This document shows, in pieces, positions 1 through 64,000 of a DNA stretch of 64,000 nucleotides. The translations under genes and the position numbers were made by a program. Origin of the DNA: Phycisphaerales bacterium (GTDB lineage: Bacteria > Planctomycetota > UBA1135 > UBA2386); contig JADCJE010000032.1 in NCBI GenBank assembly GCA_020247305.1, positions 88,108-152,107 of the forward strand, read 5' to 3'. Within the stretch, counting starts at the first letter, position 1, and the number at the start of each line of letters is the position of its first letter. A model generated the notes under the pieces. It did not search any database, was not told the origin of the DNA, and was given only the letters and a program-made list of their open reading frames with translations.

Positions 1-1
1 C

Positions 2-241
2 CAGGCCGGCAAGCCACAGCAATTGGAGTTGCGCATCGTGCCGCGCGGCGAGCCGTCGTCGCGGCAGTTCGCGTTCGTGGCCTCGTGGAACGGCGTGGTC
101 GTGCACCGGCGCGACATGCAGTCCCTCAGCGGCAACACCAACTCCGAGCTGAAGACCGTGCTCTTCGCGCTCGGGGACAAGGGCGACGAGGTGGACGTCG
201 CATTCGACGACTGGCGCCTGGAGCGCCGCAAGGAGCGCTGA
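2..241 (+). CDS. 3' end of a CDS truncated by the window edge; unknown function, ends 1 nt before the gspG-like start
   Basis: Frame is open from nt 2 with high GC3. Stop at 239-241, next ATG at 243. No recognisable motif. Confidence 0.5.
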   Translation, partial: QAGKPQQLELRIVPRGEPSSRQFAFVASWNGVVVHRRDMQSLSGNTNSELKTVLFALGDKGDEVDVAFDDWRLERRKER

Positions 242-242
242 G

Positions 243-881
243 ATGGAACGCCACGTCCGTGCCGCCGCGCGCGGCTTCACGCTGATCGAGCTGCTGATCG
301 TGATCTCGATCCTCGGCGTCCTGGCGGCCGTGCTGCTGCCGCAGGTCTTCGGCGCCAACGAAGCGGCGAACGCCGCCGCCACCGAGACCAACCTGCAGAT
401 GCTCGAAGGCGGCATCCAGCGCTTCCAGCGCAAGCACGGCATCTATCCGCCGGACGACCTGAAGGCGCCCGAGGGCATCGCCAAGGCGACCTGGAAGGGC
501 GACAATGGCGTCAACACCGGCATCGAGTCGCTGGTCTGCTTCCTCAGCCAGTCACAGCAGGACGGCCTCGACCTGGCGAGCCTCGCCGACCGCTTCGCCA
601 ACACGGACGGCGACGACCATGGCGTCGAGCTGCCGCTGCTCAAGCGCCGCGACCGCCTGGAGATCACCGACCACTGGCAGACGCCGATCGCATACTTCGG
701 CAAGTTCGGCCTCGAACGCGCGCAGGTGGTCAAGCCCGACCCCGAGTCCGACACCGTGCAGGTGAAGACGCGGCGGCGGCCCGATGGCGTGGTCTACGGG
801 GCCGGCAAGTTCCAACTGCTCAGCGCCGGGCCGGACCGGACGTTCAACACCGACGACGACCTCGTCTGGCCAGCCAACTGA
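243..881 (+). CDS. gspG: T2SS major pseudopilin GspG-like, with an internal insertion (212 aa)
   Basis: Prepilin signal AARG|FTLIELLIVISILGVLAAV with Glu+5. C-terminal GspG-like stretch DHWQTPIAYF...FQLLSAGPDRTFNTDDDLVW. Confidence 0.8.
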   Translation: MERHVRAAARGFTLIELLIVISILGVLAAVLLPQVFGANEAANAAATETNLQMLEGGIQRFQRKHGIYPPDDLKAPEGIAKATWKGDNGVNTGIESLVCFLSQSQQDGLDLASLADRFANTDGDDHGVELPLLKRRDRLEITDHWQTPIAYFGKFGLERAQVVKPDPESDTVQVKTRRRPDGVVYGAGKFQLLSAGPDRTFNTDDDLVWPAN

Positions 882-890
882 CCATCCGCG

Positions 891-1820
891 ATGCGCCGCG
901 CCGCCGGATTCACGCTGTTCGAACTGCTGGTGGTCATCGCCATCCTGTCGGTGCTCACCGGCTTGTCCGTCGGCTTCCTCGGCAAGACCGACCCGACGAT
1001 GGTCGCCAACGCCGTGCTCGGCGGCGAACTGCGCGCCGCGCAGTTGTCGGCGCGGGCCGAAGGCGTGCCGACGGAGGTTCTCTTGCAGCCGGGCACCGAC
1101 GAAGGTCCCGCCACCGTGCAGGCGCGGCTGCTGCGGCCGGTGGTCTCGTTCCGCTTCGAGCCGAATCAGGCCTACGAGGACGATTCGCTGCGACCGGTCC
1201 TCGGCGGCGAGGACGCCGCCGACGGGCGCTTCGGGCACGCGCGCCGGGTCGCTCCCGGCGGCAAGGGCGCCGTCGTGCGCTGGACGCCGACCGCGGCGCT
1301 GCTCGACCTGCGCGACGGCTTCGTCGTGCGCTTCGACCTGCTGCTCGACTCGGCCGGACCGGCGACCCTGCTGCGCTTGCCGCCGGCAATCGAGCTGACG
1401 CTCGACGCCGACGGCCGCCTGCGCGCACGGTTGCGCGTGGCGGGACTCGGTGGTGGCGACAACCGGCTCGTTCCGGTCGCGTCCTCTCAGCCGCTGCCGC
1501 GCGGACGGTGGTGCACGGTCGACCTCGGCTGCGACACCCGGCGCTGCTGGCTCGCGGTCGACGGCAGGGATGTCGGTGACGCCGTGTGCGACGGCGTGCC
1601 GCAGCAGGAAGACGACGCCACCTTCGAGTTCGCGCCGGCGGACGCGGCGTTCACGGGTCTCGTCGACGAACTGCGGTGGTTCGTCTACCAGTTCGGCTCG
1701 CCGCAGCAGCTGCCGATCGAGTGCGAGGCGCCGAAGGCGCTGCGCTTCTCGTTCGACGCGCGCGGCGAGGCGGTGGAACGGCACGCCGTGGCGTTCACGG
1801 TGCGGGAGGACGGCAAGTGA
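891..1820 (+). CDS. Prepilin-type N-terminal methylation-domain protein with a LamG/concanavalin-like C-terminal domain (minor pseudopilin)
   Basis: RRAAG|FTLFELLVVIAILSVL leader. C-terminal part resembles Laminin_G_3 (RGRWCTVDLGCD..CWLAVDGRDVG). Stop overlaps the next start (GTGA). Confidence 0.7.
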   Translation: MRRAAGFTLFELLVVIAILSVLTGLSVGFLGKTDPTMVANAVLGGELRAAQLSARAEGVPTEVLLQPGTDEGPATVQARLLRPVVSFRFEPNQAYEDDSLRPVLGGEDAADGRFGHARRVAPGGKGAVVRWTPTAALLDLRDGFVVRFDLLLDSAGPATLLRLPPAIELTLDADGRLRARLRVAGLGGGDNRLVPVASSQPLPRGRWCTVDLGCDTRRCWLAVDGRDVGDAVCDGVPQQEDDATFEFAPADAAFTGLVDELRWFVYQFGSPQQLPIECEAPKALRFSFDARGEAVERHAVAFTVREDGK

Positions 1821-4800
1821 GGATCGCCACCTGCGACCGCTCGGCGGGCGTGGCGCTGCTCGCCGTGCTCTTCGCGTTGACGTTGCTGATGCTGTTGGCG
1901 CTGCCGTTCGCGGTGTCGATGTCCGTCGGCGCCGACGCCGCCGTGCGCGAGGTCGAGGAGACGAGCGTCGTGCAGGCCGCCGCGAGCGCGCGCGAGCTGC
2001 TGCTGGCGGACGCGGCGTTGTCGCACCCGGCGATCGATCCGACGCCGATGTCCGACGGCCTCGAGGAGTTCCCCCAGGCGGTCGAACTGCCGAAGGCCTT
2101 CCAGGCGCTCGGCGAAGACGGTCGCGTCGTCTTCGGCGGCGGCGTCACCGACCTGCAGCGCCTGTTCGCGTTGGACGGCGCCTCGCCGCTGCTGTTCGCC
2201 AACGTGCTCGGTTCGACCACGCGGTTGCGCGAAGAGCTGCTGCCCGACGCGAACGAGATCGCCGTCGACGCCGCGGACGAGCTGCCGCCGACCGGCATGG
2301 TCTTCGTCGGCGGCGAACTGATCCGGTACGGCGCGCGCACGGCCAACGCGCTGCAGCAGCTCGAACGCGCGGTCGACGCGCCGGAGTTCGGCGACGGGCG
2401 CGAGCCGATTCCGGCCCAGTCGCTGGTGCTCGACTGGCGCTGCATCCAGGCCGCCAACTGGCCGAACCAGGGCTCGGATCCGACGCGGCGCACGCGCCAG
2501 CCGTTCCAGTCGGTCGGCGACCTGCTGGCCATCGAGCGCGCCGGGGCCGGCCCGTTCACGCCGGCGGAGATGGACCTTCTGCGCGCCAGCTTCACCACCG
2601 ACACGCAGGCGACGAGCGCGCCGACGTGGGGTCGTCCCGAGCGCGTCTTCGGCGCGCTGGTCGCTGGGGAATCGCGCCAGCTGATCGTCAAGTCGGCCTT
2701 GCACCTCGGCCCGGGCAGCACGGTCCGACTGCGCAACCTGCGCACCGGCGCGGTCGAACACGGCCTCGTCGTCGGCACGGCGACGGCCACCGGTCAGCAG
2801 GCCGTGCAGTTGCCGAGCACGTTCCTGCTGAACCTGCTGCACCGCGTGCTGCAGGACTTCCCGGCCGTCGACACCGTCGTCGAGCCGTTGATCCCGGCGC
2901 CGATCAACGTCAACACGGCGAGCGTCGAAGCCCTGACGGCGGTGTTCGCGCAACTGCGGCAGCCGCCGGTGGTACGACAGACGGAGTCGGGCGTGCAGCG
3001 TTCGACGCCGCCGATCTTCGCGCGCGCCGCCGCGCGGCAACTGGCGGAGGACATTGCCCTGCTGCGCGCCGCGTCGGACCGCCCGGGCACAGGCGCATTC
3101 ACCGGCTGGCAGGACTTTGTCGAGCGACTCTGGCGGCCGCGCCTCGAAGCCGCCGCCGCCCAGGATGACGTCGCGCTGCTGGTCAACATCTACCGCAACC
3201 TGCACACCGGCCGCGACACGGTGCTGGAGATGGGCACGGCGCCGTTCTGCTTCCAGTCAGGACCGTGGATGGCGTACCGCGCCGCCGCCAGCCGCACGCG
3301 CAGCGCGGTGGCGCCGGGTGTCGCCGCGCGCAATGAACGCACGGGCGTCGCGCTGGCCGTGCCGGGGTTCGCCATCGAACGCCGGTGGGCGACGCAGGAG
3401 CAGTTCGAGGACGCCCTGCAGCTCGACCGCCGCTCGCCGTTCTGGGCCACGAATCCCGTCAACCTCGGCGCGATCCAGCCGAACGCGCTGGGCGCCGATC
3501 CGGCGTCGCGGTCGGCGCCACACCTCCTGGCGGCGGCGTTCCCGAACCTGGGGTTTGGCCAGCTGCGCTTCCCGGCGCGCGACGACGTCGCGGCGGGCAT
3601 CCAACCGGCGCCGGCATCGGCCTTGCCCGGCAACTGGAACCGCAGCCCCGTGCTGCGCGTGCAGGAGTCCTTCCCGTTCGCGCAGGACGTACGCGGCCAC
3701 GACGTCAGCAAGCTCGGCGCATTGCGGCTCAACAACACAGGGCCGTCGCAGCCGCAGGGCCAGGGCGGCGCACCGCAGCAGCCGTCGCAGCGGGCGGTCA
3801 CCCAGCAGGGGTCCGGCAGGCACGACCAGATCTCGTTCCCGTTCAGCACGCCGGACAGCTTCCTCGGCAAGTTCGGCCTCGGCGCGTGGCTGGAGCCGCA
3901 GAACCTCGCCGCGGTGACGTTGTTCGAGCACGGCGACGGCAACGACCTGCGCAACCGCCTCGCCGTCGAAGTGCGCGACGGCAACCTGTTGCTCGAGTCG
4001 ATCGACGAAGCCGGCATCGACCCGAACCCGAGCGCGTCGCCGGCCGGCGTGCAGCGCACGGCGACGCAGGTGGTGTTGCCGCTCGCCGAGTTGGCGATGC
4101 CGGCCAACACGCCGCTGCACGTGTCGTTCCAGGCGGCCGGCGGCCGGCCGTCGGACCTCGCTCTGCACGTCGACGGCTTCCCGCGCGGCCGACCTCGCTT
4201 CCAGACGTACCTGACGGCGGCGGTGCCGGTGTTCGACCCGCAGCGCGGCAACAACCAGACGCTTCCGGGCATGGCCGGCAACGAGCGCTACCTCGACCTG
4301 CAGGTCGAGAGCACGGACGGCTTTCCGCCGGTCGGCCTGCTGCGCATCGGCGTCGAGTACTTCGAGTACACCAGCATCCGCGGCAACACGTTCCGCTGCC
4401 AGTTCAACGATTCGATGGGCGGTCGCGCGGCGCGCCAGCGCGGGCGCGAGATGCGGCCGGACATCCCGGTCGACGAGCAGGGCCGGCCGCGCGTCGACAT
4501 CAACAGTCCGGAGTTCGCCAACGTCAACCTCGACGTCTTCCCGGCGCACCCCGCCGGTTCGGTGGTCGAACTCGCCGGCTGGTCGCTGCCGCTCAGCGAG
4601 GACACGCCGATGATGGTCGGCAGGACGGCCCTCGACGGTTCGATCGGCGGTTGGGCGGTGGCGCGCGGGTACATCGACAACCCGCGCCCGATCACCATCC
4701 AGATCCCGATGGGGCCTTCGTTCCCGATCGGCGACGGCATCGACGAGAACTGGAACGGCACGCTGTTGCTCGCCGATCCCGTGCCGACCGGAAGGACCTA

Positions 4801-6997
4801 TCCGCCGCCGGCCGCACAGGAAGAGATCGTCAACGCGTTCCCGGCCACCGGCGGGTACGCGTTGATCGTCCAGGGCCTGCAGCAGTGGGACCGGACCCTG
4901 GCGACGACGTCCGCGTCGGCCACGTTCGGCGGCGTCGAGGTGATCCGGTACGCGGCGCGGCAAGGCAACCAGCTGACCGGGGTGCAGCGGGCGCAATCGG
5001 CGGCGATCCCGGGCCAGGACGGTCAGATCGCCATCGACCAGTTCGACGGCCGCCCGCGCCGGTTCGTCTGCAACTACGTCGACATCGGCCTGCCACAGGA
5101 ACCGGGCAGGACCTTCGACGACCTGCCGACCGAGATCGTCTTCGTGGTGCCGATCTCGCTGCCGGTGGCCAACACGCAGGTGCTGTGGGATCCGCAGGCG
5201 CGGCAGATGACCGAGTTCTGCCAGCTGCTGCCGACGGGCAACGCCGTCGACACCGAGTGGGTGCGCTACGACGTCATCGCCGAGCGTCGCCACATCGTGC
5301 GCGGCAACCGCGCCGCATGGGAAGCGCTGCGGTTCATCCTGACCAACCGCATCGGCGCCGCCCAGATCGACGTCGGCCCGCTTGGACCCAACAGCCAGCC
5401 GTCGGCGACGACGCCGCCTTGGCCCCAGGTCGTGCCGACTTCGGGCTACATCGGGTACGTGCCGCAGATGGAGAGCACGTGGCCGCAGATCCACGCGGCG
5501 CGGCGGGCGCTCGCCTTCCGCGGGGACCCGTTCACCGGCACGTCGTCGCATCCCCAGGCCAGCGCTGCGGTGCTGCCGTGCCACCGCATGCAGCTGTCGT
5601 GGGGCAATTTCGGCGTCTACACCGGACGCGCCGGCCGGCACGACCGCGTGGCGATGGTGCAGGGATCGACGGCCAGCGGCACGCAGCGTCCGCCGGTTGA
5701 ATGGCTGAGCGTCAACTGGGCCTGCCGGCGGTACGAAGCCGACAACCTGCAGCAGGGCCAGACCCCGCCGGAGCGCCTGGGTCCGTGGCCCTTCCAGCTG
5801 GTCGGCTTCACCGACCAGGTCACCAACGTCTACCTCGGACCGCCGCGCGGCACGCCGGTCTTCGAGCCGCGGCGCTTCGACCGGCTCGTCAAGTTCCCGA
5901 GCGGCGAACTGCCGGCGGCGTGGTGCCAGCAGCCCACGCTCGGCGCCGGCATCGGCAACGCGCAGCAGATGCAGGGCTACGTCGATGAGGTCGACCTGGT
6001 CCAGCACGCGCGCCCGACGCTGGTGCTCGACGAAGACTGCGCCGACGGCGCGCAGACCTTCCGGGTCGTGCCGACGATGCTCGTCGCCTCGTCGGGGCCG
6101 GTGTACTTCGCCAACGACATCACCCCGGCGCTGCCGCAGACCGGCGGGCTGGTGCAGATCGGCGGCGAAGTACTCGCCTACCAGACGCATGCCGACGGCA
6201 CCTTCCAGGTGGCGATCAACGGTCGCGGGCTGCTGAACACGCAGCCACGCAGCCACGCGCGAGGCAGCCGCGTGGAGTTCCTGTCGCACCGTTCGGCGGC
6301 GATCCTCGCCAGCGGCCTCGGCATCCGCGACAACACGCTGCCGCTGCAGGACCTCGGCGCCTTGTCGCCGCGCCAGGGCACCGTCCTGGTCGGCACGGAG
6401 TTGCTGCACTACAGCTGGATCCGCCGCAACGGCGACCAGGTGCAGCTGGAGATGCCGCGCCACTTCCCCGGGGAAGACGAGCCCGGTGGCGGCCAGCCGC
6501 GCGGCTTGTTCCGCGGGCGCTTTGGCACGATGCCGGCGACGGCAGGCGCCGGCCAGGCCGTGGTCGGCTTCCCGTTCCGCTACTGGGACCGGCAGGTCGA
6601 GCGCAGCGACGACCCGGAGCTCGCGTACTTCCAGGTGACCCACACCGAAGCGCCGGGCTTCTTCAAGTCGCTGCGCTGGCGGCAGGAGACGCTGGATCCG
6701 CGCGTCGACGTGGTCTGCCTCGCCCGCGTCGACGGCAAGCTGCCGTGGGAAGGCGCGCCGCTGCCGGCGGGCGGCTTCTGGGAGCTGCGCGGCGGCAGCG
6801 CTGACGCTCCGCCTCACCGCCTGATGCACCACGGCAGCCAGCTGGAGCTGCGCTTCCTCACGCGGTACCAGCCCGGCTGCGTCGATCTGGTGACCTACCG
6901 GGCGCATGGCTGGAAGACGACGGCGCGCATCGAGGACGTGCGTGTCGAGTACGAAGGCCAGTCGCGGGTGCTCGTCGAGGAGGTGACGGCGCGATGA
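1817..6997 (+). CDS. Giant GspK-like pseudopilin-family protein (~1726 aa)
   Basis: GTG at 1817 overlaps the upstream stop (GTGA). N-terminus RSAGVALLAVLFALTLLMLLALPF is GspK-like (hydrophobic helix, no Glu+5). PINVNTASVEALTAV helix-hairpin-helix signature at 2900-2941. High GC3 in this frame. Stop overlaps the next ATG (ATGA). Confidence 0.7.
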   Translation: MRIATCDRSAGVALLAVLFALTLLMLLALPFAVSMSVGADAAVREVEETSVVQAAASARELLLADAALSHPAIDPTPMSDGLEEFPQAVELPKAFQALGEDGRVVFGGGVTDLQRLFALDGASPLLFANVLGSTTRLREELLPDANEIAVDAADELPPTGMVFVGGELIRYGARTANALQQLERAVDAPEFGDGREPIPAQSLVLDWRCIQAANWPNQGSDPTRRTRQPFQSVGDLLAIERAGAGPFTPAEMDLLRASFTTDTQATSAPTWGRPERVFGALVAGESRQLIVKSALHLGPGSTVRLRNLRTGAVEHGLVVGTATATGQQAVQLPSTFLLNLLHRVLQDFPAVDTVVEPLIPAPINVNTASVEALTAVFAQLRQPPVVRQTESGVQRSTPPIFARAAARQLAEDIALLRAASDRPGTGAFTGWQDFVERLWRPRLEAAAAQDDVALLVNIYRNLHTGRDTVLEMGTAPFCFQSGPWMAYRAAASRTRSAVAPGVAARNERTGVALAVPGFAIERRWATQEQFEDALQLDRRSPFWATNPVNLGAIQPNALGADPASRSAPHLLAAAFPNLGFGQLRFPARDDVAAGIQPAPASALPGNWNRSPVLRVQESFPFAQDVRGHDVSKLGALRLNNTGPSQPQGQGGAPQQPSQRAVTQQGSGRHDQISFPFSTPDSFLGKFGLGAWLEPQNLAAVTLFEHGDGNDLRNRLAVEVRDGNLLLESIDEAGIDPNPSASPAGVQRTATQVVLPLAELAMPANTPLHVSFQAAGGRPSDLALHVDGFPRGRPRFQTYLTAAVPVFDPQRGNNQTLPGMAGNERYLDLQVESTDGFPPVGLLRIGVEYFEYTSIRGNTFRCQFNDSMGGRAARQRGREMRPDIPVDEQGRPRVDINSPEFANVNLDVFPAHPAGSVVELAGWSLPLSEDTPMMVGRTALDGSIGGWAVARGYIDNPRPITIQIPMGPSFPIGDGIDENWNGTLLLADPVPTGRTYPPPAAQEEIVNAFPATGGYALIVQGLQQWDRTLATTSASATFGGVEVIRYAARQGNQLTGVQRAQSAAIPGQDGQIAIDQFDGRPRRFVCNYVDIGLPQEPGRTFDDLPTEIVFVVPISLPVANTQVLWDPQARQMTEFCQLLPTGNAVDTEWVRYDVIAERRHIVRGNRAAWEALRFILTNRIGAAQIDVGPLGPNSQPSATTPPWPQVVPTSGYIGYVPQMESTWPQIHAARRALAFRGDPFTGTSSHPQASAAVLPCHRMQLSWGNFGVYTGRAGRHDRVAMVQGSTASGTQRPPVEWLSVNWACRRYEADNLQQGQTPPERLGPWPFQLVGFTDQVTNVYLGPPRGTPVFEPRRFDRLVKFPSGELPAAWCQQPTLGAGIGNAQQMQGYVDEVDLVQHARPTLVLDEDCADGAQTFRVVPTMLVASSGPVYFANDITPALPQTGGLVQIGGEVLAYQTHADGTFQVAINGRGLLNTQPRSHARGSRVEFLSHRSAAILASGLGIRDNTLPLQDLGALSPRQGTVLVGTELLHYSWIRRNGDQVQLEMPRHFPGEDEPGGGQPRGLFRGRFGTMPATAGAGQAVVGFPFRYWDRQVERSDDPELAYFQVTHTEAPGFFKSLRWRQETLDPRVDVVCLARVDGKLPWEGAPLPAGGFWELRGGSADAPPHRLMHHGSQLELRFLTRYQPGCVDLVTYRAHGWKTTARIEDVRVEYEGQSRVLVEEVTAR

Positions 6998-8199
6998 ATG
7001 TTCCTCTGCGAGCCCCTGCCGCCGGCTTCACGCTGATCGAACTGTTGGTGGTCATGGGCATCCTCACGGGCTTCCTGCTGATGCTGGCCCAACTCGTCGA
7101 TGGCGGCTTGCGGCTGTTCGGCGAGGGCGAACTCGGCCAGGCGTTGGCCGATCGGGCGAGCACGGCGCAGCGGCGGGTGACGGCCGAACTGTCGTTGCTG
7201 CGCGGCGCCGGCAGCCAGCGCGACGCCGCCCAGGTCGTCGACCGGCTCGTCGTGCAGGAACTGCCGCTCGGCCTGCCGCAGCGGCCCGAACGCGGCATCA
7301 GCAAGGGGCAGGTGCTGCGCGGCGCGGTCCGCCTGCCGCCCGATCGCGAACTGCCGCTGCTCGACGCCAAGATCGCGGCGGAACTGCTGCGCGACGATCC
7401 CAAGCTGACCGGCGAGGAACTCGACAAGCGCATCCGCGCCGCGCGCCAGGGCATGCCGCTGCGCGGCCACGGCAACCTGCTGCTGCTGCCGTGGCGCCAG
7501 GAAGGCAGCGACGAAGCCCTGCTCGAACTGCGCGCCGCGTGGCTGTTGCCGGGGCAGATCGTCCCGGTCGGCCCGGATCGCTTCGTCGACCCGTTCGATG
7601 TGCCGCTGCCGGGATCCCCGGACCTGCCGGGCCTCGCGGCCTGGACGCTGACGCAGCCGCTCGTCAGCGACCTCTTGCACGTGGAGTTCCAGTTGTGGGC
7701 GCAGGACACGCGCCAGTGGGCGCGCGACGACGGTCGCACGGGCGGGGGCGTCGCACTGCGCTGCTGGGACAGCGCCCGCGGCGGGTGGTTGGTCGACGCG
7801 GCGGCGGGGGGCGCGTTCCCGTTCGATCGCGGACCGGCCAGCGCCGCGGACGCGCGCGACGACGTCCACCCGCACGCGCTGCTCTGCCGGATCGTCGTGG
7901 CGCAACCGGCGGAGTACGCGCCCGAGGGCCTGCTCGCCGCCGACCTCGCCGTCGACGACACCGTCCTGCGCCTCTACGACGGCGATCGTTTCCCCGGTCC
8001 GGCCGATGGCGGTTGGTTGAAGATCCGCACGGAGTGGATCGCCTACGCCGAGCGCAGCGGTGACGAGTTGCGCGGCCTGCGGCGCGGCCTGCGCAACACG
8101 AGCGCCAAGGACCATGTCTCCGGCGCGCGTGTCCACGTCGGCCGCAGCGTCGAGTTCGTCGTGCCGGTGTTGCACGCGAAGGACGACTGGAATGGCTGA
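6994..8199 (+). CDS. Prepilin-type minor pseudopilin (GspJ-like position), 401 aa
   Basis: APAAG|FTLIELLVVMGILTGF leader. ATGA overlap with the upstream gene. C-terminal motif is shared with the giant protein. Confidence 0.7.
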   Translation: MNVPLRAPAAGFTLIELLVVMGILTGFLLMLAQLVDGGLRLFGEGELGQALADRASTAQRRVTAELSLLRGAGSQRDAAQVVDRLVVQELPLGLPQRPERGISKGQVLRGAVRLPPDRELPLLDAKIAAELLRDDPKLTGEELDKRIRAARQGMPLRGHGNLLLLPWRQEGSDEALLELRAAWLLPGQIVPVGPDRFVDPFDVPLPGSPDLPGLAAWTLTQPLVSDLLHVEFQLWAQDTRQWARDDGRTGGGVALRCWDSARGGWLVDAAAGGAFPFDRGPASAADARDDVHPHALLCRIVVAQPAEYAPEGLLAADLAVDDTVLRLYDGDRFPGPADGGWLKIRTEWIAYAERSGDELRGLRRGLRNTSAKDHVSGARVHVGRSVEFVVPVLHAKDDWNG

Positions 8200-8662
8200 C
8201 CCACGACGCAACGAAGCCGGCTTCACGCTCGCCGAGATGCTCGTGGCGCTCGGCATCCTGTTGTTCGGCGTGACGTCGCTGCTGGCGGCGATGGCGAGCA
8301 GCATCGGCCAACGCCGCAGTTCGGACGCGCGCCTGGAGACCACGGCGCTCGTGGAGCACGTCGTCCACCGTGCGATGCACGAGTGCGTCGCGCTGCGCGA
8401 CGGCAGTTCCTCGCCGGTCGACCTGGAGTTCCGCCCGCTCGTCGACCAGCCCTGGCCGGGGTTCCCCGGCCTGCGGTGGTCGGTGCGCGCGACGGTCGAC
8501 GAGAACCGCCCGACGGTGTGGCTGCTCCGCATCGAAGCCAAGTGGTTCGACGGCGGCGAGGAGATCGTTTCGGAGTACCTTCGGGTCGTGCCGCGGCAGG
8601 CGCCGCTGCGCGACCGGGTGTTGACCGCCCGCGGCGGGGCGGCGGAGACTACGGACAGGTGA
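8192..8662 (+). CDS. Prepilin-type minor pseudopilin (GspI-like), 156 aa
   Basis: ATG at 8192 lies 8 nt inside the upstream gene. RNEAG|FTLAEMLVALGILLFGV leader. Small size typical of GspI/H. Confidence 0.65.
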   Translation: MADPRRNEAGFTLAEMLVALGILLFGVTSLLAAMASSIGQRRSSDARLETTALVEHVVHRAMHECVALRDGSSSPVDLEFRPLVDQPWPGFPGLRWSVRATVDENRPTVWLLRIEAKWFDGGEEIVSEYLRVVPRQAPLRDRVLTARGGAAETTDR

Positions 8663-8667
8663 CGGCC

Positions 8668-10170
8668 ATGAATCGCATGATGCTCGCGTTCCTCCTCCTC
8701 GCCGCGGCGTTCCCGGCGGCCCTGGCGGCCCAGTCGGTGCAGCTCGCGGATGGCCGCGTCCTGCTGGCCGAGGTCGAGACCGGCAGCGTCACCGGCGAGG
8801 GTATGCGCGTCCGCCGGCTCGACAACGGCGGCGTCCTCGACCTGCGCTGGGACCACCTGACGCCCGCGAGCGCGATGGAGTGGAAGAAACGCTTCGACCT
8901 CGCGGGCGACGCGCAGGACGAGATCACCGTGCGCGCCGACGAGGTCACGTACGAGATCGGCGGCACGCGGCGCTCGGTCCTGGGCCGCATCGTCGACCAG
9001 ACCACCGACAGCGTCGTCGTCCAGCAGAAGGGCGTGCCGAGCACGATCAAGCGGCGCGACGTCGTCGGCGTGCGCAAGGTCGACGCGCCGGTCACGCAGG
9101 TGATGACGCGCGAGGAGTACTACGGCGAACTGCTGCAGCAGGCGCAGCCCGGCGCCGACGCCGACAAGCACCTGCTGGTCGCCGAGACCCTGATGAAGGT
9201 GCGCGACTACGACCGGGCCATCGAGCACGTCGAGAAGGCCAAGGCGGCCGGCAACAGCAAGAACCCGCCGCAGATCGACGCCATGCTCGGCAAGCTGCAG
9301 CGCTACAAGGAGGCGCAGAAGGAACTGAAGCTGCTGGAGGACATCCAGGCCGCTCGCAGCCGCGGCGGCGTCGCCGACTTCGAAAAGGGCGGCAAGCTGA
9401 TCGCGCAGTTCGAGAAGGATTTCCCGCAGACGAAGCTCAAGAGCGAGTTCGACGCCGAGAAGCGCCGGTTCGCCGAGGCGCGCACGCGCTTCCTGACCGG
9501 TCAGGTGGCCGAGAAGTTCCGCGACGGCGTGCGCGTGGTCGCCGACAAGGCCTGCGGCGACGCGGCGATGACGCTGCAGGCGGCGCGCGACTTCGCGACC
9601 GCCAAGATGAGCGACGAGATCTTCGCGCGCGTGGCGCAGCAACTCCGCCTGGACGTCGCCGAGGTCAAGACGCTCTGGGCCGCCCGCAAGGACAACTCCA
9701 TCGGCCGCCGCGTCGAGCACTACGGCTACGCGGTCGGCTCGTGGGTGCTCGGCGAGCAGGCCATCCTGAAGGACACGACCCAGGGCAAGGCCAACGCGGC
9801 GCAGAAGGCACGCGCCGGCGACAGCCCGGCCGCGGCGGGCGGCAACCCGCAACTGGATCGGCTGGCCAAGCTGCTGCGGCAGGCACAGGAGCGGCGGAAT
9901 GCCCAGCAGTCGCAGGGCGGCCAGGAGCGCGAGCAGACGGACGAGGACTGGTGGCGCGAGGCCGAGCGCGTCGACCGAGCCGGGTTTCTGCGCGCGTACT
10001 ACGCCGAATTCGGCGGCCAGATGGTCGTCACCTTCGCGACGGTCTCGCCGTGCATCAGCTGCAGCGGGGAAGGCACGGTGCCGGAGCTCGGCGGCGACGG
10101 TCGCATCGTGAGCAACAAGTGCTTCCTGTGCCACGGCACCAAGTGGCTGCGCAGCTTCAAGGCGTACTGA
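8668..10170 (+). CDS. Secreted TPR-like/coiled-coil protein with a C-terminal DnaJ-type CxxCxGxG zinc finger
   Basis: Signal peptide MNRMMLAFLLLAAAFPAALAAQS. CISCSGEG...CFLCHGTKW at 10051-10146. Only a 5-nt gap after the pseudopilin gene. Confidence 0.65.
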   Translation: MNRMMLAFLLLAAAFPAALAAQSVQLADGRVLLAEVETGSVTGEGMRVRRLDNGGVLDLRWDHLTPASAMEWKKRFDLAGDAQDEITVRADEVTYEIGGTRRSVLGRIVDQTTDSVVVQQKGVPSTIKRRDVVGVRKVDAPVTQVMTREEYYGELLQQAQPGADADKHLLVAETLMKVRDYDRAIEHVEKAKAAGNSKNPPQIDAMLGKLQRYKEAQKELKLLEDIQAARSRGGVADFEKGGKLIAQFEKDFPQTKLKSEFDAEKRRFAEARTRFLTGQVAEKFRDGVRVVADKACGDAAMTLQAARDFATAKMSDEIFARVAQQLRLDVAEVKTLWAARKDNSIGRRVEHYGYAVGSWVLGEQAILKDTTQGKANAAQKARAGDSPAAAGGNPQLDRLAKLLRQAQERRNAQQSQGGQEREQTDEDWWREAERVDRAGFLRAYYAEFGGQMVVTFATVSPCISCSGEGTVPELGGDGRIVSNKCFLCHGTKWLRSFKAY

Positions 10171-10175
10171 ACGCC

Positions 10176-11270
10176 GTGACTCGATCCTCGTTGCCAGGCC
10201 TGCTGGCCGGCACGAGCGTCCGGTCGGCGAGGCACAGTGCTGCCCCGGCTCGTATCGCCGGGTTGCTCGCGGCCGTTGCTGTGGTCGCGGCATGCAGCGG
10301 GCCACCCCGGGCGCCAACTGGGGCGATCCCGAGCCAGCCGAAGTCGGCCGCGTCGCCGCCGCCGAAGCTGGCGCCCGTGACCCCGCCGCGCGTCGACCCC
10401 AAGCTCGGACCGGACGTGCTGTTGCCCGCGCCGGCGGGCGGTGACGATGAAGTCGCGCGGGTCGGCGATCTGGTGCTGCGCCGCAGCCATGCCTTCGCGC
10501 GTCTGCTGACGGCCAGCCCCAAGATGGCGCTCTCCGCCGTCGACCTGCTCGTCTTCGACGCCCTGGTCGCACGGCACGCGCGTGAGTTCGGCATCCAGGT
10601 GGCGACGGCCAGGGTCGACGAACTGGCGGCGGCAGAGGAAACGACGCTGCGCCAGCAGTTGGCCGAGGAGCAACAGGGGCAGGTGGACTTCTCGGCGTAC
10701 CTCTTCCGGGTGTTCGGCATGGCCGAAGACGACTGGCGGCAGACGCTGCGGCTGCGCACGGCGCAGCGGCTGTACCAAGGGTACGTCCTGCGCTACCTGG
10801 CCTTGCGCGAGGATCGCGCCCAAGTCCGGTTCCTGGTGCACGCTGACCAGGTTCTGTGCCGGGAGGTCGCGACGAAGGTCCGCGCCGGAGCCGACTTCGC
10901 GACCCTGGCCAACAAGCACTCCGAGGATCCGTCGCGGCGGGACGGCGGTCTGCTGCCGCCGTTCGGGCGGGAGTTCCAGCACCCGGTTGCCAAGGTCGCA
11001 TTCGAGCTCGACCGCGGGGGCGTGAGCGAGCCGTTCGAGGCGGCTTGGGGCGATGGCAAACGGTGGTTCGTCGTGTTCTGCCTCGACCGCATGCCGGGGC
11101 GCGACGTGCCGTTCGACGCCGTCGCCGCCGAGATCGACGCCGGTCTCGCCGCTCGTCCGATCACGCCGCTCGAGACCACCGCGTACACGCTGCGCTGGCG
11201 CACCGGTCTCGATGGCGACCGGGACGCCGGCCAGACCGTCGGTCCTTCGCCGGCGCCGCAGTCGCGGTAG
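10176..11270 (+). CDS. PpiC/parvulin-type peptidyl-prolyl isomerase lipoprotein (SurA/PrsA-like)
   Basis: Lipobox-like AVVAAC|SG. Parvulin stretch ADFATLANKHSEDPSRRDGGLLPPFGR..VSEPFEAAWG..FVVFCLD. The start (GTG 10176) is uncertain. Confidence 0.65.
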   Translation: MTRSSLPGLLAGTSVRSARHSAAPARIAGLLAAVAVVAACSGPPRAPTGAIPSQPKSAASPPPKLAPVTPPRVDPKLGPDVLLPAPAGGDDEVARVGDLVLRRSHAFARLLTASPKMALSAVDLLVFDALVARHAREFGIQVATARVDELAAAEETTLRQQLAEEQQGQVDFSAYLFRVFGMAEDDWRQTLRLRTAQRLYQGYVLRYLALREDRAQVRFLVHADQVLCREVATKVRAGADFATLANKHSEDPSRRDGGLLPPFGREFQHPVAKVAFELDRGGVSEPFEAAWGDGKRWFVVFCLDRMPGRDVPFDAVAAEIDAGLAARPITPLETTAYTLRWRTGLDGDRDAGQTVGPSPAPQSR

Positions 11271-11377
11271 CCTTCGGTCGCCGCCGCGGCAGCCCGTCGG
11301 CAGCCCGAAGAAACCGCTGTCTTCCGCTCCGGCAGATGGGTGACTGCGGACGCGGCGATGGTTAGAACCTCCCGCGC

Positions 11378-12340
11378 ATGGACGACATCACGCGTGAGTT
11401 CCCTGCCGACACCACGCCGACGCCGTCTTCCGGAGAACGCGGTCAGGCGTCCTCCGGCAAGGGCCCGGAGGAAGTGCAGCGATTCGAACGCGGCGAGGTG
11501 GCGGCAGACCTCGTCGTGCGCGACCGGTTGTCAGCGTCGGATCCGACGCTGCGACCGCTCGATCCCGAACCCGGTGAAACAGTCGCTGGCGCGCGCGATC
11601 GCAGCGAAGGCGTCGATGACGTCTCGTATGACGCGGCGCCTGCCGGCGACGCGATCGCCGAACCTGCCGCCGCCGTCGAGCCGTCGGTGACGCCGGTCGA
11701 CGACGACAGCGTCGCGGCGGACGCCGCCGCGCGCGCCGTCGAGGACGAGGCCAGCACGTTGTCGGTCGAAGACGACCTCGGTGATGCGGAAGGCCTGCCG
11801 CCGGTGCCCGAACTCGCCGACGCCGCCGCGGTCGCGCGCATGGTGTTCGTGCTGATGCTGTCCTCGCGCGAAGGTCTGTCGCTGCTGCGTCTGGCGCAGG
11901 CGTGCAACACGACGCAGAAGCTGGTCGAGGAGGCGCTCGTGCGGCTGCGCGAGCAGTTCCAGCAGGCCGGCTTGCCCGTCGAACTCGCGCGCACCGGCGA
12001 CACGGTGAAGTGGATGTCGGGCAGCGAGACCTTCCCGTACCTGCAGCGCCTGCGCGGCGTGAAGAAGCTGGAGCGGCTCTCGCCGGCCGCACTGGAGACC
12101 CTCGCGGTCATCGCGTACCGCCAGCCGGTCATGCGCAGCGAGATCGAAGCGATCCGCGGCGTGAAGGCCGGCCCGATGCTGCGCACGCTGCTGCACCACA
12201 AGCTGGTCAAGGTGACGGGACGCGCCGACGTGCCCGGTCGCCCGTTGCAGTACGGCACCACGCCGCAGTTCCTCGAGCGCTTCGGCATCGCCTCCCTGCA
12301 GGAGCTGCCGAGCATCAAGGAGTGGAAGAGCCTCGGCTGA
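11378..12340 (+). CDS. scpB: Segregation and condensation protein B with a long acidic N-terminal extension
   Basis: LSPAALETLAVIAYRQPVMRSEIEAIRGV...VKVTGRADVPGRPLQYGTTPQFLERFGI is a typical ScpB winged-helix core. Confidence 0.85.
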   Translation: MDDITREFPADTTPTPSSGERGQASSGKGPEEVQRFERGEVAADLVVRDRLSASDPTLRPLDPEPGETVAGARDRSEGVDDVSYDAAPAGDAIAEPAAAVEPSVTPVDDDSVAADAAARAVEDEASTLSVEDDLGDAEGLPPVPELADAAAVARMVFVLMLSSREGLSLLRLAQACNTTQKLVEEALVRLREQFQQAGLPVELARTGDTVKWMSGSETFPYLQRLRGVKKLERLSPAALETLAVIAYRQPVMRSEIEAIRGVKAGPMLRTLLHHKLVKVTGRADVPGRPLQYGTTPQFLERFGIASLQELPSIKEWKSLG

Positions 12341-12395
12341 TCTCTGGAGGCTTGCATCGCCAGCCGCGGTTCCTACACTCGCGCGCCGCGTTCGC

Positions 12396-12473
12396 GTCCC
12401 GGTCGTCTAGTCCGGCCTAGGACCCTAGATTTTCATTCTAGTAACACGGGTTCGAATCCCGTCCGGGATACCA
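12396..12473 (+). tRNA. tRNA-Glu (anticodon TTC), CCA encoded
   Basis: Manual cloverleaf. Acceptor GTCCCGG/CCGGGAT, anticodon stem CTAGA/TCTAG with loop TTTTCAT, T-arm ACGGG-TTCGAAT-CCCGT, then A-CCA. Confidence 0.9.
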
Positions 12474-12525
12474 GACGCACAGGCAGGCCGGCCTCCGCAC
12501 AGCGGGGGTCGGCCTGTTGGCTTTC

Positions 12526-14085
12526 ATGACCGCAGCTGCAACGGATCTCCTGTCCCTGCTGCGCCGCGGCGCCGAGCGGCGCGGCGCCTCGACCTTCATG
12601 GCGGTTGGCGCCGAGAGCGTCGCTGGCGATACCTTTGCCGTGCGCGTCGTGTCGGCGGCCGCCGGGCTCCGTGGCCTGGGACTCGGCCCCGGCGATCGCG
12701 TCGCGATCCTGCTGACGCGCAGCGTCGACGAGGCCGTTTGGCTCCTGGCGGTCGCCATCGCCGGCGGCATCGCCGTGCCGATCCACGGCAAACTGAAGGA
12801 CCTGCAGGTCGCGCACATCCTGCGCGACTGCGCGCCGTTCGCCGTCGTCGCCTCCGCCAACCGGTTGATCGCTCTGGCGGACCCGCAGGCGGTCCTCCAG
12901 GGCCCGCGAGTACTCGCCGTTGGCGAGCGCGAACTGCCGGTGGCTGCGGCTCCGGCGCCGACTGGCGACGACGCACCGACTGCGCCTGTGCCGGACGCTC
13001 CCGCAGTCCTGCTCTACACGAGCGGCAGCACCGGCCTCGCCAAGGGCATCCTGCAATCGCACCGCAACCTCGCCCTCGGCGCGGCGCTCGTCGCCGACTA
13101 CCTCAGCCTCGGGCCGACCGACCACGTGCTGGCGTTGCTGCCGCTCAGCTTCGACTACGGCCTCAACCAATTGCTCGGCGCACTGCACGCAGGTTGCGCG
13201 ATCACGGCAGCCGACCACCTCGGCATCGGCGAAATGGCGCATCTGCTGCGCGCCCATCGTCCGACGGGACTCGCGGGGGTGCCCGCGCTCTGGCACGAAG
13301 TCGCCGCCGGCCTCGCGAGCGGCGCGTTGACCGCGGCCGATGGCGCGTCGCTGCGCTACATGACGAACAGCGGCGGCGCCCTGCGCCCGGCCGACGGCGC
13401 GGCGGTGCGCGCCGCCTGGCCGCACGTCCGCGTCTTCGCCATGTACGGGTTGACGGAAGCCTTCCGCAGCGCGTACCTGCCGCCCGACGAGTACGACGCC
13501 CACCCGACGTCGTTCGGCCGCGCGCTGCCTGGCGTCGAGTTGTTGCTCGTGGACCCCGCGACCGGCGTGGTGGTGGAGGGCGCGGGCACCGGGGAACTCG
13601 TCCACGTGGGCGCACTGGTGGCGCTCGGTTATTGGCGCCGCCCCGAGGACGATGCGGCGCGCTTTCGCCGCGATCCCCGCGGCGGGACGCGGTGCGCGGT
13701 CTGGTCGGGTGACCTCGTGCGTCGCGACGAAGCCGGTCGGCTGTTCTTCGTCGCCCGCGGCGACCGCCTGTTGAAGGTCGCCGGCCACCGCGTGTCGCCG
13801 GACGAAGTAGCGGCCGCCGTCGCGGGTACGGATGGCGTCGGCGAAGTCGCCGTGTTCGGCGTGGACGGCGGCAGCGACGGGCACGCGATCGTGCTGTGCG
13901 TCCAGGGTGAAGCCTCTGATCGCGACCTCGGCGAACGCGTCAGCCGGCGCTGCCGCGCGCGGCTGCCGTCGTACATGCAGCCAGCCGTCGTCCATGTCCT
14001 GCCGGCGCTGCCGCACAACCCCAACGGCAAGGTGGACGAAGCCGCGCTGCGCCGCATGCTGCCGCCATGGACCGGGAACCGCTGA
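12526..14085 (+). CDS. AMP-dependent synthetase/acyl-CoA ligase (resembles the exosortase-associated ligase family)
   Basis: AMP-binding motif LLYTSGSTGLAKG. LPLSFDYGLNQLL stretch. The ORF track start at 12517 is TTG; the first ATG is at 12526. Confidence 0.8.
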   Translation: MTAAATDLLSLLRRGAERRGASTFMAVGAESVAGDTFAVRVVSAAAGLRGLGLGPGDRVAILLTRSVDEAVWLLAVAIAGGIAVPIHGKLKDLQVAHILRDCAPFAVVASANRLIALADPQAVLQGPRVLAVGERELPVAAAPAPTGDDAPTAPVPDAPAVLLYTSGSTGLAKGILQSHRNLALGAALVADYLSLGPTDHVLALLPLSFDYGLNQLLGALHAGCAITAADHLGIGEMAHLLRAHRPTGLAGVPALWHEVAAGLASGALTAADGASLRYMTNSGGALRPADGAAVRAAWPHVRVFAMYGLTEAFRSAYLPPDEYDAHPTSFGRALPGVELLLVDPATGVVVEGAGTGELVHVGALVALGYWRRPEDDAARFRRDPRGGTRCAVWSGDLVRRDEAGRLFFVARGDRLLKVAGHRVSPDEVAAAVAGTDGVGEVAVFGVDGGSDGHAIVLCVQGEASDRDLGERVSRRCRARLPSYMQPAVVHVLPALPHNPNGKVDEAALRRMLPPWTGNR

Positions 14086-14657
14086 TCGAACTGCTGCGCC
14101 GGCACGCCGAGGCGTGGTCGGACGAACGTCCGCTCGCCGAGCGCTTCGTCGCGTTCGCGCGCGCGCACGCCGACTGCCTGCTGCGGACGTGCCCGCCGGG
14201 GCACATCACCGCATCGGCGTGGATCGTCGACGCAGCGGGCGAGCGGGCGTTGCTGACGCACCATCGCAAACTCGGCCGCTGGCTGCAGCTTGGCGGCCAC
14301 GTCGATGGCGAACCGCGCGTCGAGCGCGCGGCGTTGCGCGAAGCCGTGGAGGAGTCGGGCATGGCCCGCTTCGAGTTCGCGCACTGGGCTGGCGCGCTGA
14401 CGCCGCTGGACCTCGACGTGCACGCGATCCCGGCGCGCGGGTCGGAGCCGGAGCACCTGCATTGGGACGTGCGATTCTGGCTGCGCGCCATGCCCGGCCA
14501 GGCCCTGGCCATCTCCGCGGAGTCCACCGATCTGCGCTGGTTCACGCCGGCGGAGCTCGCCGCGACCACGGCCGAGGAGAGCGTCCTGCGCATGCTGCGC
14601 AAGGTCGCGGATCTGCGGGCACGCGGTGGTGGCCGCTGGCTGCCGGCGGACGGATGA
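14067..14657 (+). CDS. NUDIX hydrolase
   Basis: Nudix box GGHVDGEPRVERAALREAVEESGM. Overlaps the ligase gene by 19 nt. Confidence 0.85.
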   Translation: MDREPLIELLRRHAEAWSDERPLAERFVAFARAHADCLLRTCPPGHITASAWIVDAAGERALLTHHRKLGRWLQLGGHVDGEPRVERAALREAVEESGMARFEFAHWAGALTPLDLDVHAIPARGSEPEHLHWDVRFWLRAMPGQALAISAESTDLRWFTPAELAATTAEESVLRMLRKVADLRARGGGRWLPADG

Positions 14658-14664
14658 TGCGGCC

Positions 14665-15675
14665 ATGACGGCAGGCGGCAACGCTGGTCAGCCACGCCCC
14701 GTGCGGCGCCGCCGGCTGCGCCGCGGCATCGCCGTCGGCGTGGTGCTCGCCGTGGCGTGGCTGGCGGGCAGGGGAGCCATGCTGGTCGGCCGCGAACCGG
14801 CGTCGGTCGCTGGCGACGATGTCGCGAACGGCGAGCGCTCGGCAACCAAGTCGAACAAGCCGCTGCCTGATGCCGCCCCTGCGGCCGAGCTGTCTTCGGT
14901 CGTCGCCTCGACGCCTGCCCCGACGGCTCCGCCCCTTGGCGAGCCGACCGCCGCCGGCGCGGCGCCGACTGTCCCGCTTGCCACTGCCGCGGCGACGTCT
15001 GGCCCGACCGTGGATGCCGACCGCTTCGCCGCGTTGACGTCGGCCCTTGCCGTGCACATCGAGCGCGCAGAGTTCGCGGCCGCCGGCGCGGCCTTGGCGC
15101 ACGTGCGCAGCCTGCCGCTCGCTGCCGCGCAGCGCACCGAGGTCGATCGCATGGAGCGCACGCTGCGCACGGCGGCGCGGGATCGTCTGGAGGCCGTCGA
15201 AGCGGACCTCGCCGCCGGACGCGGTCGGGCGGCTGCGGCCGCATTCGCGCCCTTCGCGGCGGTCCGCGCGAGCGGCGGCGCGTGGTTGGACGAGGCCATG
15301 GCCACGACCGGTTGGTCGGCGTGGCGGAGCGGGACGATCGCCCCCGATGCGGCACTGCCGTCGCCGCGGCCGCTCGCCCGCGGCCGGGCGGTGACCGCAC
15401 ACGGTGCGGACGGTGTCGTGCGCGGCATGGTCGTCGCTGGCGACGCGACGGAGTGCACGCTGCGCGTCGACCACGCGAGCGGCGTCGCGTTCCCGACCGT
15501 GGCGCTGGTCGTGTGCGAGCCGGAGGGCCCTTCCGGCGACGAGGCGATCGACCTCGCCCTGGCCGCGGCGCGCCAGGGGGATGGCGTGCTCGCCAGGGCG
15601 TGGGCGCTGGTCGCGGCACGGCGCGGCGGCGAACGATCGCTGCGCTGGCCCCGCCTGCTGGCCGCGTTGCCCTGA
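14665..15675 (+). CDS. Hypothetical Ala-rich membrane-anchored protein
   Basis: ATG at 14665 just after the NUDIX stop. Arg-rich N-terminus followed by hydrophobic IAVGVVLAVAWLAG. No family motif. Confidence 0.45.
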   Translation: MTAGGNAGQPRPVRRRRLRRGIAVGVVLAVAWLAGRGAMLVGREPASVAGDDVANGERSATKSNKPLPDAAPAAELSSVVASTPAPTAPPLGEPTAAGAAPTVPLATAAATSGPTVDADRFAALTSALAVHIERAEFAAAGAALAHVRSLPLAAAQRTEVDRMERTLRTAARDRLEAVEADLAAGRGRAAAAAFAPFAAVRASGGAWLDEAMATTGWSAWRSGTIAPDAALPSPRPLARGRAVTAHGADGVVRGMVVAGDATECTLRVDHASGVAFPTVALVVCEPEGPSGDEAIDLALAAARQGDGVLARAWALVAARRGGERSLRWPRLLAALP

Positions 15676-15702
15676 GCGTGCGTCGGACTTCTTCGCAGGC
15701 TC

Positions 15703-17778
15703 TCAGGCGCCCGGATCGCGGCCGAGCCAGCGGAGGGCCAACGCCATCGCGCCGACGCCGCCGAGCAAGGCAAGGGGCCAGATCTGCGGCCCGAAGAATG
15801 CCAGCGGCAGGTAGCCGCACGCGATGGTCGCGGTGAACGCGAGCAGCGCGTAGGGGAACTGCGTCTGCACGTGGTCGATCAGGCCGCAGCGCGATCCAAT
15901 CGCACTGAGCACCGTGGTGTCGCTGATCGGCGAGCAATGGTCGCCGAAGATCGCGCCTTCCATCACCGCGCCGAGGCACAGCAGCATCAGGGCCGGGCCG
16001 CCAGCCGCAGGATCGCCCGTGAAGGCGCCTTCCGTGCCGGTCTGGTGGGCGAGCACGACCACGTTCGGCAGCAGGATCGCCATGGTGCCGAAGCTGGTGC
16101 CGGTGGCGAACGCGATGCTGGAGGCGACGACGAACAGGACCGTCGGGAGCGCCCAGGGGCTCAACGCGTCGCGAATCGCCGTGGTCAGGAAGAAGCTGGT
16201 GCCGAGGTCCTTGCACAGATGGCCGAGGCACCACGCCAGGAAGAGGATGCCGAAGGCGCCGCCGAGCGGACGCAGCGTCGCAACGCACGTCGCCACCACC
16301 TCGCGCGCCGACAGCAGGCGCTGGATCCCGGTCAGCCCCAGGGCGACGAGCCACGCCGTGGCGGCCGCGCCGAGCAGCGCCCAATCGCTGCGGCTGTTGG
16401 CCAGCACCGTGCGCACGCGCTCGCCGAAGGCCGCCGTCTCCGGCAGCTTTGCAGCCGCATGCCAACCGATCGCGAGCATCGTGCCGACGGTGCCGACGAC
16501 CAGCACCAGCAATGGAACGATGGCGTTGCGGGCGCGGGCGCGCGGATGCGCCGGCATCGCTGGCGCGGCATCCGGCAAGTCACCGTTGGGCACACCGCGG
16601 CGAGCCGCCCGCTCGGCGGCGAGCATCGGGCCGAAGTCGCGCCGCAGCACGATCGTCGTCGCGACGAGCGCCAGCGCGAACCAGCAGTAGCAGCGGAAGG
16701 GCAACGTCGCGAGGAAGACCTCGAAGGCGTCGCCTGGCACGTACGGCGTGCCGTCGGCGCGCGTGACCAGGGCCAGCGGCGCCCGGTACTGGGACATCTC
16801 GTACGTGACCCAGGTGGAGAAGACGGAGACGCCGGCGATCGGCGCGGCGGTCGAGTCGACGATGTACGCGAGTTTTGCCCGCGACACGCGGGAGGCATCG
16901 CACAGCGGCTGCATCGACGAACCGACCAGCAGGCAGTTGGTGTAGTCGTCGAAGAACACCGCGATTCCGGCGGCGAATGTCGCCAGCTGCGCGCTGACCG
17001 GACCGCGCACGCGGCGCTTTAGGAGCGCGACCAGTCCCTGCACGCCGCCATTGCGCGTGATCAGGCCGACGGTCATGAACAGGAAGACGACGAAGGCCGT
17101 GATCCGCAGGTAGAAGTCCTCGCAGACCGAGCGCCGCCAGAAGGCATCCGCGAGGAAGTGCCACGTGCCGGCGACCAACGCTTCGGGAACCGCGAGCGGC
17201 GCGGACCAGCCGAAGTCGGCGGCGGCGTCGAACCGCTGGCCAGGAAGGACCGCGATGGCGAAGGCCACGCCGCCGGCGGCGCAGGCCAGCCACAACGACA
17301 TGAGCACCCTTTGCGTCAGGACCGCGACGGCGATCGCGACGACCGCCGGCAGCAGGCTCCAGCGTGCGGCAAAGGGCAGCAGCAGAGTGCTGGCGGCGGC
17401 GCCGACGACCGGCGACGGCACTTCGGCCTGGCAGCCCTGCTGCCCGATCCGGACCAGGACTGGCAACGGCGCACCGCCGGTGTCGACCCGCGTCGGCCGT
17501 CCGTCGGCCGTCTGCGCCGCCGCCCACTCGGCGGCGATGCGGGCGTAGCCGCGCGCCGTCGCGGTCGGGTCGGTCGGCGGCGGCAAGACCTCGACGGCGA
17601 GCGGCGGGATCGCATCGTCGCGCCGCCACGCCGGGAGCGGCGAATCCGGCCCCAGCAGCCATTCGCGGACGCGCAACTGGGTCGCGTGCGCCCGGTCCTG
17701 CGGGCCGTCGGCCGACGGCATGGCGACGAACCAGCCGAGCAGGACGAGGACGACGAGGATCCGGACGCTGAGACGCAT
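15703..17778 (-). CDS. NhaC-family Na+/H+ antiporter with an N-terminal signal/periplasmic extension
   Basis: Multi-TM protein. FFDDYTNCLLVGSSM and GDHCSPISDTTVLSA are NhaC-like. Signal-like MRLSVRILVVLVLLGWFVA. An alternative longer start exists at 17841. Confidence 0.8.
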   Translation of the reverse strand: MRLSVRILVVLVLLGWFVAMPSADGPQDRAHATQLRVREWLLGPDSPLPAWRRDDAIPPLAVEVLPPPTDPTATARGYARIAAEWAAAQTADGRPTRVDTGGAPLPVLVRIGQQGCQAEVPSPVVGAAASTLLLPFAARWSLLPAVVAIAVAVLTQRVLMSLWLACAAGGVAFAIAVLPGQRFDAAADFGWSAPLAVPEALVAGTWHFLADAFWRRSVCEDFYLRITAFVVFLFMTVGLITRNGGVQGLVALLKRRVRGPVSAQLATFAAGIAVFFDDYTNCLLVGSSMQPLCDASRVSRAKLAYIVDSTAAPIAGVSVFSTWVTYEMSQYRAPLALVTRADGTPYVPGDAFEVFLATLPFRCYCWFALALVATTIVLRRDFGPMLAAERAARRGVPNGDLPDAAPAMPAHPRARARNAIVPLLVLVVGTVGTMLAIGWHAAAKLPETAAFGERVRTVLANSRSDWALLGAAATAWLVALGLTGIQRLLSAREVVATCVATLRPLGGAFGILFLAWCLGHLCKDLGTSFFLTTAIRDALSPWALPTVLFVVASSIAFATGTSFGTMAILLPNVVVLAHQTGTEGAFTGDPAAGGPALMLLCLGAVMEGAIFGDHCSPISDTTVLSAIGSRCGLIDHVQTQFPYALLAFTATIACGYLPLAFFGPQIWPLALLGGVGAMALALRWLGRDPGA

Positions 17779-17839
17779 CGGCGCGGAGGGGGAGCTTTCG
17801 CTCCCGTGCAGGCGATGCGGAGCGTAGCGTTCATCGCGC

Positions 17840-19213
17840 ATGCAGTCCGGTCAATTGCAGCGCCGCCTCGGGCTCACGTCGGCGATCTCGATCACCGTGG
17901 GCGCGGTGATCGGTTCCGGCATCTTCCTCAAGCCGCTCGCCGTGGCGCAGGCCATGCCTTCAGAGGCATGGATCCATGCGCTGTGGATCGGTCTCGGCCT
18001 CGTCTGCCTGTGCGGCGCCTTCGCCTACGCCGAGCTCGGCGCGATGCTGCCGGAGGCGGGCGGGCAGTACGCATTCCTCCGCGAAGGGTGGGGGCGCGGC
18101 GTCGGCTTCCTCTACGGCTGGACCTTCTTCTGGGTCATCAACGCCGGCACGATCGCCGCGCTGTCGCTCGGGTTCGCCGAGAACCTGCTGCCGGCGTTGG
18201 GGGTCGAACTCGCCACCGAAGCAGAGTCGCCGTTCTGGCTGCGCATCGTGCCCGTGGCGATGATCATCGTGCTCGCGCTGGTCAATCACTTCGGCGTCGC
18301 GCTCGGCGCGCTGGTCCAGAACCTCTCGACATTCGCGAAGGTCGGCGCGCTCGGGCTCATCGTCGTCGGCGGCGCGTTCGCCGCCGGCGGCGCTTCGACG
18401 GCCGCCGTGGCGCCCGCCTCGCATGCCGCCACGACGCTCACTTCGGCCGGGTTGGTCACGGCCTTCATGGCGATCTTCTGGGCCTATGAAGGCTGGTACC
18501 AGATGCCCTTCAACGCCGCCGAGCTCAAGCGGCCGGAGCGCAACCTGCCGCTCGGCTTGATCGGCGGCATGGTCATCCTGATCGCCGTGTACCTGCTGGT
18601 GAACCTGGTCTACCTGCGCGTCGTGCCGTTCGCCGAGATGCAGGCGCTGCCGGCGGGCACGCCGTCGACGCACGTCGCGACGCTGGCGGTGGCGCGCGTG
18701 TTCTCGCCGACGGTCGCCGGCTACCTGACGGTCTTCATCGCGATCTCGATCTTCGGCGCCGCCAATCCGAACATGCTGTCGTCGCCGCGGGCGTTCTACG
18801 CCATGAGCAAGGACGGACTCGTGCCGAAGGCGCTCGAACGCGTCAGCCCGCGCTGGGGGACGCCGACGGTGGCGATCTGGGTGCAGGCGGTCGCGGGCAT
18901 CCTGATCGTGCTCTTTCTGCGCACCTTCGGTGACGTGACCGACTTCGTCGTGTTCGCAGCGTTCCTGTTCTACGCGCTCACGGTCGCGTCGGTGTACCGG
19001 CTGCGGCGACGGCGGCCGGAGGCCGTCCGGCCCTACCGCTGCACGGGCTATCCATTCACCCCGGCGCTGTTCATCGTGGTCAGCGTGGCGTTCGTCTTGG
19101 CCACGCTCCGTGACCCTGCCGGCCAGCGCAACGCCCTGAAGGGACTGGCGATCATCGCTGCTGGCTTGCCGTACTACGTCTGGCTGCTCCTGCGCTCGCG
19201 GCTGCGCGCCTGA
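17840..19213 (+). CDS. APC-family amino-acid permease
   Basis: N-terminal LGLTSAISITVGAVIGSGIFLKP. About 12 hydrophobic segments. Typical length. Confidence 0.85.
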   Translation: MQSGQLQRRLGLTSAISITVGAVIGSGIFLKPLAVAQAMPSEAWIHALWIGLGLVCLCGAFAYAELGAMLPEAGGQYAFLREGWGRGVGFLYGWTFFWVINAGTIAALSLGFAENLLPALGVELATEAESPFWLRIVPVAMIIVLALVNHFGVALGALVQNLSTFAKVGALGLIVVGGAFAAGGASTAAVAPASHAATTLTSAGLVTAFMAIFWAYEGWYQMPFNAAELKRPERNLPLGLIGGMVILIAVYLLVNLVYLRVVPFAEMQALPAGTPSTHVATLAVARVFSPTVAGYLTVFIAISIFGAANPNMLSSPRAFYAMSKDGLVPKALERVSPRWGTPTVAIWVQAVAGILIVLFLRTFGDVTDFVVFAAFLFYALTVASVYRLRRRRPEAVRPYRCTGYPFTPALFIVVSVAFVLATLRDPAGQRNALKGLAIIAAGLPYYVWLLLRSRLRA

Positions 19214-19325
19214 GTCGACGCGCCCCTCGCGTCGCCGCGGTCGCCGTGTTGAGCCGTTGCCGGCAGGCCACTCGAAGGGAGGCCAAGGTCGCCCTCGGGG
19301 CGGCGATTGGGTACCCTCGCCGCCG

Positions 19326-19880
19326 ATGGATCCGTTGCAGTTCTCGCTGTTCTTCGCCGCCCTGCTGATCGGCTACCTGCTGCTGCACGTCCGCGTCGCC
19401 CGCTTCGAGCAGCATCTCGAGAAGCTCGTCGTCCTGCGCTCGATCGACGACCGTCTGCGCCAACTCGACGACCGCGTGCAGTTGCTGGGGCAGTCGATCG
19501 ACCGCATCCGCGTCGAGAGGGTCGAAGCGCAACTCGAGCGACTGCACGACGACCTGCAGGACCTGCGCGAAGTGACCAGCGGCATCCAGCCCGCCGTCGT
19601 GCAGATGCCCACGCCAGCGCCGACGACGGCGGCAGTCAGCGACGCCCCGGCAGAGACGCTTGCAGTGCGCATCGTCGCAGCGGTCGAGAACCGGCTGCTG
19701 CAACTCGGTTACCGCGACGTGCAGATCCTCAGCGATCTCCACCGCCTGGATCCCGCCGTCGACGCAGAACTGCAGGTCGAGTGCTGGCGCGGCGGCATGC
19801 CGTCCAAGGGGCGTGTCCTGGTGCGCAATGGCGCGGTGCGCGACGTCGCCGTGCAGACCGTGACGCAGATGTTCCCGTGA
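19326..19880 (+). CDS. Hypothetical membrane-anchored coiled-coil protein
   Basis: ATG at 19326 gives the N-terminal TM segment MDPLQFSLFFAALLIGYLLL. Heptad-like charged region. High GC3. Confidence 0.5.
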   Translation: MDPLQFSLFFAALLIGYLLLHVRVARFEQHLEKLVVLRSIDDRLRQLDDRVQLLGQSIDRIRVERVEAQLERLHDDLQDLREVTSGIQPAVVQMPTPAPTTAAVSDAPAETLAVRIVAAVENRLLQLGYRDVQILSDLHRLDPAVDAELQVECWRGGMPSKGRVLVRNGAVRDVAVQTVTQMFP

Positions 19881-19919
19881 ATACGCCGGCTCGGCGGGCT
19901 GCGACCACCGTGCGCGGCA

Positions 19920-20627
19920 TCAGCGCGCCACGAGCCACGCCTCGACTTCGGCGGTGACCTGTTCGAGCGCCGGCCAGCTGGCGTCGGGATCCAGCGTGCG
20001 GGCGAGTTCGGTCGCGCCTTCGCGCAGCAGCATGCGCTGGACGAGGTAGCGCTCCAGCGCCCAGCGAGGCCGGGCGGGCAGGCCGTGGCGGGCGCCGGAT
20101 GCGGTGCCTGCCGGCGTGCCGGCGAGCAGTACGGCGGTCAGGAACGGCGCCGCTTCCTTGCCGTGTCCCATGCGGGCCAGGGCGCATGCCGCAGCCGTGC
20201 GCAGCGTTGCGTCGGCGGCCAGGTCCGCGACGGCAGCGCGCAGCGCGGGGAGTGCTATCGCTTGCTTGCGTTCGCCCAAGGCGAGCGCAGCTTCGACGGC
20301 CAGGCTGCCCCGATCGGCCACGAACTCCACCAAGACGCCGTCGTCGATGGCCTGCCCGCAGCGTCCGAGCGCCGCGACCACAGCCGGCGCACCGGGCGCT
20401 TGCTGCTGCGACTGCACTGCCGCCAGCAATGCGTTCGCTTCGGCCAGCTGCATCGGCAAGCCCGCGGCGATGCGCTCGGGCCAGGCCTCCGGGGCGGACT
20501 CGAGCAACGCCTGATGGCGCGGGGACAACGTCGGCGCGCCCGAGGGCGCGACGGCCGGGTTGCCAGCGCACGCCGAACAGAGCGCGCACGCGCCCATCGC
20601 CAATACAAGCAGGATGCCGTTCGTCAT
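19920..20627 (-). CDS. HEAT-repeat-like lipoprotein
   Basis: Lipoprotein signal MTNGILLVLAMGACALCSAC. Ala/Leu-rich helical repeats. Confidence 0.55.
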   Translation of the reverse strand: MTNGILLVLAMGACALCSACAGNPAVAPSGAPTLSPRHQALLESAPEAWPERIAAGLPMQLAEANALLAAVQSQQQAPGAPAVVAALGRCGQAIDDGVLVEFVADRGSLAVEAALALGERKQAIALPALRAAVADLAADATLRTAAACALARMGHGKEAAPFLTAVLLAGTPAGTASGARHGLPARPRWALERYLVQRMLLREGATELARTLDPDASWPALEQVTAEVEAWLVAR

Positions 20628-20708
20628 GGCATCAGCGTCGCCAACGGCGTAGCGCCTGTCGAGCGGCGGTCCCGCGCCGGCATCGCAGGCGCGGTTCGCG
20701 GGCCCTGC

Positions 20709-21674
20709 TCACGCAGTCGGCCCGCCGCCGTCCAGCCACGCGAAGAACAAGTCCGGCAGCGGCGCCGTGACCGTACGGTCCTCGGCTTCGATGGGGTGCC
20801 GGAACGTCAGCGCCTCGGCGTGCAGCAGGTGCCGCTGTGGCCCGCCGTCGCGCCAGGAACGCGCGTCGCCGGTTCGTTTGGCGTCGGCGATGAACGCGAG
20901 GTAGTCCTCATCGCGCCGACCATAGAGCTTGTCCCCGACTACCGGATGCCCGGCGTGTTCGAGGTGCGCCCGGATCTGGTGGGTTCTACCGGTTGCCGGC
21001 AAGGCCCGCAGCAACGTGTTCGCGGCGCCACGGCGAACGACCTGGAAGCTGGTCCGAGCCGGTTTGCCGTCCCGGCACGCAGGGCCGCAGGCGCGACGCA
21101 ACGTCACCGCGCTGGCGATGGCGTGTCCGATCGGCGCGTCGACGACGAAGTCGGCTGCAACAAGGCCGCGGACCACGGCGACGTAGGATTTCGCCACCGT
21201 GCCGGCTTCGAACTGCTGCTGCAGGTCCTTGCGCGCCGCATCGTCGCGTGCAAAGAGCACGACGCCGCTCGTTTCGCGATCGAGGCGGTGGCACGGACCC
21301 AACGACGGCTCGTCACGACGCGACTGCAGCAAGTGCACGAGCGTTGACCGCCGAAACGGGCCATCGGCGTGCATCGGCAGGTGGGCCGGCTTGTCGACGG
21401 CCAAGACGCACGCATCCTCGTAGAGCGTCGCGATCCGGTCGTCGACCCACGGCTCGGGATCGGGTCGCAGGTAGGAGACGCGCTCTCCGCGTCGCAAAAC
21501 CCTGTCGGCAACCGCGCAGAGACCGCCCACGTGCACGGTGCCGGCGGCTATCTCGCTCAACCAACGGGCCCGATCGTGGTAGGGAAACCGTGCGCAGAGA
21601 TACTCGATCAGCGATCGCCCGTGCGCGTTCGGCGGGACGAGCGAGCCGAGACCGGCATCGGGTTCACGCGGCAC
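20709..21674 (-). CDS. RluA-family 23S rRNA/tRNA pseudouridine synthase
   Basis: Catalytic motif HRLDRETSGVVLFARD. GRTHQIRAHL motif. GTG start. Confidence 0.85.
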   Translation of the reverse strand: MPREPDAGLGSLVPPNAHGRSLIEYLCARFPYHDRARWLSEIAAGTVHVGGLCAVADRVLRRGERVSYLRPDPEPWVDDRIATLYEDACVLAVDKPAHLPMHADGPFRRSTLVHLLQSRRDEPSLGPCHRLDRETSGVVLFARDDAARKDLQQQFEAGTVAKSYVAVVRGLVAADFVVDAPIGHAIASAVTLRRACGPACRDGKPARTSFQVVRRGAANTLLRALPATGRTHQIRAHLEHAGHPVVGDKLYGRRDEDYLAFIADAKRTGDARSWRDGGPQRHLLHAEALTFRHPIEAEDRTVTAPLPDLFFAWLDGGGPTA

Positions 21675-21749
21675 GCGTTGTTCTTGGGCGGCAAAGTGGG
21701 GTTCGTGGGCGGCAAGGTGCGGCCGGCCGCTGGATTCGGACTTCGGCGC

Positions 21750-22190
21750 TCAGGCCGTCGTCGGGTCGGCCTTGCGGCGACGGCGCAGCAGGGACAGACC
21801 TGCCAGCCCCGTGCCAACGAGGACGAAGGTGCTCGGCTCCGGAACGGGTTGGCCACCACCGCTGCCGCCACCGGCTCCACCGCCCGACGTGCCGCCGCCG
21901 CTGGTGCCACCGCCGCCTCCGGTCGAACCGCCGCCGGACGTGCTGCCGCCCGAACCGCCACCGGTTGTCGAGCCCCCGGTTTCCGCGCCAGAGGAACCGC
22001 CGCCTCCGCCGCCGCCGGACGAACCGGGATCGGGAGGATTCACGGGCGGCGGGGGGGTCGACGCCGGGGCGATCGACTTGGTGTGGCTGCCGCCACCGCA
22101 AGCCCCGAGGGTAAGGCCGGCGAGTACAGCGAGTATGGGCAGGAGGCGCATGAGAGAACGCTTGGTCACGACGCCGGACGGGCGTCGCAT
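21750..22190 (-). CDS. Small Gly/Ser/Thr-rich PEP-CTERM sorting-domain protein
   Basis: C-terminus PVPEPSTFVLVGTGLAGLSLLRRRRK (PEP motif, TM helix, Arg cluster). N-terminal signal with lipobox-like LTLGAC. An alternative start exists at 22151. Confidence 0.75.
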   Translation of the reverse strand: MRRPSGVVTKRSLMRLLPILAVLAGLTLGACGGGSHTKSIAPASTPPPPVNPPDPGSSGGGGGGGSSGAETGGSTTGGGSGGSTSGGGSTGGGGGTSGGGTSGGGAGGGSGGGQPVPEPSTFVLVGTGLAGLSLLRRRRKADPTTA

Positions 22191-22454
22191 ACAGAAGCGG
22201 AACCTACATGCAAACTACACCGCGGGGGAATCAAGTAACGGTACAACGTCACGGTTTGCGTCATTTCGGGACCCAGCTCGGTCGGGAGGTGTGAACGAAC
22301 GCACCAGGGCGACAACTCGCGGGGTCTTCCGGCCCGCGGTTCGAAGACGATACGCGCTTGCGGTGCGCGTTCCGCGCTTTGCCATCGCTGAAACGGTCGC
22401 ATTTTGCCGTTGCATCGCGGCGCGAAGCCAGGACGGATTGCCCGGTGCCGGGCC

Positions 22455-25400
22455 TCACCGAAGATTTCGATAGACCGAAATCGAGTGATCCGGCTCGATG
22501 ACCCAGAGTTCATCGGCGTTGGCAAGCACCCTTGCCTTCTTGCTGCCTTCGAGACGGTATTGCACCTCGCCCGTCTCCTGCGAGTGAACCATCGGCCCCG
22601 TCGCGGAGGGGACGACCAGGCGTTGGCCGTGGCGCACGACGGCGCCAACGTGCTCGCCCTCGGTAGCCTGCGTAGCTGCGACCTTGGCGCCGCTCGAACG
22701 CTGCAGTTTGGTCAACCCGGAGCGCAGGGCCTGCCAGACGTGGTCGCCGACCACGATCGGCGTGCCCAGCGGTTCGCCGCCCAGCTCGACGTCCCAGTTG
22801 GTCGCGCCGGAAGCGAGGCCGATCGAGGCCAGCCGACCGCGGTCTGTGCACACGATCAGGTCGCCAGCGTCCTGGACGAAGCCCAAGACCTCGGCGTCGC
22901 CGATGCGTCGGTCGAGCGTCCGCTTGCCGTCGGCCGCGTGGCGACGCAGTTGCCCCTTGCCGCTCAGCGTCGTGACGCCGCCGTCCGCGTCGGTCCAGAA
23001 GCCGGCGATCGAATCGTCAGCGGTGAACCGCCGCTGCACCTTGCCGTCGTCACCGAGGAACACGACCGCCCCGGACGTGGTGGCGGCGACTAGCCCACCG
23101 GCGACCGACTTGGGAGCAAGGTCCATCGGCAGATCGGCCGCCGTCCACGCGATGGCTCCAGTTGCCAGGTCTACGGCACGCAGGTCGCCATCGACGGAAC
23201 CGATGATGGCGCGCGAACCGACGATGACGGGGCGCGTCAGGAAGCCGGAGAGATCCTCCGTCCGTCGGCTCCACAACGGCACGCCGTCCTTGCCCATCAT
23301 GGCAACCGTGCCGGCGCGATCCACCACGAGGACGCCCGCGGCGGTCGCGACTGGCGGCATCTCCACGGCGCTGGCGAGCTTGCGCGCCGACTCCGGTTGC
23401 AACCGCAGGTCGAACGAGAGCACTGCCTTGTCGTCGCCGGACACCGAGACTTTCGCGCCGGCGAAGCCGGCGAGTTCCACCCGGACCTCCGAAGTGTTTG
23501 CCGGGCTGCGCTGCAACAGGACCGGCGTGACGCCGGCGTCCGCGCCATCGAGCCGCACACGGGCGCCGAGCGGCCGCGTCGCGATCCGCAAAGGCAGGCG
23601 GACGATCCGTTCGAATCCGATCTCCGGGAACGTGTCGCACAGCGAACGCATGTGCCTCTTCGCCGTGTCGAAGTCGCCCGCCTTGCTCGCCGCCACCTGC
23701 TGATCGAGCAGTTCGGTGATCGCGCGGAGTCTGGCGATGCGTTCGCGGAAGTGCTTCAACAGCGAGTTGTCGGCCGACGAGTGCTGTTCGAGCTCGCTGT
23801 AGTCGGCGAGCGCGCCGACGAAGTCGTTGGCAGCCTCGCGCTGGACTGCGCGCTGGAACAGCGGGTCGAGGCGCCGCTGCTGTTCGTTGCGGGCCATCGC
23901 CGCGCCGTACGCGGCTGTCAGCGTCTCCGCCTTGCGGAAGGACTCGCGCATCGCCCCCTCGCTCTGGGCGAGGTGCTTCTGCAGATCGGCCGGCAAGTAG
24001 GCGATCTCCTCCTTGCCGGCGACGACCGCCTCGAACTCCTTGAACGCCTGGATCCACGCTACGTCTACGGTCTTCGCCAGCTTCGCTTGCGCGGCGACGA
24101 GGTCGTTGCGGTCGATGAGCTGTTCGGGCAGCGGCAAGGTCTGCTGTTGGAGGTTCCGGGCGATGTCGCCGAGTCGGACGGTAAAGGCCCGCAGCCGGCG
24201 ATCCGCGGCTTCGATCGTGGCGACCCGACGGTCCTCCGCCGCGGCGAGACGTTGATAGACCTTGACCGCTTCGTCGACCTTGCCGCCTTCGAGCGCCTCG
24301 GCCGCGCGCGCAAGTTCGGCGACCAGCTCTTCGTTGCGTTGCTTGTGGCGCCGGGACGACTCCTGCGCCTTTGCGAACGAGAGTTGCGTCCGGAGGTCGG
24401 TGATGCCGTCGACGTCGCCGAGTTGCGCGGTCCATTCGGCGAGGCGGCTCACCGCGTCGTCGAATTGGCGCTTGGCGATCAGCTGCCCGACCTCCGCGCG
24501 CGCTTCCTCGAGACTCTGCAGGTCGGCGAAGTGGCTCCAGAACCACATGCCGACGCCGATGGTGCCGAGCCCGAGGGCGGCGGCGATGCCGACGCGGGCG
24601 ATGCGCGCTCCCCGTGTCCGCGTGCGCTGCTTCAGCAGCTTGGCGATGTCCTTGCGGTTGCGGTCGAGGCGCAGCAGATGCGCGTAGGCGCTGTTGGCCT
24701 GGCTGGTCTCTCCCAGGGCGTCGTGGTGCTCGGCGAGCTCCTTGAGCACGGCCACGGCGCCGGGGATGTCCTTGGCCTTCTGGCGGGCGCGCGCCTCGCG
24801 TAGCAGGATCGCCGGCCGCATCGTGTGCGTCCGCCTCGCGTCCTCGACGATCTCGAGGGCGGTGCCAGTGCGTCCTTCCGTGGTCAGGGCATCGAGCAGT
24901 TCGAGCGTGCACTTCTCCAGCTCGGGCGAGTCCGCCGGGCTGTGTACGAGCAGGATCGTGCGCAGGTAGCTGAGCGTGCTGACGTCATGCGGATCGAGTT
25001 CCTTGGCGCGACGCGCCATGTGGAGCGAGGTCTCGCCGTCTTCCTGACGCTGTGCCGCCTCCAGCAGCATCGCGCTGGCGATCTTCCGCTCGCCGGCGAC
25101 GTCGAGGCATTCCGCTGCCGCACGGACGACGTCGACCGAGCGGTCGTCCGGCCGCGCGATCAACGTGCGAATGGTCATCAGCGCGCGCTTGCCGTTGCCG
25201 CCGTCGGCGAGCCGCTGGGCGACGGCCACGAGCCCCTCGTCGTCGGGGTTGCGCAGCCATCCCGCCTTCACGAGATCGCGTGCGGCCCTCGCGCCGGCGA
25301 ACATGCCCGTCGCGCAGCGCTCCGTGAGTTCGCGGTAGCTGGTGTGCCCGTCGACGCCCCGCAGCAGCTCGGCTCGTGCCGCATCCAGCCCCGTGCCGTC

Positions 25401-26051
25401 CATGGTCTCGCGCGTCCGCTGCGGCACCTCGTCGAGCGACCCGATGGCGGCCAGGATCGTCTCCCACTCGTCCGACCGCCGGGCGACCTCCAGCAGGAGG
25501 CTGTTGATGTCGTACTCGAAGCAGCTGTCGAACAGCTTGGCGGTGTCCGCCTGCGGGGCGCCCTTCCACAATTCGAACGCGCCGTGGCGCCAAGTGAAGA
25601 GGGCGTAGACGTCTTCTGCCGCCTGCTCCTCCAGCAACGCCTCGATGTGGTCGTGGGTGCAGTGCCCGCCTTCCACGAGCAGGACGCCCAGCGGGCGCTT
25701 GTCCTTGCGCTGCTCGATGAGCACGGCGCGCAGGGTCTCGATCGTGACGACGCCGGCGTTGACGAGGCGTTGGCCGATGCGCCGCGCCAGGACGCGCTGC
25801 GGCACGTGCACGCGGATGCGGCCGTCCTTGCAGTAGACGTGGCGGTCCTCGAGGGGGTTGCGGATCCGCATCGTCCCCTCCATCTTCGTGGTCGCGAGCG
25901 TCTGCAGCACATCCGCCAGGTGGATCTGCTCCAGGTCGCCCTGCATCATCACCGTCTGCGGTTCGGCCTCCGCAGGGGCTTGCTCGTTCGACGCCTCGGC
26001 GAGGAGGAAGTCGACCTCTGCATCACTCAGGACTTCGGAACGTGGCGCCAT
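22455..26051 (-). CDS. Large single-pass membrane protein: DUF4388, MshEN (T2SSE_N)-like, TPR, TM helix, coiled coil, PEGA, PQQ-like beta-propeller
   Basis: QGDLEQIHLADVLQTL (DUF4388-like). Tandem MshEN motifs at 25623-25781. TM IARVGIAAALGLGTIGVGMWFW at 24537-24602. PEGA-like ARVRLDGADAGVTPVLL. Repeated LRAVDLATGAIAW-type blades. The start may instead be the internal MMQ at about 25949. Confidence 0.8.
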   Translation of the reverse strand: MAPRSEVLSDAEVDFLLAEASNEQAPAEAEPQTVMMQGDLEQIHLADVLQTLATTKMEGTMRIRNPLEDRHVYCKDGRIRVHVPQRVLARRIGQRLVNAGVVTIETLRAVLIEQRKDKRPLGVLLVEGGHCTHDHIEALLEEQAAEDVYALFTWRHGAFELWKGAPQADTAKLFDSCFEYDINSLLLEVARRSDEWETILAAIGSLDEVPQRTRETMDGTGLDAARAELLRGVDGHTSYRELTERCATGMFAGARAARDLVKAGWLRNPDDEGLVAVAQRLADGGNGKRALMTIRTLIARPDDRSVDVVRAAAECLDVAGERKIASAMLLEAAQRQEDGETSLHMARRAKELDPHDVSTLSYLRTILLVHSPADSPELEKCTLELLDALTTEGRTGTALEIVEDARRTHTMRPAILLREARARQKAKDIPGAVAVLKELAEHHDALGETSQANSAYAHLLRLDRNRKDIAKLLKQRTRTRGARIARVGIAAALGLGTIGVGMWFWSHFADLQSLEEARAEVGQLIAKRQFDDAVSRLAEWTAQLGDVDGITDLRTQLSFAKAQESSRRHKQRNEELVAELARAAEALEGGKVDEAVKVYQRLAAAEDRRVATIEAADRRLRAFTVRLGDIARNLQQQTLPLPEQLIDRNDLVAAQAKLAKTVDVAWIQAFKEFEAVVAGKEEIAYLPADLQKHLAQSEGAMRESFRKAETLTAAYGAAMARNEQQRRLDPLFQRAVQREAANDFVGALADYSELEQHSSADNSLLKHFRERIARLRAITELLDQQVAASKAGDFDTAKRHMRSLCDTFPEIGFERIVRLPLRIATRPLGARVRLDGADAGVTPVLLQRSPANTSEVRVELAGFAGAKVSVSGDDKAVLSFDLRLQPESARKLASAVEMPPVATAAGVLVVDRAGTVAMMGKDGVPLWSRRTEDLSGFLTRPVIVGSRAIIGSVDGDLRAVDLATGAIAWTAADLPMDLAPKSVAGGLVAATTSGAVVFLGDDGKVQRRFTADDSIAGFWTDADGGVTTLSGKGQLRRHAADGKRTLDRRIGDAEVLGFVQDAGDLIVCTDRGRLASIGLASGATNWDVELGGEPLGTPIVVGDHVWQALRSGLTKLQRSSGAKVAATQATEGEHVGAVVRHGQRLVVPSATGPMVHSQETGEVQYRLEGSKKARVLANADELWVIEPDHSISVYRNLR

Positions 26052-27540
26052 GAATCGGCTGGGTCAGGACCAGCACGGCGAGCAGCGGCTTCGCAGCAGC
26101 ATCCGCACCGTGATGCTCGCTATCGGTTGCGCAGTGGTCACGTCTCAACCCGCGTCTGCGCAAGCTGCAAGCGTCGATGCGACCGAGGCCATGGGAGCGG
26201 CCGATGCCAAGGACGATTTCCTGGCGGCGCGCATGCGTCCGATGTTCCTCGGCCGCGCGAGCGATCCCGTGGCCGGTTGGAACCTCGCCGCGTCGCTAGG
26301 ACCGGCGGCAAGCCCGGTGCTCTGGCGCCTGCTCGAAGGCCTGGCCGCAGGCGAGTCGCGTTTTGCCCTGCTGGCGGCGATCCAAGCCGCTGGCGGCGCC
26401 GGGGAGGACGACCGCATGCTGCGCTGGATCGACGCTCCCGGTCGGTCCGCGCGCGACCGCATGTTCGTCGCCTACCTGCTCGCCGCTGGCCCCGAACGCG
26501 CGCAGGCGCGGGCGGACCTGTACGCGCGGTTGCGCGGTCCGAACGACATGGCCGAGTTGCTCGCGAGGCTCGCGGCCGCGCGCTTCCCCGGCGTGGAGGG
26601 ACTGCCCGCGGTCCTCGCCGATGGCGACCAAGGACTGGCCGCCGCGGCGCTGTTCGCGGGCAGTGCGTTGCGCGAATCCCCACCGCGCGGCACGCGCCAT
26701 GAGGCCCTGTTCTGGCGCGGCGCCCTGCTCGGCGCCACACGCCAGCGGCAGGGGGGGGCGCTGCGGGAGCGCGCGCTGGCCTTGCGGCAGGAGCGCAGCG
26801 AGGGCTTCGCAGGCGTCAGGCAGGCTGCGAACTGGCTGCTGGCAGGACTGGCCGAACCGGCGCTGACCAATGCGCGGCCGGACGACGAGACCCTGGCGAT
26901 CCTCGTGGGTGATCCAGGCATGCGGACGCGGTCGGCGTCGGCCTTGGTGACGTCGCGGTCGCTGCGCGCCGAACCGGAACCGGCGATGGCCGTCGCCCTC
27001 GTGCTGGTCAGCGAGATCGACGAAGCGATCGCGTCGTGCGCGGCATGGGCTGCCGCGCCGAGCGCGCGCTCAGCTTGCTTCGCCCTGGCGTTCCGGTTGC
27101 TCGTCGATGGCAAGTCGGCGGCCGTTCCTTCGTTGCCCGGAGCGCCGACGTGGGCCGTCGTGCGCGCTGCAAGCGGCGCTGTCGTGGCAGGCTTCGCCGA
27201 CGTCGGGGACGAGGCCGTCGCCCGCGCGGCAGCGGCCTTCACGGCAGGGCGCCTGCCGGCCGCGGCGTTCGCGGATGCTCTCGAACTGGCGGTGTGGCGC
27301 GCGGGCGCGCATCCGGGACTCGTGCCTTGGCGGCTCGAACGCGACTTCGTGCGCGATCTGGTCCTGGCCGGCAGCCAGGAGGGCGGCGGCAGGTACCAGC
27401 CGCACATGCCGCCAGCGCAGCGCTACGTCTGCGCCGGCCTCGGTCGCGAGGAACCTTGGTTCCACGTTGCGATCGCCTTCCATGAGTGGCTCGCCACACC
27501 ACGTGGCGCGATCCCCGCTGCGGCTCGCTGGCCGCGTTGA
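26050..27540 (+). CDS. Hypothetical secreted helical-repeat (HEAT-like) protein
   Basis: Signal-like VMLAIGCAVVTSQPASAQA. Ala/Leu-rich repeats. High GC3. Start uncertain, because its ATG overlaps the divergent ATG. Confidence 0.5.
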   Translation: MNRLGQDQHGEQRLRSSIRTVMLAIGCAVVTSQPASAQAASVDATEAMGAADAKDDFLAARMRPMFLGRASDPVAGWNLAASLGPAASPVLWRLLEGLAAGESRFALLAAIQAAGGAGEDDRMLRWIDAPGRSARDRMFVAYLLAAGPERAQARADLYARLRGPNDMAELLARLAAARFPGVEGLPAVLADGDQGLAAAALFAGSALRESPPRGTRHEALFWRGALLGATRQRQGGALRERALALRQERSEGFAGVRQAANWLLAGLAEPALTNARPDDETLAILVGDPGMRTRSASALVTSRSLRAEPEPAMAVALVLVSEIDEAIASCAAWAAAPSARSACFALAFRLLVDGKSAAVPSLPGAPTWAVVRAASGAVVAGFADVGDEAVARAAAAFTAGRLPAAAFADALELAVWRAGAHPGLVPWRLERDFVRDLVLAGSQEGGGRYQPHMPPAQRYVCAGLGREEPWFHVAIAFHEWLATPRGAIPAAARWPR

Positions 27541-27577
27541 ACTTCGGCCTTGGCGCGGGGGCTGGCAGCGCACGTGC

Positions 27578-28708
27578 TCAAAGTCCGGCGACGAGCGCGG
27601 CGAATGCGGCGATGGTCTCGCTCGGCGTGTCCGGTCCCGGGCTGACACGGACGACACCCGAGACTTCCGCGCCGAAGTGGCGGTGCAGCCAAGGTGCGCA
27701 GTGGTGGCCCGTGCGGATCGTGAACCCCTCCATGCTGGCGATCGCTCCGATCTCAGCCGGCTCGTAGCCGGCGTGCCGGAAGGCAATGAGCGGCAGCCTG
27801 TCCGTTTCGGGCGCGGCCAGCACGTCGACGGCAGGGCAGGCGTTCAGCGCCGTTGCGAGTTCCTGCGCGCGCGCGCGCGCCGCCGCCAAGCGCCCCGCCG
27901 CGTCGACGCCGCGCCGCCAGCGCAAGGCGGCCGCGAGACCGAAGAGGCCAGGCGTGTTCGGCGTGCCGGCCTCGAAGGCGCGCGGCCACTCGATCGGGTG
28001 CGTGTCGAGCGCCCGACTGCTGCCGGTGCCGCCCTGCTTCTGCGGCGCGAGGTCGAGTCCGCTCCGCGCAACGACGAAGCCGACGGCCGGCGGCGACAAC
28101 AAGGCCTTGTGACAACTCGCCACCACGACGTCGGCCCCGACGTCGAGCGGGAGCAGTCCGGCGGTCTGGCTGGCATCGAGCAGCGTCCTGGCGCCCGCGG
28201 CGCGGGCAAGCGCGCAGCCGGCGGCCGCGTCGACGACCGCGCCGGTGACGTTGCTCGCGTGGTTGAGGGCCAGCAGCGCCGTCGGCGCCTCCGCGAGCGC
28301 TGCCGCCAACTCGGCGGTAGCGATGCCGCCGTCCCGCCCCGGAGCGACGATGCGCACGACGCATTCCCGGTCGCGCGCAAGCGCGAGCAGCGGCCGCGCC
28401 ATGGAACTGTGCTCGAAGGCCGTGGTCACGATCCGGTCGCCACGACGCAGCAGCGCGCGCAGGGCGAGGTTCAGGCCTTCCGTCGCACCCGAGCAGAAGG
28501 CGACGCGGTCCGCGGCCACGCCGCAGAGTCCCGCGATCCCCTCGCGCGCCGCAGCCACTTCGGCGTGCGCGACCTGCTGGCCCGGTCCTTCGCCGCGCTC
28601 CGCGGAGACGCCCACTTCCGTGAACCAGCGCGACACGGCAGCGGGCACTTCCGGCGGCTTCGGCCAGCTGGTCGCGGCGTGGTCGAGGTAGCGGGCGGCA
28701 TTCATCAT
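27578..28708 (-). CDS. Class-V aminotransferase, group II cysteine desulfurase (SufS/CsdA-like)
   Basis: PLP-Lys motif ASCHKAL. Active-site loop IRTGHHCAPWL. N-terminal YLDHAATS. Confidence 0.85.
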   Translation of the reverse strand: MMNAARYLDHAATSWPKPPEVPAAVSRWFTEVGVSAERGEGPGQQVAHAEVAAAREGIAGLCGVAADRVAFCSGATEGLNLALRALLRRGDRIVTTAFEHSSMARPLLALARDRECVVRIVAPGRDGGIATAELAAALAEAPTALLALNHASNVTGAVVDAAAGCALARAAGARTLLDASQTAGLLPLDVGADVVVASCHKALLSPPAVGFVVARSGLDLAPQKQGGTGSSRALDTHPIEWPRAFEAGTPNTPGLFGLAAALRWRRGVDAAGRLAAARARAQELATALNACPAVDVLAAPETDRLPLIAFRHAGYEPAEIGAIASMEGFTIRTGHHCAPWLHRHFGAEVSGVVRVSPGPDTPSETIAAFAALVAGL

Positions 28709-29748
28709 GCGCCGACCCAGCGATCGTAGAGGGCGCGGGCGCGCAACAAGTCCGCGACGCCGAACAGCAGCGCGCGTCCGTCACGGAAGACGCTGAAGCG
28801 GACGCCGTCCGCGTTGAAGCGGACGAGATGCGGGGTGCGCATCAGATCCGAGACCGCGGGCGCGACGCGGTCTGCGTACGCCGCGAGGTCGAACACGGCG
28901 CCGCGGGCTGGCTCGACCTGGACGGCGTCGCGTCCGCACAGCGTGGTCGCGACGCCGACGTCGACGTCGCGGAGCGCCGGAAACTCGCGCCGCGCGCAGC
29001 ATGGGCACGTCGTCGACGGCGGTCCGACGAGGTCGGCGACACCGTAGCGCCCGCGCCACACGTCGACGGTGAGCGCGCCGCGCGTCGGCGGCGCGCCGAC
29101 CAGCGCCTTGATCGCCTCCGCGACCTGGAAGGCCGCGACCACGGCGATGGCGGGCGCGAGGATGCCTTGCGTCTCGCAGTTGCCGACTTCGGCTGCCGCA
29201 GGCGGATCCGGCCACACGCAGCGCAGGCACGGTCCATCGACCGGGAAGGCCATTGCCACGGCCTCGGCGCCGACGGCGCCGGCGTAGATCCAGGGCACCT
29301 GCGCCGACCGGCACCAATCGTTGATCAGGTACCGCGTGTGGAAGTTGTCGGTGCCGTCCAGGACCACGTCGGGCTGGACGGGCAAGCGCGCAAGGAACGC
29401 CCCGGAACACTGGGCCACGAACGGGACGACCGCCACCTCGTGGTTGACTTCACCGAGACGCTGCGCGGCCGCGACGGCCTTGGGCAGACCGGCGATCGCG
29501 TCGGCTTCGCGGAACAGGACCTGGCGCTGCAGATTGCTCCATTCCACGACGTCGCGGTCGACGACCAGCAGACGGCCGACACCGGCGCGGGTGAGCGCGT
29601 CGAGTGCATGCGTGCCAAGTGCGCCGCAACCGACGACCAGGACGGTCGCTTCGCGCAAGCGGGTCTGGCCCGTTTCGCCGATGCCGGCAACCCGTCGCTG
29701 TCGGCTGTAGCGGTCAGGTTGGCCCAATGGACTCCTGGGGCCGGTCAT
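28705..29748 (-). CDS. ThiF/MoeB-family adenylyltransferase (E1-like)
   Basis: YSRQ...VLVVGCGALGTH...VVDRDVVEWSNLQRQ. Two CxxC pairs (CLRC, CPCC). ATGA overlap with the desulfurase gene. Confidence 0.85.
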   Translation of the reverse strand: MTGPRSPLGQPDRYSRQRRVAGIGETGQTRLREATVLVVGCGALGTHALDALTRAGVGRLLVVDRDVVEWSNLQRQVLFREADAIAGLPKAVAAAQRLGEVNHEVAVVPFVAQCSGAFLARLPVQPDVVLDGTDNFHTRYLINDWCRSAQVPWIYAGAVGAEAVAMAFPVDGPCLRCVWPDPPAAAEVGNCETQGILAPAIAVVAAFQVAEAIKALVGAPPTRGALTVDVWRGRYGVADLVGPPSTTCPCCARREFPALRDVDVGVATTLCGRDAVQVEPARGAVFDLAAYADRVAPAVSDLMRTPHLVRFNADGVRFSVFRDGRALLFGVADLLRARALYDRWVGA

Positions 29749-29772
29749 CCCTAGCCGACCGGCGATCGGCGG

Positions 29773-30018
29773 CTACTTCTTGGCGTAGTGGTCGCGGTTG
29801 ACCTGGGCGAAGTGCTTCCACTCCGCCGGCAAGTCCTCTTCCGCGAAGATGGCCTGGACGGGGCATGCGTCGACGCAGAGGGTGCAGTCGATGCAGTCGT
29901 TCGGGTTGATGTACAGCTGCGGGTCGGCGTCGCCGCCGTGGATGCAGTCCACGGGGCAGACGTCGACGCAGGCCTTGTCCTTCACACCGATGCAGGGTTG
30001 GGCGATGACGTGCGTCAT
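29773..30018 (-). CDS. fdxA: 7Fe-type ferredoxin (FdxA-like), 81 aa
   Basis: MTHVIAQPCIGVKDKACVDVCPVDCI...CIDCTLCVDACPVQAI cysteine pattern. The longer ORF-track version would run into the tRNA. Confidence 0.85.
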   Translation of the reverse strand: MTHVIAQPCIGVKDKACVDVCPVDCIHGGDADPQLYINPNDCIDCTLCVDACPVQAIFAEEDLPAEWKHFAQVNRDHYAKK

Positions 30019-30113
30019 GTCAGTTGTTGGGCGGCCAGCGTAGCGGCGGATCGTCGCGATGCCACCGGCGAGCGAAGTCGCCGGTGGCCGCGCGCGCGGC
30101 GTCGCCTGGCGAA

Positions 30114-30200
30114 TGGTGCGAGAGCAGGGACTTGAACCCTGAAGGGCTTGCGCCCGCAGGTACCTAAAACCTGTGCGTCTGCCAGTTCCGCCACTCTCGC
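30114..30200 (-). tRNA. tRNA-Leu (anticodon TAG), CCA encoded
   Basis: Manual fold. Acceptor GCGAGAG/CTCTCGC, D-arm TGGCGGAACTGGCAGACGC, anticodon stem CAGGT/ACCTG with loop TTTAGGT, long variable arm, T-arm AGGG-TTCAAGT-CCCT. Confidence 0.9.
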
Positions 30201-30343
30201 ATGGCATCGCACCTTACCGGCGGCGGCCGGCGTGAGGGAAGCCCGCATTGGGACAACGAGCCGCCGCTGATGAAGGGGGTGTCGGGGGGGCGTCGATCCG
30301 GCTGCTGCATCGCGTCCGCCCAGGGGTGCGTGCCCAAGCAACC

Positions 30344-33064
30344 ATGACGAGCACCAGACCGGCCTTTCTTCCTACTTGGCGACGCGCCACCGCCGTTCTC
30401 GCATTCGGCTTCGGAGTTGCTGCGTGCGGATCGGGCGGTGAGTCTACCGGGCTCCTCGGTGCAAGCAGTGCCCAGCAGGTCGGCAGCAATGGTCCGGCCG
30501 GCGGCTTGCCGAACGAGCAACCTACCAGCGGGGGCAATGGCACCGAGCCGAGCTCCGGCGGCGGCGGCACTTCGACCGGCGGCGGCACGAGCTCGGGCGG
30601 CGGCAGCGAGCCGCCGAGCGGCGGCGGTACTTCGACCGGCGGCGGCACGAGCTCGGGTGGCGGCGGCGAGCCGCCGAGCGGCGGCGGCACTTCGACCGGC
30701 GGCGGCACGAGCTCGAGCGGCGGCGGCACTTCGACCGGCGGCGGCACGAGCTCGGGTGGCGGCGGCGAGCCGCCGAGCGGCGGCGGCACTTCGACCGGCG
30801 GTGGCACGAGCTCGGGTGGCGGCGGCGAGCCGCCGAGCGGCGGCGGCACTTCGACCGGCGGCGGCACGAGCTCGGGCGGCACGGGCGGCGGCACCAGCGG
30901 CGGTGGACCTGCCGGGCCCGGCGGCATCGGCAATCCGCTGCCCAGCACCCTCGACTTCAAGGTCACGAACGAAGCGAGCACCGCCCGCACCGAGACCATC
31001 CGGGCTTCGGTGCCGTTCCCGAAGGGTTCCTACACGACGGCGCAGTTGGCGAACCTCGCCATCAGCGGCCATCAGACGTCCTGGCTGCCCCTGCAGCTGT
31101 GGGCGGACGGCACGGTGAAGGTCGCGCAGGCGCAGTTCACGGACGAGTTGCAGGCAGGTCAGTCAAAGACCTACACGGTCGCGAGCGGTGTGCAGGCGCT
31201 GGCAGGCGGCTTCGTGCGCAATGCCTGGGTCGCGCAGGCCGCTGCGACGCTCGAGTTCGGCGCCGAGGTGCGCGACACCTTCCAGGTGCCGTACCGTGCG
31301 GTCGCCAGCGGCTTCGGCGAGGTCCTGCAGGCCACGCCGCTCGTCCAGGTCTCGCGCCATCGGACGTACCACCAACCGCTCGCCGGACAGACCGGCATCG
31401 GTCGCGACTACCTCACGTCGACGTTCTACGTCACCGAGTTCCGCGACGCGCCCTACGTCGTCGTCGACTGGGTGCTGGGCAACGACTACCTCGGCGCTGA
31501 CAACGTGCCCACGGGCAACACCGATCCCAACCTCGTCGCCCTCGGCAATGCCGACGTTCGCGGGGCTTGGTTCCTGTTCCGGGGCGCGGCAGGTTGCCTG
31601 CCGTACCGGAGCCAGACGGAGGGCATCAGCGATTCCGAGGCGATGGCGGGCGGCTTCTCAGGCCATCGCGTGATGACGGACACGTGGCTGGGGGACGCGC
31701 AGACGCGGCGCTACCGCTTCCTGCTGCGGTGCGAGGATCCCAATGCGACCGGCGCCGAGATCGCCAAGTGGCGGACCACGGCCGACGCCATGATCACCAA
31801 GCCCTGCTTCGCGATCGCCTCGCAGGCGGCTTGGCAGGCCACGCGCGCCGCGGGCCTCGTCGGCGGCCCGATCGCCGGACCGACCGACGCCGCGACGCGC
31901 GCCGCCGCCGAACTGGCGAGTTGGAGCGCGACCAGCGCCAACTTCGGCACGTGGGGCAGCCGCGGCGACGCACTGGTCACCGAGACGACCGGCACGCCGC
32001 GCAACCATCCGCTCAGTCCGGAACTGGCGCACGCGATCCAGGGCAATCACCCGCAACTGCTGCTGAAGCTGGAGCAGATGGCTTGGGCGCAGGCTCTGCG
32101 CCCGTACCACCTCTACGGTCTGCAGGTAGGCGCCGAGCAGCAGATCATCCTCTGGGACGGCGTGCCCATGCTCATCGTGCCCGGCGAGAAGCTCGGTCGC
32201 TTGCGCCTGCGCGACCAGGATCCGTACCCGCAGTACCGGACGCTCAGCTCTGGGCAGCCGCGCGCGCATGGCTGGGGCCACTTCGACCACGAGCACTGGT
32301 CGACGGACCTGCTGTTCGACTACTGGACGATCAGCGGCGACGCGTGGGCCCAGGAGGAACTGCGGCAGCTCGGCCAGAGCCTCAAGGGCCTGATGCGCCT
32401 GACCTACTACTACACCGCGAACATCCAGGCTGCGCGGGCCGAGGGCTGGTGCATGCAGGGCTTCGCGCAGTGCTACCAGGCGACGCGCGATGCCGCGCTG
32501 AAGACGTACGCCATGCGCCGGGTGAACGAGATCGTCGAGCCGCAGCGCAAGAAGAACCACGCCAGCAAGGCGATGACGTTCCAGGCCAACTACCTCAATA
32601 CCGGCTACCCGATGAACCACGAGTTCTTCATGCCTTGGCAGCATGGGGCGGTGCTCTACGGATATCTCGGCGCGTACGAGTCCTTCGGCGAGCCGCTGCT
32701 GCGCACGATCGCGACCGACGTCGTGCAGACCGTCGCGTACTCGTGGGTCACGAACTACCAGTCGCCGCAGTTCGGCTTCGTCGCCGAGGGCCTGCGCTAC
32801 TACACGCCGGCTTCGCACAACACCGTGCCGGTCGCAGCCAACTACTGGGACGGCCTGGCGCAAGGCGTCAAGTTCGGCGACTCGCCGCTCGGCGGCGCCC
32901 ACGGCTTCCTGATCGGCGGCCTGCACCTGCTCGCCGAACAGACGCCGGATCCGGCGGTCCGCACGCAGGCGCTGCACTACGGCGGGCTGCTCCGCGGTCC
33001 GGTCAATTCGCTCGATCGCTGGTACAAGTGGAACTATTGCCTGCCGCAGCAGTACGCGCAGTAG
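30344..33064 (+). CDS. Large secreted lipoprotein with a Gly/Ser/Thr tandem-repeat linker and an uncharacterised ~650-aa C-terminal domain
   Basis: Lipobox AFGFGVAAC|GSG. Five to six copies of GGGTSTGGGTSSGGGxEPPS. The C-terminal region has no motif I can name. Confidence 0.7.
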   Translation: MTSTRPAFLPTWRRATAVLAFGFGVAACGSGGESTGLLGASSAQQVGSNGPAGGLPNEQPTSGGNGTEPSSGGGGTSTGGGTSSGGGSEPPSGGGTSTGGGTSSGGGGEPPSGGGTSTGGGTSSSGGGTSTGGGTSSGGGGEPPSGGGTSTGGGTSSGGGGEPPSGGGTSTGGGTSSGGTGGGTSGGGPAGPGGIGNPLPSTLDFKVTNEASTARTETIRASVPFPKGSYTTAQLANLAISGHQTSWLPLQLWADGTVKVAQAQFTDELQAGQSKTYTVASGVQALAGGFVRNAWVAQAAATLEFGAEVRDTFQVPYRAVASGFGEVLQATPLVQVSRHRTYHQPLAGQTGIGRDYLTSTFYVTEFRDAPYVVVDWVLGNDYLGADNVPTGNTDPNLVALGNADVRGAWFLFRGAAGCLPYRSQTEGISDSEAMAGGFSGHRVMTDTWLGDAQTRRYRFLLRCEDPNATGAEIAKWRTTADAMITKPCFAIASQAAWQATRAAGLVGGPIAGPTDAATRAAAELASWSATSANFGTWGSRGDALVTETTGTPRNHPLSPELAHAIQGNHPQLLLKLEQMAWAQALRPYHLYGLQVGAEQQIILWDGVPMLIVPGEKLGRLRLRDQDPYPQYRTLSSGQPRAHGWGHFDHEHWSTDLLFDYWTISGDAWAQEELRQLGQSLKGLMRLTYYYTANIQAARAEGWCMQGFAQCYQATRDAALKTYAMRRVNEIVEPQRKKNHASKAMTFQANYLNTGYPMNHEFFMPWQHGAVLYGYLGAYESFGEPLLRTIATDVVQTVAYSWVTNYQSPQFGFVAEGLRYYTPASHNTVPVAANYWDGLAQGVKFGDSPLGGAHGFLIGGLHLLAEQTPDPAVRTQALHYGGLLRGPVNSLDRWYKWNYCLPQQYAQ
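30557..30880. repeat. In-frame ~60-nt tandem repeat (about 5.5 copies) inside the lipoprotein gene
   Basis: Near-identical units ggcggcggcacttcgaccggcggcggcacgagctcgggyggcggcrgcgagccgccgagc read directly from the sequence. Confidence 0.85.
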
Positions 33065-33067
33065 CGA

Positions 33068-33676
33068 TCATGCGCCGATCGCCGGCCACGAGACGATGCG
33101 GCCGCAGCGGCACGGATGGTCGCCGTGGGGCACGACCCCTGCGACGGCGCGCGCGACGACCTCGCCGCATCTGCATACGGCGCCGACGAGCCGCGCCGGG
33201 TTGCCGACGACGAGGCCGTGCGGCGGCACGTCGGCCGTGACGACACTGCCCATGCCGACCATGCAGAAGGCGCCGATCTCGAGGCCTGGACCGATCGTCG
33301 CGTTCGCCCCGATCGTCGCGCCGCGGCGCACCACGGTCGTCAGCGTCGCAGCAGTCGGAGCGCTGGTCTGCAGCGCCGTGACATCCGGATCGGTCGCGCG
33401 CGGGTGCAGGTCGTTGGTGAAGACCGCGTGCGCCGCCACCATGACTCCCGACTCGAGCGTCACGCCGGCGCACAGGTACACGCAGGCGTTCAGCTTGCAC
33501 AGGTCGCCGACGACCACGTCGTAGGCGATGTAGGCCTTCTCGCCGACGATGCAGTCGCGGCCGATGCGAGCGCCGCGACGGACGTGGGCGCTGTCCCAAA
33601 CCGCCGTGCCGGCGCCCAGTGCGACGCCTTCCTCCACCAGGGCGGTGGGGTGGACCCGCGGCGGGTTCGGCGTCAT
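33068..33676 (-). CDS. Left-handed beta-helix (hexapeptide) N-acetyltransferase, WbpD/WlbB-like
   Basis: Hexapeptide repeats, ...VFTNDLHPRA...GATIGANATIG...VGNPARLVG. ATGA overlap with the upstream oxidoreductase gene. Confidence 0.8.
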   Translation of the reverse strand: MTPNPPRVHPTALVEEGVALGAGTAVWDSAHVRRGARIGRDCIVGEKAYIAYDVVVGDLCKLNACVYLCAGVTLESGVMVAAHAVFTNDLHPRATDPDVTALQTSAPTAATLTTVVRRGATIGANATIGPGLEIGAFCMVGMGSVVTADVPPHGLVVGNPARLVGAVCRCGEVVARAVAGVVPHGDHPCRCGRIVSWPAIGA

Positions 33677-34662
33677 TGCACCGCCTCCGGAACGTCGATC
33701 CAGCGCGACTCGCGCTCGGAGCGGTAGGCGCAGTCGACGACGACGACCGACGCCATGGCGTCCGCGTCGTCGATCACCGGCGAGCCGCCGGCGATGGCCG
33801 CGGCGAAGTCCGCCAGTTGCCCGGCGAAGGCGGCGACCTTGTCGTAGCCGGCGCCGAGGGGCCGCCAATCGCCGCCGACCGGTTTCCAGCGGGAAGCCCG
33901 CCAACCGACTTCGACCGTGCCGCGGGTGCCGTGCACGCGCACGTAGCTGTCGGTCTCCTTGTGGACGCTCCACGACAGGTCGATGGAGCCCAGCGCGCCG
34001 CTGCGGCTCGTGAACAGCAACCGCGCGGTGTCCTCGACAGCGATGGCCTGGGCGCGCCGGCCGAACTGCGCCTGGACGCGCGCGATGGGACCGAGCAGGA
34101 AGCGGGCGATGTCGACGCTGTGGCAGCCGTTGTCGATCAGCACGCCGCCGCCGCTCTGCGTCGGCTCGGCGTTCCAGCGCCGCGTCATGTCGACGTGCGA
34201 GCAGAAGACGTTCTCGTACAGCACGACGTCGCCGCACGCGCCGTCCCGCAGCAGGCGATGGGCGATGGCCACGTCGGGCGTGTAGCGGAACTTGCTGCCC
34301 ATCATCAGCCGGCGGCCGGCGGCGTGCGCGGCCGCGAGCATGCGTTCGGCGGCAGCGATCGTTGGGGCGAGCGGCTTCTCGCACAGCACGTGCAGGCCGG
34401 CGGCGGACAGCCTCGTCGCCAGCGCTTCGTGGCTCGCCGGCGGCGTCAGCACCAGCGCGGCATCGCACCCGGGGCCGCTGGTCAGGAAGTCCTGGAGCGT
34501 CGCAAAGCGCGGCACGCCATCCGGGGTGACGCGCTTTGCGTCGGGTTCGACCACCGCAGCGAGCGCGAACTGTGGCGTGCGCGCCAGCGCCTGCAGGTAG
34601 GCAATGGCGATCCCGCCGCAACCGACGAGCAGCAGGCGCAGCGGGGGCACGGCGTCAGGCAT
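33673..34662 (-). CDS. Gfo/Idh/MocA-family NAD-dependent sugar oxidoreductase (WbpB-like)
   Basis: Rossmann N-terminus LRLLLVGCGGIAIAY, EKPLA motif. 8-nt overlap with the upstream gene. Confidence 0.8.
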   Translation of the reverse strand: MPDAVPPLRLLLVGCGGIAIAYLQALARTPQFALAAVVEPDAKRVTPDGVPRFATLQDFLTSGPGCDAALVLTPPASHEALATRLSAAGLHVLCEKPLAPTIAAAERMLAAAHAAGRRLMMGSKFRYTPDVAIAHRLLRDGACGDVVLYENVFCSHVDMTRRWNAEPTQSGGGVLIDNGCHSVDIARFLLGPIARVQAQFGRRAQAIAVEDTARLLFTSRSGALGSIDLSWSVHKETDSYVRVHGTRGTVEVGWRASRWKPVGGDWRPLGAGYDKVAAFAGQLADFAAAIAGGSPVIDDADAMASVVVVDCAYRSERESRWIDVPEAVQ

Positions 34663-36874
34663 GCTGGAGCGCTCCGACCGCCGCTCGAATGGTCGCCGCG
34701 ACGTGCTGGATGTGCCGCTCTTCGTAGCGCTCGTTGATCGGCAGCACGATCACTTGCTCAAGGCCGCGCACGGCGCCCGGGTACTCGGCGCGGCGGAACA
34801 GCGGCTGCGCCGCGTCGCGACGCGGGTTGTGCTGCAGCGGCATTGCCGTGATCGGCGACGCGGACCAGTCGCGGAACAGTTCGCACTCGAACGCCGGCTT
34901 CTGCACGTACCGCGGCACGCAGGCGACGCCCGCCTGCTGCATCCGTTGGCCCAGCGCAATCGCGCCGCCAGCGACGGCGTCGTCGACGCGGAACGCGAAC
35001 TTCCACCACGCGTGCGTGCCGTGCGCCGGATCGCCGGGCAGCCGCAGCCCGGGCACGTCGGCGAGTTCCGCCGCGAGCCGCGCGGCGACCGAGCGGCGCG
35101 CCGCCACGACGCCATCGAGCTTCGGCAGTTGCGCCACCGCTACCGCGCCCTGCAACTCGGTCATGCGGTAGTTCAACGCCGGGAAGTAGTGGTCGGGCTT
35201 CTTGTCGCCGTAGCCCCACGCCTTGTTGACGCAGAGGAACACGCGCCGCGCAAGTTCGTCGTCGTCGGTGGCGACGATGCCGCCTTCGCCGGTCGTGATG
35301 TGCTTGCCCTGCTGCAGCGAGAACGCGCCGAGCGCGCCGAACGTGCCGACGCGACGGCCGCGCCACGTCGCGCCGAAGGCCTGCGCCGTGTCCTCGATCA
35401 GCGGCAGTCCCCGCTCCCGCGCGAGGGCGGTGATGCCGTCGAGGTCGGCCGGGCAGCCGAACAGGTGGGTGACGACGATCGCGCGCGTGCGCGACGTCAA
35501 CTGCGCGGCGATGGTCGCGGCAGTGACGTTCAGCGTCGTCGGGTCGACGTCGGCGAACACCGGAACGCCGCCCTCGTAGCAAATCGGCGTCAGCGCGCCC
35601 ATGTCGGTGATGGGCGTCGTCACCACTTCGTCGCCGGGCTGCAACCGCAGCGCAGCGATGGCGCAGTGCATGGCGGCCGAGCCGGAGGCACAGGCAATTG
35701 CATGCTTGCGCCCGAGCCAGCGCGCGAAGCGCTGCTCGAAGGTCGTCACGTACGTGCCCCGCGTGCTGTTGAGCGTGCCCCGACGGACGGCATCGGCGAC
35801 GAGCAGCGCCTCTTCGGCGCCGAGCGTGCGACCGCTCGCGTCGCCGTCGCTCGGCAGCGCCACGGCAGGGGCCGTCGCGTCGGCCGGCGATGCGAATGCC
35901 TCGGCGAGCAGCAGGTCCCGGAGGCGCATGAGCGCACCGGGCGGCGCGGCAGTGGGTCGCGGTCCGGCCAGCGCACGGCCGACGGCGCCGGCGAGGCCGC
36001 CGGTGGCGCTGCTCGCCACGTGCACGGCGCCGGCCGCGACCGCCGACGCCAGCGGCCCGGCCTCGGCCGCGACCACGCACGGAACGCCAGCAGCGCGCGC
36101 GAGCCACTGACAGCCGACCGAGTCGGTGACCACGCATGCAGCGGCGAGCAGGGCGCGCAGGCTGGCATCGGCGCTGCCGTCCACCCAGGCCGCACAGCCG
36201 TCGGCGCGCGCCGCAGCGGGAGCGGCTACGACCTGGATGGGCCGCGGCGCGCAGCCCTGCGCGAGTTCCGCGAGCCGGTCACGCACTTCGGCCGCAGCGT
36301 CCGGACCGGCGTGTTCGAAGGCGCAGACGATGGCGTCGCCCGCCGGCTGCGCGCGGCCGACGATGGCGTCCGCGAGCAGCGAGCCGATGGCGTGGACCTT
36401 GGCGGGCGCGGCACCCTCGCGGACCAGTTCGTGGCGCTCCGCGTCGCCGTCGCACAGCCAAACGCTGGCGGCGTGGTCGGCGCGGCGGCGTGCAGCGTCG
36501 CGCTGGCCGTCCGCGGCGTGGTTGCGCAGCCCGGCCTGCAAACGCACGACGGGCAGTCCGATCGACGCAGCGGCGACGCCGATCGCCTGTGCGAAGGCAT
36601 CGTGGCCGCAGGTGACGACGGCGCGCCATGGCGAAGCGAGCAGCGTCGCCGCGAAGGTCGCAGCCTCGGCGCAGCGCTGCGCCGCATCGCCGGCGGACGG
36701 CGCCGCACGGCGCTCGGGGGCGGGCAGGCCGACCGCACAGGCGTCGGCGAGGCGGGCATCGTCCCCGAACCACGCGATCTCGCACGCGGCGCCGGCCGTG
36801 CGCAGCGCCGCGACGGCCGCGCCAACCACGAGGCCGTCGCCGCAGCTGCCGATCGCGAAGAGGAAGGCCCGCAC
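34655..36874 (-). CDS. Fusion protein: N-terminal UDP-GlcNAc 2-epimerase-like domain plus C-terminal DegT/DnrJ/EryC1 (WbpE-like) PLP aminotransferase
   Basis: C-terminal half: AIACASGSAAMHCA..GDEVVTTPIT..FSLQQGKHITTGEGG (PLP Lys). N-terminal half: ...VVRLQAGLRN...VTDSVGCQ... resembles Epimerase_2. GTG at 36874 avoids overlap with the upstream gene; the ORF track gives 36937. Confidence 0.75.
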   Translation of the reverse strand: MRAFLFAIGSCGDGLVVGAAVAALRTAGAACEIAWFGDDARLADACAVGLPAPERRAAPSAGDAAQRCAEAATFAATLLASPWRAVVTCGHDAFAQAIGVAAASIGLPVVRLQAGLRNHAADGQRDAARRRADHAASVWLCDGDAERHELVREGAAPAKVHAIGSLLADAIVGRAQPAGDAIVCAFEHAGPDAAAEVRDRLAELAQGCAPRPIQVVAAPAAARADGCAAWVDGSADASLRALLAAACVVTDSVGCQWLARAAGVPCVVAAEAGPLASAVAAGAVHVASSATGGLAGAVGRALAGPRPTAAPPGALMRLRDLLLAEAFASPADATAPAVALPSDGDASGRTLGAEEALLVADAVRRGTLNSTRGTYVTTFEQRFARWLGRKHAIACASGSAAMHCAIAALRLQPGDEVVTTPITDMGALTPICYEGGVPVFADVDPTTLNVTAATIAAQLTSRTRAIVVTHLFGCPADLDGITALARERGLPLIEDTAQAFGATWRGRRVGTFGALGAFSLQQGKHITTGEGGIVATDDDELARRVFLCVNKAWGYGDKKPDHYFPALNYRMTELQGAVAVAQLPKLDGVVAARRSVAARLAAELADVPGLRLPGDPAHGTHAWWKFAFRVDDAVAGGAIALGQRMQQAGVACVPRYVQKPAFECELFRDWSASPITAMPLQHNPRRDAAQPLFRRAEYPGAVRGLEQVIVLPINERYEERHIQHVAATIRAAVGALQHA

Positions 36875-36881
36875 GCCGCGA

Positions 36882-37598
36882 TCAGCCCGGCCCCGGCTGC
36901 TGGTTGAGGCGCACGGCGACCACGCTGAGCAGGTCATTGACCTGCTTCTCGATGCGGTTCACGTTCGCGACGTTGTCGAGCACGATCGCCTTCTTCGCCG
37001 TCGCCGGCTGGAAGATCAGCCGGCCGCTGCGCAGCAGCAGGAACTCGACGACGTCGTAGATCTCCTTGTTCATCTCCAACCCCTCGGTCGACCAGCGCTG
37101 GATGTCGCCGAGGTAGCCGTGATGGTGCAGGATCTCGCGCGCGTTGACCTCGTAGTAGTTGAAGCGTGTGTTGACGAACACGAGGGCGAGCAGGAAGCCG
37201 AGGCCCGCCGACAGGAAGCCGTAGAACGCCGTGTTCATCCGGACGTCGATCGCGCCGAACATGCGGCCGAGGAAGCCGGTGACGTTCGTCTTGGTGTCGC
37301 CCCAGAGGATCAGCAGCATCACCGCGATGCCCGCGATCAGGATCGTGATGGTCTTGATGCGCGAGAAGTCGAACGAGAACACCAGCAGGTTCAGCAACAG
37401 CGCCAGCATGAACGTGTTGCCGAGGAACGGCGAGCCGATGTCGCCACTGCCCTTGCCGACGCCGAGCCACGACATCAGGAAGAACACCGTCGCGCAGCAG
37501 AAGGTCGGGTAGAGGAACACGACCTTCGGCCAGGGCCGGATGATCACGCTCTCCGGCGCGCGGGGTGCCGTCAGGGGGACGTTCGCGGTCTCGGTCAT
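36882..37598 (-). CDS. Membrane protein with a C-terminal bacterial PH-like (YdbT/DUF304-like) domain
   Basis: ATG at 37598. About 4 TM segments, then YEVNAREILHHHGYLGD...GRLIFQP...IVLDNVANV. Confidence 0.55.
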   Translation of the reverse strand: MTETANVPLTAPRAPESVIIRPWPKVVFLYPTFCCATVFFLMSWLGVGKGSGDIGSPFLGNTFMLALLLNLLVFSFDFSRIKTITILIAGIAVMLLILWGDTKTNVTGFLGRMFGAIDVRMNTAFYGFLSAGLGFLLALVFVNTRFNYYEVNAREILHHHGYLGDIQRWSTEGLEMNKEIYDVVEFLLLRSGRLIFQPATAKKAIVLDNVANVNRIEKQVNDLLSVVAVRLNQQPGPG

Positions 37599-37632
37599 GG
37601 GCAGGGCTCGGCGGGCTGGGCGCCGCCGCCGG

Positions 37633-40491
<2,859 letters not shown>

Positions 40492-40641
40492 GGGGTTGCT
40501 CGGTGGGTCGGGCGGCTCGACCTTGGGGGCAACGGTTATAGGCACGCGGGCGGTCCGGTAGAAGGGTGCAAGCAGCGCCGGGCCTGGACGCCCGACCCGG
40601 CGGCGGTTGCACGGCGCCACCCGCCGCGGTCCGCTGTCGCC

Positions 40642-41454
40642 GTGACCGCCGCCCTCACCGCCGACCAGGTCGCCGCCTTCGGCCGCGACGGCTTCCTTGG
40701 GCCGGTCGACGTGTTGTCGGCCGCGGAGGTGGCCGCGACCCGCGCCGCCGTCGCCGACGTGATCGCCCGGCTACCGGAGGTGGGCGAGCAGTTGTTCGAG
40801 GTCGAGCAGGCCTACACCGACCGTCCCGGCGAGGTCGTCTGCCACTTCCTCGGCGGTTGGCGCGTGCACCCGGCGCTGCGGGCGTTGGTGTTCCATCCGC
40901 GCATCGTGGCGCTCGCGGCCGAACTGCTCGGCGCGCCGACCGTGCGCTTCTGGCACGACCAGGTCTTCGCCAAGCCGCCGCGCCACCCGGGCGTCGTGCC
41001 GTGGCACCAGGACTACAGCTACTGGACCCGCACCGCGCCGGCCTGCCACCTGACCATCAACGTGATGCTCGACGACGCCGACGAACAAAATGGCTGCGTG
41101 CAGTTCATCGCCGGCAGCCACCGCTGGGGATTGCTGCCGAAGCTGCCGTTCGACGCGCCGCTCGAAGCGGTGCGCGCGCACCTGCCGGCGGACGCGGCGT
41201 GGCGGCCGATCGCGGTGCCGGTGCGCGCCGGCCAGGCGACGATCCACCACAGCCATACCCTACACGGCAGCGACCGGAACCGCAGCGATCGCTGGCGGCG
41301 CGCCGCCGTGCTCAACTACATGGGCGGCCACGTGCGGGTCGCGGACGGCAGCGAGCCGTTGCTGCGCGGCGCGCCGGCGCTGCCGAAGGGCGCCGTCGTC
41401 GAGGGCGCGTGCTTTCCGCTGGTGTGGCCGCCTGCCGTCGCGGCGGCGCGTTGA
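40642..41454 (+). CDS. Phytanoyl-CoA dioxygenase (PhyH)-family Fe(II)/2-oxoglutarate oxygenase
   Basis: WHQDYSYW...[14 protein letters not shown]...HHSHTLHGS (His-x-Asp...His facial-triad pattern). GTG start at 40642. Confidence 0.8.
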
Positions 41455-41512
41455 CCCACCACCCGGTTCGGGCAGGGAGCGGCGCGCACGCCGGCCGCCT
41501 GTCCGCCGTCGT

Positions 41513-43018
41513 TCAGAAGCTGCCGAGGGTCGTGCGCACCGCGTTCGAAGCGGCGCCGCCGACGAGGTTGAACAGCGCGTCGAACTCCAGCGGCACGAAC
41601 TGCTGGTGCAGCGTGGTGCCGAGCAGCGTCGCGCTCGACGGCATCGTCACGGTGGCAGTCGCGACGCCGCCGACCGGCAGCAGCGCATCGACAATGTCGG
41701 GCGCGGCGACCACGGTGCAACCTGCGCCGGCCTGCGGTAGCGCCGCCGCGAGCGGCAACACCGTCGCGGACAGGCCGAGCACGCTCAACACGATGGTGTT
41801 CGTCGGCAGGTTGGTGCAGCGGGTGCGGTAGCTGCCACCGAGCAACGGCAGGCGTTCGACGGTCAGCGCGGGCGTGCCGCCAGCGCCAGCGCAGCCGTTG
41901 CCGGTCGCCGTGAGCGTGGGGGCGCACGTGCTGGCCAACTGCGCGAACCGCCCTGCGGCGGCGCCGCCGGCCTGCGTGAAGTCGCCGCCGACGGCGACCG
42001 CGCCGTCGCCGAGCACGCTGACGGCCAGCACGTTGGCGTTGCAGCCGGCGCCGAACGCCTGCCACGTCGCGCCGTTCCAGCGCGCGAGGTTGGCGGCGGG
42101 TTGGCCACCCGCGGTCGTGAAGCTGCCGCCGGCGACGATCTCGCCGTTGGGATGCGCCGCCAGCGCGGTGACCGGCCCGCTGAGGCCTGTGCCGAGCTGC
42201 GTCCACACGCTGCCGTTCCAGCGCGCGATGCGGTTGGCAGCGCCGCCGCCAGCCGTCGCGAAGCTGCCGCCGACCACGATGTCGCCATTGGGCAACGCCG
42301 CGAGCGCTTGGCCACCGAAGAGCCCGAGGCCGCTGCCGAGCGCGCTCCACGCCGTGCCGTTCCAGCGCGCGATGCCGGCGCAGGCGACGCCGCCCGCCTG
42401 GGTGAACGAGCCGGTGGCGAACAGGTCGCCGTTCGGCGCGACGGCGAGGCAGCGCACCGGGCTGTTGCAGCCCGCGCCGAGCGGGCTCCAGCCCGCGCCG
42501 TTCCAACGCGCGATGTTGCTCGCGGCGACGCCGGATGCCCCGGGGAAACCGCCGGCGGCGATCAGGTCGCCGTTCGGCATCACGGCGAGCGCCTGCACGT
42601 TGCCGCCGAACGGCAGCGGCTGGTCGATGCCATTGCCGAGCGGCGACCACGTCGTGCCGTTCCAGCGCGCGATGCTGTTGACGGCCAGCCCGCCAGCCTG
42701 CGTGAACGAGCCGCCGACGACGAGGTCGCCGTTGGGCATGCGCACGGCGGCCAGCGCGTCGCCGTTGAGGCCGCTGCCGAGGGGCTGCCACGCGCTGCCG
42801 TTCCAGTGCGAAATCCGGTTGGCGCCAACGCCCCCGACGGACGTGAAGCGACCGGCGACCGTGAAGGTGCGGCCGTCCTCGGCCACGACCGCGCACACCG
42901 AACCGTTCGCGCCGCCGCCGAACGGCGACGTCGACCACGACACGGTGCACTGCGCGCGGGCGGCGACGGTCGTGCTGAGGACGAGAAGGCTGGCGAGGAC
43001 GAGCGGGCGGTGGTGCAT
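41513..43018 (-). CDS. Secreted beta-propeller-type repeat protein (about 7 'ARWNGxxW' repeats) with a two-Cys C-terminal module
   Basis: Signal peptide MHHRPLVLASLLVLSTTVAARAQ. Six RWNGxxWxxLGxG...PNGDxxxGGxFxxAGG units. Confidence 0.7.
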   Translation of the reverse strand: MHHRPLVLASLLVLSTTVAARAQCTVSWSTSPFGGGANGSVCAVVAEDGRTFTVAGRFTSVGGVGANRISHWNGSAWQPLGSGLNGDALAAVRMPNGDLVVGGSFTQAGGLAVNSIARWNGTTWSPLGNGIDQPLPFGGNVQALAVMPNGDLIAAGGFPGASGVAASNIARWNGAGWSPLGAGCNSPVRCLAVAPNGDLFATGSFTQAGGVACAGIARWNGTAWSALGSGLGLFGGQALAALPNGDIVVGGSFATAGGGAANRIARWNGSVWTQLGTGLSGPVTALAAHPNGEIVAGGSFTTAGGQPAANLARWNGATWQAFGAGCNANVLAVSVLGDGAVAVGGDFTQAGGAAAGRFAQLASTCAPTLTATGNGCAGAGGTPALTVERLPLLGGSYRTRCTNLPTNTIVLSVLGLSATVLPLAAALPQAGAGCTVVAAPDIVDALLPVGGVATATVTMPSSATLLGTTLHQQFVPLEFDALFNLVGGAASNAVRTTLGSF

Positions 43019-43225
43019 TGGTGACGCGCTGATGGGCGAGGGCCGAGGATTGTGCCTCATGCGGACCGTTCTGTCAGGCACGTGCGGCAGCGCGCGCGCA
43101 ACGACGCGAGGGTCCAGTTGCGCTCCGCCGCAGCTTCACCGGATGCATCGACTCGATGCCGTGCAGCCACGCGCGGTCACTCGGAGCCTCGAAGCCGCCG
43201 CGAGGCGCGCGACGCCAACGCGCTC

Positions 43226-46200
43226 TCAGCGCTTCGTCGCCGGCCAGTCTTCGCGGCTGCCGTCGGGCATGCGGACCGCCGCCGACTGGTAGTCCCGCTC
43301 GAAGCGCCACACCGGCGGCGAATGGCTGAGGTACGAACCGCCGGCGGCCAACTCGCTCGCGCGCACACGCCCGTCGGCCAGCGCCAACCGCAAGCGCGCG
43401 CCGATGCGCTGCGGGTTGCCGGCCGGACCGGAGCGACGCCACGAATCCGCTGCCCCGGCGTTCGCGTGCTTGGTGCGCCAGAGCGGTCCGTCGTTGCGGC
43501 TGCCGAGCAAGCAGTCCCCGTCGGCCACGAGCGCCTTGTGGTCGCCGAGCAGGGCGAGACCGTGCTCGGTTGGCGGCACGACAACGAGCGCGCCAGCCTC
43601 ATCGCGCAGGACCAGCACGGTGCCGCCGTCGAGCCGGCCGGTCTCCGGCTCCGGCGCATAGCTGTTCTCCGCAGCGACCAGCGTGGCGCCGCTCGCGACC
43701 ATGCCGAACAGCGGCGCCACCTGCGCCAGCCGCGGCAGCGGTTCGAGGGCGAAGCGCCCCGTGCCGTCGTTGCGCAGCAGGCTGTTGGCGAGCGTCGTCG
43801 CCCGCAGTTGGCCGCAGGCCGCGAGCTTGTCCTGGCCGTAGATGTCGGGCAGCAGGGACCGCGCGAACTGGTCGTAGGTCGGAAAGCGCGTCTTCAGCAC
43901 CGGCATCGCCTGGCTGCTGCAGCTGCGGCCGCGCACCGGCAGCAGGTTGGCGCCGTCGTACTTCGCCTCGATCAGGTCGCGCGTGCCGTTGTCGTCGAAG
44001 TCGCCGAAGTACAGCACCGCCGGCTGCTCAGGCGATGCCTTGTATTTGCTGTTGAGGCCCTGGTTGCCGGCGACGTAGTCGAGGTCGCCGTCGGCATCGC
44101 AGTCCCACGCGCACAGGCTGTTCCACCAACCGACGTGGGGGGCGAGGCCGGCGGCTGCGGTCGCATCCGTGAAACGTCCGTTGTCGTTGCGCAGGAAGCG
44201 GATCGGTTGCCAGTGCGCGGCGACCAGCAGGTCCGCATCGCCGTCGTCGTCGGCGTCGCTGAAGATCGCGCATGTCACCATGCCGGCACTGAGCAGGGCG
44301 GGCGCGAGGTCGGCCGTGGCGTCGACGAAGCGACCGGCGTCGTTGCGGTAGAGGCGCGTGGGCGGCGCGTCGGGGTACCGCCCAGGCACGAGCCGGCCGG
44401 CGACGCAGAGGTCGATGTCGCCATCGCCGTCGACGTCGGCGGCCGCGGCGTGGCCCGACGACGTGCGGATGTCCGGCAGCGCCGCGTCGTCGCGGACGAA
44501 GCGCAGGCCGCCGTCGTTGCGGTAGAGGCGGTCGCGCAGCGCCGGATCGCCCTCGGGCAGGTCGGCGCCGCCGCTGGCGACGAACAGGTCGAGGTCGCCG
44601 TCGCGATCGTGGTCGAGCCAAAGCACGCCGAGGTCCTCGCACGCGGCATCCGCGCTCCACGGTCCGGGCTGCACCTGCCAACCGTTCGGCGTGGCGAGGT
44701 GGAGCACGCCTGCTTGGCCGCGCGCGCCGCCGACGAACAGGTCGTCGTCGCCATCGCCGTCGACGTCGGCGAGGGCGAGCCCGGGCCCAAGACGCGACAC
44801 GGCCGCCGGCAGCAACGGCTGGTCGCGGTACTCGTCGAAGTCGTCTTCCTGGTGGCGGAATGGCGGCGGGTCGCCGGCGCTCCGCGCGCGCTGCGCAGGT
44901 TCGTTCGCCGGTGGCGCGGCGGGCGCTGCCGCCGGTTCGGCGATCGTATGGCACGTTCCGGCCGCCACGTCGCGCAGCGTCTGCACCCGGCCCGAGGGCC
45001 ACTCGATGCGCAGCTCGCGCGCCGCCGTCGCCGCGCCGAGGCCGAAGTGCAGTTCCGGCGCCTGTCCCGACAGGTATCCGCGCGACGACCAGCACTCGCG
45101 CACGAGCACGCGGCCGTCGGCCAGCGTCGCGGTGGCGCGCGCGCCGAGGCCGAAGCGGTTGCCGCCGCGACCGCGCAGGCGCACGGTGAACGACGCGCCG
45201 TCGTCGGTCCGGTTCTCGTAGACGGCGGCGGGGGCGTTCCAGTTGTTGACGACGACGTCGAGGTCGCCGTCGCCGTCGAGGTCGCACAGCGCAGCGCCAT
45301 GGCTGACGGCTTCGAGGTCGAGGCCCCAGTCGGCGCCGGTCTTGGCGAAGCGCAGATCGCCGAGGTTGCGCAGCGCGAGGTTGCGCTCGGGTACGGTGCG
45401 CACGTTCTGGATCTGGTCGATCGCCTCCTTCTGGCGGCCCTCGGCCCACAGCGCCTTGACGCGCAGGTCGAGGTCCGGATCCATGTCGAAGCGCGCGATG
45501 CCGTTGGTGGCGAAGACGTCGAGCCGAGCGTCGTTGTCGAGGTCGCCGAACAGCACGCTCCACGTCCAGTCGGTGCTGGCGAGGCCGGCGAGGTGGGCTG
45601 CCTCCTGGAACACGCCGACACCGGTGTTGCGCAGCAGGGCGTTGCGCATGACCTGCGGTGGGCGGCTGTGCATCAGCACGGCGCGCTTCTCGTCCATGTC
45701 GCCCATGAGCACCTTCGCCTTCACGTGCGTGGTCATGCTCATGTCGGCGACGATCAGGTCGAGGTGGCCGTCGCCATCGGCGTCGCCGGCGTCGCTGCCC
45801 ATGCCGTAGTAGGCGGTGTGCGGCACGACGTCGGCGGTGACGTCGCGGAAGCGACCGCCGCCTTCGTTGTGGTACAGCGTGTCCGGCGATTCGAGGTCAT
45901 TGGCGACGTAGAGGTCGGGCCTGCCGTCGTGGTCGTAGTCCCACCAGATCGCCGAGAGGCCCATGCCGTGCCCCGCGATGCCCGCGGCGGTCGTGACGTC
46001 GACGAAGCGGCCGCCGACGTTGCGCAGCAGGCGATCCGGCTGGCCGGCCATGAAGTGCTGGCCGCGAAACACCAGGAAGTGCTCGCGCAACGCCGGCGGC
46101 AGGTCGTCCGCCGTGCGCAGTCGGCCGGCGCGTACGATTGCCGCCACCTGCTGCAACTGGGCCAACGTCGGCACCATCGCCACCGGCGCGCGCACGGTGT

Positions 46201-46963
46201 CCTGGCCCGGCCGGATGCCGCCGAGCACCTCCGGCGTCAGCGCCCAACTGGCGTGCAGCGCGCGGTTGGTCAGCAGGTAGCAGTCGAGCGCGCCATCGCC
46301 GTCGTAGTCGGCGAAGGCGGCCATCATCGAAGCGGCAGCGACGTCGAGACCGAACTTGGCGGCGTTCTCGCGGAAGGTGCCGTCGCCCTGGTTCTCGTAC
46401 AGCAGGTTCTTGGCTTCGAGGTTGCAGACGTGCAGGTCGAGGTCGCCGTCGCCGTCGAGGTCGATGAAGCAAGCGCCAGTGCCCCAGGCATCGCCGCCAT
46501 CGACACCGCCCGCGGCGACCGTGACGTCGGTGAAGCGCAGCGGCGCATCCTGGCGGAACAGTCGGTTGGGCCCGTCCTGCGACACGAAGTACAGATCGAG
46601 ATCGCCGTCGCCGTCGTAGTCGCCGGTCGCGAGTCCGGCGCCGTTCGTCAGGTACGAGTAAGCGTTCTCGCGGCGCAACACGTTGGTGAAGGCAACGCCC
46701 GTCTGCACCGGGTCGAGCAAACGAAAGCGCGGGCCGTCGCCGCGCGGCGCCCTGGCCGCGTGCGGCGCGCTCGCGAGCGGCGGCAGTTCGGTGGCGCGCT
46801 GGCAGCCCGCCAGCGCCGCGAGGGCGACAAGGCTGGCCAGGGCAGTCGGGGGAAGCTGGCGGCTGGGAGGGCGGAGCACGCGGTGGGACCTAGGCCGCAA
46901 GGTGGCGGGGGTGGCGCGAAAACGCCAGCGAACGTGCAACCGACGGTCGGGTGCGGGCCACAT
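43226..46963 (-). CDS. CRTAC1-like FG-GAP/VCBS repeat protein with two ASPIC/UnbV modules (lipoprotein)
   Basis: Many [10 protein letters not shown] calcium-loop repeats. Two UnbV-like segments ([20 protein letters not shown]...; [17 protein letters not shown]...). LAALAGC lipobox. Confidence 0.85.
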
Positions 46964-46987
46964 TCTCCTGCGTCGGCAACAAAGTGT

Positions 46988-47016
46988 TTGGCTTTTGTAC
47001 GGGTTGCCGCTAGGCT
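46988..47016 (+). promoter_or_regulatory. Candidate sigma70-type promoter of recA (TTGGCT-17-TAGGCT) inside an AT-richer imperfect palindrome
   Basis: Hexamers and 17-nt spacer read from the sequence. GGGAGGG RBS lies 8 nt before the recA ATG. No experimental support. Confidence 0.3.
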
Positions 47017-47058
47017 CCTTCTTTTGCTACGGCTCCGCGCCCCGGGAGGGCATCCAAG

Positions 47059-48231
47059 ATGAAACCAAAGGCTGGCGAAAGCACCAAGGCTCCGTTGAGC
47101 GAAGCGCTGCTCGATGCGCTCGCTTCCATCCAGAAGTCGCATGGCGAGGGTTCGATCATGCGCATGGGCGACCGCAACGAGGCGGTCGTCGAAGGCATCT
47201 CGACGGGGTCGCTCGGCCTCGACATCTGCATCGGTGGCAAGGGCCTGCCGCGCGGACGCATCATCGAGATCTTCGGGCCGGAGTCGTCGGGCAAGACGAC
47301 CCTGACCCTGCACGTCGTCGCCAACGCCCAGCGCCAGGGTGGCGTGTGCGCCTTCATCGACGCCGAGCACGCGCTCGACCCGCAGTACGCCAAGCGCCTC
47401 GGCGTCGACCTCGATTCGCTGTTGATCTCGCAGCCGGACAACGGCGAGCAGGCGCTCGACATCTGCGAGACGCTGGCCAAGTCCGGCGCCGTCGACGTGA
47501 TCGTCATCGACTCGGTCGCCGCGCTCGTGCCGAAGGCCGAAATCGAAGGCGAGATGGGCGACAGCTTCGTCGGCCTGCAGGCCCGCCTGATGAGCCAAGC
47601 GCTGCGCAAGCTGACGGCCGTCACGGCCAAGTCCAGCACCACGCTCGTCTTCATCAACCAGATCCGCGAGAAGATCGGCGTGATGTTCGGCAGCCCGGAG
47701 ACCACGACGGGCGGCCGCGCGCTCAAGTTCTACAGTTCGGTGCGCATCGACATCCGCCGCATCGGCCAGATCAAGGACGGCGAGGAGCCGATCGGCGCGC
47801 GCACGAAGGCGACGGTCGTCAAGAACAAGGTCGCGCCGCCCTTCAAGAAGTGCGAGTTCGACATCCTTTTCAACGAGGGCATCAACCGGCTGGGCGAGGT
47901 GCTCGACCTCGGCGTCGAGACCAACTTCCTCAAGCGCTCGGGCACGTGGATCAGCTACGGCGAGACGCGCCTGGGCCAAGGTCGTGAGAAGGCGCGGGAC
48001 TTCCTCAAGGAGAACCCGACGCTGGCCAAGGAAATCGAGGAGTCGCTGGTGGCTTCGGTGCTGAAGCGCACCGCCGCCGTGCTCGCCGGCAACTCGTCGT
48101 CGCCTTCGGGCGCGACGACGACCAGCGAGTCGGCTGCGCCCGCCGCGGGCACCGGCAAGCCGGTCGAGATCCGTCAGGGCGCGCCGCGTCCGGCCACGCC
48201 GCCGGCGCGGCCGCAGCCGTCGAGCTCGTGA
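47059..48231 (+). CDS. recA: Recombinase A
   Basis: [17 protein letters not shown] Walker A. Full-length RecA similarity. Confidence 0.97.
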
Positions 48232-48254
48232 CCGCTGGCGCGGTCGTGACAGCA

Positions 48255-48290
48255 AGCTAGGGACGGGCAGCTAGGGACGGGCAGCTAGCG
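48255..48290. repeat. 14-nt tandem repeat AGCTAGGGACGGGC x2 plus a partial copy (AGCTAGCG) in the recA 3' UTR
   Basis: Read directly from the sequence. Contains CTAG, which I saw only a handful of times when reading the rest of the window. Confidence 0.8.
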
Positions 48291-48308
48291 CGCCAGTTCG
48301 CACAACAG

Positions 48309-48350
48309 ACCGCCTGCGTTGCCGCCACGGCAGCACAGGCGGTTTTCGTT
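48309..48350 (+). terminator. Rho-independent-type terminator downstream of recA
   Basis: 8-bp stem ACCGCCTG/CAGGCGGT with an inner TGCCG/CGGCA stem, followed by TTTTCGTT. Confidence 0.5.
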
Positions 48351-48516
48351 GCGCCGCGCGCTGTCGGTGCGGCCGTGCGTTCGAGCGCACCGAGGCCGCC
48401 GCCGCCGCCGAGCAATCGGCGCGCACGGTGTGGCGCCGCCGGTCGCCGCCGTCGCGCTTCCGACCGGCGGCGGCGTTCGCTACAACCTTCGCCCCGAACC
48501 CCCTGCGGGATCCTCC

Positions 48517-51186
<2,670 letters not shown>

Positions 51187-51304
51187 CCTGACGGCGGCGG
51201 TTCGGCGCACGCGGGCCGCCGGCTGGGCGGAGGGCAGGGTTGCAGGCAGCCGGATGGACAGTTAACTCCGCCCTGACGAGACCTGCCTCGGGCCGGAGTC
51301 CTCC

Positions 51305-53722
51305 ATGCGCGACCTGATGATCTGGCTGGCCGCCGCTTGCCTGTGTGCCGCGGCTCATGGGCAAGCGCCCAACGAGCTCGACTTCGACCCGGCGTGGCAA
51401 CCGGCGACGACGATCACGCCCAACGGCAGCACGCACGTCATCACCGGCTTGACGACGTACACGGGCCAGAACCTCGAGCTCAATGCGCCGTTGACGATCG
51501 CCCCCGGCGGCGAGTTGCGCCTCGTGCGCTGCTGCCTGCGCGTACGCGGCGACGTGTTGCTCCAGGACGGCGCACGACTCACCGTCATCGACGGCAGTTT
51601 CCTGCTGCCCAACCCGCAGCAGCAGCAAAACGAGATCCGCATGGAAGGCGGCCTGCTGCACACCGAACGGGCGACGATCGGCAGTGACTACATCGGCGCG
51701 AACCTCGCACAGACGCGCCTTCTGCACCTGCGCGGGACCTGGCTTGCACGGCACACGGTCGTGCAGGCGCTGGTCACGATCCTGGCCAACGGCCGCACCG
51801 GCTGGTTCGGCAACGCCCTCCACAAGGGTGGCAACATCGTCGGCTCCGGCGTGTTCGAGGGCGACCGCGCCGACGCCATCCACCTGTGCGGCATGGGGGA
51901 CGTGACCCTTGCCGATGGCGCGATGAACGTCGCGTTCTACTACGACGCCGGCACGCCGACCGCCGCCGCCAGCGCGACGATCGACCTCGGCTCCGAGGCC
52001 CCGCAGACCGTCGTGTACGGCGATCCCACGGTCCACGCCGGCGTGACGAGTCCGTTGCCGTCGCACCCGTGCCGTCTCGAACTGCGCAACCATCGCTCGC
52101 CGACGTGGCAGTTCTTCGCGGTCGACGCCAACCAGTCCGGGCCGCTGCAGACGCTGACGCTGCGCAACGCCAAGGACATCATCTGCAACGTGCGCGGGTC
52201 CGGTTTCGTCGGGCAGCCGGTGCTCGGCGGTCCCTGGGCGAGCCACTACGCCACGCTGCCCGGCTTGCCATCGACGGAGAAGCCGGGATTCCACGCCATG
52301 CCGCCGGCGTGCTCGGTGCGGATCGGCAACGTCCAATTCCAGTCGGGACCGAGTCCGACCGACTGGAATCGCATCCGCTCATGGGGCCTGTACATCCGCG
52401 GTGCAAGCAGCGACTTCACCGTCAACGGACCAGCGATGTTCGCCGAGTTGCAGATGAACGACGGCCGCCTGACGCTGGCCGGCGCCGGCAGCTACGACCT
52501 CGGCGTCTTCGCCAACACGGTCCGCCTGTACGACAACTCGATCCTGCAGTTGCGGAACGTGCGCCTGGGCGAGTTCGGCGTGTATGCGGGTGTCGTCGGC
52601 CTGATCGAGGCCAACGGCAACAGCACCTGCACGATCGACGGTGCGCGCACGGGCCGCGTCGTCTTGAGCGTGACGTCACCGACCGCCGCGATCTCGGCGC
52701 AGCGCGTCGTCGAGGTCGGCAACTTGCAGCTGCAGAACCCGGGCGGTGGCGCCCTGAACGTCGTGCAAGCGACGCCGACGCAGACCTTCGACGGCCAGAA
52801 TCTCGGCTTCGAGTCCGCGATGCCGACCAGCGGCGTGCCGGCCTTCTGGGCGGGCGCTGGCGGCAGCGGCAGCAACGTGAACAGCCCGGCGCCGGGTGCG
52901 GCGGGCAGCAGCGCGCTGCAGTGGAACGCGGCGACCGCCGGTTCGTCGGTCGGCAAGCAGTGGCTGCTGCCGGCCGAGACCAGCGTGGCGGCGCTCGCGG
53001 CCGCCAATGCGGTGGTCCCAGCGCCCGGCGCGCTGCCGCTCCTGCGCGTCCTGCACCAGGGCGCCGGCGGCAGCGATGCGATCGTCGGCAGCACGGTAGG
53101 TTGGCAGCGCCTCTACGTGCCGCCGGTCGCGATCACCAACGCCCTGTCGCCGGTCGCCATCGACCTCGCGCATCCCTCGGCCCCGGCGACGACGCGTTTC
53201 GACGACGTGCGCATCGTGCTGGGCAGTTGGTGGAGCGACGACAACTTCGACAACCTGCTGTTCGAAGCGCCGCTGCGCAGCCTGCAGACGAGCAGCAGCG
53301 GCGTGCCGGATGCGTGGGAGGCGTTCCAATTGCAGTGTGCCGCCGATGCCGCAGTGGTTCGCCCCGGCGCCGCGGCGGGCTCCCGGTCGCTGCGGGTCGT
53401 TGGCACCGCAACGGTGGGCAACGTCTTCAAGCAGTTGACCTTCCTGCGCGCGGGCGACCAGGTCATCGTCTCCGGTTGGGCGCGCGGCACCGGCGGCGTC
53501 GGTTCGTCGATGGAAGTCATCGTCGGCAACGGCCAGAACTTCTACGTGGTTGCGCCGCCGAACGTGTTCTCGGGTCCGATGCCGGCCAACGGCACATGGC
53601 AGCAGTTCACGGTCAACTACACCGTGCCGAACAACCCGTCGTTCACTCGTGTCGACCTTGGTTGCTTCGGACCGCCGGGAAGCACGTTCTGGCTCGACGA
53701 CCTGACCGTGGAGGTGCGCTGA
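51305..53722 (+). CDS. Secreted protein, probable parallel beta-helix region plus a C-terminal CBM4/9-like jelly-roll
   Basis: Signal peptide MRDLMIWLAAACLCAAAHGQA. C-terminus ...GWARGTGG..MEVIVGNGQNF...WQQFTVNYTVP...FWLDDLTVEV resembles carbohydrate-binding modules. Confidence 0.6.
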   Translation: MRDLMIWLAAACLCAAAHGQAPNELDFDPAWQPATTITPNGSTHVITGLTTYTGQNLELNAPLTIAPGGELRLVRCCLRVRGDVLLQDGARLTVIDGSFLLPNPQQQQNEIRMEGGLLHTERATIGSDYIGANLAQTRLLHLRGTWLARHTVVQALVTILANGRTGWFGNALHKGGNIVGSGVFEGDRADAIHLCGMGDVTLADGAMNVAFYYDAGTPTAAASATIDLGSEAPQTVVYGDPTVHAGVTSPLPSHPCRLELRNHRSPTWQFFAVDANQSGPLQTLTLRNAKDIICNVRGSGFVGQPVLGGPWASHYATLPGLPSTEKPGFHAMPPACSVRIGNVQFQSGPSPTDWNRIRSWGLYIRGASSDFTVNGPAMFAELQMNDGRLTLAGAGSYDLGVFANTVRLYDNSILQLRNVRLGEFGVYAGVVGLIEANGNSTCTIDGARTGRVVLSVTSPTAAISAQRVVEVGNLQLQNPGGGALNVVQATPTQTFDGQNLGFESAMPTSGVPAFWAGAGGSGSNVNSPAPGAAGSSALQWNAATAGSSVGKQWLLPAETSVAALAAANAVVPAPGALPLLRVLHQGAGGSDAIVGSTVGWQRLYVPPVAITNALSPVAIDLAHPSAPATTRFDDVRIVLGSWWSDDNFDNLLFEAPLRSLQTSSSGVPDAWEAFQLQCAADAAVVRPGAAAGSRSLRVVGTATVGNVFKQLTFLRAGDQVIVSGWARGTGGVGSSMEVIVGNGQNFYVVAPPNVFSGPMPANGTWQQFTVNYTVPNNPSFTRVDLGCFGPPGSTFWLDDLTVEVR

Positions 53723-54870
53723 TGTCCCGCTTCGTGCAGGCCCTCGTCGCCCTCAGCCTGTCGGCGTCCGCCGCCGCCCAGTACGTGTGGCCACCCCAGC
53801 AGGCTGCGGCCCCAGGGAACGCGGTGATGAACGCGCCCTTCCGCAGCGTGGCGGGTGCGCCGACGACCAAAACGCGCTGCATGGTGGTGCTCGACGCCGC
53901 TTCGGTGCCGTTCCCGATCGGCACGACGGTGACCCAGATCGCCCTGCGCCGCGACGCCAGTTACGGCGCGCAAGGGTACGCCGCGCTGCAGGGAAGCCTC
54001 CGGGTGCGCATGGGGCGCGCCGTTGCGGCGCCCGACGGCATCCAGGACGTGCGCTTCGCGCGACTTTGGCAAGGCGCGCCGACGACCGTCTACGACGCGC
54101 CCAACGGCACCTTCTCGTCACCGGCAGCACCGCCGCCAGTCGGCGGCGCGCCGCCATTCTCGATCGTCGTGCCATTGCAGCGGCCGTTCCAGTGGCAAGG
54201 CGGTCCGTTGGCGATCGAGTTCCTGTACACGCCGACCGCGGGAACTTCGCTTTGGCGCGTGGACGCGGTGGCGACGCCGCGCAGCGCCGGTTCGTTTCGC
54301 AGCCTGGGTCCGGGCTGCGGCGGCAGCAATGGGTACCGCGGCCAGCAGTACGTGCTGACGGAAACCGCCGTGCCGGGTGGCCAGATGCAGGTGGTCGTCG
54401 AGGGCGCCGTGCGTCCTGCGTCGCCCGGCTCGCCGCAGGACGTCGCGATCCACGTCCTCGGCGCCTCCGGCACGGCGATCGGCGGCGTGCCGCTGCCGCT
54501 GGACCTCGGACCGCTGCTCGGCACGCCATCGGGATGCCTGCTGCGCAACGATGCGTTGGCGACGCTGACGGTGCCGCTGGCCAATCCGTCGCTACTGTTC
54601 GGACGCGCCAGCAGCCTGATCGCGGTACCGGCGACGCCTGCGATCGCCGGCGCACAGGTCTTCAGCCAGTGGCTGCTCTTCGACCTCGCCCTGAACGCAC
54701 CGTTCCGCGCCACCGTCTCGGACGGCATCGAGATCACCGTCGGTTCGTACGTGGGGGCCGTCACGCCGCGGCGGGCGCGGACGCTCTGGAAGTACGGCGC
54801 CACGGGCTTCGACATCGACAGCGGCGTGATGGCCGACGGCGAGTACGGTCCGGTGCTGCGCTTCCAGTAG
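53722..54870 (+). CDS. Secreted hypothetical protein sharing a two-Cys module with the 41513-43018 protein
   Basis: ATG overlaps the upstream stop (TGATG). Signal peptide MSRFVQALVALSLSASAAAQ. Confidence 0.6.
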   Translation: MSRFVQALVALSLSASAAAQYVWPPQQAAAPGNAVMNAPFRSVAGAPTTKTRCMVVLDAASVPFPIGTTVTQIALRRDASYGAQGYAALQGSLRVRMGRAVAAPDGIQDVRFARLWQGAPTTVYDAPNGTFSSPAAPPPVGGAPPFSIVVPLQRPFQWQGGPLAIEFLYTPTAGTSLWRVDAVATPRSAGSFRSLGPGCGGSNGYRGQQYVLTETAVPGGQMQVVVEGAVRPASPGSPQDVAIHVLGASGTAIGGVPLPLDLGPLLGTPSGCLLRNDALATLTVPLANPSLLFGRASSLIAVPATPAIAGAQVFSQWLLFDLALNAPFRATVSDGIEITVGSYVGAVTPRRARTLWKYGATGFDIDSGVMADGEYGPVLRFQ

Positions 54871-54947
54871 CCGCCAGCCCCTTTGCGCGGAACGACTTGG
54901 GGCGTTGCGCAGAACGGGGGACGGGGCCCGGGTTCGCGCGGTCGCAG

Positions 54948-54975
54948 TTGACAGTCGCCGCGCGATCCGTACTCT
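54948..54975 (+). promoter_or_regulatory. Candidate promoter of the rpmF-plsX-fab operon (TTGACA-16-TACTCT)
   Basis: Perfect -35 hexamer and plausible -10 read from the sequence, about 65 nt upstream of rpmF. Confidence 0.35.
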
Positions 54976-55041
54976 CCTCGCCCCTTACTGGTCGCCGCCC
55001 GCCTCGGGCGCTGTGGCGACCGGGTTCCGCAGGTAACCATC

Positions 55042-55224
55042 ATGGCAAATCCGAAGAGAAAGCTGAGCCGCGCGAGCAAGGGCCACCGCCGCGCCCACTT
55101 GGCGCTGACGCGCACCCAACTCGTCCGCTGCACGCACTGCGGCGCGATGATCCGCCCGCACACCATCTGCAAGGCCTGCGGCCACTACCGCGGCAAGCAG
55201 ATCCTCGTCGCGGACAACGGCTAA
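55042..55224 (+). CDS. rpmF: 50S ribosomal protein L32
   Basis: MANPKRKLSRASKGHRRAH...CxxC...CxxC. Typical L32. Confidence 0.95.
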   Translation: MANPKRKLSRASKGHRRAHLALTRTQLVRCTHCGAMIRPHTICKACGHYRGKQILVADNG

Positions 55225-55498
55225 TGCAGCGCTGATGCAGCGCCGGTTTCGCTCGGCGGGCCAGTGCCGTCGAGCGGGACAGGTTCGCCTGCGGCGGGCG
55301 ATCCACGTCGCGCGGCTACCGCTGGGGAGCTTCTGCTGCGAACGAGCGCGCGGGTGCCAAACGATGGTTCCGCCAGCCGCATCGTCTAGCTAGCATCCGC
55401 CCCCGCGCCGCCCGTACGCCGGTCGTCGCCCGGGTGAGCATTCGCAGGTCGTCGCCTGGCTACCGGTCGCCAAACGTCTACGCACTTCTTGGGATGCC

Positions 55499-56518
55499 AT
55501 GAACAAGGTCGTTCTCGATGCGGTTGGCGGTGACCACGGCCCGGCGGAATGCCTGGCGGGCGTCGCGCTCGCCCTGCAAAAGGGCTTCGTCCAGCCGAGC
55601 AACCTGATCCTCACCGGTCCGGTCGACGAAGTCGCCGCCGCCGTGCGGACCCAGGGTCTCGAGGGCAAGGGCCTCGCGATCGTCGATGCCCCCGATGTCC
55701 TCACCGACACGGACACGCCGACGGAGGCCACCCGCAAGAAGCCGCGCAACAGCATCATGCTGGGCATCCAGGAGGTCCGCGAGGGCCGCGCCGGCGCATT
55801 CGTCAGCGCTGGTTCGACTGGCACCGTGGTGGCGGCCGCGACGCTCGGGCTGGGTTGCCTCGAAGGCATCCGTCGCCCGGCGATCGGCGCGATCATCCAC
55901 GGCGAGAAGAACCCGTTCCTGCTGCTGGACGTCGGCGCCAACCCACAGCCCAAGGTGCACCATCTCGCGCAGTACGCGCTGATGGGATCGGCCTACTACG
56001 GCGGCACGTTCGGCATCCCGAACCCCAAGGTCGGCATCCTCAACATCGGCAGCGAGGAGTTGAAGGGCAACCCGCTGGTGCGCGAAGCGCGGGCGCTGAT
56101 GAAGCAGATGCCGATCCACTTCCACGGCAACGTCGAGGGCGTCGAGTTGTACTCCGGCGAGTGCCACGTGGTCGTGACCGACGGCTTCACCGGCAACGTC
56201 GTGCTCAAGGTCAGCGAAGGCCTGGCCGAGTACCTCGTCCGCACGATGTTCGGCCTGATGCAGAAGTCGGGCGTCGAGCCCGAGCGCATGGGCGCGGTCA
56301 AGCACGGCATCATTCCGCGCATCGACTTCTCCGAGTACGGCGGCGCGCTGCTGCTCGGCGTCAAGGGCTGCGTCACCATCTGCCACGGCCGCTCGCGCGC
56401 GCCGGCCTTCGCCAACGCCATCCGCTTTGCGTGCCGCGCCATGGACGCCAAGGTCAACGACCACATCGTTCAGGCGGCGCGGGCATGCGAGCTGCCACAG
56501 GCGGAGCCCAACGCATGA
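55499..56518 (+). CDS. plsX: Phosphate acyltransferase PlsX
   Basis: VLDAVGGDHGP, FVSAGSTGT, GFTGNVVLK motifs. Confidence 0.95.
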   Translation: MNKVVLDAVGGDHGPAECLAGVALALQKGFVQPSNLILTGPVDEVAAAVRTQGLEGKGLAIVDAPDVLTDTDTPTEATRKKPRNSIMLGIQEVREGRAGAFVSAGSTGTVVAAATLGLGCLEGIRRPAIGAIIHGEKNPFLLLDVGANPQPKVHHLAQYALMGSAYYGGTFGIPNPKVGILNIGSEELKGNPLVREARALMKQMPIHFHGNVEGVELYSGECHVVVTDGFTGNVVLKVSEGLAEYLVRTMFGLMQKSGVEPERMGAVKHGIIPRIDFSEYGGALLLGVKGCVTICHGRSRAPAFANAIRFACRAMDAKVNDHIVQAARACELPQAEPNA

Positions 56519-56560
56519 GCCGCTGTCGCCGCGCAACCGCAGCCGGTCGGAGGCCCTGAC

Positions 56561-57550
56561 GTGGCCAACGTCGTTCCTGTCGGCATCGCCGGCCTCGGCC
56601 GCTATGTGCCGGACCGCCACCTGACCAACTTCGACCTCGAGAAGATGGTCGACACGTCGGACGAGTGGATCGTCCAGCGCACCGGCATCCGCGAGCGCCG
56701 CATCGCCGCACCGGATCAGGTGACCAGTTCGCTGGCGCTGGCGGCCGCGCGCCAGGCGCTCGACGACGCCAAGATGGCGCCCGAGGAACTCGACCTCGTC
56801 ATCTGCGCGACGGTGACCGGCGACCAGCCGTTCCCGGCGACGGCGTGCCGGATCGGCCTCGACCTCGGCGCCAAGAACGCCGGCGGCTTCGACGTCGCCG
56901 CAGCGTGCAGCGGCTTCGTCTTCGCCTCGCAGATCGCGGCCGGCATGATCGGCTCGGGGCAGTTCCGCAACATCCTGGTGATCGGCGCCGAGGTGCTGAG
57001 CCGAATCCTCGACTACACCGACCGCAACACCTGCGTGCTGTTCGGCGACGGCTCCGGCGCAGCGGTCTACACCTCGCTCGAACGCGCCGGCCGCGGCGAG
57101 TTCCTCGCCGGCTCGATCTGCATGGAGGGCGGCGCCGAGACCGTGCTGGCGCAACCGGGCGGCGGCAGCCGGCATCCGGCCAGCCACGACACCGTCGACC
57201 AACGCCTGCACTACATGAAGATGGGCGGGACCAAGGTGTTCCGCTTCGCGGTGCGCGTCTTCGCCGAGTTGGTCAAGAACGTCATCGACGAGCACGGCCG
57301 CGACCAGATCGGCGTCATCATCCCGCACCAGGTCAACCAACGCATCATCGAGGCCGCGATGGAGCAGTTGGGCATGCCGATGGACTTCGTGTTCAGCAAC
57401 ATCGACCGCTACGGCAACACGTCGGCGGCGTCGGTGCCGATCGCGCTGCGCGAAGCGTACGAGGCCGGCCGGCTGCAGAAGGGCAAGCTCGTGGTCATGC
57501 CGGCCTTCGGCGCCGGCATGGCATGGGGCCATCTGCTGCTGCGCTGGTGA
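56561..57550 (+). CDS. fabH: 3-oxoacyl-ACP synthase III
   Basis: [16 protein letters not shown]. Active-site AAACSGF. GTG start. Confidence 0.95.
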
Positions 57551-57576
57551 ATCGCCTCCAACCGCAACCTCCACGA

Positions 57577-58338
57577 ATGAGCCACGTGCTTCCACTCTCC
57601 GGCAAGACGGCGTTGGTCACCGGCGCCTCGCGCGGCATCGGCCGGGCCGTCGCCGTCGCGCTCGCGAGCGCCGGCGCCACCGTCTACTGCACGTCGACCA
57701 AGGCCGGCGGCTGCGACGAGACGCTCGCCGCGATCGCCGCCCTGCCCGCCGGCAGCGGCGCTGGGCGCGCGCTGGTCGTCGACGTCGCGGATCCGGCGTC
57801 GGTAGAGGCGATGGCCAAGCACGTGTTGGCCGAGGCGGGCAAGGTCGAACTGCTGGTCAACAACGCCGGCGTGACGCGCGACGGCTTGTTCCTGCGCATG
57901 AGCGCCGAGGACTTCGACGCCGTCGTGGGCACGAACCTTCGCGGCGTCTTCCTGGTGTGCAAGGCGTTCGCCCGCACCCTGGCCAAGGCCAAGGACGCGC
58001 GCATCGTCAACGTCGGCTCGGTCGTCGGCCTGACCGGCAACGCCGGACAGGCAAACTACGCCGCCAGCAAGGCGGGCCTGATCGGCCTGACCAAGTCGCT
58101 GGCGCAGGAATTCGCCGGTCGCGGGCTGACCGCCAACGTCGTCGCCCCTGGCTTCATCGCCACCGACATGACGGCCGCGCTGTCGCCCGAGATCCGCGAC
58201 GGGATGCTCAAGACCATTCCGCTCCAACGCTTCGGTGCGCCGGAGGACATCGCCAAGACGGTGCTCTTCCTGTGCAGCGACGGGGCCGCCTACATCACGG
58301 GGCAGACTCTCGTGGTGGACGGCGGCATGACCATGTAG
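57577..58338 (+). CDS. fabG: 3-oxoacyl-ACP reductase
   Basis: [10 protein letters not shown] and [19 protein letters not shown] motifs. Confidence 0.95.
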
Positions 58339-58430
58339 CTAGAGTTCGCGACTTCCGCATTCCCCTGGCGGGTGGGGGTGACCCCTCCGCCTACCGCCCA
58401 TCTCCCCAAGTCAGTACGAGGCAAAGAACC

Positions 58431-58676
58431 GTGTCGAAGGCTGAGAACATCGAGGAACGCGTCCACAACATCGTTTGCGAGCAGCTCGGAACCACCAAGG
58501 ACAAGATCACGGCGGAAACGTCGTTCATCAACGACCTTGGCGCCGACTCGCTCGACACGGTCGAACTCGTGATGGAGTTCGAGGACGAGTTCGAGATCAA
58601 CATCCCGGACGAGGACGCCGAGAAGATCCAGACCGTCGGCGACGCGGTGAAGTACATCAGCGGCAAGCTGAGCTGA
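58431..58676 (+). CDS. acpP: Acyl carrier protein
   Basis: [19 protein letters not shown] phosphopantetheine site. GTG start. Confidence 0.95.
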
Positions 58677-58716
58677 GCTGAGCCGCCGCGCCGTCGCTCT
58701 ACCGCAGCCGGCTGTT

Positions 58717-58760
58717 GGCCGGGCAGCGGCCGGGCAGCGGCCGGGCAGCGGCCGGGCGGC
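58717..58760. repeat. 11-nt tandem repeat GGCCGGGCAGC x3 plus a variant copy, in the acpP-fabF spacer
   Basis: Read directly from the sequence. Confidence 0.85.
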
Positions 58761-58875
58761 GCACAGGCGCAGCTGGGCCGGCGTCCCATCGACGGCCCAT
58801 TCCCTTTGTACCCGCCTGCCGTGCTCCGGCAGGCCAATGCTCCGCCCGCGCTGGCGGGGTCGCTGCCAAGGCATC

Positions 58876-60114
58876 ATGACTCGACGCAGGGTAGTCATCA
58901 CCGGGGTGGGAGCTGTCTCCAGCCTCGGCCTCGACATGAAGTCCAACTGGGCCGGCATGCTCGCCGGCACCTCGGGGGCGGGCGTGATCACGCGCTTCGA
59001 CACCTCGAAGCACACCTGCAAGTTCGCTTGCGAGGTGTGGCAGTGGGACACCGACAAGTTCTTCCCCAAGACCGAGTCCAAGCGGCTGGAGAAGTTCACG
59101 CAGTACTACCTCGTCGCCGCCAGCGAGGCGATGGCGGCTTCCGGCCTCGACATGGGCAAGGAAGCGCGCGAACGGGCCGGCTGCATCCTCGGCACCGGCA
59201 TCGGCGGCATCCACGAGATCGAGGCCAGCAAGGTGCTGCAGGTCGAGCGCGGCGCCGACCGCGTCAGCCCGTTCTTCATCCCAAAGATCATGGCCAACGC
59301 CATGGCCGGGCAGGCGGCGATCCGCTTCGGCCTGATGGGCACGTGCTACGTGACCTCTTCGGCCTGCGCCAGCAGCAGCCACGCCATCGGCATGGCGTTG
59401 CGCACGATCCAGTGGGGCGAGGCGGACATCATGCTGACCGGCGGCAGCGAGGCGGCGACGACCGAACTCGGCCTCGCCGGCTTCTGCTCGCTCAAGGCCG
59501 TGTCGACGCGCAACGAGGACCCCAAGCGGGCCTCGCGCCCGTTCGACAAGAACCGCGACGGCTTCGTCATGGGCGAAGGCGCTGCGGCCCTCGTGCTGGA
59601 GGAGTACGAGCACGCGCGGCGCCGCGGCGCGCCGATCCTGTGCGAGGTGCTCGGCTACGGCTCGACGGACGACGCCTACCACATCACGGCGCCGAACGAA
59701 GACGCCGACGGCCCGAGCCGCGCGATGGCCGGCGCCCTCAGGGACGGCGGCATCACGGCCGACAAGGTCGGCTACATCAACGCGCACGGCACCAGCACCT
59801 TCCTCAACGACAAGATCGAGACCGCCGCGATCAAGCGCGTCTTCGGCGATCACGCCAGGAAGCTCTGCGTGTCGTCGACCAAGTCGATGGTCGGCCACCT
59901 GCTCGGCGCCTCCGGCGCGATCGAACTCGCCGCCTGCGCGATGACGCTGCAGGACCGCAAGGTGCACCCGACGATCAACCAGGAGACGCCGGATCCCGAG
60001 CTCGACCTCGACTACGTGCCGAACGTCGCGCGCGACCTCACGGTCGACTACGTGCTGAGCAACTCGCTCGGCTTCGGCGGCCACAACACCAGCCTGCTGC
60101 TGGGCCGCGTCTGA
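58876..60114 (+). CDS. fabF: 3-oxoacyl-ACP synthase II
   Basis: SACASSSHAIG active-site Cys, HGTSTFLND, GHLLGASG motifs. Confidence 0.95.
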   Translation: MTRRRVVITGVGAVSSLGLDMKSNWAGMLAGTSGAGVITRFDTSKHTCKFACEVWQWDTDKFFPKTESKRLEKFTQYYLVAASEAMAASGLDMGKEARERAGCILGTGIGGIHEIEASKVLQVERGADRVSPFFIPKIMANAMAGQAAIRFGLMGTCYVTSSACASSSHAIGMALRTIQWGEADIMLTGGSEAATTELGLAGFCSLKAVSTRNEDPKRASRPFDKNRDGFVMGEGAAALVLEEYEHARRRGAPILCEVLGYGSTDDAYHITAPNEDADGPSRAMAGALRDGGITADKVGYINAHGTSTFLNDKIETAAIKRVFGDHARKLCVSSTKSMVGHLLGASGAIELAACAMTLQDRKVHPTINQETPDPELDLDYVPNVARDLTVDYVLSNSLGFGGHNTSLLLGRV

Positions 60115-60139
60115 CGCGGTCCGCACGCCGCGAACGACC

Positions 60140-61081
60140 ATGCGGACCGTGCTGGCAGGCGACCTTGGCGGCACCAAGTGCCGCTTCGCCCTGGTCAGCG
60201 AGGACTTCGGCGTGCACGCGGTACAGAAGGTGCTGACCGTTCGCGATCGCGGCGCCTTCCTGGCCAGCCTGGATGCGGCGCTGTCGGCGATCCTGGCGAG
60301 CATCCCGGCGGGCATGGAACCGCCGCTGGCCTGCGGCTTCGGCACGGCGGGCGTGATCCCGGCCGACGGCCGCTCGATCGACCGGGCGCCCAACCTGCCG
60401 CTCGACGGCTTCCCGCTCGCGGCGCACGTCGAGCAGCGCTTCCGCGTGCCGACGACGCTGCTCAACGACGGCCGGGCGAGCGCGTGGGGGGAGTTCCTGC
60501 GCGGCCATGCCGCCGGCCTCGACCCCCTGTTGTGCCTGTTCTTCGGCACCGGGATCGGCATCGGCCTGATCGTTGGCGGTCGCCCCTACGCCGGCGGCAG
60601 CAACGCGGCCGGTGAGATCGGCCACACGACCTTCGTGCCCGGCGGCCGGCTCTGTCCGTGCGGCGGCCGCGGCCACTTCGAAGCCTACTGCGGTGGTCGC
60701 GCGATCACCGAACAGGCGGCGGAGCGGCTCGGCCCGCTGCCCGGCGGCGAGCGCTGGACCGTCGGCGCGCTGGTCCGCGCCGCCGGCGGCAGCGACGCCG
60801 GCGCGACCGCGGCGCGCGCGATCCTCGCCGAGGCGGAGACGGCCGCGTGCGCCCTGGTCGAGAACGCGTGCACGCTGCTCAATCCGCGCGCCGTCGTGCT
60901 CGGCGGCGGCGTGCTCGACGGCTGGCCCCAGCTCGCGGCGCGCATCACGGCGCACGTGCAGGCGTCGACGTCGACGCTGATCCACGACGGGCTGCGGTTC
61001 GCGCCGACGCTCGGCGGCAGCGATGCGATCCTGTGGGGCGCTGCGGCCGCCACCGGCCGCCTGTTCGCCGCGCACCGCTGA
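60140..61081 (+). CDS. ROK-family sugar kinase (glucokinase-like)
   Basis: GDLGGTKCRF N-terminus. ROK zinc motif CPCGGRGHFEAYCGG. Confidence 0.85.
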   Translation: MRTVLAGDLGGTKCRFALVSEDFGVHAVQKVLTVRDRGAFLASLDAALSAILASIPAGMEPPLACGFGTAGVIPADGRSIDRAPNLPLDGFPLAAHVEQRFRVPTTLLNDGRASAWGEFLRGHAAGLDPLLCLFFGTGIGIGLIVGGRPYAGGSNAAGEIGHTTFVPGGRLCPCGGRGHFEAYCGGRAITEQAAERLGPLPGGERWTVGALVRAAGGSDAGATAARAILAEAETAACALVENACTLLNPRAVVLGGGVLDGWPQLAARITAHVQASTSTLIHDGLRFAPTLGGSDAILWGAAAATGRLFAAHR

Positions 61082-61179
61082 CCGCGCCACCGCCGCGACC
61101 GCAGAACTGGCGGCGCAGCAGCGTGTCGGAAATGCACGGCCGGGCCGTATGCTGCGCCGACACCTTGGAGGGGTGCTGG

Positions 61180-62286
61180 ATGGACGTTTGCGTACTTGCC
61201 GGCGGGCGGTCGCCGGAACACGACATATCGCTGTCGTCGGCGCGGCAGGTGCTGAAGCACCTCGACCGTGCGACGTACCGCGTTTGGCCGGTCTTCCTCG
61301 CGCGCGACGGCGCATGGTGGCCGGCGAAGGCTCCGCTTGCTGCCGACGAGGCATGGCGACCCGGCGACCCTTCGACCTCGCATGGGCCCCTGCGGCCCGG
61401 CGCGGCGCTGGCGTGGTTGCTCGACCACGCCCACATCGGCTGCGCGCTGCCCATACTGCACGGACCGTTCGGCGAGGATGGCACCGTGCAGGGCCTGCTG
61501 GAACTGCACGACGTGCCGTTCGTGGGTTCGGGCTGCGCGGCGTCGGCCGTGGCGATGGACAAGCTGCGCACGCGGCAGACGCTCGCCGACGCCGGCATCC
61601 CGATCGCGCGCGCCTACGTGCCGCGCACCCCGCTCGCGAAGGCCGACGCCGAGCTGGAGTTCGCCCGCATGCAGCAGGCGATCGGCGCGCCGGCGTTCGT
61701 CAAGGGCGACCTCAGCGGCAGCACGGTCGGCGTGCAGCGCATCGAGTCGGCGGCCGACCTTGCCGCGTTCTTCGCCGCGTTCCGGGGCACGTTCCGCCGC
61801 TGGTTCGCCGAGGAGGCGCTGGTCGGCGAGGAGATCACGGTGCCCGTGCTCGGCAACACCGGCGACGAACTGCGCCCGCTGCTGCCGGTCGGCATCTACC
61901 CGCGCACGGCTACGTGGTTCACGCACGAAGCCAAGTACAAGCCGGGCGCCACCGAGGAGACCGTGCCGCCGCGCGGCTGGGGCGAGCCGCGCATCCGCCA
62001 CGTGCAGGAACTTGCGATGCGCTGCCACGAGGCGCTCGTCTGCGACGGCATGTCGCGCACCGACATGATCGTCACCAAGGACGGTCCGTACGTGCTCGAG
62101 ACCAACACGATCCCCGGCATGACGACGACGAGCCTGCTGCCGCAGTCGGCGGCGAAGTGCGGACTGCCGTTCCCGAAGCTGCTCGACACGCTGATCCGCT
62201 ACGCGCTCACGCGCGCCGGCGTCGCACTGCCGCGACCGGCCGCGCCGGCCACGGCCACGCCGGGCGAGGCTGCGGCCGACGCCTGA
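61180..62286 (+). CDS. ddl: D-alanine--D-alanine ligase
   Basis: VCVLAGGRSPEHDISLSSA, HGPFGEDGTVQGLLE, ETNTIPGMTTTSL motifs. Confidence 0.9.
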   Translation: MDVCVLAGGRSPEHDISLSSARQVLKHLDRATYRVWPVFLARDGAWWPAKAPLAADEAWRPGDPSTSHGPLRPGAALAWLLDHAHIGCALPILHGPFGEDGTVQGLLELHDVPFVGSGCAASAVAMDKLRTRQTLADAGIPIARAYVPRTPLAKADAELEFARMQQAIGAPAFVKGDLSGSTVGVQRIESAADLAAFFAAFRGTFRRWFAEEALVGEEITVPVLGNTGDELRPLLPVGIYPRTATWFTHEAKYKPGATEETVPPRGWGEPRIRHVQELAMRCHEALVCDGMSRTDMIVTKDGPYVLETNTIPGMTTTSLLPQSAAKCGLPFPKLLDTLIRYALTRAGVALPRPAAPATATPGEAAADA

Positions 62287-62310
62287 GCGAGGCCGCCGTC
62301 GACGTCGAAA

Positions 62311-62365
62311 TGGTGCCGGAGGCGGGACTTGAACCCGCACGCCCGTGAGGGCGCAGGTTTTTGAA
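62311..62365 (-). pseudogene. 3' half of a tRNA-Leu(CAA) gene (anticodon loop to CCA) with no matching 5' half; probable att remnant
   Basis: The reverse complement reads TTCAAAA-ACCTG-CGCCCTCACGGGCGT-GCGGG-TTCAAGT-CCCGC-CTCCGGC-A-CCA. Upstream there is no CAGGT stem partner. Only 14 nt lie between a weak acceptor match (GTCGGAG) and the loop, too few for a D-arm. Confidence 0.55.
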
Positions 62366-62455
62366 GCGGCTAAGGCAGCCTCCGACCCCAATGCGAATCC
62401 GTAACAACCGCAGTCAGGGCGGGCGAGTGTGGGACGCTATCCGGCAAACCGGCGC

Positions 62456-62527
62456 GGGGTCGAATTCGCGAGTTCGGGCCAGTTTTGCGCAGGATTCGAC
62501 CCCAGATTGTACCCCAGATTCGACCCC
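62456..62527. repeat. Cluster of short repeats: GGGGTCGAAT (inverted) and GATTCGACCCC / AGATTGTACCCC / AGATTCGACCCC (direct)
   Basis: Read directly from the sequence. Lies in an AT-richer non-coding stretch next to the tRNA fragment. Confidence 0.7.
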
Positions 62528-62628
62528 GCGTTCGGCGAGGCGAAGCAGGCGCGCAAGCGGTTCGCGCGGCGACGCCGGCGAACCCCGCGCCGGCACGCCG
62601 GACGCGCTCGCGATCGTCGGCGCGCACC

Positions 62629-62916
62629 TCAGCGGCGCGGCGGGTCGAAGGTCGCCAACTGCTCGCGACGCAGCTCGAGCGATCGGAAGCCCGCACCGCA
62701 GTCGCGGCAGCGGTGGTAGCGGATGCGCAGCTTGCGGCCGTAGGTGAACGGCTTCGGCGCTGCGCAGCGCGGGCACCGCACAGGGCAGTACGGCACGACG
62801 GAGTGCTGCGCGTCCTCGTCGTGCTCGCCCACGTCGGCGAACTCTACCGATCCGGTGTGGCCTCCCGAAATCGCGGCTTCCCGAACGTGGCGACGGATGG
62901 TCCGGTGCCCGGGCAT
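62629..62916 (-). CDS. Small zinc-ribbon protein (CxxC-x19-CxxC), Ogr/Delta-like pattern
   Basis: CPRCAAPKPFTYGRKLRIRYHRCRDCGAGF. High GC3. Start uncertain. Confidence 0.45.
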   Translation of the reverse strand: MPGHRTIRRHVREAAISGGHTGSVEFADVGEHDEDAQHSVVPYCPVRCPRCAAPKPFTYGRKLRIRYHRCRDCGAGFRSLELRREQLATFDPPRR

Positions 62917-63436
62917 GAACAGCACACCATCGTCGACCACCTCGGCCGCCCAGCGGCCGCGCCTTCGCAGACTCCGAGCGACCGTCGAGGCGGCGGCCGA
63001 CCGCGAGTTCACGGCCCGAACCGCGCGCGCCTGGCGCGAGCTCGGCCGCCTGGACCTCAGCGACGCCGGCGAGCTCGACGCACTGCTCGCCGCGGCGGCC
63101 GACGTGGTCGACGGCCAGGCAGTCGTCGGCGTGCTGCTCGGCATGTGCCTGGCGCGCGGCGGCGACCCGACGGCCATCGCGCGCCGCCTGGTTGAACCCG
63201 GCATGCCGTCCGGCGTCGTCGCGCTACTCGGCGCGGCCGGCGTGGCGTCGGCGCTCGACGGCCTCCGGGACGACGACGCGCGCCGGCGCCAGGCTGCGGC
63301 CTTCGCGCTCGCGGCGTTGGTCGCGGACGGCGTCGACGTGCCGCCGATGCGCGTTCGCGCGGCGCTCGTCGCCGAACTCGACGACAACGTCCGCGACGCG
63401 CTGCGCGCCGTCCTGGAACTCGAGGGGCGGCCGTGA
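62915..63436 (+). CDS. Hypothetical helical-repeat protein
   Basis: High GC3. Stop overlaps the next gene's GTG (GTGA). No family motif. Confidence 0.45.
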   Translation: MNSTPSSTTSAAQRPRLRRLRATVEAAADREFTARTARAWRELGRLDLSDAGELDALLAAAADVVDGQAVVGVLLGMCLARGGDPTAIARRLVEPGMPSGVVALLGAAGVASALDGLRDDDARRRQAAAFALAALVADGVDVPPMRVRAALVAELDDNVRDALRAVLELEGRP

Positions 63437-63774
63437 AGGACCAGCTCGGCGAGCTCATCCCGCTGCGCGAAGTCGCCGCACGCCTGCACGTCGAACCGGC
63501 ACGCCTTCGCCGGCTGTCGCTGCGCGGCGACTTTCCGGCGCTGCTGCGCGTGACGCGCTCGCACTACCTCGTGCGCCGCGACGACCTCGAGGCCTGGCAG
63601 GCCGGCCGGTGGACGACGGAGTCGGCCGCGCGCGCGGCGCTCGTCGCCGAGGCTGTCCGCGGCGGCGTGGTCAACCGCAGGCGGCGGACGTCGGCGCCCA
63701 GAAAAATGCCCCCGGCCGCAAGCCCTACGACCGGGGGCCACACACCGCGGCCGCAGGCGCCGCGGTCCCAATGA
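63433..63774 (+). CDS. Excisionase-family / MerR-like helix-turn-helix DNA-binding protein
   Basis: LIPLREVAARLHVEPARLRRLSLRGDFPALLRVTRSHYLVRRDDLEAWQ fits the HTH_17/excisionase pattern. Confidence 0.55.
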   Translation: MKDQLGELIPLREVAARLHVEPARLRRLSLRGDFPALLRVTRSHYLVRRDDLEAWQAGRWTTESAARAALVAEAVRGGVVNRRRRTSAPRKMPPAASPTTGGHTPRPQAPRSQ

Positions 63775-63776
63775 GC

Positions 63777-63998
63777 TCAGAGACCCGGCGGCACGCCGGC
63801 CAAGTCGACGCGCAGGACGGCTGCGAGCCGGTCGCGCGCCGCGTCGTCGTTGCCGAACTGGCGGCGCGCGTCGGGGTCGGCGCCAAGGATTGCGGCGGCG
63901 TAGCGGCGCGCGGTGTCGGCGTCGTCGAGGCCGAGGGCCCGGACGGCGGCGCGGTTCGCCTTGGCGAGCGCGTCGAGGTTGGCGAGCGCGAGCTTCAC
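63777..63998 (-). CDS. Hypothetical protein; the 5' end may lie beyond the window
   Basis: ORF is open to the window edge with high GC3. No motif. Confidence 0.3.
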   Translation of the reverse strand: MKLALANLDALAKANRAAVRALGLDDADTARRYAAAILGADPDARRQFGNDDAARDRLAAVLRVDLAGVPPGL

Positions 63999-64000
63999 AG

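Follow-up and report, generated by a model that had tools for sequence, protein, structure and literature searches.

The sequence analysed here, called the window throughout, is the whole 64,000-nt stretch JADCJE010000032.1:88108-152107 of assembly GCA_020247305.1 (Phycisphaerales bacterium). Five tightly coupled pilin-type genes were found at positions 243-8662. Their products are distant relatives of GspG, GspH, GspK, with reservation GspJ, and GspI, and the genes are designated G, H, K, J and I in their order along the DNA, which is not the canonical G-H-I-J-K. The region probably constitutes the 3' two-thirds of an 11-gene operon that encodes part of a type IV filament machine (pilus/type II secretion superfamily), namely its filament subunits and its inner-membrane base. 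Coordinates are compiled in Table 1.

Table 1. Features of the operon and of its 3'-boundary (positions counted from the first nucleotide of the window).
Feature	Position (nt)	Residues (aa)	Strand	Basis
3'-end (79 codons) of the gene for a ~900-aa TPR protein with N-terminal membrane anchor, 4th operon gene	2..241		+	rest lies 5' of the window
G, GspG-like major pseudopilin, 212 aa, ~110-aa insert	243..881		+	N_methyl 7.4e-8; TIGR01710
H, GspH-like pseudopilin, 309 aa, ConA/LamG-like module (modular pilin)	891..1820		+	N_methyl 3.2e-7
K, giant GspK-like pseudopilin, 1726 aa	1817..6997		+	109 full-length homologues
K, GspK-type leader and N-terminal helix, SAG/VALLAVLFALTLL, without Glu at +5	1817..2017	1-67	+	sequence
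K, module 'G.E.I.Y...gN.L.gl.RG' (~50-65 aa), copy 1	2264..2461	150-215	+	motif scan
K, 'EPLIPAPINVNTAS..L' segment, similar to helix-hairpin-helix-like part of GspK	2825..2968	337-384	+	profile match
K, C-terminal beta-rich head, 1,066 aa	3797..6994	661-1726	+	AF2
K, LamG/CBM-like jelly roll in head	3812-4258	~666-814	+	Foldseek local matches
K, further module copy	4304-4510	830-898		motif scan
K, further module copy	4904-5083	1030-1089		motif scan
K, further module copy	6128-6316	1438-1500		motif scan
K, further module copy	6353-6556	1513-1580		motif scan
J, J-position pseudopilin, 401 aa	6994..8199		+	N_methyl 1.3e-4
J, copy of the giant's repeated module in the C-terminus	7999-8160	336-389	+	giant's module HMMs
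I, GspI-like minor pseudopilin, 156 aa	8192..8662		+	N_methyl 2.7e-6; GspI 1.2e-4; ComGE 1.7e-6
Exported 500-aa protein: signal peptide, one TPR unit, zinc-finger-like C-terminus	8668..10170		+	signal-like N-terminus
500-aa protein, CxxCxGxG...CxxCxG zinc-finger-like motif	10051-10131		+	conserved Cys
PpiC-type peptidyl-prolyl isomerase, last operon gene, start codon uncertain	10176..11270		+	Rotamase 4.1e-9
scpB, conserved neighbour at the 3'-boundary, not counted in the system	11378..12340		+	SMC_ScpB in orthologous loci
tRNA-Glu	12396-12473			3' of scpB

The TGA of the upstream gene ends at 241 and the ATG of G lies at 243. A gap of 9 nt separates G and H, the H/K and K/J junctions are GTGA and ATGA overlaps, J and I overlap by 8 nt, and gaps of 5 nt each precede the genes of the 500-aa protein and the isomerase. 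Median junctions in related loci are -4 for H/K, -4 for K/J and -8 for J/I, with overlap in 72-90% of the loci, and both order and overlaps are conserved across dozens of species. The frames of the pilin-type genes have a GC3 of about 0.9; this and the full-length homologues of the giant K protein described below indicate that they are real genes and not chance ORFs.

The positions of the five genes, their coupling, product sizes and non-canonical order agree with the first-pass annotation of this DNA, and the leaders can be read in the sequence. Its operon start at 243 was incorrect, as positions 2-241 hold the end of the TPR protein gene, which three more genes precede. On contigs encoding an identical G protein the ORF of this gene runs to more than 693 aa. 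Its orthologues comprise 878-949 aa with TPR matches and a hydrophobic segment at the N-terminus; a ConA-like C-terminal domain was hinted at in 2 of 10 members. At the other end, the isomerase gene overlaps or directly adjoins the gene before it in 80% of the loci, and the median gap to scpB is 46 nt (10 nt or less in just 6% of the loci). The location of scpB 3' of the operon had been annotated correctly.

Leaders and family relationships of the pilin-type proteins

A profile check, suggested in the first-pass annotation, placed Pfam N_methyl above the gathering score in all four FTLxE proteins, i.e. G (RG/FTLIEL), H (AG/FTLFEL), J (AG/FTLIEL) and I (AG/FTLAEM). K has a GTG start and, as a protein of the GspK type, the sequence SAG/VALLAVLFAL with no Glu at +5. 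These leaders are kept in about 65 orthologues per protein.

G matched the GspG model TIGR01710 at 1.7e-13 over model positions 1-62. In a PDB profile search its helix matched GspG 5wda (2.7e-13), with a weak match to the GspG C-terminus at aa 188-212. Within the insert N91, G93, E95, N120, D122, D124, E140 and D143 are invariant. H orthologues match GspH model positions 2-67 at 1.1e-8, which extends beyond the leader motif. The LamG label assigned to H earlier was sub-threshold for the protein of the window (Laminin_G_3, E 0.0018) but holds for a distant orthologue (L084) in precomputed Pfam data (E <= 1e-5). One I orthologue matches XpsI at model positions 3-117 of 132 (E 6.7e-5) and one I-like orthologue matches PilV at 4.5e-5. 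Among the PGAP product names of orthologues are 'type II secretion system protein' and 'GspJ family'.

For J, 25 of 38 orthologues match the Verru_Chthon C model TIGR02599 (best 1.2e-8) and 5-7 of 38 weakly match GspJ models. The earlier label 'J-like' stands mainly by position and size. The C-terminal module copy in J was detected by the giant's module HMMs at 1.8e-8 and 2.1e-7.

All scores are below the equivalog cut-offs of TIGR01710, TIGR01708, TIGR01707, TIGR01711 and NF037980. Bits versus cut-off were 50.8/88.85 for G, 22-35/80 for H, 22.5/44.35 for I and 12-28/130 for K. J is far below the GspJ cut-off of 64.85 bits, since E values were 0.02 or weaker and obtained in 5 of 38 members. 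That every family match is far below its curated cut-off and that the J label is weak count against the interpretation as a filament module given below.

The giant GspK-like protein

In independent assemblies 109 full-length homologues of the giant were found (1,712-1,775 aa, 37-85% identity). The family forms 489 clusters at 50% identity, and most full-length members have 1,590-1,850 aa. It had been considered that the large ORF might be split by sequencing errors into unrelated genes. DNA of 71% GC does give many spurious long ORFs, and the ORF is split in two related loci (L061 and L075). Nevertheless, the homologues and clusters, a GC3 of 0.91 and confident AF2 models of both halves of the protein practically rule out an artefact, be it a fusion of unrelated genes by sequencing errors or a chance ORF. 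The giant ORF is genuine.

No Pfam match was obtained for the giant. All 28 homologues scanned weakly match T2SS_GspK NF037980 (best 6.7e-7) in two co-linear segments. Model positions 2-103 align to aa 10-119 of the giant, and positions 209-263 match aa 357-421 of its orthologues at 2.5e-5. The sole PDB profile match was XcpX/GspK 5vtm_X (E 0.19), obtained via the 'EPLIPAPINVNTAS..L' segment, and an 'NVNTAS' segment is present. The AF2 model of the N-terminal part contains one long, pilin-like helix of 60 residues at aa 8-67 as well as helical inserts. Searching PDB with this model by Foldseek did not return GspK among the top 50 matches, which also counts against the filament interpretation. 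High-probability local matches were phage tailspikes/depolymerases (7w1c, 4y9v, 4ru4), V-ATPase B and IF2; these proteins contain small beta-barrels, and the matches may belong to the repeated module. HMMs built per module copy detect each other, e.g. R1 versus R3 at 1.5e-6 and 7.6e-7.

The head was modelled as a compact, globular, beta-rich structure (mean pLDDT 88, pTM 0.84). Foldseek against PDB found no match to the whole model and only local LamG/CBM40/laminin-LG matches (prob ~0.97, 110-125 columns); PilY1/PilC proteins were absent in the top 50 matches. Many phage tail/fibre proteins of a viral library were matched, all at TM <=0.12. As judged from the model, the C-terminal 1,066 aa are a new head whose sole recognisable part is the LamG/CBM-like domain. 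Conservation of the head is unusually high, and numerous Arg, Asp, His and Glu residues in it are invariant. This pattern is more in keeping with a catalytic site or a fixed partner than with an adhesin of the usual fast-evolving kind. Both this conservation and the mass of the folded head, at ~115 kDa near the estimated size limit of a secretin chamber, are unfavourable to the filament interpretation.

It is quite improbable that no filament is formed and that the pilin-type N-termini just anchor or assemble a binding-protein complex at the surface or in the periplasm. An example of such an arrangement is the archaeal 'bindosome', in which sugar-binding proteins carry class III signal peptides. 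Two proteins, and perhaps the TPR protein as a third, carry ConA/LamG-like modules; these modules, the compact globular head (pTM 0.84) and the lack of a linked motor would be in line with this view. In contrast, a GspG-like major subunit together with a full, tightly coupled H/K/J/I set characterises polymerising filaments that have a priming complex, and a PilM-PilN base is present as well.

Genomic context and comparison with known systems

The upstream part of the operon, whose inspection had been recommended, was analysed in related loci. It encodes an FHA-TM-periplasmic protein of YscD-like layout, a PilM-PilN fusion, a PilO/GspM-like bitopic protein and the TPR protein; no ATPase, platform or secretin was seen there. 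The 540-aa fusion matches Myxococcus xanthus PilM at 7e-23 (aa 41-342) and PilN at 5e-5 (aa 347-467), as well as Pfam PilM_2 at 6.9e-17. A synteny survey, likewise proposed earlier, found no exception to the gene order: it was the same in all 40 loci carrying the complete set of 12 families, and the core from G to the gene of the 500-aa protein (Y500) kept it in 55 of 55. The same cluster surrounds giant homologues with just 29-35% identity to the giant of the window in the C-terminal region. The locus is single-copy and belongs to the core genome. Its carriers are an uncultured Planctomycetota lineage, and a genome scan for the giant family returned no cultured species.

The gene of the 500-aa protein comes after the I-like gene in 55 of 55 loci. 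The protein has its TPR at aa 149-198, and C462, C465, G469, C485 and C488 are invariant in 38 orthologues. We propose a function as a folding or assembly factor. The isomerase also matches Rotamase_3 (8.6e-9) and, weakly, SurA_N_2; judging from the sequence 'VVAAC' it is probably a lipoprotein. The operon thus likely encodes two folding factors 3' of the pilin genes.

ATPase, platform and secretin were not found in the main ORFs of the window, two long ORFs having no Pfam match and a few shorter ones being left out; the main ORFs at 12-64 kb are housekeeping genes. GspE-type Walker A, Asp box, Walker B and His box motifs were absent in any frame of the window and 86 related loci (~1.7 Mb). 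Within this scope the scans confirm the earlier statement that no gspD/E/F-like gene lies within or 3' of the operon. Neither secretin, T2SSE nor T2SSF occurred in the Pfam tables of five representative loci, and no prepilin peptidase was seen at the locus. The absence of all these genes from the regions scanned is a further point against the filament interpretation.

A dedicated type II secretion system (T2SS) pseudopilus that stays periplasmic is unlikely. Its giant K would be an enlarged piston head or substrate-recruiting cap, the LamG-like domain would bind cargo and not an external ligand, and the chaperones would serve cargo or cap. As in the T2SS, there are one major and four minor subunits, all with prepilin-type leaders, and a K-type subunit without Glu5 but with an 'NVNTA' segment. 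HMM matches to GspG, H, K and I are weak but consistent, and in most members these proteins match T2SS models and not minor-pilin models of type IVa pili (T4aP). The PGAP names and the strong conservation of the head, as expected of a fixed machine partner, agree with this assignment. However, the base is T4aP-like PilM-PilN, which replaces GspL, and gspC, D, E, F, L, M and O are unlinked. The 10 kb flanking the giant gene on each side contained no GspC, D, E, F or O in ~60 genomes. Furthermore, the order is K-J-I and not I-J-K, all members exceed the length of the family models (134, 169, 307, 192 and 101 positions in NCBIfam for GspG, H, K, J and I) by a factor of 1.5 to 5.6, the K head has a fold without known match, and no candidate cargo gene is linked.

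An ordinary T4aP minor-pilin operon of a described system is very unlikely. Four minor pilins and one bulky protein exceeding 1,000 aa, with a presumed location at the tip, recall FimU-PilV-PilW-PilX and PilY1. PilM and PilN homologues in the same operon resemble PilMNOPQ, and the PilV match of one I-like orthologue points in the same direction. Motor genes located elsewhere in the genome are normal for T4aP. In contrast to PilY1, which is a separate non-pilin, the bulky protein here is itself a pilin-type, K/PilX-like subunit with a GspK-type N-terminus, and it has no PilY1 beta-propeller, Pfam match or PDB fold match. Moreover, the major subunit is GspG-like, pilB, pilC, pilP and pilQ are not linked, and no curated family cut-off was reached. 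No described system was found that shares the gene set and its order, nor was a PilY1-type domain found in the head.

A giant with GspK-type N-terminus beside three pseudopilin-like genes has a named, uncharacterised precedent, the TIGRFAM 'Verru_Chthon cassette' (A-D, TIGR02600, 02598, 02599 and 02596 in NCBIfam/TIGRFAM). Hence, the idea of a giant subunit is less unprecedented than the first-pass annotation implied. In the cassette a very large protein (model of 1,296 positions) with a GspK-type N-terminal helix adjoins three pseudopilin-like proteins of similar sizes (models of 151, 361 and 196 positions). Some giants match Verru_Chthon A (best 9.4e-6), and matches to B and D are weak. However, A and C matches are confined to the first 40-62 model positions in the members examined. 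Best bits versus cut-offs were 23.8/332.3 for A, 20.3/51.4 for B, 19/256.5 for C (examined member) and 25.5/70 for D; scores are about a tenth of the cut-offs, and the protein bodies are unrelated by HMM. Verru_Chthon cassettes occur in many copies per genome, whereas our locus is single-copy in the core genome and includes base and chaperones. A literature search on the cassette found nothing.

Modular type IV pilins combine an N-terminal pilin module with an extra module that is not filament-specific (PMC8179133). Examples are Streptococcus sanguinis PilB (vWA) and PilC (ConA-like lectin), ETEC CofB and Thermus ComZ, which place lectin or adhesin modules at filament tips, and GspK itself has been treated as a modular pilin (PMC8179133, PMC9934059). 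Both the H-like protein (N_methyl and Laminin_G_3, weak here and strong in an orthologue) and the K-like protein (pilin-type helix, LamG/CBM-like domain and beta modules in a confident model) have this composition, with a functional module grafted for tip display. The combination of a minor pilin with a ConA/LamG-like lectin module is precisely that of PilC. In contrast to these pilins, of which the largest in the survey has 860 aa (PMC8179133), the K-like protein has 1,726 aa mostly without known domain signature, and modularity here extends to at least two subunits of the same filament.

Proposed filament module and its function

Distant Gsp matches, the G-H-K-J-I order, the lack of a described system with the same architecture and a genuine giant ORF make a specialised type IV filament module the best reading. 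We hold it with moderate confidence: a module of base and fibre whose tip subunit is giant and modular and whose motor acts in trans. The first-pass proposal of a tip/fibre module distinct from a textbook T2SS pseudopilus is supported by profiles and gene order, but was too narrow as the base is also encoded.

The mechanism in which a tip complex primes the fibre is borrowed from the T2SS (GspG fibre, GspH link, GspK-GspI-GspJ tip). By analogy with GspK-I-J of the T2SS and PilVWX-PilY1 of T4aP, a prepilin peptidase encoded elsewhere would cleave the five leaders. The initiation or tip complex would consist of the K-like, J-position and I-like proteins, with the giant presumably at the filament tip, and the module common to K and J may aid their docking. 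The H-like protein would join this complex to the fibre of the G-like subunit. The base composed of the PilM-PilN, PilO-like, FHA and TPR proteins would align the filament with ATPase, platform and outer-membrane channel supplied in trans. The ~115-kDa beta-rich K head may, together with the ConA-like module of H, bind a ligand, with a glycan as the likeliest candidate. In the periplasm, the giant subunit might be folded or held with the help of the zinc-finger protein and the isomerase.

A distinct, lineage-wide type IV filament subclass with its own FHA-TM/PilM-PilN/TPR base, a ~190-kDa GspK-like tip and a head of new fold is, at this stage, a tentative and rather unlikely reading. Under this reading the machine may build a Planctomycetota-specific envelope organelle, since the locus is single-copy, invariant and part of the core genome. 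Dextran-binding pili-like fibres of 12 nm with subunits not identified have been described at crateriform structures of Planctopirus and Gemmata (PMC5394234). The phylum is the same, the fibres bind polysaccharide, and the operon encodes a putative fibre with lectin-like modules. However, these hosts are cultured Planctomycetia, 12 nm exceeds the typical diameter of type IV filaments, and nothing links the fibres to the operon. If the subclass exists, glycan-capturing fibres like those emerging at crateriform structures would be one candidate for such an organelle. In a variant of this reading the conserved head would not be an adhesin but an enzyme that the filament tip delivers.

Gene layout and conserved context

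Long chance ORFs are abundant in the window because of its G+C content of 71%. The frames named in the first-pass annotation have a GC3 of about 0.9, which is the expected coding signature. Its claim of five consecutive, coupled pilin-type genes agrees with the translations and the junction sequences. These genes are called G, H, K, J and I after GspG, H, K, J and I of the type II secretion system (T2SS), K encoding a giant GspK-like protein. The described chaining by short overlaps and gaps was read directly at the junctions, namely GTGA and ATGA overlaps, one 8-nt overlap, and gaps of 1-9 nt. A scan for promoters and terminators gave signals not above shuffled expectation.

Features of the window (coordinates in window nucleotides; a slash marks the leader site)
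Feature	Position	Strand	Size	Remarks
TPR protein gene, end	2-241			>693 aa on contigs with an identical G protein
G	243-881	+	212 aa	N-terminus RG/FTLIEL
G, invariant residues in insert	513-680		insert ~110 aa	invariant N91, G93, E95, N120, D122, D124, E140, D143, W145
H	891-1820	+	309 aa	N-terminus AG/FTLFEL
K (giant)	1817-6997	+	1726 aa	GTG start; SAG/VALLAVLFAL, no Glu at +5
K, invariant head motif	5519-5557			FRGDP.TGTSSH
K, invariant head motif	5879-5905			VKFPSGELP
K, extreme C-terminus	6983-6994			..VTAR, conserved
J	6994-8199	+	401 aa	N-terminus AG/FTLIEL
I	8192-8662	+	156 aa	N-terminus AG/FTLAEM
Exported 500-aa protein	8668-10170	+	500 aa	coupled to preceding genes
Zinc-finger motif of 500-aa protein	10051-10131			CxxCxGxG...CxxCxG, C-terminal
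PpiC-type isomerase	10176-11270	+		coupled; completes the range of the first-pass annotation
scpB, then tRNA-Glu(ttc)	11378-12473			scpB from 11378, 107 nt past the isomerase gene
Multidomain protein	22455-26051	-	1198 aa	DUF4388, TPR, PEGA, PQQ/BamB-like beta-propeller
ORF	30248-33064	+	938 aa	coding-type GC3; no Pfam match at E <= 0.001
Beta-propeller protein	41513-43081		522 aa	adjoins the FG-GAP/ASPIC (UnbV) protein
FG-GAP/ASPIC (UnbV) repeat protein	43226-46963	-	1245 aa	
ORF	51305-53722	+	805 aa	coding-type GC3; no Pfam match at E <= 0.001

When one genome per GTDB species was scanned, 76 loci were obtained; nearly all carry the label of a Planctomycetota MAG, and none comes from a cultured species. 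The full order at homologue loci is rsmE on the minus strand, followed on the plus strand by genes for an FHA protein, a PilM-like protein, a ~270-aa protein and a ~900-aa TPR protein, then G, H, K, J, I, the 500-aa protein, the isomerase, and scpB. The synteny survey suggested in the first-pass annotation was carried out with phmmer on six-frame ORFs, and the order proved invariant: the 12 families were collinear in 40 out of 40 loci holding all twelve, and the core from G to the 500-aa protein in 55 out of 55. Overlaps at H/K, K/J and J/I were kept in 72-90% of the loci. Three homologues sharing 29-35% identity with the window giant in the C-terminal region also lie in the same cluster. The locus behaves like a core-genome element present in one copy. 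Its constant 3' neighbour is scpB; in the distant locus L084 it shares 8 nt with the isomerase gene, and co-transcription may sometimes be possible.

No gene for an ATPase, platform protein or secretin had been seen in or 3' of the operon, and this held. Elsewhere in the window the main ORFs have housekeeping roles (recA, alaS, plsX, fabH, fabF, gcvP and others), and in no frame of the window or of 86 loci (~1.7 Mb) was there a Walker A, Asp box, Walker B or His box motif of the GspE/PilB type. For five loci Pfam tables exist, and these list neither a secretin nor a platform protein. Hence, motor, channel and peptidase are unlinked to the locus in every genome seen.

Distant homologies of the pilin-type proteins

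Pfam searches supported the family assignments of the first-pass annotation in part: the N-terminal methylation motif scored above its gathering threshold in all four FTLxE proteins, whereas Laminin_G_3 was weak in the window copy of H and the giant had zero Pfam matches. A distant orthologue of H has a strong precomputed Laminin_G_3 match. The NCBIfam matches of the pilin-type proteins were all sub-threshold yet consistent. G matched the GspG model over positions 1-62 (1.7e-13), and the GspG C-terminus was matched weakly in a PDB profile search. The H family matched GspH past the leader (1.1e-8), and the I family matched GspI, XpsI and PilV, with XpsI nearly full length in one member. In the J family, weak GspJ-model matches occurred in 5-7 out of 38 members and 'Verru_Chthon cassette protein C' was matched in 25 out of 38; the label 'J-like' is mainly positional. 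PDB profile searches with the J-position and I-like families matched the leader helix only. None of the five proteins reached a curated NCBIfam equivalog cut-off; they are distant relatives rather than members of these families. Database labels of the small subunits are generic, e.g. 'type II secretion system protein'. The nine invariant residues in the insert of G could form a metal (Ca2+) site other than the calcium loop known from classical GspG.

The giant is a real protein of conserved length. It has 109 full-length homologues of 1,712-1,775 aa with 37-85% identity, nearly all from Planctomycetota MAGs and every named one a 'hypothetical protein'; one distant relative carries the label PulG. 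Exhaustive HMMER searching with the head alone (the C-terminal 1,066 aa, aa 661-1726) found 489 cluster representatives at the 50%-identity level; 181 score below 1e-30, and most full-length ones have 1,590-1,850 aa. In the MAG loci L075 (L075:9983-13607) and L061 the giant ORF is broken into two or three pieces, by either assembly frameshifts or pseudogene formation. In one distant relative (L085:10001-16129), H-like and K-like parts form one 2042-aa frame; the GspK-type helix ERG/VALMAVIAVLMAL then lies inside it, near aa 333. The two genes are either truly fused or have lost the stop codon between them.

All 28 giant orthologues scanned matched the GspK model (best 6.7e-7), at two co-linear sites: positions 2-103 of the model fall on the N-terminal helix and positions 209-263 on an 'NVNTAS' segment. 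The sole match of the giant family in a PDB profile search was GspK/XcpX (E 0.19). AlphaFold2 models of both halves were based on a 62-sequence alignment. Residues 1-660 (pLDDT 81.5, pTM 0.80) begin with a single 60-residue, pilin-like helix, and the head (pLDDT 88, pTM 0.84) is compact and almost all-beta. Foldseek against the PDB revealed no whole-structure relative for either half. The N-terminal part matched proteins that contain a small beta-barrel (phage tailspikes, V-ATPase B, IF2), GspK not being among its top 50 matches, and the head gave local matches only, to LamG/CBM40/laminin-LG domains. Among viral predicted structures the head hit many phage tail and fibre proteins with TM at or below 0.12, and a global viral relative was rejected on these values. 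A module of ~50-65 aa, 'G.E.I.Y...gN.L.gl.RG', is present in at least 5 copies in the giant and once at the C-terminus of J, where module HMMs of the giant score 1.8e-8 and 2.1e-7. When the LamG-like modules of H and K were compared as possible paralogues, hhalign gave a probability of 38% (E 3.4e-4).

Conservation of the head is strong and includes many invariant Arg, Asp, His and Glu residues, as is more usual for enzymes or fixed interfaces than for adhesins. A function as a simple adhesin sits badly with this conservation, the invariant charged residues and the single-copy, core-genome locus.

Base, putative folding factors and proposed mechanism

The PilM-like protein is a PilM-PilN fusion in PDB profile searches (PilM 7e-23, PilN 5e-5). 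The 270-aa protein has one N-terminal transmembrane segment and a topology like PilO or GspM; no relatives were found in a PDB profile search. The FHA protein has an FHA-TM-periplasmic domain layout resembling T3SS YscD. A possible ConA-like C-terminal domain of the TPR protein was set aside, with weak matches in only 2 out of 10 members. The 500-aa protein combines a signal peptide and one TPR unit with a DnaJ-type zinc-finger motif that is invariant in 38 orthologues, an unusual location for this motif.

The operon has the gene content of a type IV filament: a major subunit, four minor subunits including the K-type one, and a PilM-PilN(-O-like) base. The GspK-I-J tip complex of the T2SS and the PilVWX-PilY1 priming complex of type IVa pili (T4aP) are established systems. 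By analogy we infer that K, J and I would prime the filament, that H would join them to the G fibre, and that the K head would be displayed at the tip. For folding of the giant subunit in the periplasm, the zinc-finger protein and the isomerase are plausible helpers. The ConA/LamG-like modules of H and K suggest glycan binding, a parallel being PilC, a lectin-type pilin of S. sanguinis (PMC8179133, PMC9934059). Directly established are the genes present, their remote homologies, the quality of the models and the conservation.

Relation to known systems and significance

Although the operon resembles both the T2SS pseudopilus and the T4aP minor-pilin set in its presumed working, it differs from both in family cut-offs, gene order and linkage and is a member of neither. 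The Verru_Chthon cassette, a set of uncharacterised NCBIfam families, has a similar layout, but in the members examined sequence likeness extends over no more than the first 40-62 positions of models A and C, so the operon does not belong to this group either. Membership of the giant in Verru_Chthon A was rejected, as the match covers 54-62 of 1,296 model positions. In the J-family profile search for Verru_Chthon C, the best 120 of 199 matches all belonged to the same close family. No account of the locus or of the Verru_Chthon cassette was found in the literature. The operon fits the concept of modular pilins; the largest of these in a published survey has 860 aa (PMC8179133), and the giant has double that size.

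The proposed system would be clearly noteworthy for pilus and secretion specialists, without introducing a new principle. Priming of filament assembly, and the choice of what the filament does, are ascribed to minor pilins and pseudopilins. The giant would be an extreme priming subunit of more than five times the usual size, with a well-folded head that has no whole-structure match in the PDB. It is conserved in hundreds of sequence clusters, whose environmental source bacteria are mostly uncultured, and probes the upper size of tip cargo for such a machine. With filament, base and putative chaperones but no motor, the locus is a tidy case for in-trans motor sharing. The Planctomycetota envelope is unusual. 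Polysaccharide-binding fibres of this phylum are unexplained (PMC5394234), and a conserved filament with lectin-like modules is, by a hypothetical link, a candidate for them.

What the first reader, a model, noticed from the sequence alone, without database searches (positions are those of the whole stretch)
1817..6997. ~1726-aa GspK-like protein: a giant candidate pseudopilus tip subunit
- **GspK features:** the N-terminus (RSAGVALLAVLFALTLLMLLALPF, no Glu+5) and the PINVNTASVEALTAV element at 2900-2941 are the two features I associate with GspK.
- **Size:** as far as I recall, GspK is normally about 300-350 aa.
- **Extra sequence:** here about 1300 further residues follow. They include a Pro/Gln-rich linker (NNTGPSQPQGQGGAPQQPSQ) and several copies of a short motif described in a separate finding.

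GspK caps the pseudopilus, so an extension of this size suggests an adhesin, enzyme or cargo-docking tip.
Basis: partly seen in the sequence, partly recalled or inferred. Interest (0 to 1): 0.75.

Follow-up and report, generated by a model that had tools for sequence, protein, structure and literature searches.

The report
Giant GspK-like pilus cap protein
This is a real 1726-residue protein of uncultured Planctomycetota whose first ~520 residues are a distant relative of GspK, the small protein that caps secretion pseudopili and type IV pili. The remaining ~1200 residues are lectin-like and phage-tail-like domains, so it is probably a very large adhesive filament tip of a kind not yet studied.

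Summary
**Observation: confirmed.**
- Window 1817-6997 (+) is one uninterrupted ORF of 1726 aa, translationally coupled to pseudopilin genes on both sides.
- An identical protein is deposited as "hypothetical protein".
- More than 100 orthologues (37-93% identity) are all 1712-1775 aa, so it is not a frameshift or assembly chimera.

**Interpretation: supported as remote homology only.**
- The window's own protein fails every curated threshold. Pfam T2SSK scores 12.6 bits against a cut-off of 24.2. NCBIfam GspK scores 19 bits against 130.
- Foldseek did not retrieve GspK.
- Profile-profile comparison with 73 genuine GspK proteins gives 98.3% probability (E = 1.4e-14).
- 21 of 23 superfamily members hit the GspK model individually.
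- The protein is the only one of five pilins in its cassette that lacks Glu+5.

**The extension.**
- It folds confidently (pLDDT 87) into LamG/ConA-like sandwiches plus five further copies of a small β-barrel repeat shared with phage tail proteins.
- The architecture defines a superfamily of at least 751 clusters at 50% identity, inside a conserved 11-gene cassette.

**Most likely function (inferred).** It is the cap subunit of a type IV filament and carries its own ligand-binding, probably glycan-binding, adhesin. It is a new variant of the known "modular minor pilin" kind.

The parts
1817..6997 (+). Giant GspK-like cap pilin gene (1726 aa plus stop)
   Evidence: Continuous ORF. Identical to NCBI P0001, and orthologues are 1712-1775 aa. 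GC3 is 0.91.
1817..1849 (+). Class III (prepilin-type) leader, aa 1-11, ending at invariant Gly11
   Evidence: G11, A13 and L14 are invariant. The sequence aligns with the GspK 'RG|VALL' N-terminus. Cleavage itself is inferred.
1850..2017 (+). Pilin α1 helix (aa 12-67): hydrophobic N-terminal half, no Glu at +5
   Evidence: AF2 predicts a helix over aa 8-67. 80 of 80 parsable superfamily N-termini lack Glu5.
1817..3376 (+). GspK-like module (aa 1 to about 520): pilin fold plus α-domain, with two inserted β-barrels (about aa 135-206 and 275-358)
   Evidence: hhalign gives 98.3% probability, E = 1.4e-14. The greedy alignment maps GspK 1-341 onto aa 1-524. The AF2 model has pLDDT 81. The module's end point is inferred.
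2150..2176 (+). First β-strand motif DLQRLFALD, counterpart of GspK 'D-x-Q-x-x-F-N-L-N'
   Evidence: hhalign alignment. The superfamily consensus is V-D-Q-RI-LNSASP. AF2 predicts a strand over aa 104-112.
2900..2944 (+). Helix-hairpin-helix element PINVNTASVEALTAV of the α-domain
   Evidence: Pfam T2SSK and HHH_3 hit below threshold. The PDB profile hit to GspK 5VTM_X falls here. hhalign without the hydrophobic helix gives 88.5%. P360, P362, N364, N366, T367 and A368 are invariant.
3626..3820 (+). Poorly conserved, disordered Pro/Gln/Gly-rich linker (aa 604-668)
   Evidence: pLDDT is below 50. This is the conservation minimum, in the 601-700 blocks. The single split-gene case breaks here.
3854..4216 (+). 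First LamG / concanavalin-A-like β-sandwich of the extension (about aa 680-800)
   Evidence: Foldseek PDB hits to neurexin LNS, laminin LG, BoNT Hc and CBM40. Pfam Laminin_G_3 hits 10 of 23 relatives at the equivalent position, best E = 5.5e-9.
2279..2392 (+). Phage-tail-like β-barrel repeat, copy 1 (motif Glu167), inside the GspK-like module
   Evidence: Foldseek local hits to tailspike/depolymerase barrels with probability about 1.0.
4319..4432 (+). Repeat copy 2 (motif Glu847)
   Evidence: hhalign 167↔847 gives 94.9%.
4901..5014 (+). Repeat copy 3 (motif Glu1041)
   Evidence: hhalign 167↔1041 gives 96.6%.
5219..5332 (+). Repeat copy 4 (motif Glu1147), the most divergent copy
   Evidence: The motif matches, but hhalign support is weak, at most 7.8%.
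6131..6244 (+). Repeat copy 5 (motif Glu1451)
   Evidence: hhalign 167↔1451 gives 88%. PHROG 1101 'tail protein' hits at E = 9e-6.
6362..6475 (+). Repeat copy 6 (motif Glu1528)
   Evidence: hhalign 847↔1528 gives 82%.
6965..6994 (+). Conserved C-terminal decapeptide RVLVEEVTAR, unstructured in the isolated model; candidate docking β-strand
   Evidence: pLDDT is below 50 for the last 10 residues. R1717, E1721 and R1726 are at least 90% conserved in the close family. The docking role is inferred by analogy with PMC13533445.
243..881 (+). GspG-like pilin (212 aa), candidate major subunit
   Evidence: N_methyl E = 7e-8. TIGR01710 GspG E = 1.7e-13, below cut-off.
891..1820 (+). Modular minor pilin (309 aa), GspH-like N-terminus plus LamG-like domain
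   Evidence: N_methyl E = 3e-7 and Laminin_G_3 E = 1.8e-3. GspH and Verru_Chthon D hit weakly.
6994..8199 (+). Minor pilin (401 aa) in the GspJ position; its C-terminus carries one more copy of the phage-tail-like repeat (from nt 8008)
   Evidence: N_methyl. PHROG 1101 and 4406 hit at aa 306-380. Motif located. The GspJ role is inferred from position only.
8192..8662 (+). Small minor pilin (156 aa), GspI/ComGE-like
   Evidence: ComGE E = 1.7e-6 and GspI E = 1.2e-4, both below cut-off. N_methyl.
8668..10170 (+). Conserved cassette gene: 500-aa secreted protein with TPR-like region and C-terminal CxxCxGxG zinc-finger-like motif
   Evidence: It is present in all cassettes examined.
10182..11270 (+). 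Conserved cassette gene: PpiC/SurA-like peptidyl-prolyl isomerase chaperone
   Evidence: Rotamase E = 4e-9, above cut-off. Synteny is conserved.

Best explanation
The gene encodes the capping (GspK/PilX-class) minor pilin of a type IV filament machine of Planctomycetota, permanently fused to its own very large tip adhesin.

**Proposed mechanism**
- A prepilin peptidase removes the 11-residue leader after Gly11.
- The hydrophobic α1 helix anchors the protein in the inner membrane.
- The GspK-like module (aa 1 to about 520) joins the GspI-like pilin (8192-8662) and the pilin in the GspJ position (6994-8199) to form the priming/tip complex.
- The protein lacks Glu5, so it can only be the top-most subunit.
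- The LamG-bearing GspH-like pilin (891-1820) and the GspG-like pilin (243-881) polymerise beneath it.
- This leaves the ~1200-residue extension exposed at the filament tip. The extension holds LamG/ConA-like sandwiches plus five phage-tail-fibre-like β-barrels. It most likely binds a ligand, probably a glycan.
- The conserved C-terminal decapeptide may fold back as a β-strand onto the pilin sheet, as in CpaL or PilY1.

**Shown:** the ORF, the conserved length, remote GspK homology, the Glu5-less N-terminus, the pilin cassette, and the fold classes of the extension.

**Inferred:** leader cleavage, tip location, heterotrimer partners, ligand binding, and C-terminal strand docking.
For: **GspK homology**
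- hhalign against 73 genuine GspK proteins gives 95.7% (family) and 98.3% (superfamily, E = 1.4e-14) over 251 collinear columns.
- It survives removal of the hydrophobic helix, scoring 53.6 against at most 18.5 in shuffles.
- GspK is the only PDB sequence hit.
- 21 of 23 relatives hit NCBIfam GspK, best 7e-13, and 11 of 23 hit Pfam T2SSK.
- The N-terminus is GspK-specific compared with GspG/H/I/J.

**Context**
- Four flanking genes are prepilins with G|FTL.E; only this protein lacks Glu5.
- The junctions on both sides are 4-nt overlaps.
- The cassette FHA, PilM-like, ~260 aa, TPR, two pilins, giant, two pilins, ~500 aa, PpiC chaperone is conserved down to about 25% identity.

**Extension**
- The AF2 model is confident: pLDDT 86.6, pTM 0.82.
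- PDB hits are LamG/LNS/BoNT-Hc/CBM40.
- Laminin_G_3 hits 10 of 23 relatives and Rcc01698_C hits 9 of 23.
- PHROG tail-protein family hits.
- 35 viral-library hits are dominated by tail fibres and tip-attachment proteins.

**Selection and precedent**
- Conservation is even along all 1726 aa.
- The architecture is kept in 751 clusters at 50% identity.
- Precedents: modular pilins (PMC8179133), PilX with inserted β-solenoid (10.64898/2026.02.12.705559), and CpaL, PilY1 and MshQ (PMC13533445).
Against: - On this protein alone, no curated GspK/T2SSK model reaches its threshold.
- Foldseek with the 660-aa N-terminal model gave no significant hit and no GspK in the top 50. The two inserted barrels and the truncated PDB constructs may explain this, but a trimmed model could not be tested.
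- No secretin, ATPase, platform protein or prepilin peptidase lies in the window or within 10 kb upstream in relatives. The machine that would assemble the filament is therefore unidentified.
- Passage of a ~185-kDa folded tip through an outer-membrane channel is unproven.
- There are no expression, localisation or binding data.
- Fold matches of the extension are at domain level only, with low TM scores.
Confidence: 0.65

Rival explanations
1. It is a periplasmic pseudopilus head of a T2SS-like exporter. The protein caps a short pseudopilus that never leaves the (enlarged) planctomycetal periplasm. The extension docks or pushes cargo, or plugs the outer-membrane channel, rather than acting as a surface adhesin.
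For: - The N-terminal homology is to T2SS GspK specifically.
- The first cassette pilin is GspG-like.
- A ~185-kDa tip is hard to export.
- PilY1-type proteins are proposed to act as plugs (10.64898/2026.02.12.705559).
- A dedicated periplasmic PpiC/SurA-like chaperone is in the cassette.
Against: - The cassette's assembly protein is PilM_2-type, not T2SS GspL/GspM, and GspC/D/E/F are not adjacent.
- LamG and phage tail-fibre-type domains are typical of receptor binding outside the cell.
- The candidate major pilin, at 212 aa, is larger than a typical GspG such as the 145-aa E. coli protein.
Confidence: 0.2
2. It is a membrane-anchored scaffold that is not incorporated into a filament. The pilin-like helix serves only as an uncleaved signal-anchor, and the protein is a static envelope or periplasmic structural component, for example part of a crateriform-type complex.
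For: - The curated GspK models are not reached.
- Foldseek did not find GspK.
- Very large TPR and FHA proteins in the cassette suggest a large static assembly.
Against: - The invariant Gly at the cleavage position and the GspK-type N-terminus hold across 80 of 80 superfamily members.
- The gene is tightly embedded, by translational coupling, between four canonical prepilins.
- Homology to GspK is collinear beyond the helix.
Confidence: 0.1
3. It is an artefact: an assembly chimera or frameshift-fused ORF, or a mobile prophage tail-fibre gene mis-joined to a pilin gene.
For: - The extension resembles phage tail proteins.
- One relative is split at the linker into 699-aa and 1069-aa ORFs.
Against: - The same architecture and length occur in more than 100 independent assemblies, in 120 species-level genomes and in 751 clusters.
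- Composition is uniform and conservation is even.
- The neighbours are housekeeping genes with no phage genes.
- The single split case overlaps by 40 nt in the low-complexity linker, as expected for a sequencing frameshift.
Confidence: 0.02

Closest known systems
GspK / XcpX, the T2SS minor pseudopilin that caps the pseudopilus (PDB 3CI0, 5VTM; Pfam PF21687 + PF03934; NCBIfam NF037980)
   Same: - The class III N-terminus is 'RG|VALL…' without Glu5.
- The first-strand D-x-Q motif is present.
- The α-domain has the 'sELr.i.G.t' and 'P-x-N-V-N-T-A' helix-hairpin-helix elements in the same order.
- The gene is embedded among GspG/H/I-like pilins.
   Different: - It is five times larger (1726 aa against 286-393 aa).
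- Two β-barrels are inserted in the α-domain, and a ~1200-aa C-terminal extension is added.
- It falls below all curated thresholds.
- Gene order is G-H-K-(J)-I rather than G-H-I-J-K.
- No GspC/D/E/F/L/M genes are adjacent.
Modular minor pilins: S. sanguinis PilB/PilC, Thermus ComZ, cyanobacterial PilX with β-solenoid, Caulobacter CpaL/TadG (PMC8179133; 10.64898/2026.02.12.705559; PMC13533445)
   Same: - A pilin module carries a bulky functional module at the filament tip.
- A ConA-like lectin module occurs in S. sanguinis PilC.
- The PilX/GspK-class cap is the carrier in cyanobacteria and Thermus.
   Different: - It is about twice the size of the largest case in the InterPro survey (860 aa, PMC8179133).
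- The domain set differs: LamG plus repeated phage-tail-like barrels rather than vWA or a β-solenoid.
- By the hhalign mapping, the extra mass follows the pilin module rather than sitting between its last two strands. This could not be verified on a full-length model.
PilY1/PilC and MshQ, the large non-pilin tip adhesins of T4aP and MSHA pili (PMC13533445)
   Same: - It has a comparable mass of about 1000-1200 aa of β-rich adhesin.
- It is encoded next to the PilX/GspK-class pilin.
- It has a conserved extreme C-terminus that could act as a docking β-strand.
   Different: - Here the adhesin and cap pilin are one polypeptide (cis) rather than two (trans).
- No PilY1 β-propeller family was detected.
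- Relationship to MshQ was not tested, because no MshQ sequence was at hand.
Verru_Chthon cassette protein A (NCBIfam TIGR02600), with cassette proteins B, C and D
   Same: - A large protein sits in a four-to-five-gene cassette with prepilin-type proteins in a PVC-superphylum organism.
- 7 of 23 superfamily members hit TIGR02600 weakly (best E = 3.5e-3).
- The neighbours hit cassette proteins D, C and B weakly, in that order.
   Different: - The window's protein does not hit TIGR02600 even at E ≤ 10.
- All hits are far below the cut-offs.
- My knowledge of the cassette's description comes from memory, not from a tool.
Phage tail fibre / host-recognition proteins, and the Rhodobacter GTA protein Rcc01698 (Pfam PF23666; PHROG 1101)
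   Same: They share the small β-barrel repeat and LamG-type domains.
   Different: - Similarity is at domain level only.
- There is no phage context: the gene is chromosomal, in a pilin operon flanked by housekeeping genes.

Membership tests
T2SS minor pseudopilin GspK (NCBIfam NF037980 equivalog) | Whole-protein score at or above the curated cut-off (130 bits) | tested here: not met
   12.2 bits for the full protein and 19.2 bits (E = 7e-4) for aa 1-450; only aa 10-120 align. Relatives reach E = 7e-13 but also stay below the cut-off.
T2SS minor pseudopilin GspK (Pfam PF21687 T2SSK_1st + PF03934 T2SSK) | Both Pfam domains above gathering score | tested here: not met
   PF03934 scores 12.6 bits against 24.2, over aa 363-380 only. 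PF21687 is not detected. All genuine GspK proteins carry PF21687.
GspK/PilX-class cap pilin (superfamily level) | Class III signal peptide with Gly at -1 and no Glu at +5 | tested here: met
   The sequence is SAG|VALLA. G11 is invariant, and 80 of 80 parsable superfamily N-termini lack Glu5. The four neighbours have Glu5.
GspK/PilX-class cap pilin (superfamily level) | Statistically supported homology to GspK beyond the hydrophobic helix | tested here: met
   hhalign gives 98.3% (E = 1.4e-14). Without the helix it gives 88.5% with scores 53.6 and 40.7, against at most 18.5 in shuffles. The matched blocks are collinear.
GspK/PilX-class cap pilin (superfamily level) | GspK-type three-dimensional fold (pilin α/β fold with inserted α-domain) | tested here: inconclusive
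   AF2 shows a 60-residue α1 helix, a strand, a helical region containing the HhH element and a C-terminal β-hairpin, in GspK order. Foldseek of the whole 660-aa model found no GspK in the top 50. A trimmed model could not be searched.
GspK/PilX-class cap pilin (superfamily level) | Encoded with GspI/GspJ-class partners and forms the tip heterotrimer | tested here: inconclusive
   A GspI-like pilin and a 401-aa pilin follow it directly. The GspJ assignment rests on position only. Complex formation cannot be tested with these tools.
Modular type IV pilins (sensu Raynaud et al. 2021, PMC8179133) | An N-terminal pilin module fused to one or more modules that are not specific to type IV filaments | tested here: met
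   The pilin module is shown. The LamG/ConA-like and phage-tail-like modules are shown.
PilY1/PilC tip adhesins | C-terminal PilY1-type β-propeller (IPR008707) | tested here: not met
   No Pfam hit in this protein or in 23 relatives. No propeller appears among the Foldseek hits.
Verru_Chthon cassette protein A (TIGR02600) | Score at or above the curated cut-off for TIGR02600 | tested here: not met
   There is no hit at E ≤ 10 for this protein. 7 of 23 relatives hit weakly, best E = 3.5e-3.

The most novel reading that the evidence does not exclude
This superfamily may be the long-sought tip or recognition component of the polysaccharide-binding, pili-like fibres that emanate from planctomycetal crateriform structures (Boedeker et al. 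2017, PMC5394234). Under this reading, one polypeptide unites the GspK/PilX cap with a PilY1/MshQ-sized lectin adhesin built from phage-tail-fibre modules. It captures glycans at the filament tip, and retraction reels them towards the enlarged periplasm. The conserved C-terminal decapeptide would lock the adhesin onto the pilin sheet by β-strand addition in cis.
Probability: 0.12. Interest if true: 0.85.

Novelty: new variant of a known kind. Interest (0 to 1): 0.58.

Why it matters
- Cap pilins of the GspK/PilX class decide how type IV filaments are primed and what they touch first.
- A cap five times the normal size implies a widespread, wholly uncharacterised filament system in an ecologically important phylum. 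This cap is conserved end to end across at least 751 sequence clusters, has no Pfam domain, and is annotated only as "hypothetical".
- The protein would be the largest modular pilin described. It would also be a natural cis-fusion of the "cap" and "tip adhesin" functions that Proteobacteria split between PilX/GspK and PilY1/MshQ.
- That makes it a useful test of the β-strand-addition model of tip licensing.
- Its lectin-type and phage-tail-type domains give a concrete molecular candidate for how Planctomycetota bind polysaccharides or surfaces. They also show that host-recognition modules are shared between phage tails and bacterial pili.

Tried and rejected
- **Pfam on the whole protein:** no hits at E ≤ 1. 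PHROGs on the N-terminal 660 aa found nothing useful.
- **Foldseek of the 660-aa N-terminal model against the PDB:** no significant hit and no GspK in the top 50.
- **Profile of the whole family against PDB sequences:** only a marginal GspK hit, E = 0.13.
- **Third homologue search with the superfamily profile:** it returned the same close family and no named or cultured organisms.
- **Natural split forms (pilin and adhesin as separate genes):** P0218 is a contig-edge fragment. P0225/L087 is one case with a 40-nt overlap in the linker, most simply a frameshift. Rejected as evidence for a trans arrangement.
- **Secretin, ATPase, platform or peptidase genes:** none in the 64-kb window or in the 10-kb flanks of four relatives.
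- **Literature:** no paper in the library describes this family or the cassette.
- **Alternative upstream start at 1586:** rejected. It overlaps the upstream gene out of frame, and orthologues and the NCBI model start at the 1817 equivalent.
- **Enzyme reading of the extension:** no catalytic family or fold was detected. The sialidase hits are to the CBM40/lectin parts.

Full report
**1. The observation**

Window 1817-6997 (+) is a single uninterrupted reading frame. The mechanical ORF begins at 1586, but several results support the GTG at 1817 as the start.
- A GGAGGA Shine-Dalgarno lies 7 nt upstream, and a GTGA overlap joins the start to the stop of the preceding gene.
- An identical 1726-aa protein is deposited as [quoted passage not shown].

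The 3' end overlaps the next gene by ATGA, again behind a GAGGAGG motif.

- The N-terminus RSAGVALLAVLFALTLLMLLALPF is aa 8-31, with Ala rather than Glu at +5 after Gly11.
- PINVNTASVEALTAV is aa 362-376 (nt 2900-2944).
- The Pro/Gln-rich stretch is aa 639-658.
- A short motif recurs six times.

Base composition is uniform at 70-75% GC, and third-position GC is 0.91.

**2. It is a real, conserved protein**
- The first homologue search found 109 proteins down to 37% identity. The complete ones are 1712-1775 aa, all are unnamed or "hypothetical", and none has a precomputed Pfam domain.
- A scan of species-representative genomes found relatives in 120 genomes, all uncultured Planctomycetota MAGs.
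- Column conservation is even over the whole length and dips only at aa 601-700.

**3. Is the N-terminus GspK-like?**

By curated models on this one protein, the answer is no.
- Pfam finds nothing at E ≤ 1 on the full protein.
- On aa 1-450, PF03934 T2SSK reaches 12.6 bits (cut-off 24.2) over 18 residues, and PF21687 is absent.
- NCBIfam GspK reaches 19.2 bits against a cut-off of 130.
- A profile of the family against all PDB sequences touches only one entry, GspK/XcpX 5VTM_X, at E = 0.13.
- Foldseek with the confident AlphaFold model of aa 1-660 (pLDDT 80.9, pTM 0.80) returned no significant hit and no GspK in the top 50.

I then built a reference set of 73 genuine GspK proteins (286-393 aa, all carrying PF21687) and ran hhalign.
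- The close family gives 95.7% probability (E = 1e-8) for aa 1-124 against GspK. Two further collinear blocks fall in the α-domain.
- A greedy alignment maps GspK 1-341 onto aa 1-524, with two large insertions.
- With a broader superfamily alignment (23 sequences, 24-41% identity), the match rises to 98.3% (E = 1.4e-14) over 251 columns.
- With the hydrophobic helix removed from both sides, it still scores 53.6 and 40.7, against a maximum of 18.5 in 15 column-shuffled controls.
- Against single E. coli pseudopilins, the N-terminus prefers GspK (37.0) over GspI (27.1) and GspG/H/J (about 19).
- Scanned one by one, 21 of 23 superfamily members hit NCBIfam GspK (best E = 7e-13), and 11 of 23 hit Pfam T2SSK.

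I conclude that the N-terminal ~520 residues are a distant homologue of GspK. The protein is not a member of the curated GspK families. The fold-level test remains inconclusive.

**4. Context**

The four flanking genes are prepilins with the canonical G|FTL.E motif.
- 243-881 is a GspG-like pilin of 212 aa.
- 891-1820 is a GspH-like pilin with a LamG-like domain.
- 6994-8199 is a 401-aa pilin.
- 8192-8662 is a 156-aa GspI/ComGE-like pilin.

The giant is thus the one Glu5-less pilin in a set of five, which is the arrangement expected for a cap subunit.

Relatives at 42-51% identity, and others only 25-28% identical, share an 11-gene cassette. In order, it encodes:
- an FHA protein;
- a PilM_2-type protein;
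- a ~260-aa protein;
- a ~900-aa TPR protein;
- two pilins;
- the giant;
- two pilins;
- a ~500-aa secreted protein with a CxxCxGxG motif;
- a PpiC/SurA-like isomerase.

No secretin, ATPase, platform protein or prepilin peptidase lies in the window, whose remaining genes are housekeeping. None lies in the 10-kb flanks of relatives either. Whether the filament is a pseudopilus or a pilus cannot be decided here.

**5. The extension**

Residues 661-1726 fold confidently (pLDDT 86.6, pTM 0.82) into an almost all-β structure.
- PDB matches are to LamG/LNS/ConA-like lectin sandwiches: neurexin LNS2-6 (E = 2.6e-5), laminin LG, botulinum Hc and sialidase CBM40. Local probabilities are 0.96-1.00.
- In relatives, Pfam Laminin_G_3 hits the equivalent of aa ~680-820 (10 of 23, best 5.5e-9). 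Rcc01698_C, a domain of the Rhodobacter gene-transfer-agent tail protein, hits near aa ~1575-1600 (9 of 23).
- The repeated motif marks a small β-barrel. Five of the six copies are homologous by hhalign.
- The copy inside the GspK-like module matches tailspike/depolymerase barrels, and the copy at aa 1451 matches PHROG 1101 "tail protein".
- A seventh copy sits at the C-terminus of the neighbouring 401-aa pilin.
- Against the viral structure library, 35 hits have E ≤ 1e-3. Most are tail fibres, tail or baseplate proteins, tip-attachment protein J, and LamG proteins.
- These similarities are at domain level only, with low TM scores. No catalytic domain was seen.

**6. Breadth**

An exhaustive HMM search with the extension profile found 751 cluster representatives with E ≤ 1e-3, and 334 with E ≤ 1e-30.
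- Complete members are 1570-1850 aa (maximum 2042), and the match always runs to the C-terminus.
- All 80 parsable N-termini of distant members are GspK-type.
- Names given by sources are "hypothetical protein" or, in one cluster, "pseudopilin PulG".

**7. Mechanism**

The best-supported reading is a cap minor pilin fused to its own tip adhesin.
- The GspK-like module would prime and cap the filament together with the two downstream pilins.
- The extension would be displayed at the tip and bind a ligand, most likely a glycan.
- The last ten residues are conserved in the close family but unstructured in the isolated model.
- By analogy with PilY1, MshQ and CpaL (PMC13533445), they may dock as a β-strand onto the pilin sheet.

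Rival readings are given with their probabilities in the rival-explanations section: a periplasmic pseudopilus head, a static membrane-anchored scaffold, or an artefact.

**8. Comparison with the known, and novelty**
- Large modular minor pilins are an established concept (PMC8179133; cyanobacterial PilX). GspK itself is regarded as one.
- This family differs in four ways: its size (about twice the largest surveyed case), its domain set, its cassette, and its lack of any database signature.
- No paper in the library describes it.
- I rate it a new variant of a known kind.
- A speculative link to the dextran-binding fibres of crateriform structures (PMC5394234) is not excluded, but nothing here supports it directly.

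Noticed in passing
window 6994-8199 (repeat from nt 8008): The 401-aa pilin downstream of the giant ends with one more copy of the giant's β-barrel repeat (GGWLKIRTEWIAYAERSGDELRGLRRG…). This copy hits phage tail and virion-structural PHROGs, so the predicted tip complex would carry this phage-tail-like module on two different subunits.
   Followed up: partly
window 891-1820: The pilin upstream of the giant (309 aa) is itself a modular pilin. It has a GspH-like N-terminus plus a weak Laminin_G_3 / ConA-like domain (E = 1.8e-3). The same weak LamG signal appears in its orthologues in distant cassettes.
   Followed up: partly
window 8668-10170 and 10182-11270: Two non-pilin genes are conserved at the end of the cassette. 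One is a 500-aa secreted protein with a TPR-like region and a C-terminal DnaJ-type CxxCxGxG…CxxCxG motif. The other is a PpiC/SurA-like peptidyl-prolyl isomerase. They may be dedicated folding or assembly factors for the giant β-rich subunit.
   Followed up: partly
L001/L002/L085/L086, 0-10 kb upstream of the giant's orthologues (beyond the left edge of the window): The cassette always begins with four genes: a 645-880-aa FHA-domain protein, a 540-575-aa PilM_2-type protein, a ~260-aa protein and a ~900-aa TPR protein. It never includes an ATPase, platform protein or secretin. In L085 a sigma-54 activator with FHA and GAF domains precedes it.
   Followed up: partly
L087:3478-8747: In one metagenomic contig the orthologue is split into 699-aa and 1069-aa ORFs that overlap by 40 nt, exactly at the low-complexity linker. 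This is probably a frameshift, but it falls at the module boundary.
   Followed up: partly
window 22455-26051 (-) and 43226-46963 (-): There are two other large predicted envelope proteins in the window. One is a 1198-aa protein with DUF4388, TPR, PEGA and PQQ/BamB-like β-propeller regions. The other is a 1245-aa FG-GAP/ASPIC-UnbV repeat protein. Neither is evidently linked to the cassette.
   Followed up: no
window 30248-33064 (+), 51305-53722 (+), 36882-37670 (-): Three ORFs with high GC3 (938, 805 and 262 aa) have no Pfam match at E ≤ 1e-3.
   Followed up: no
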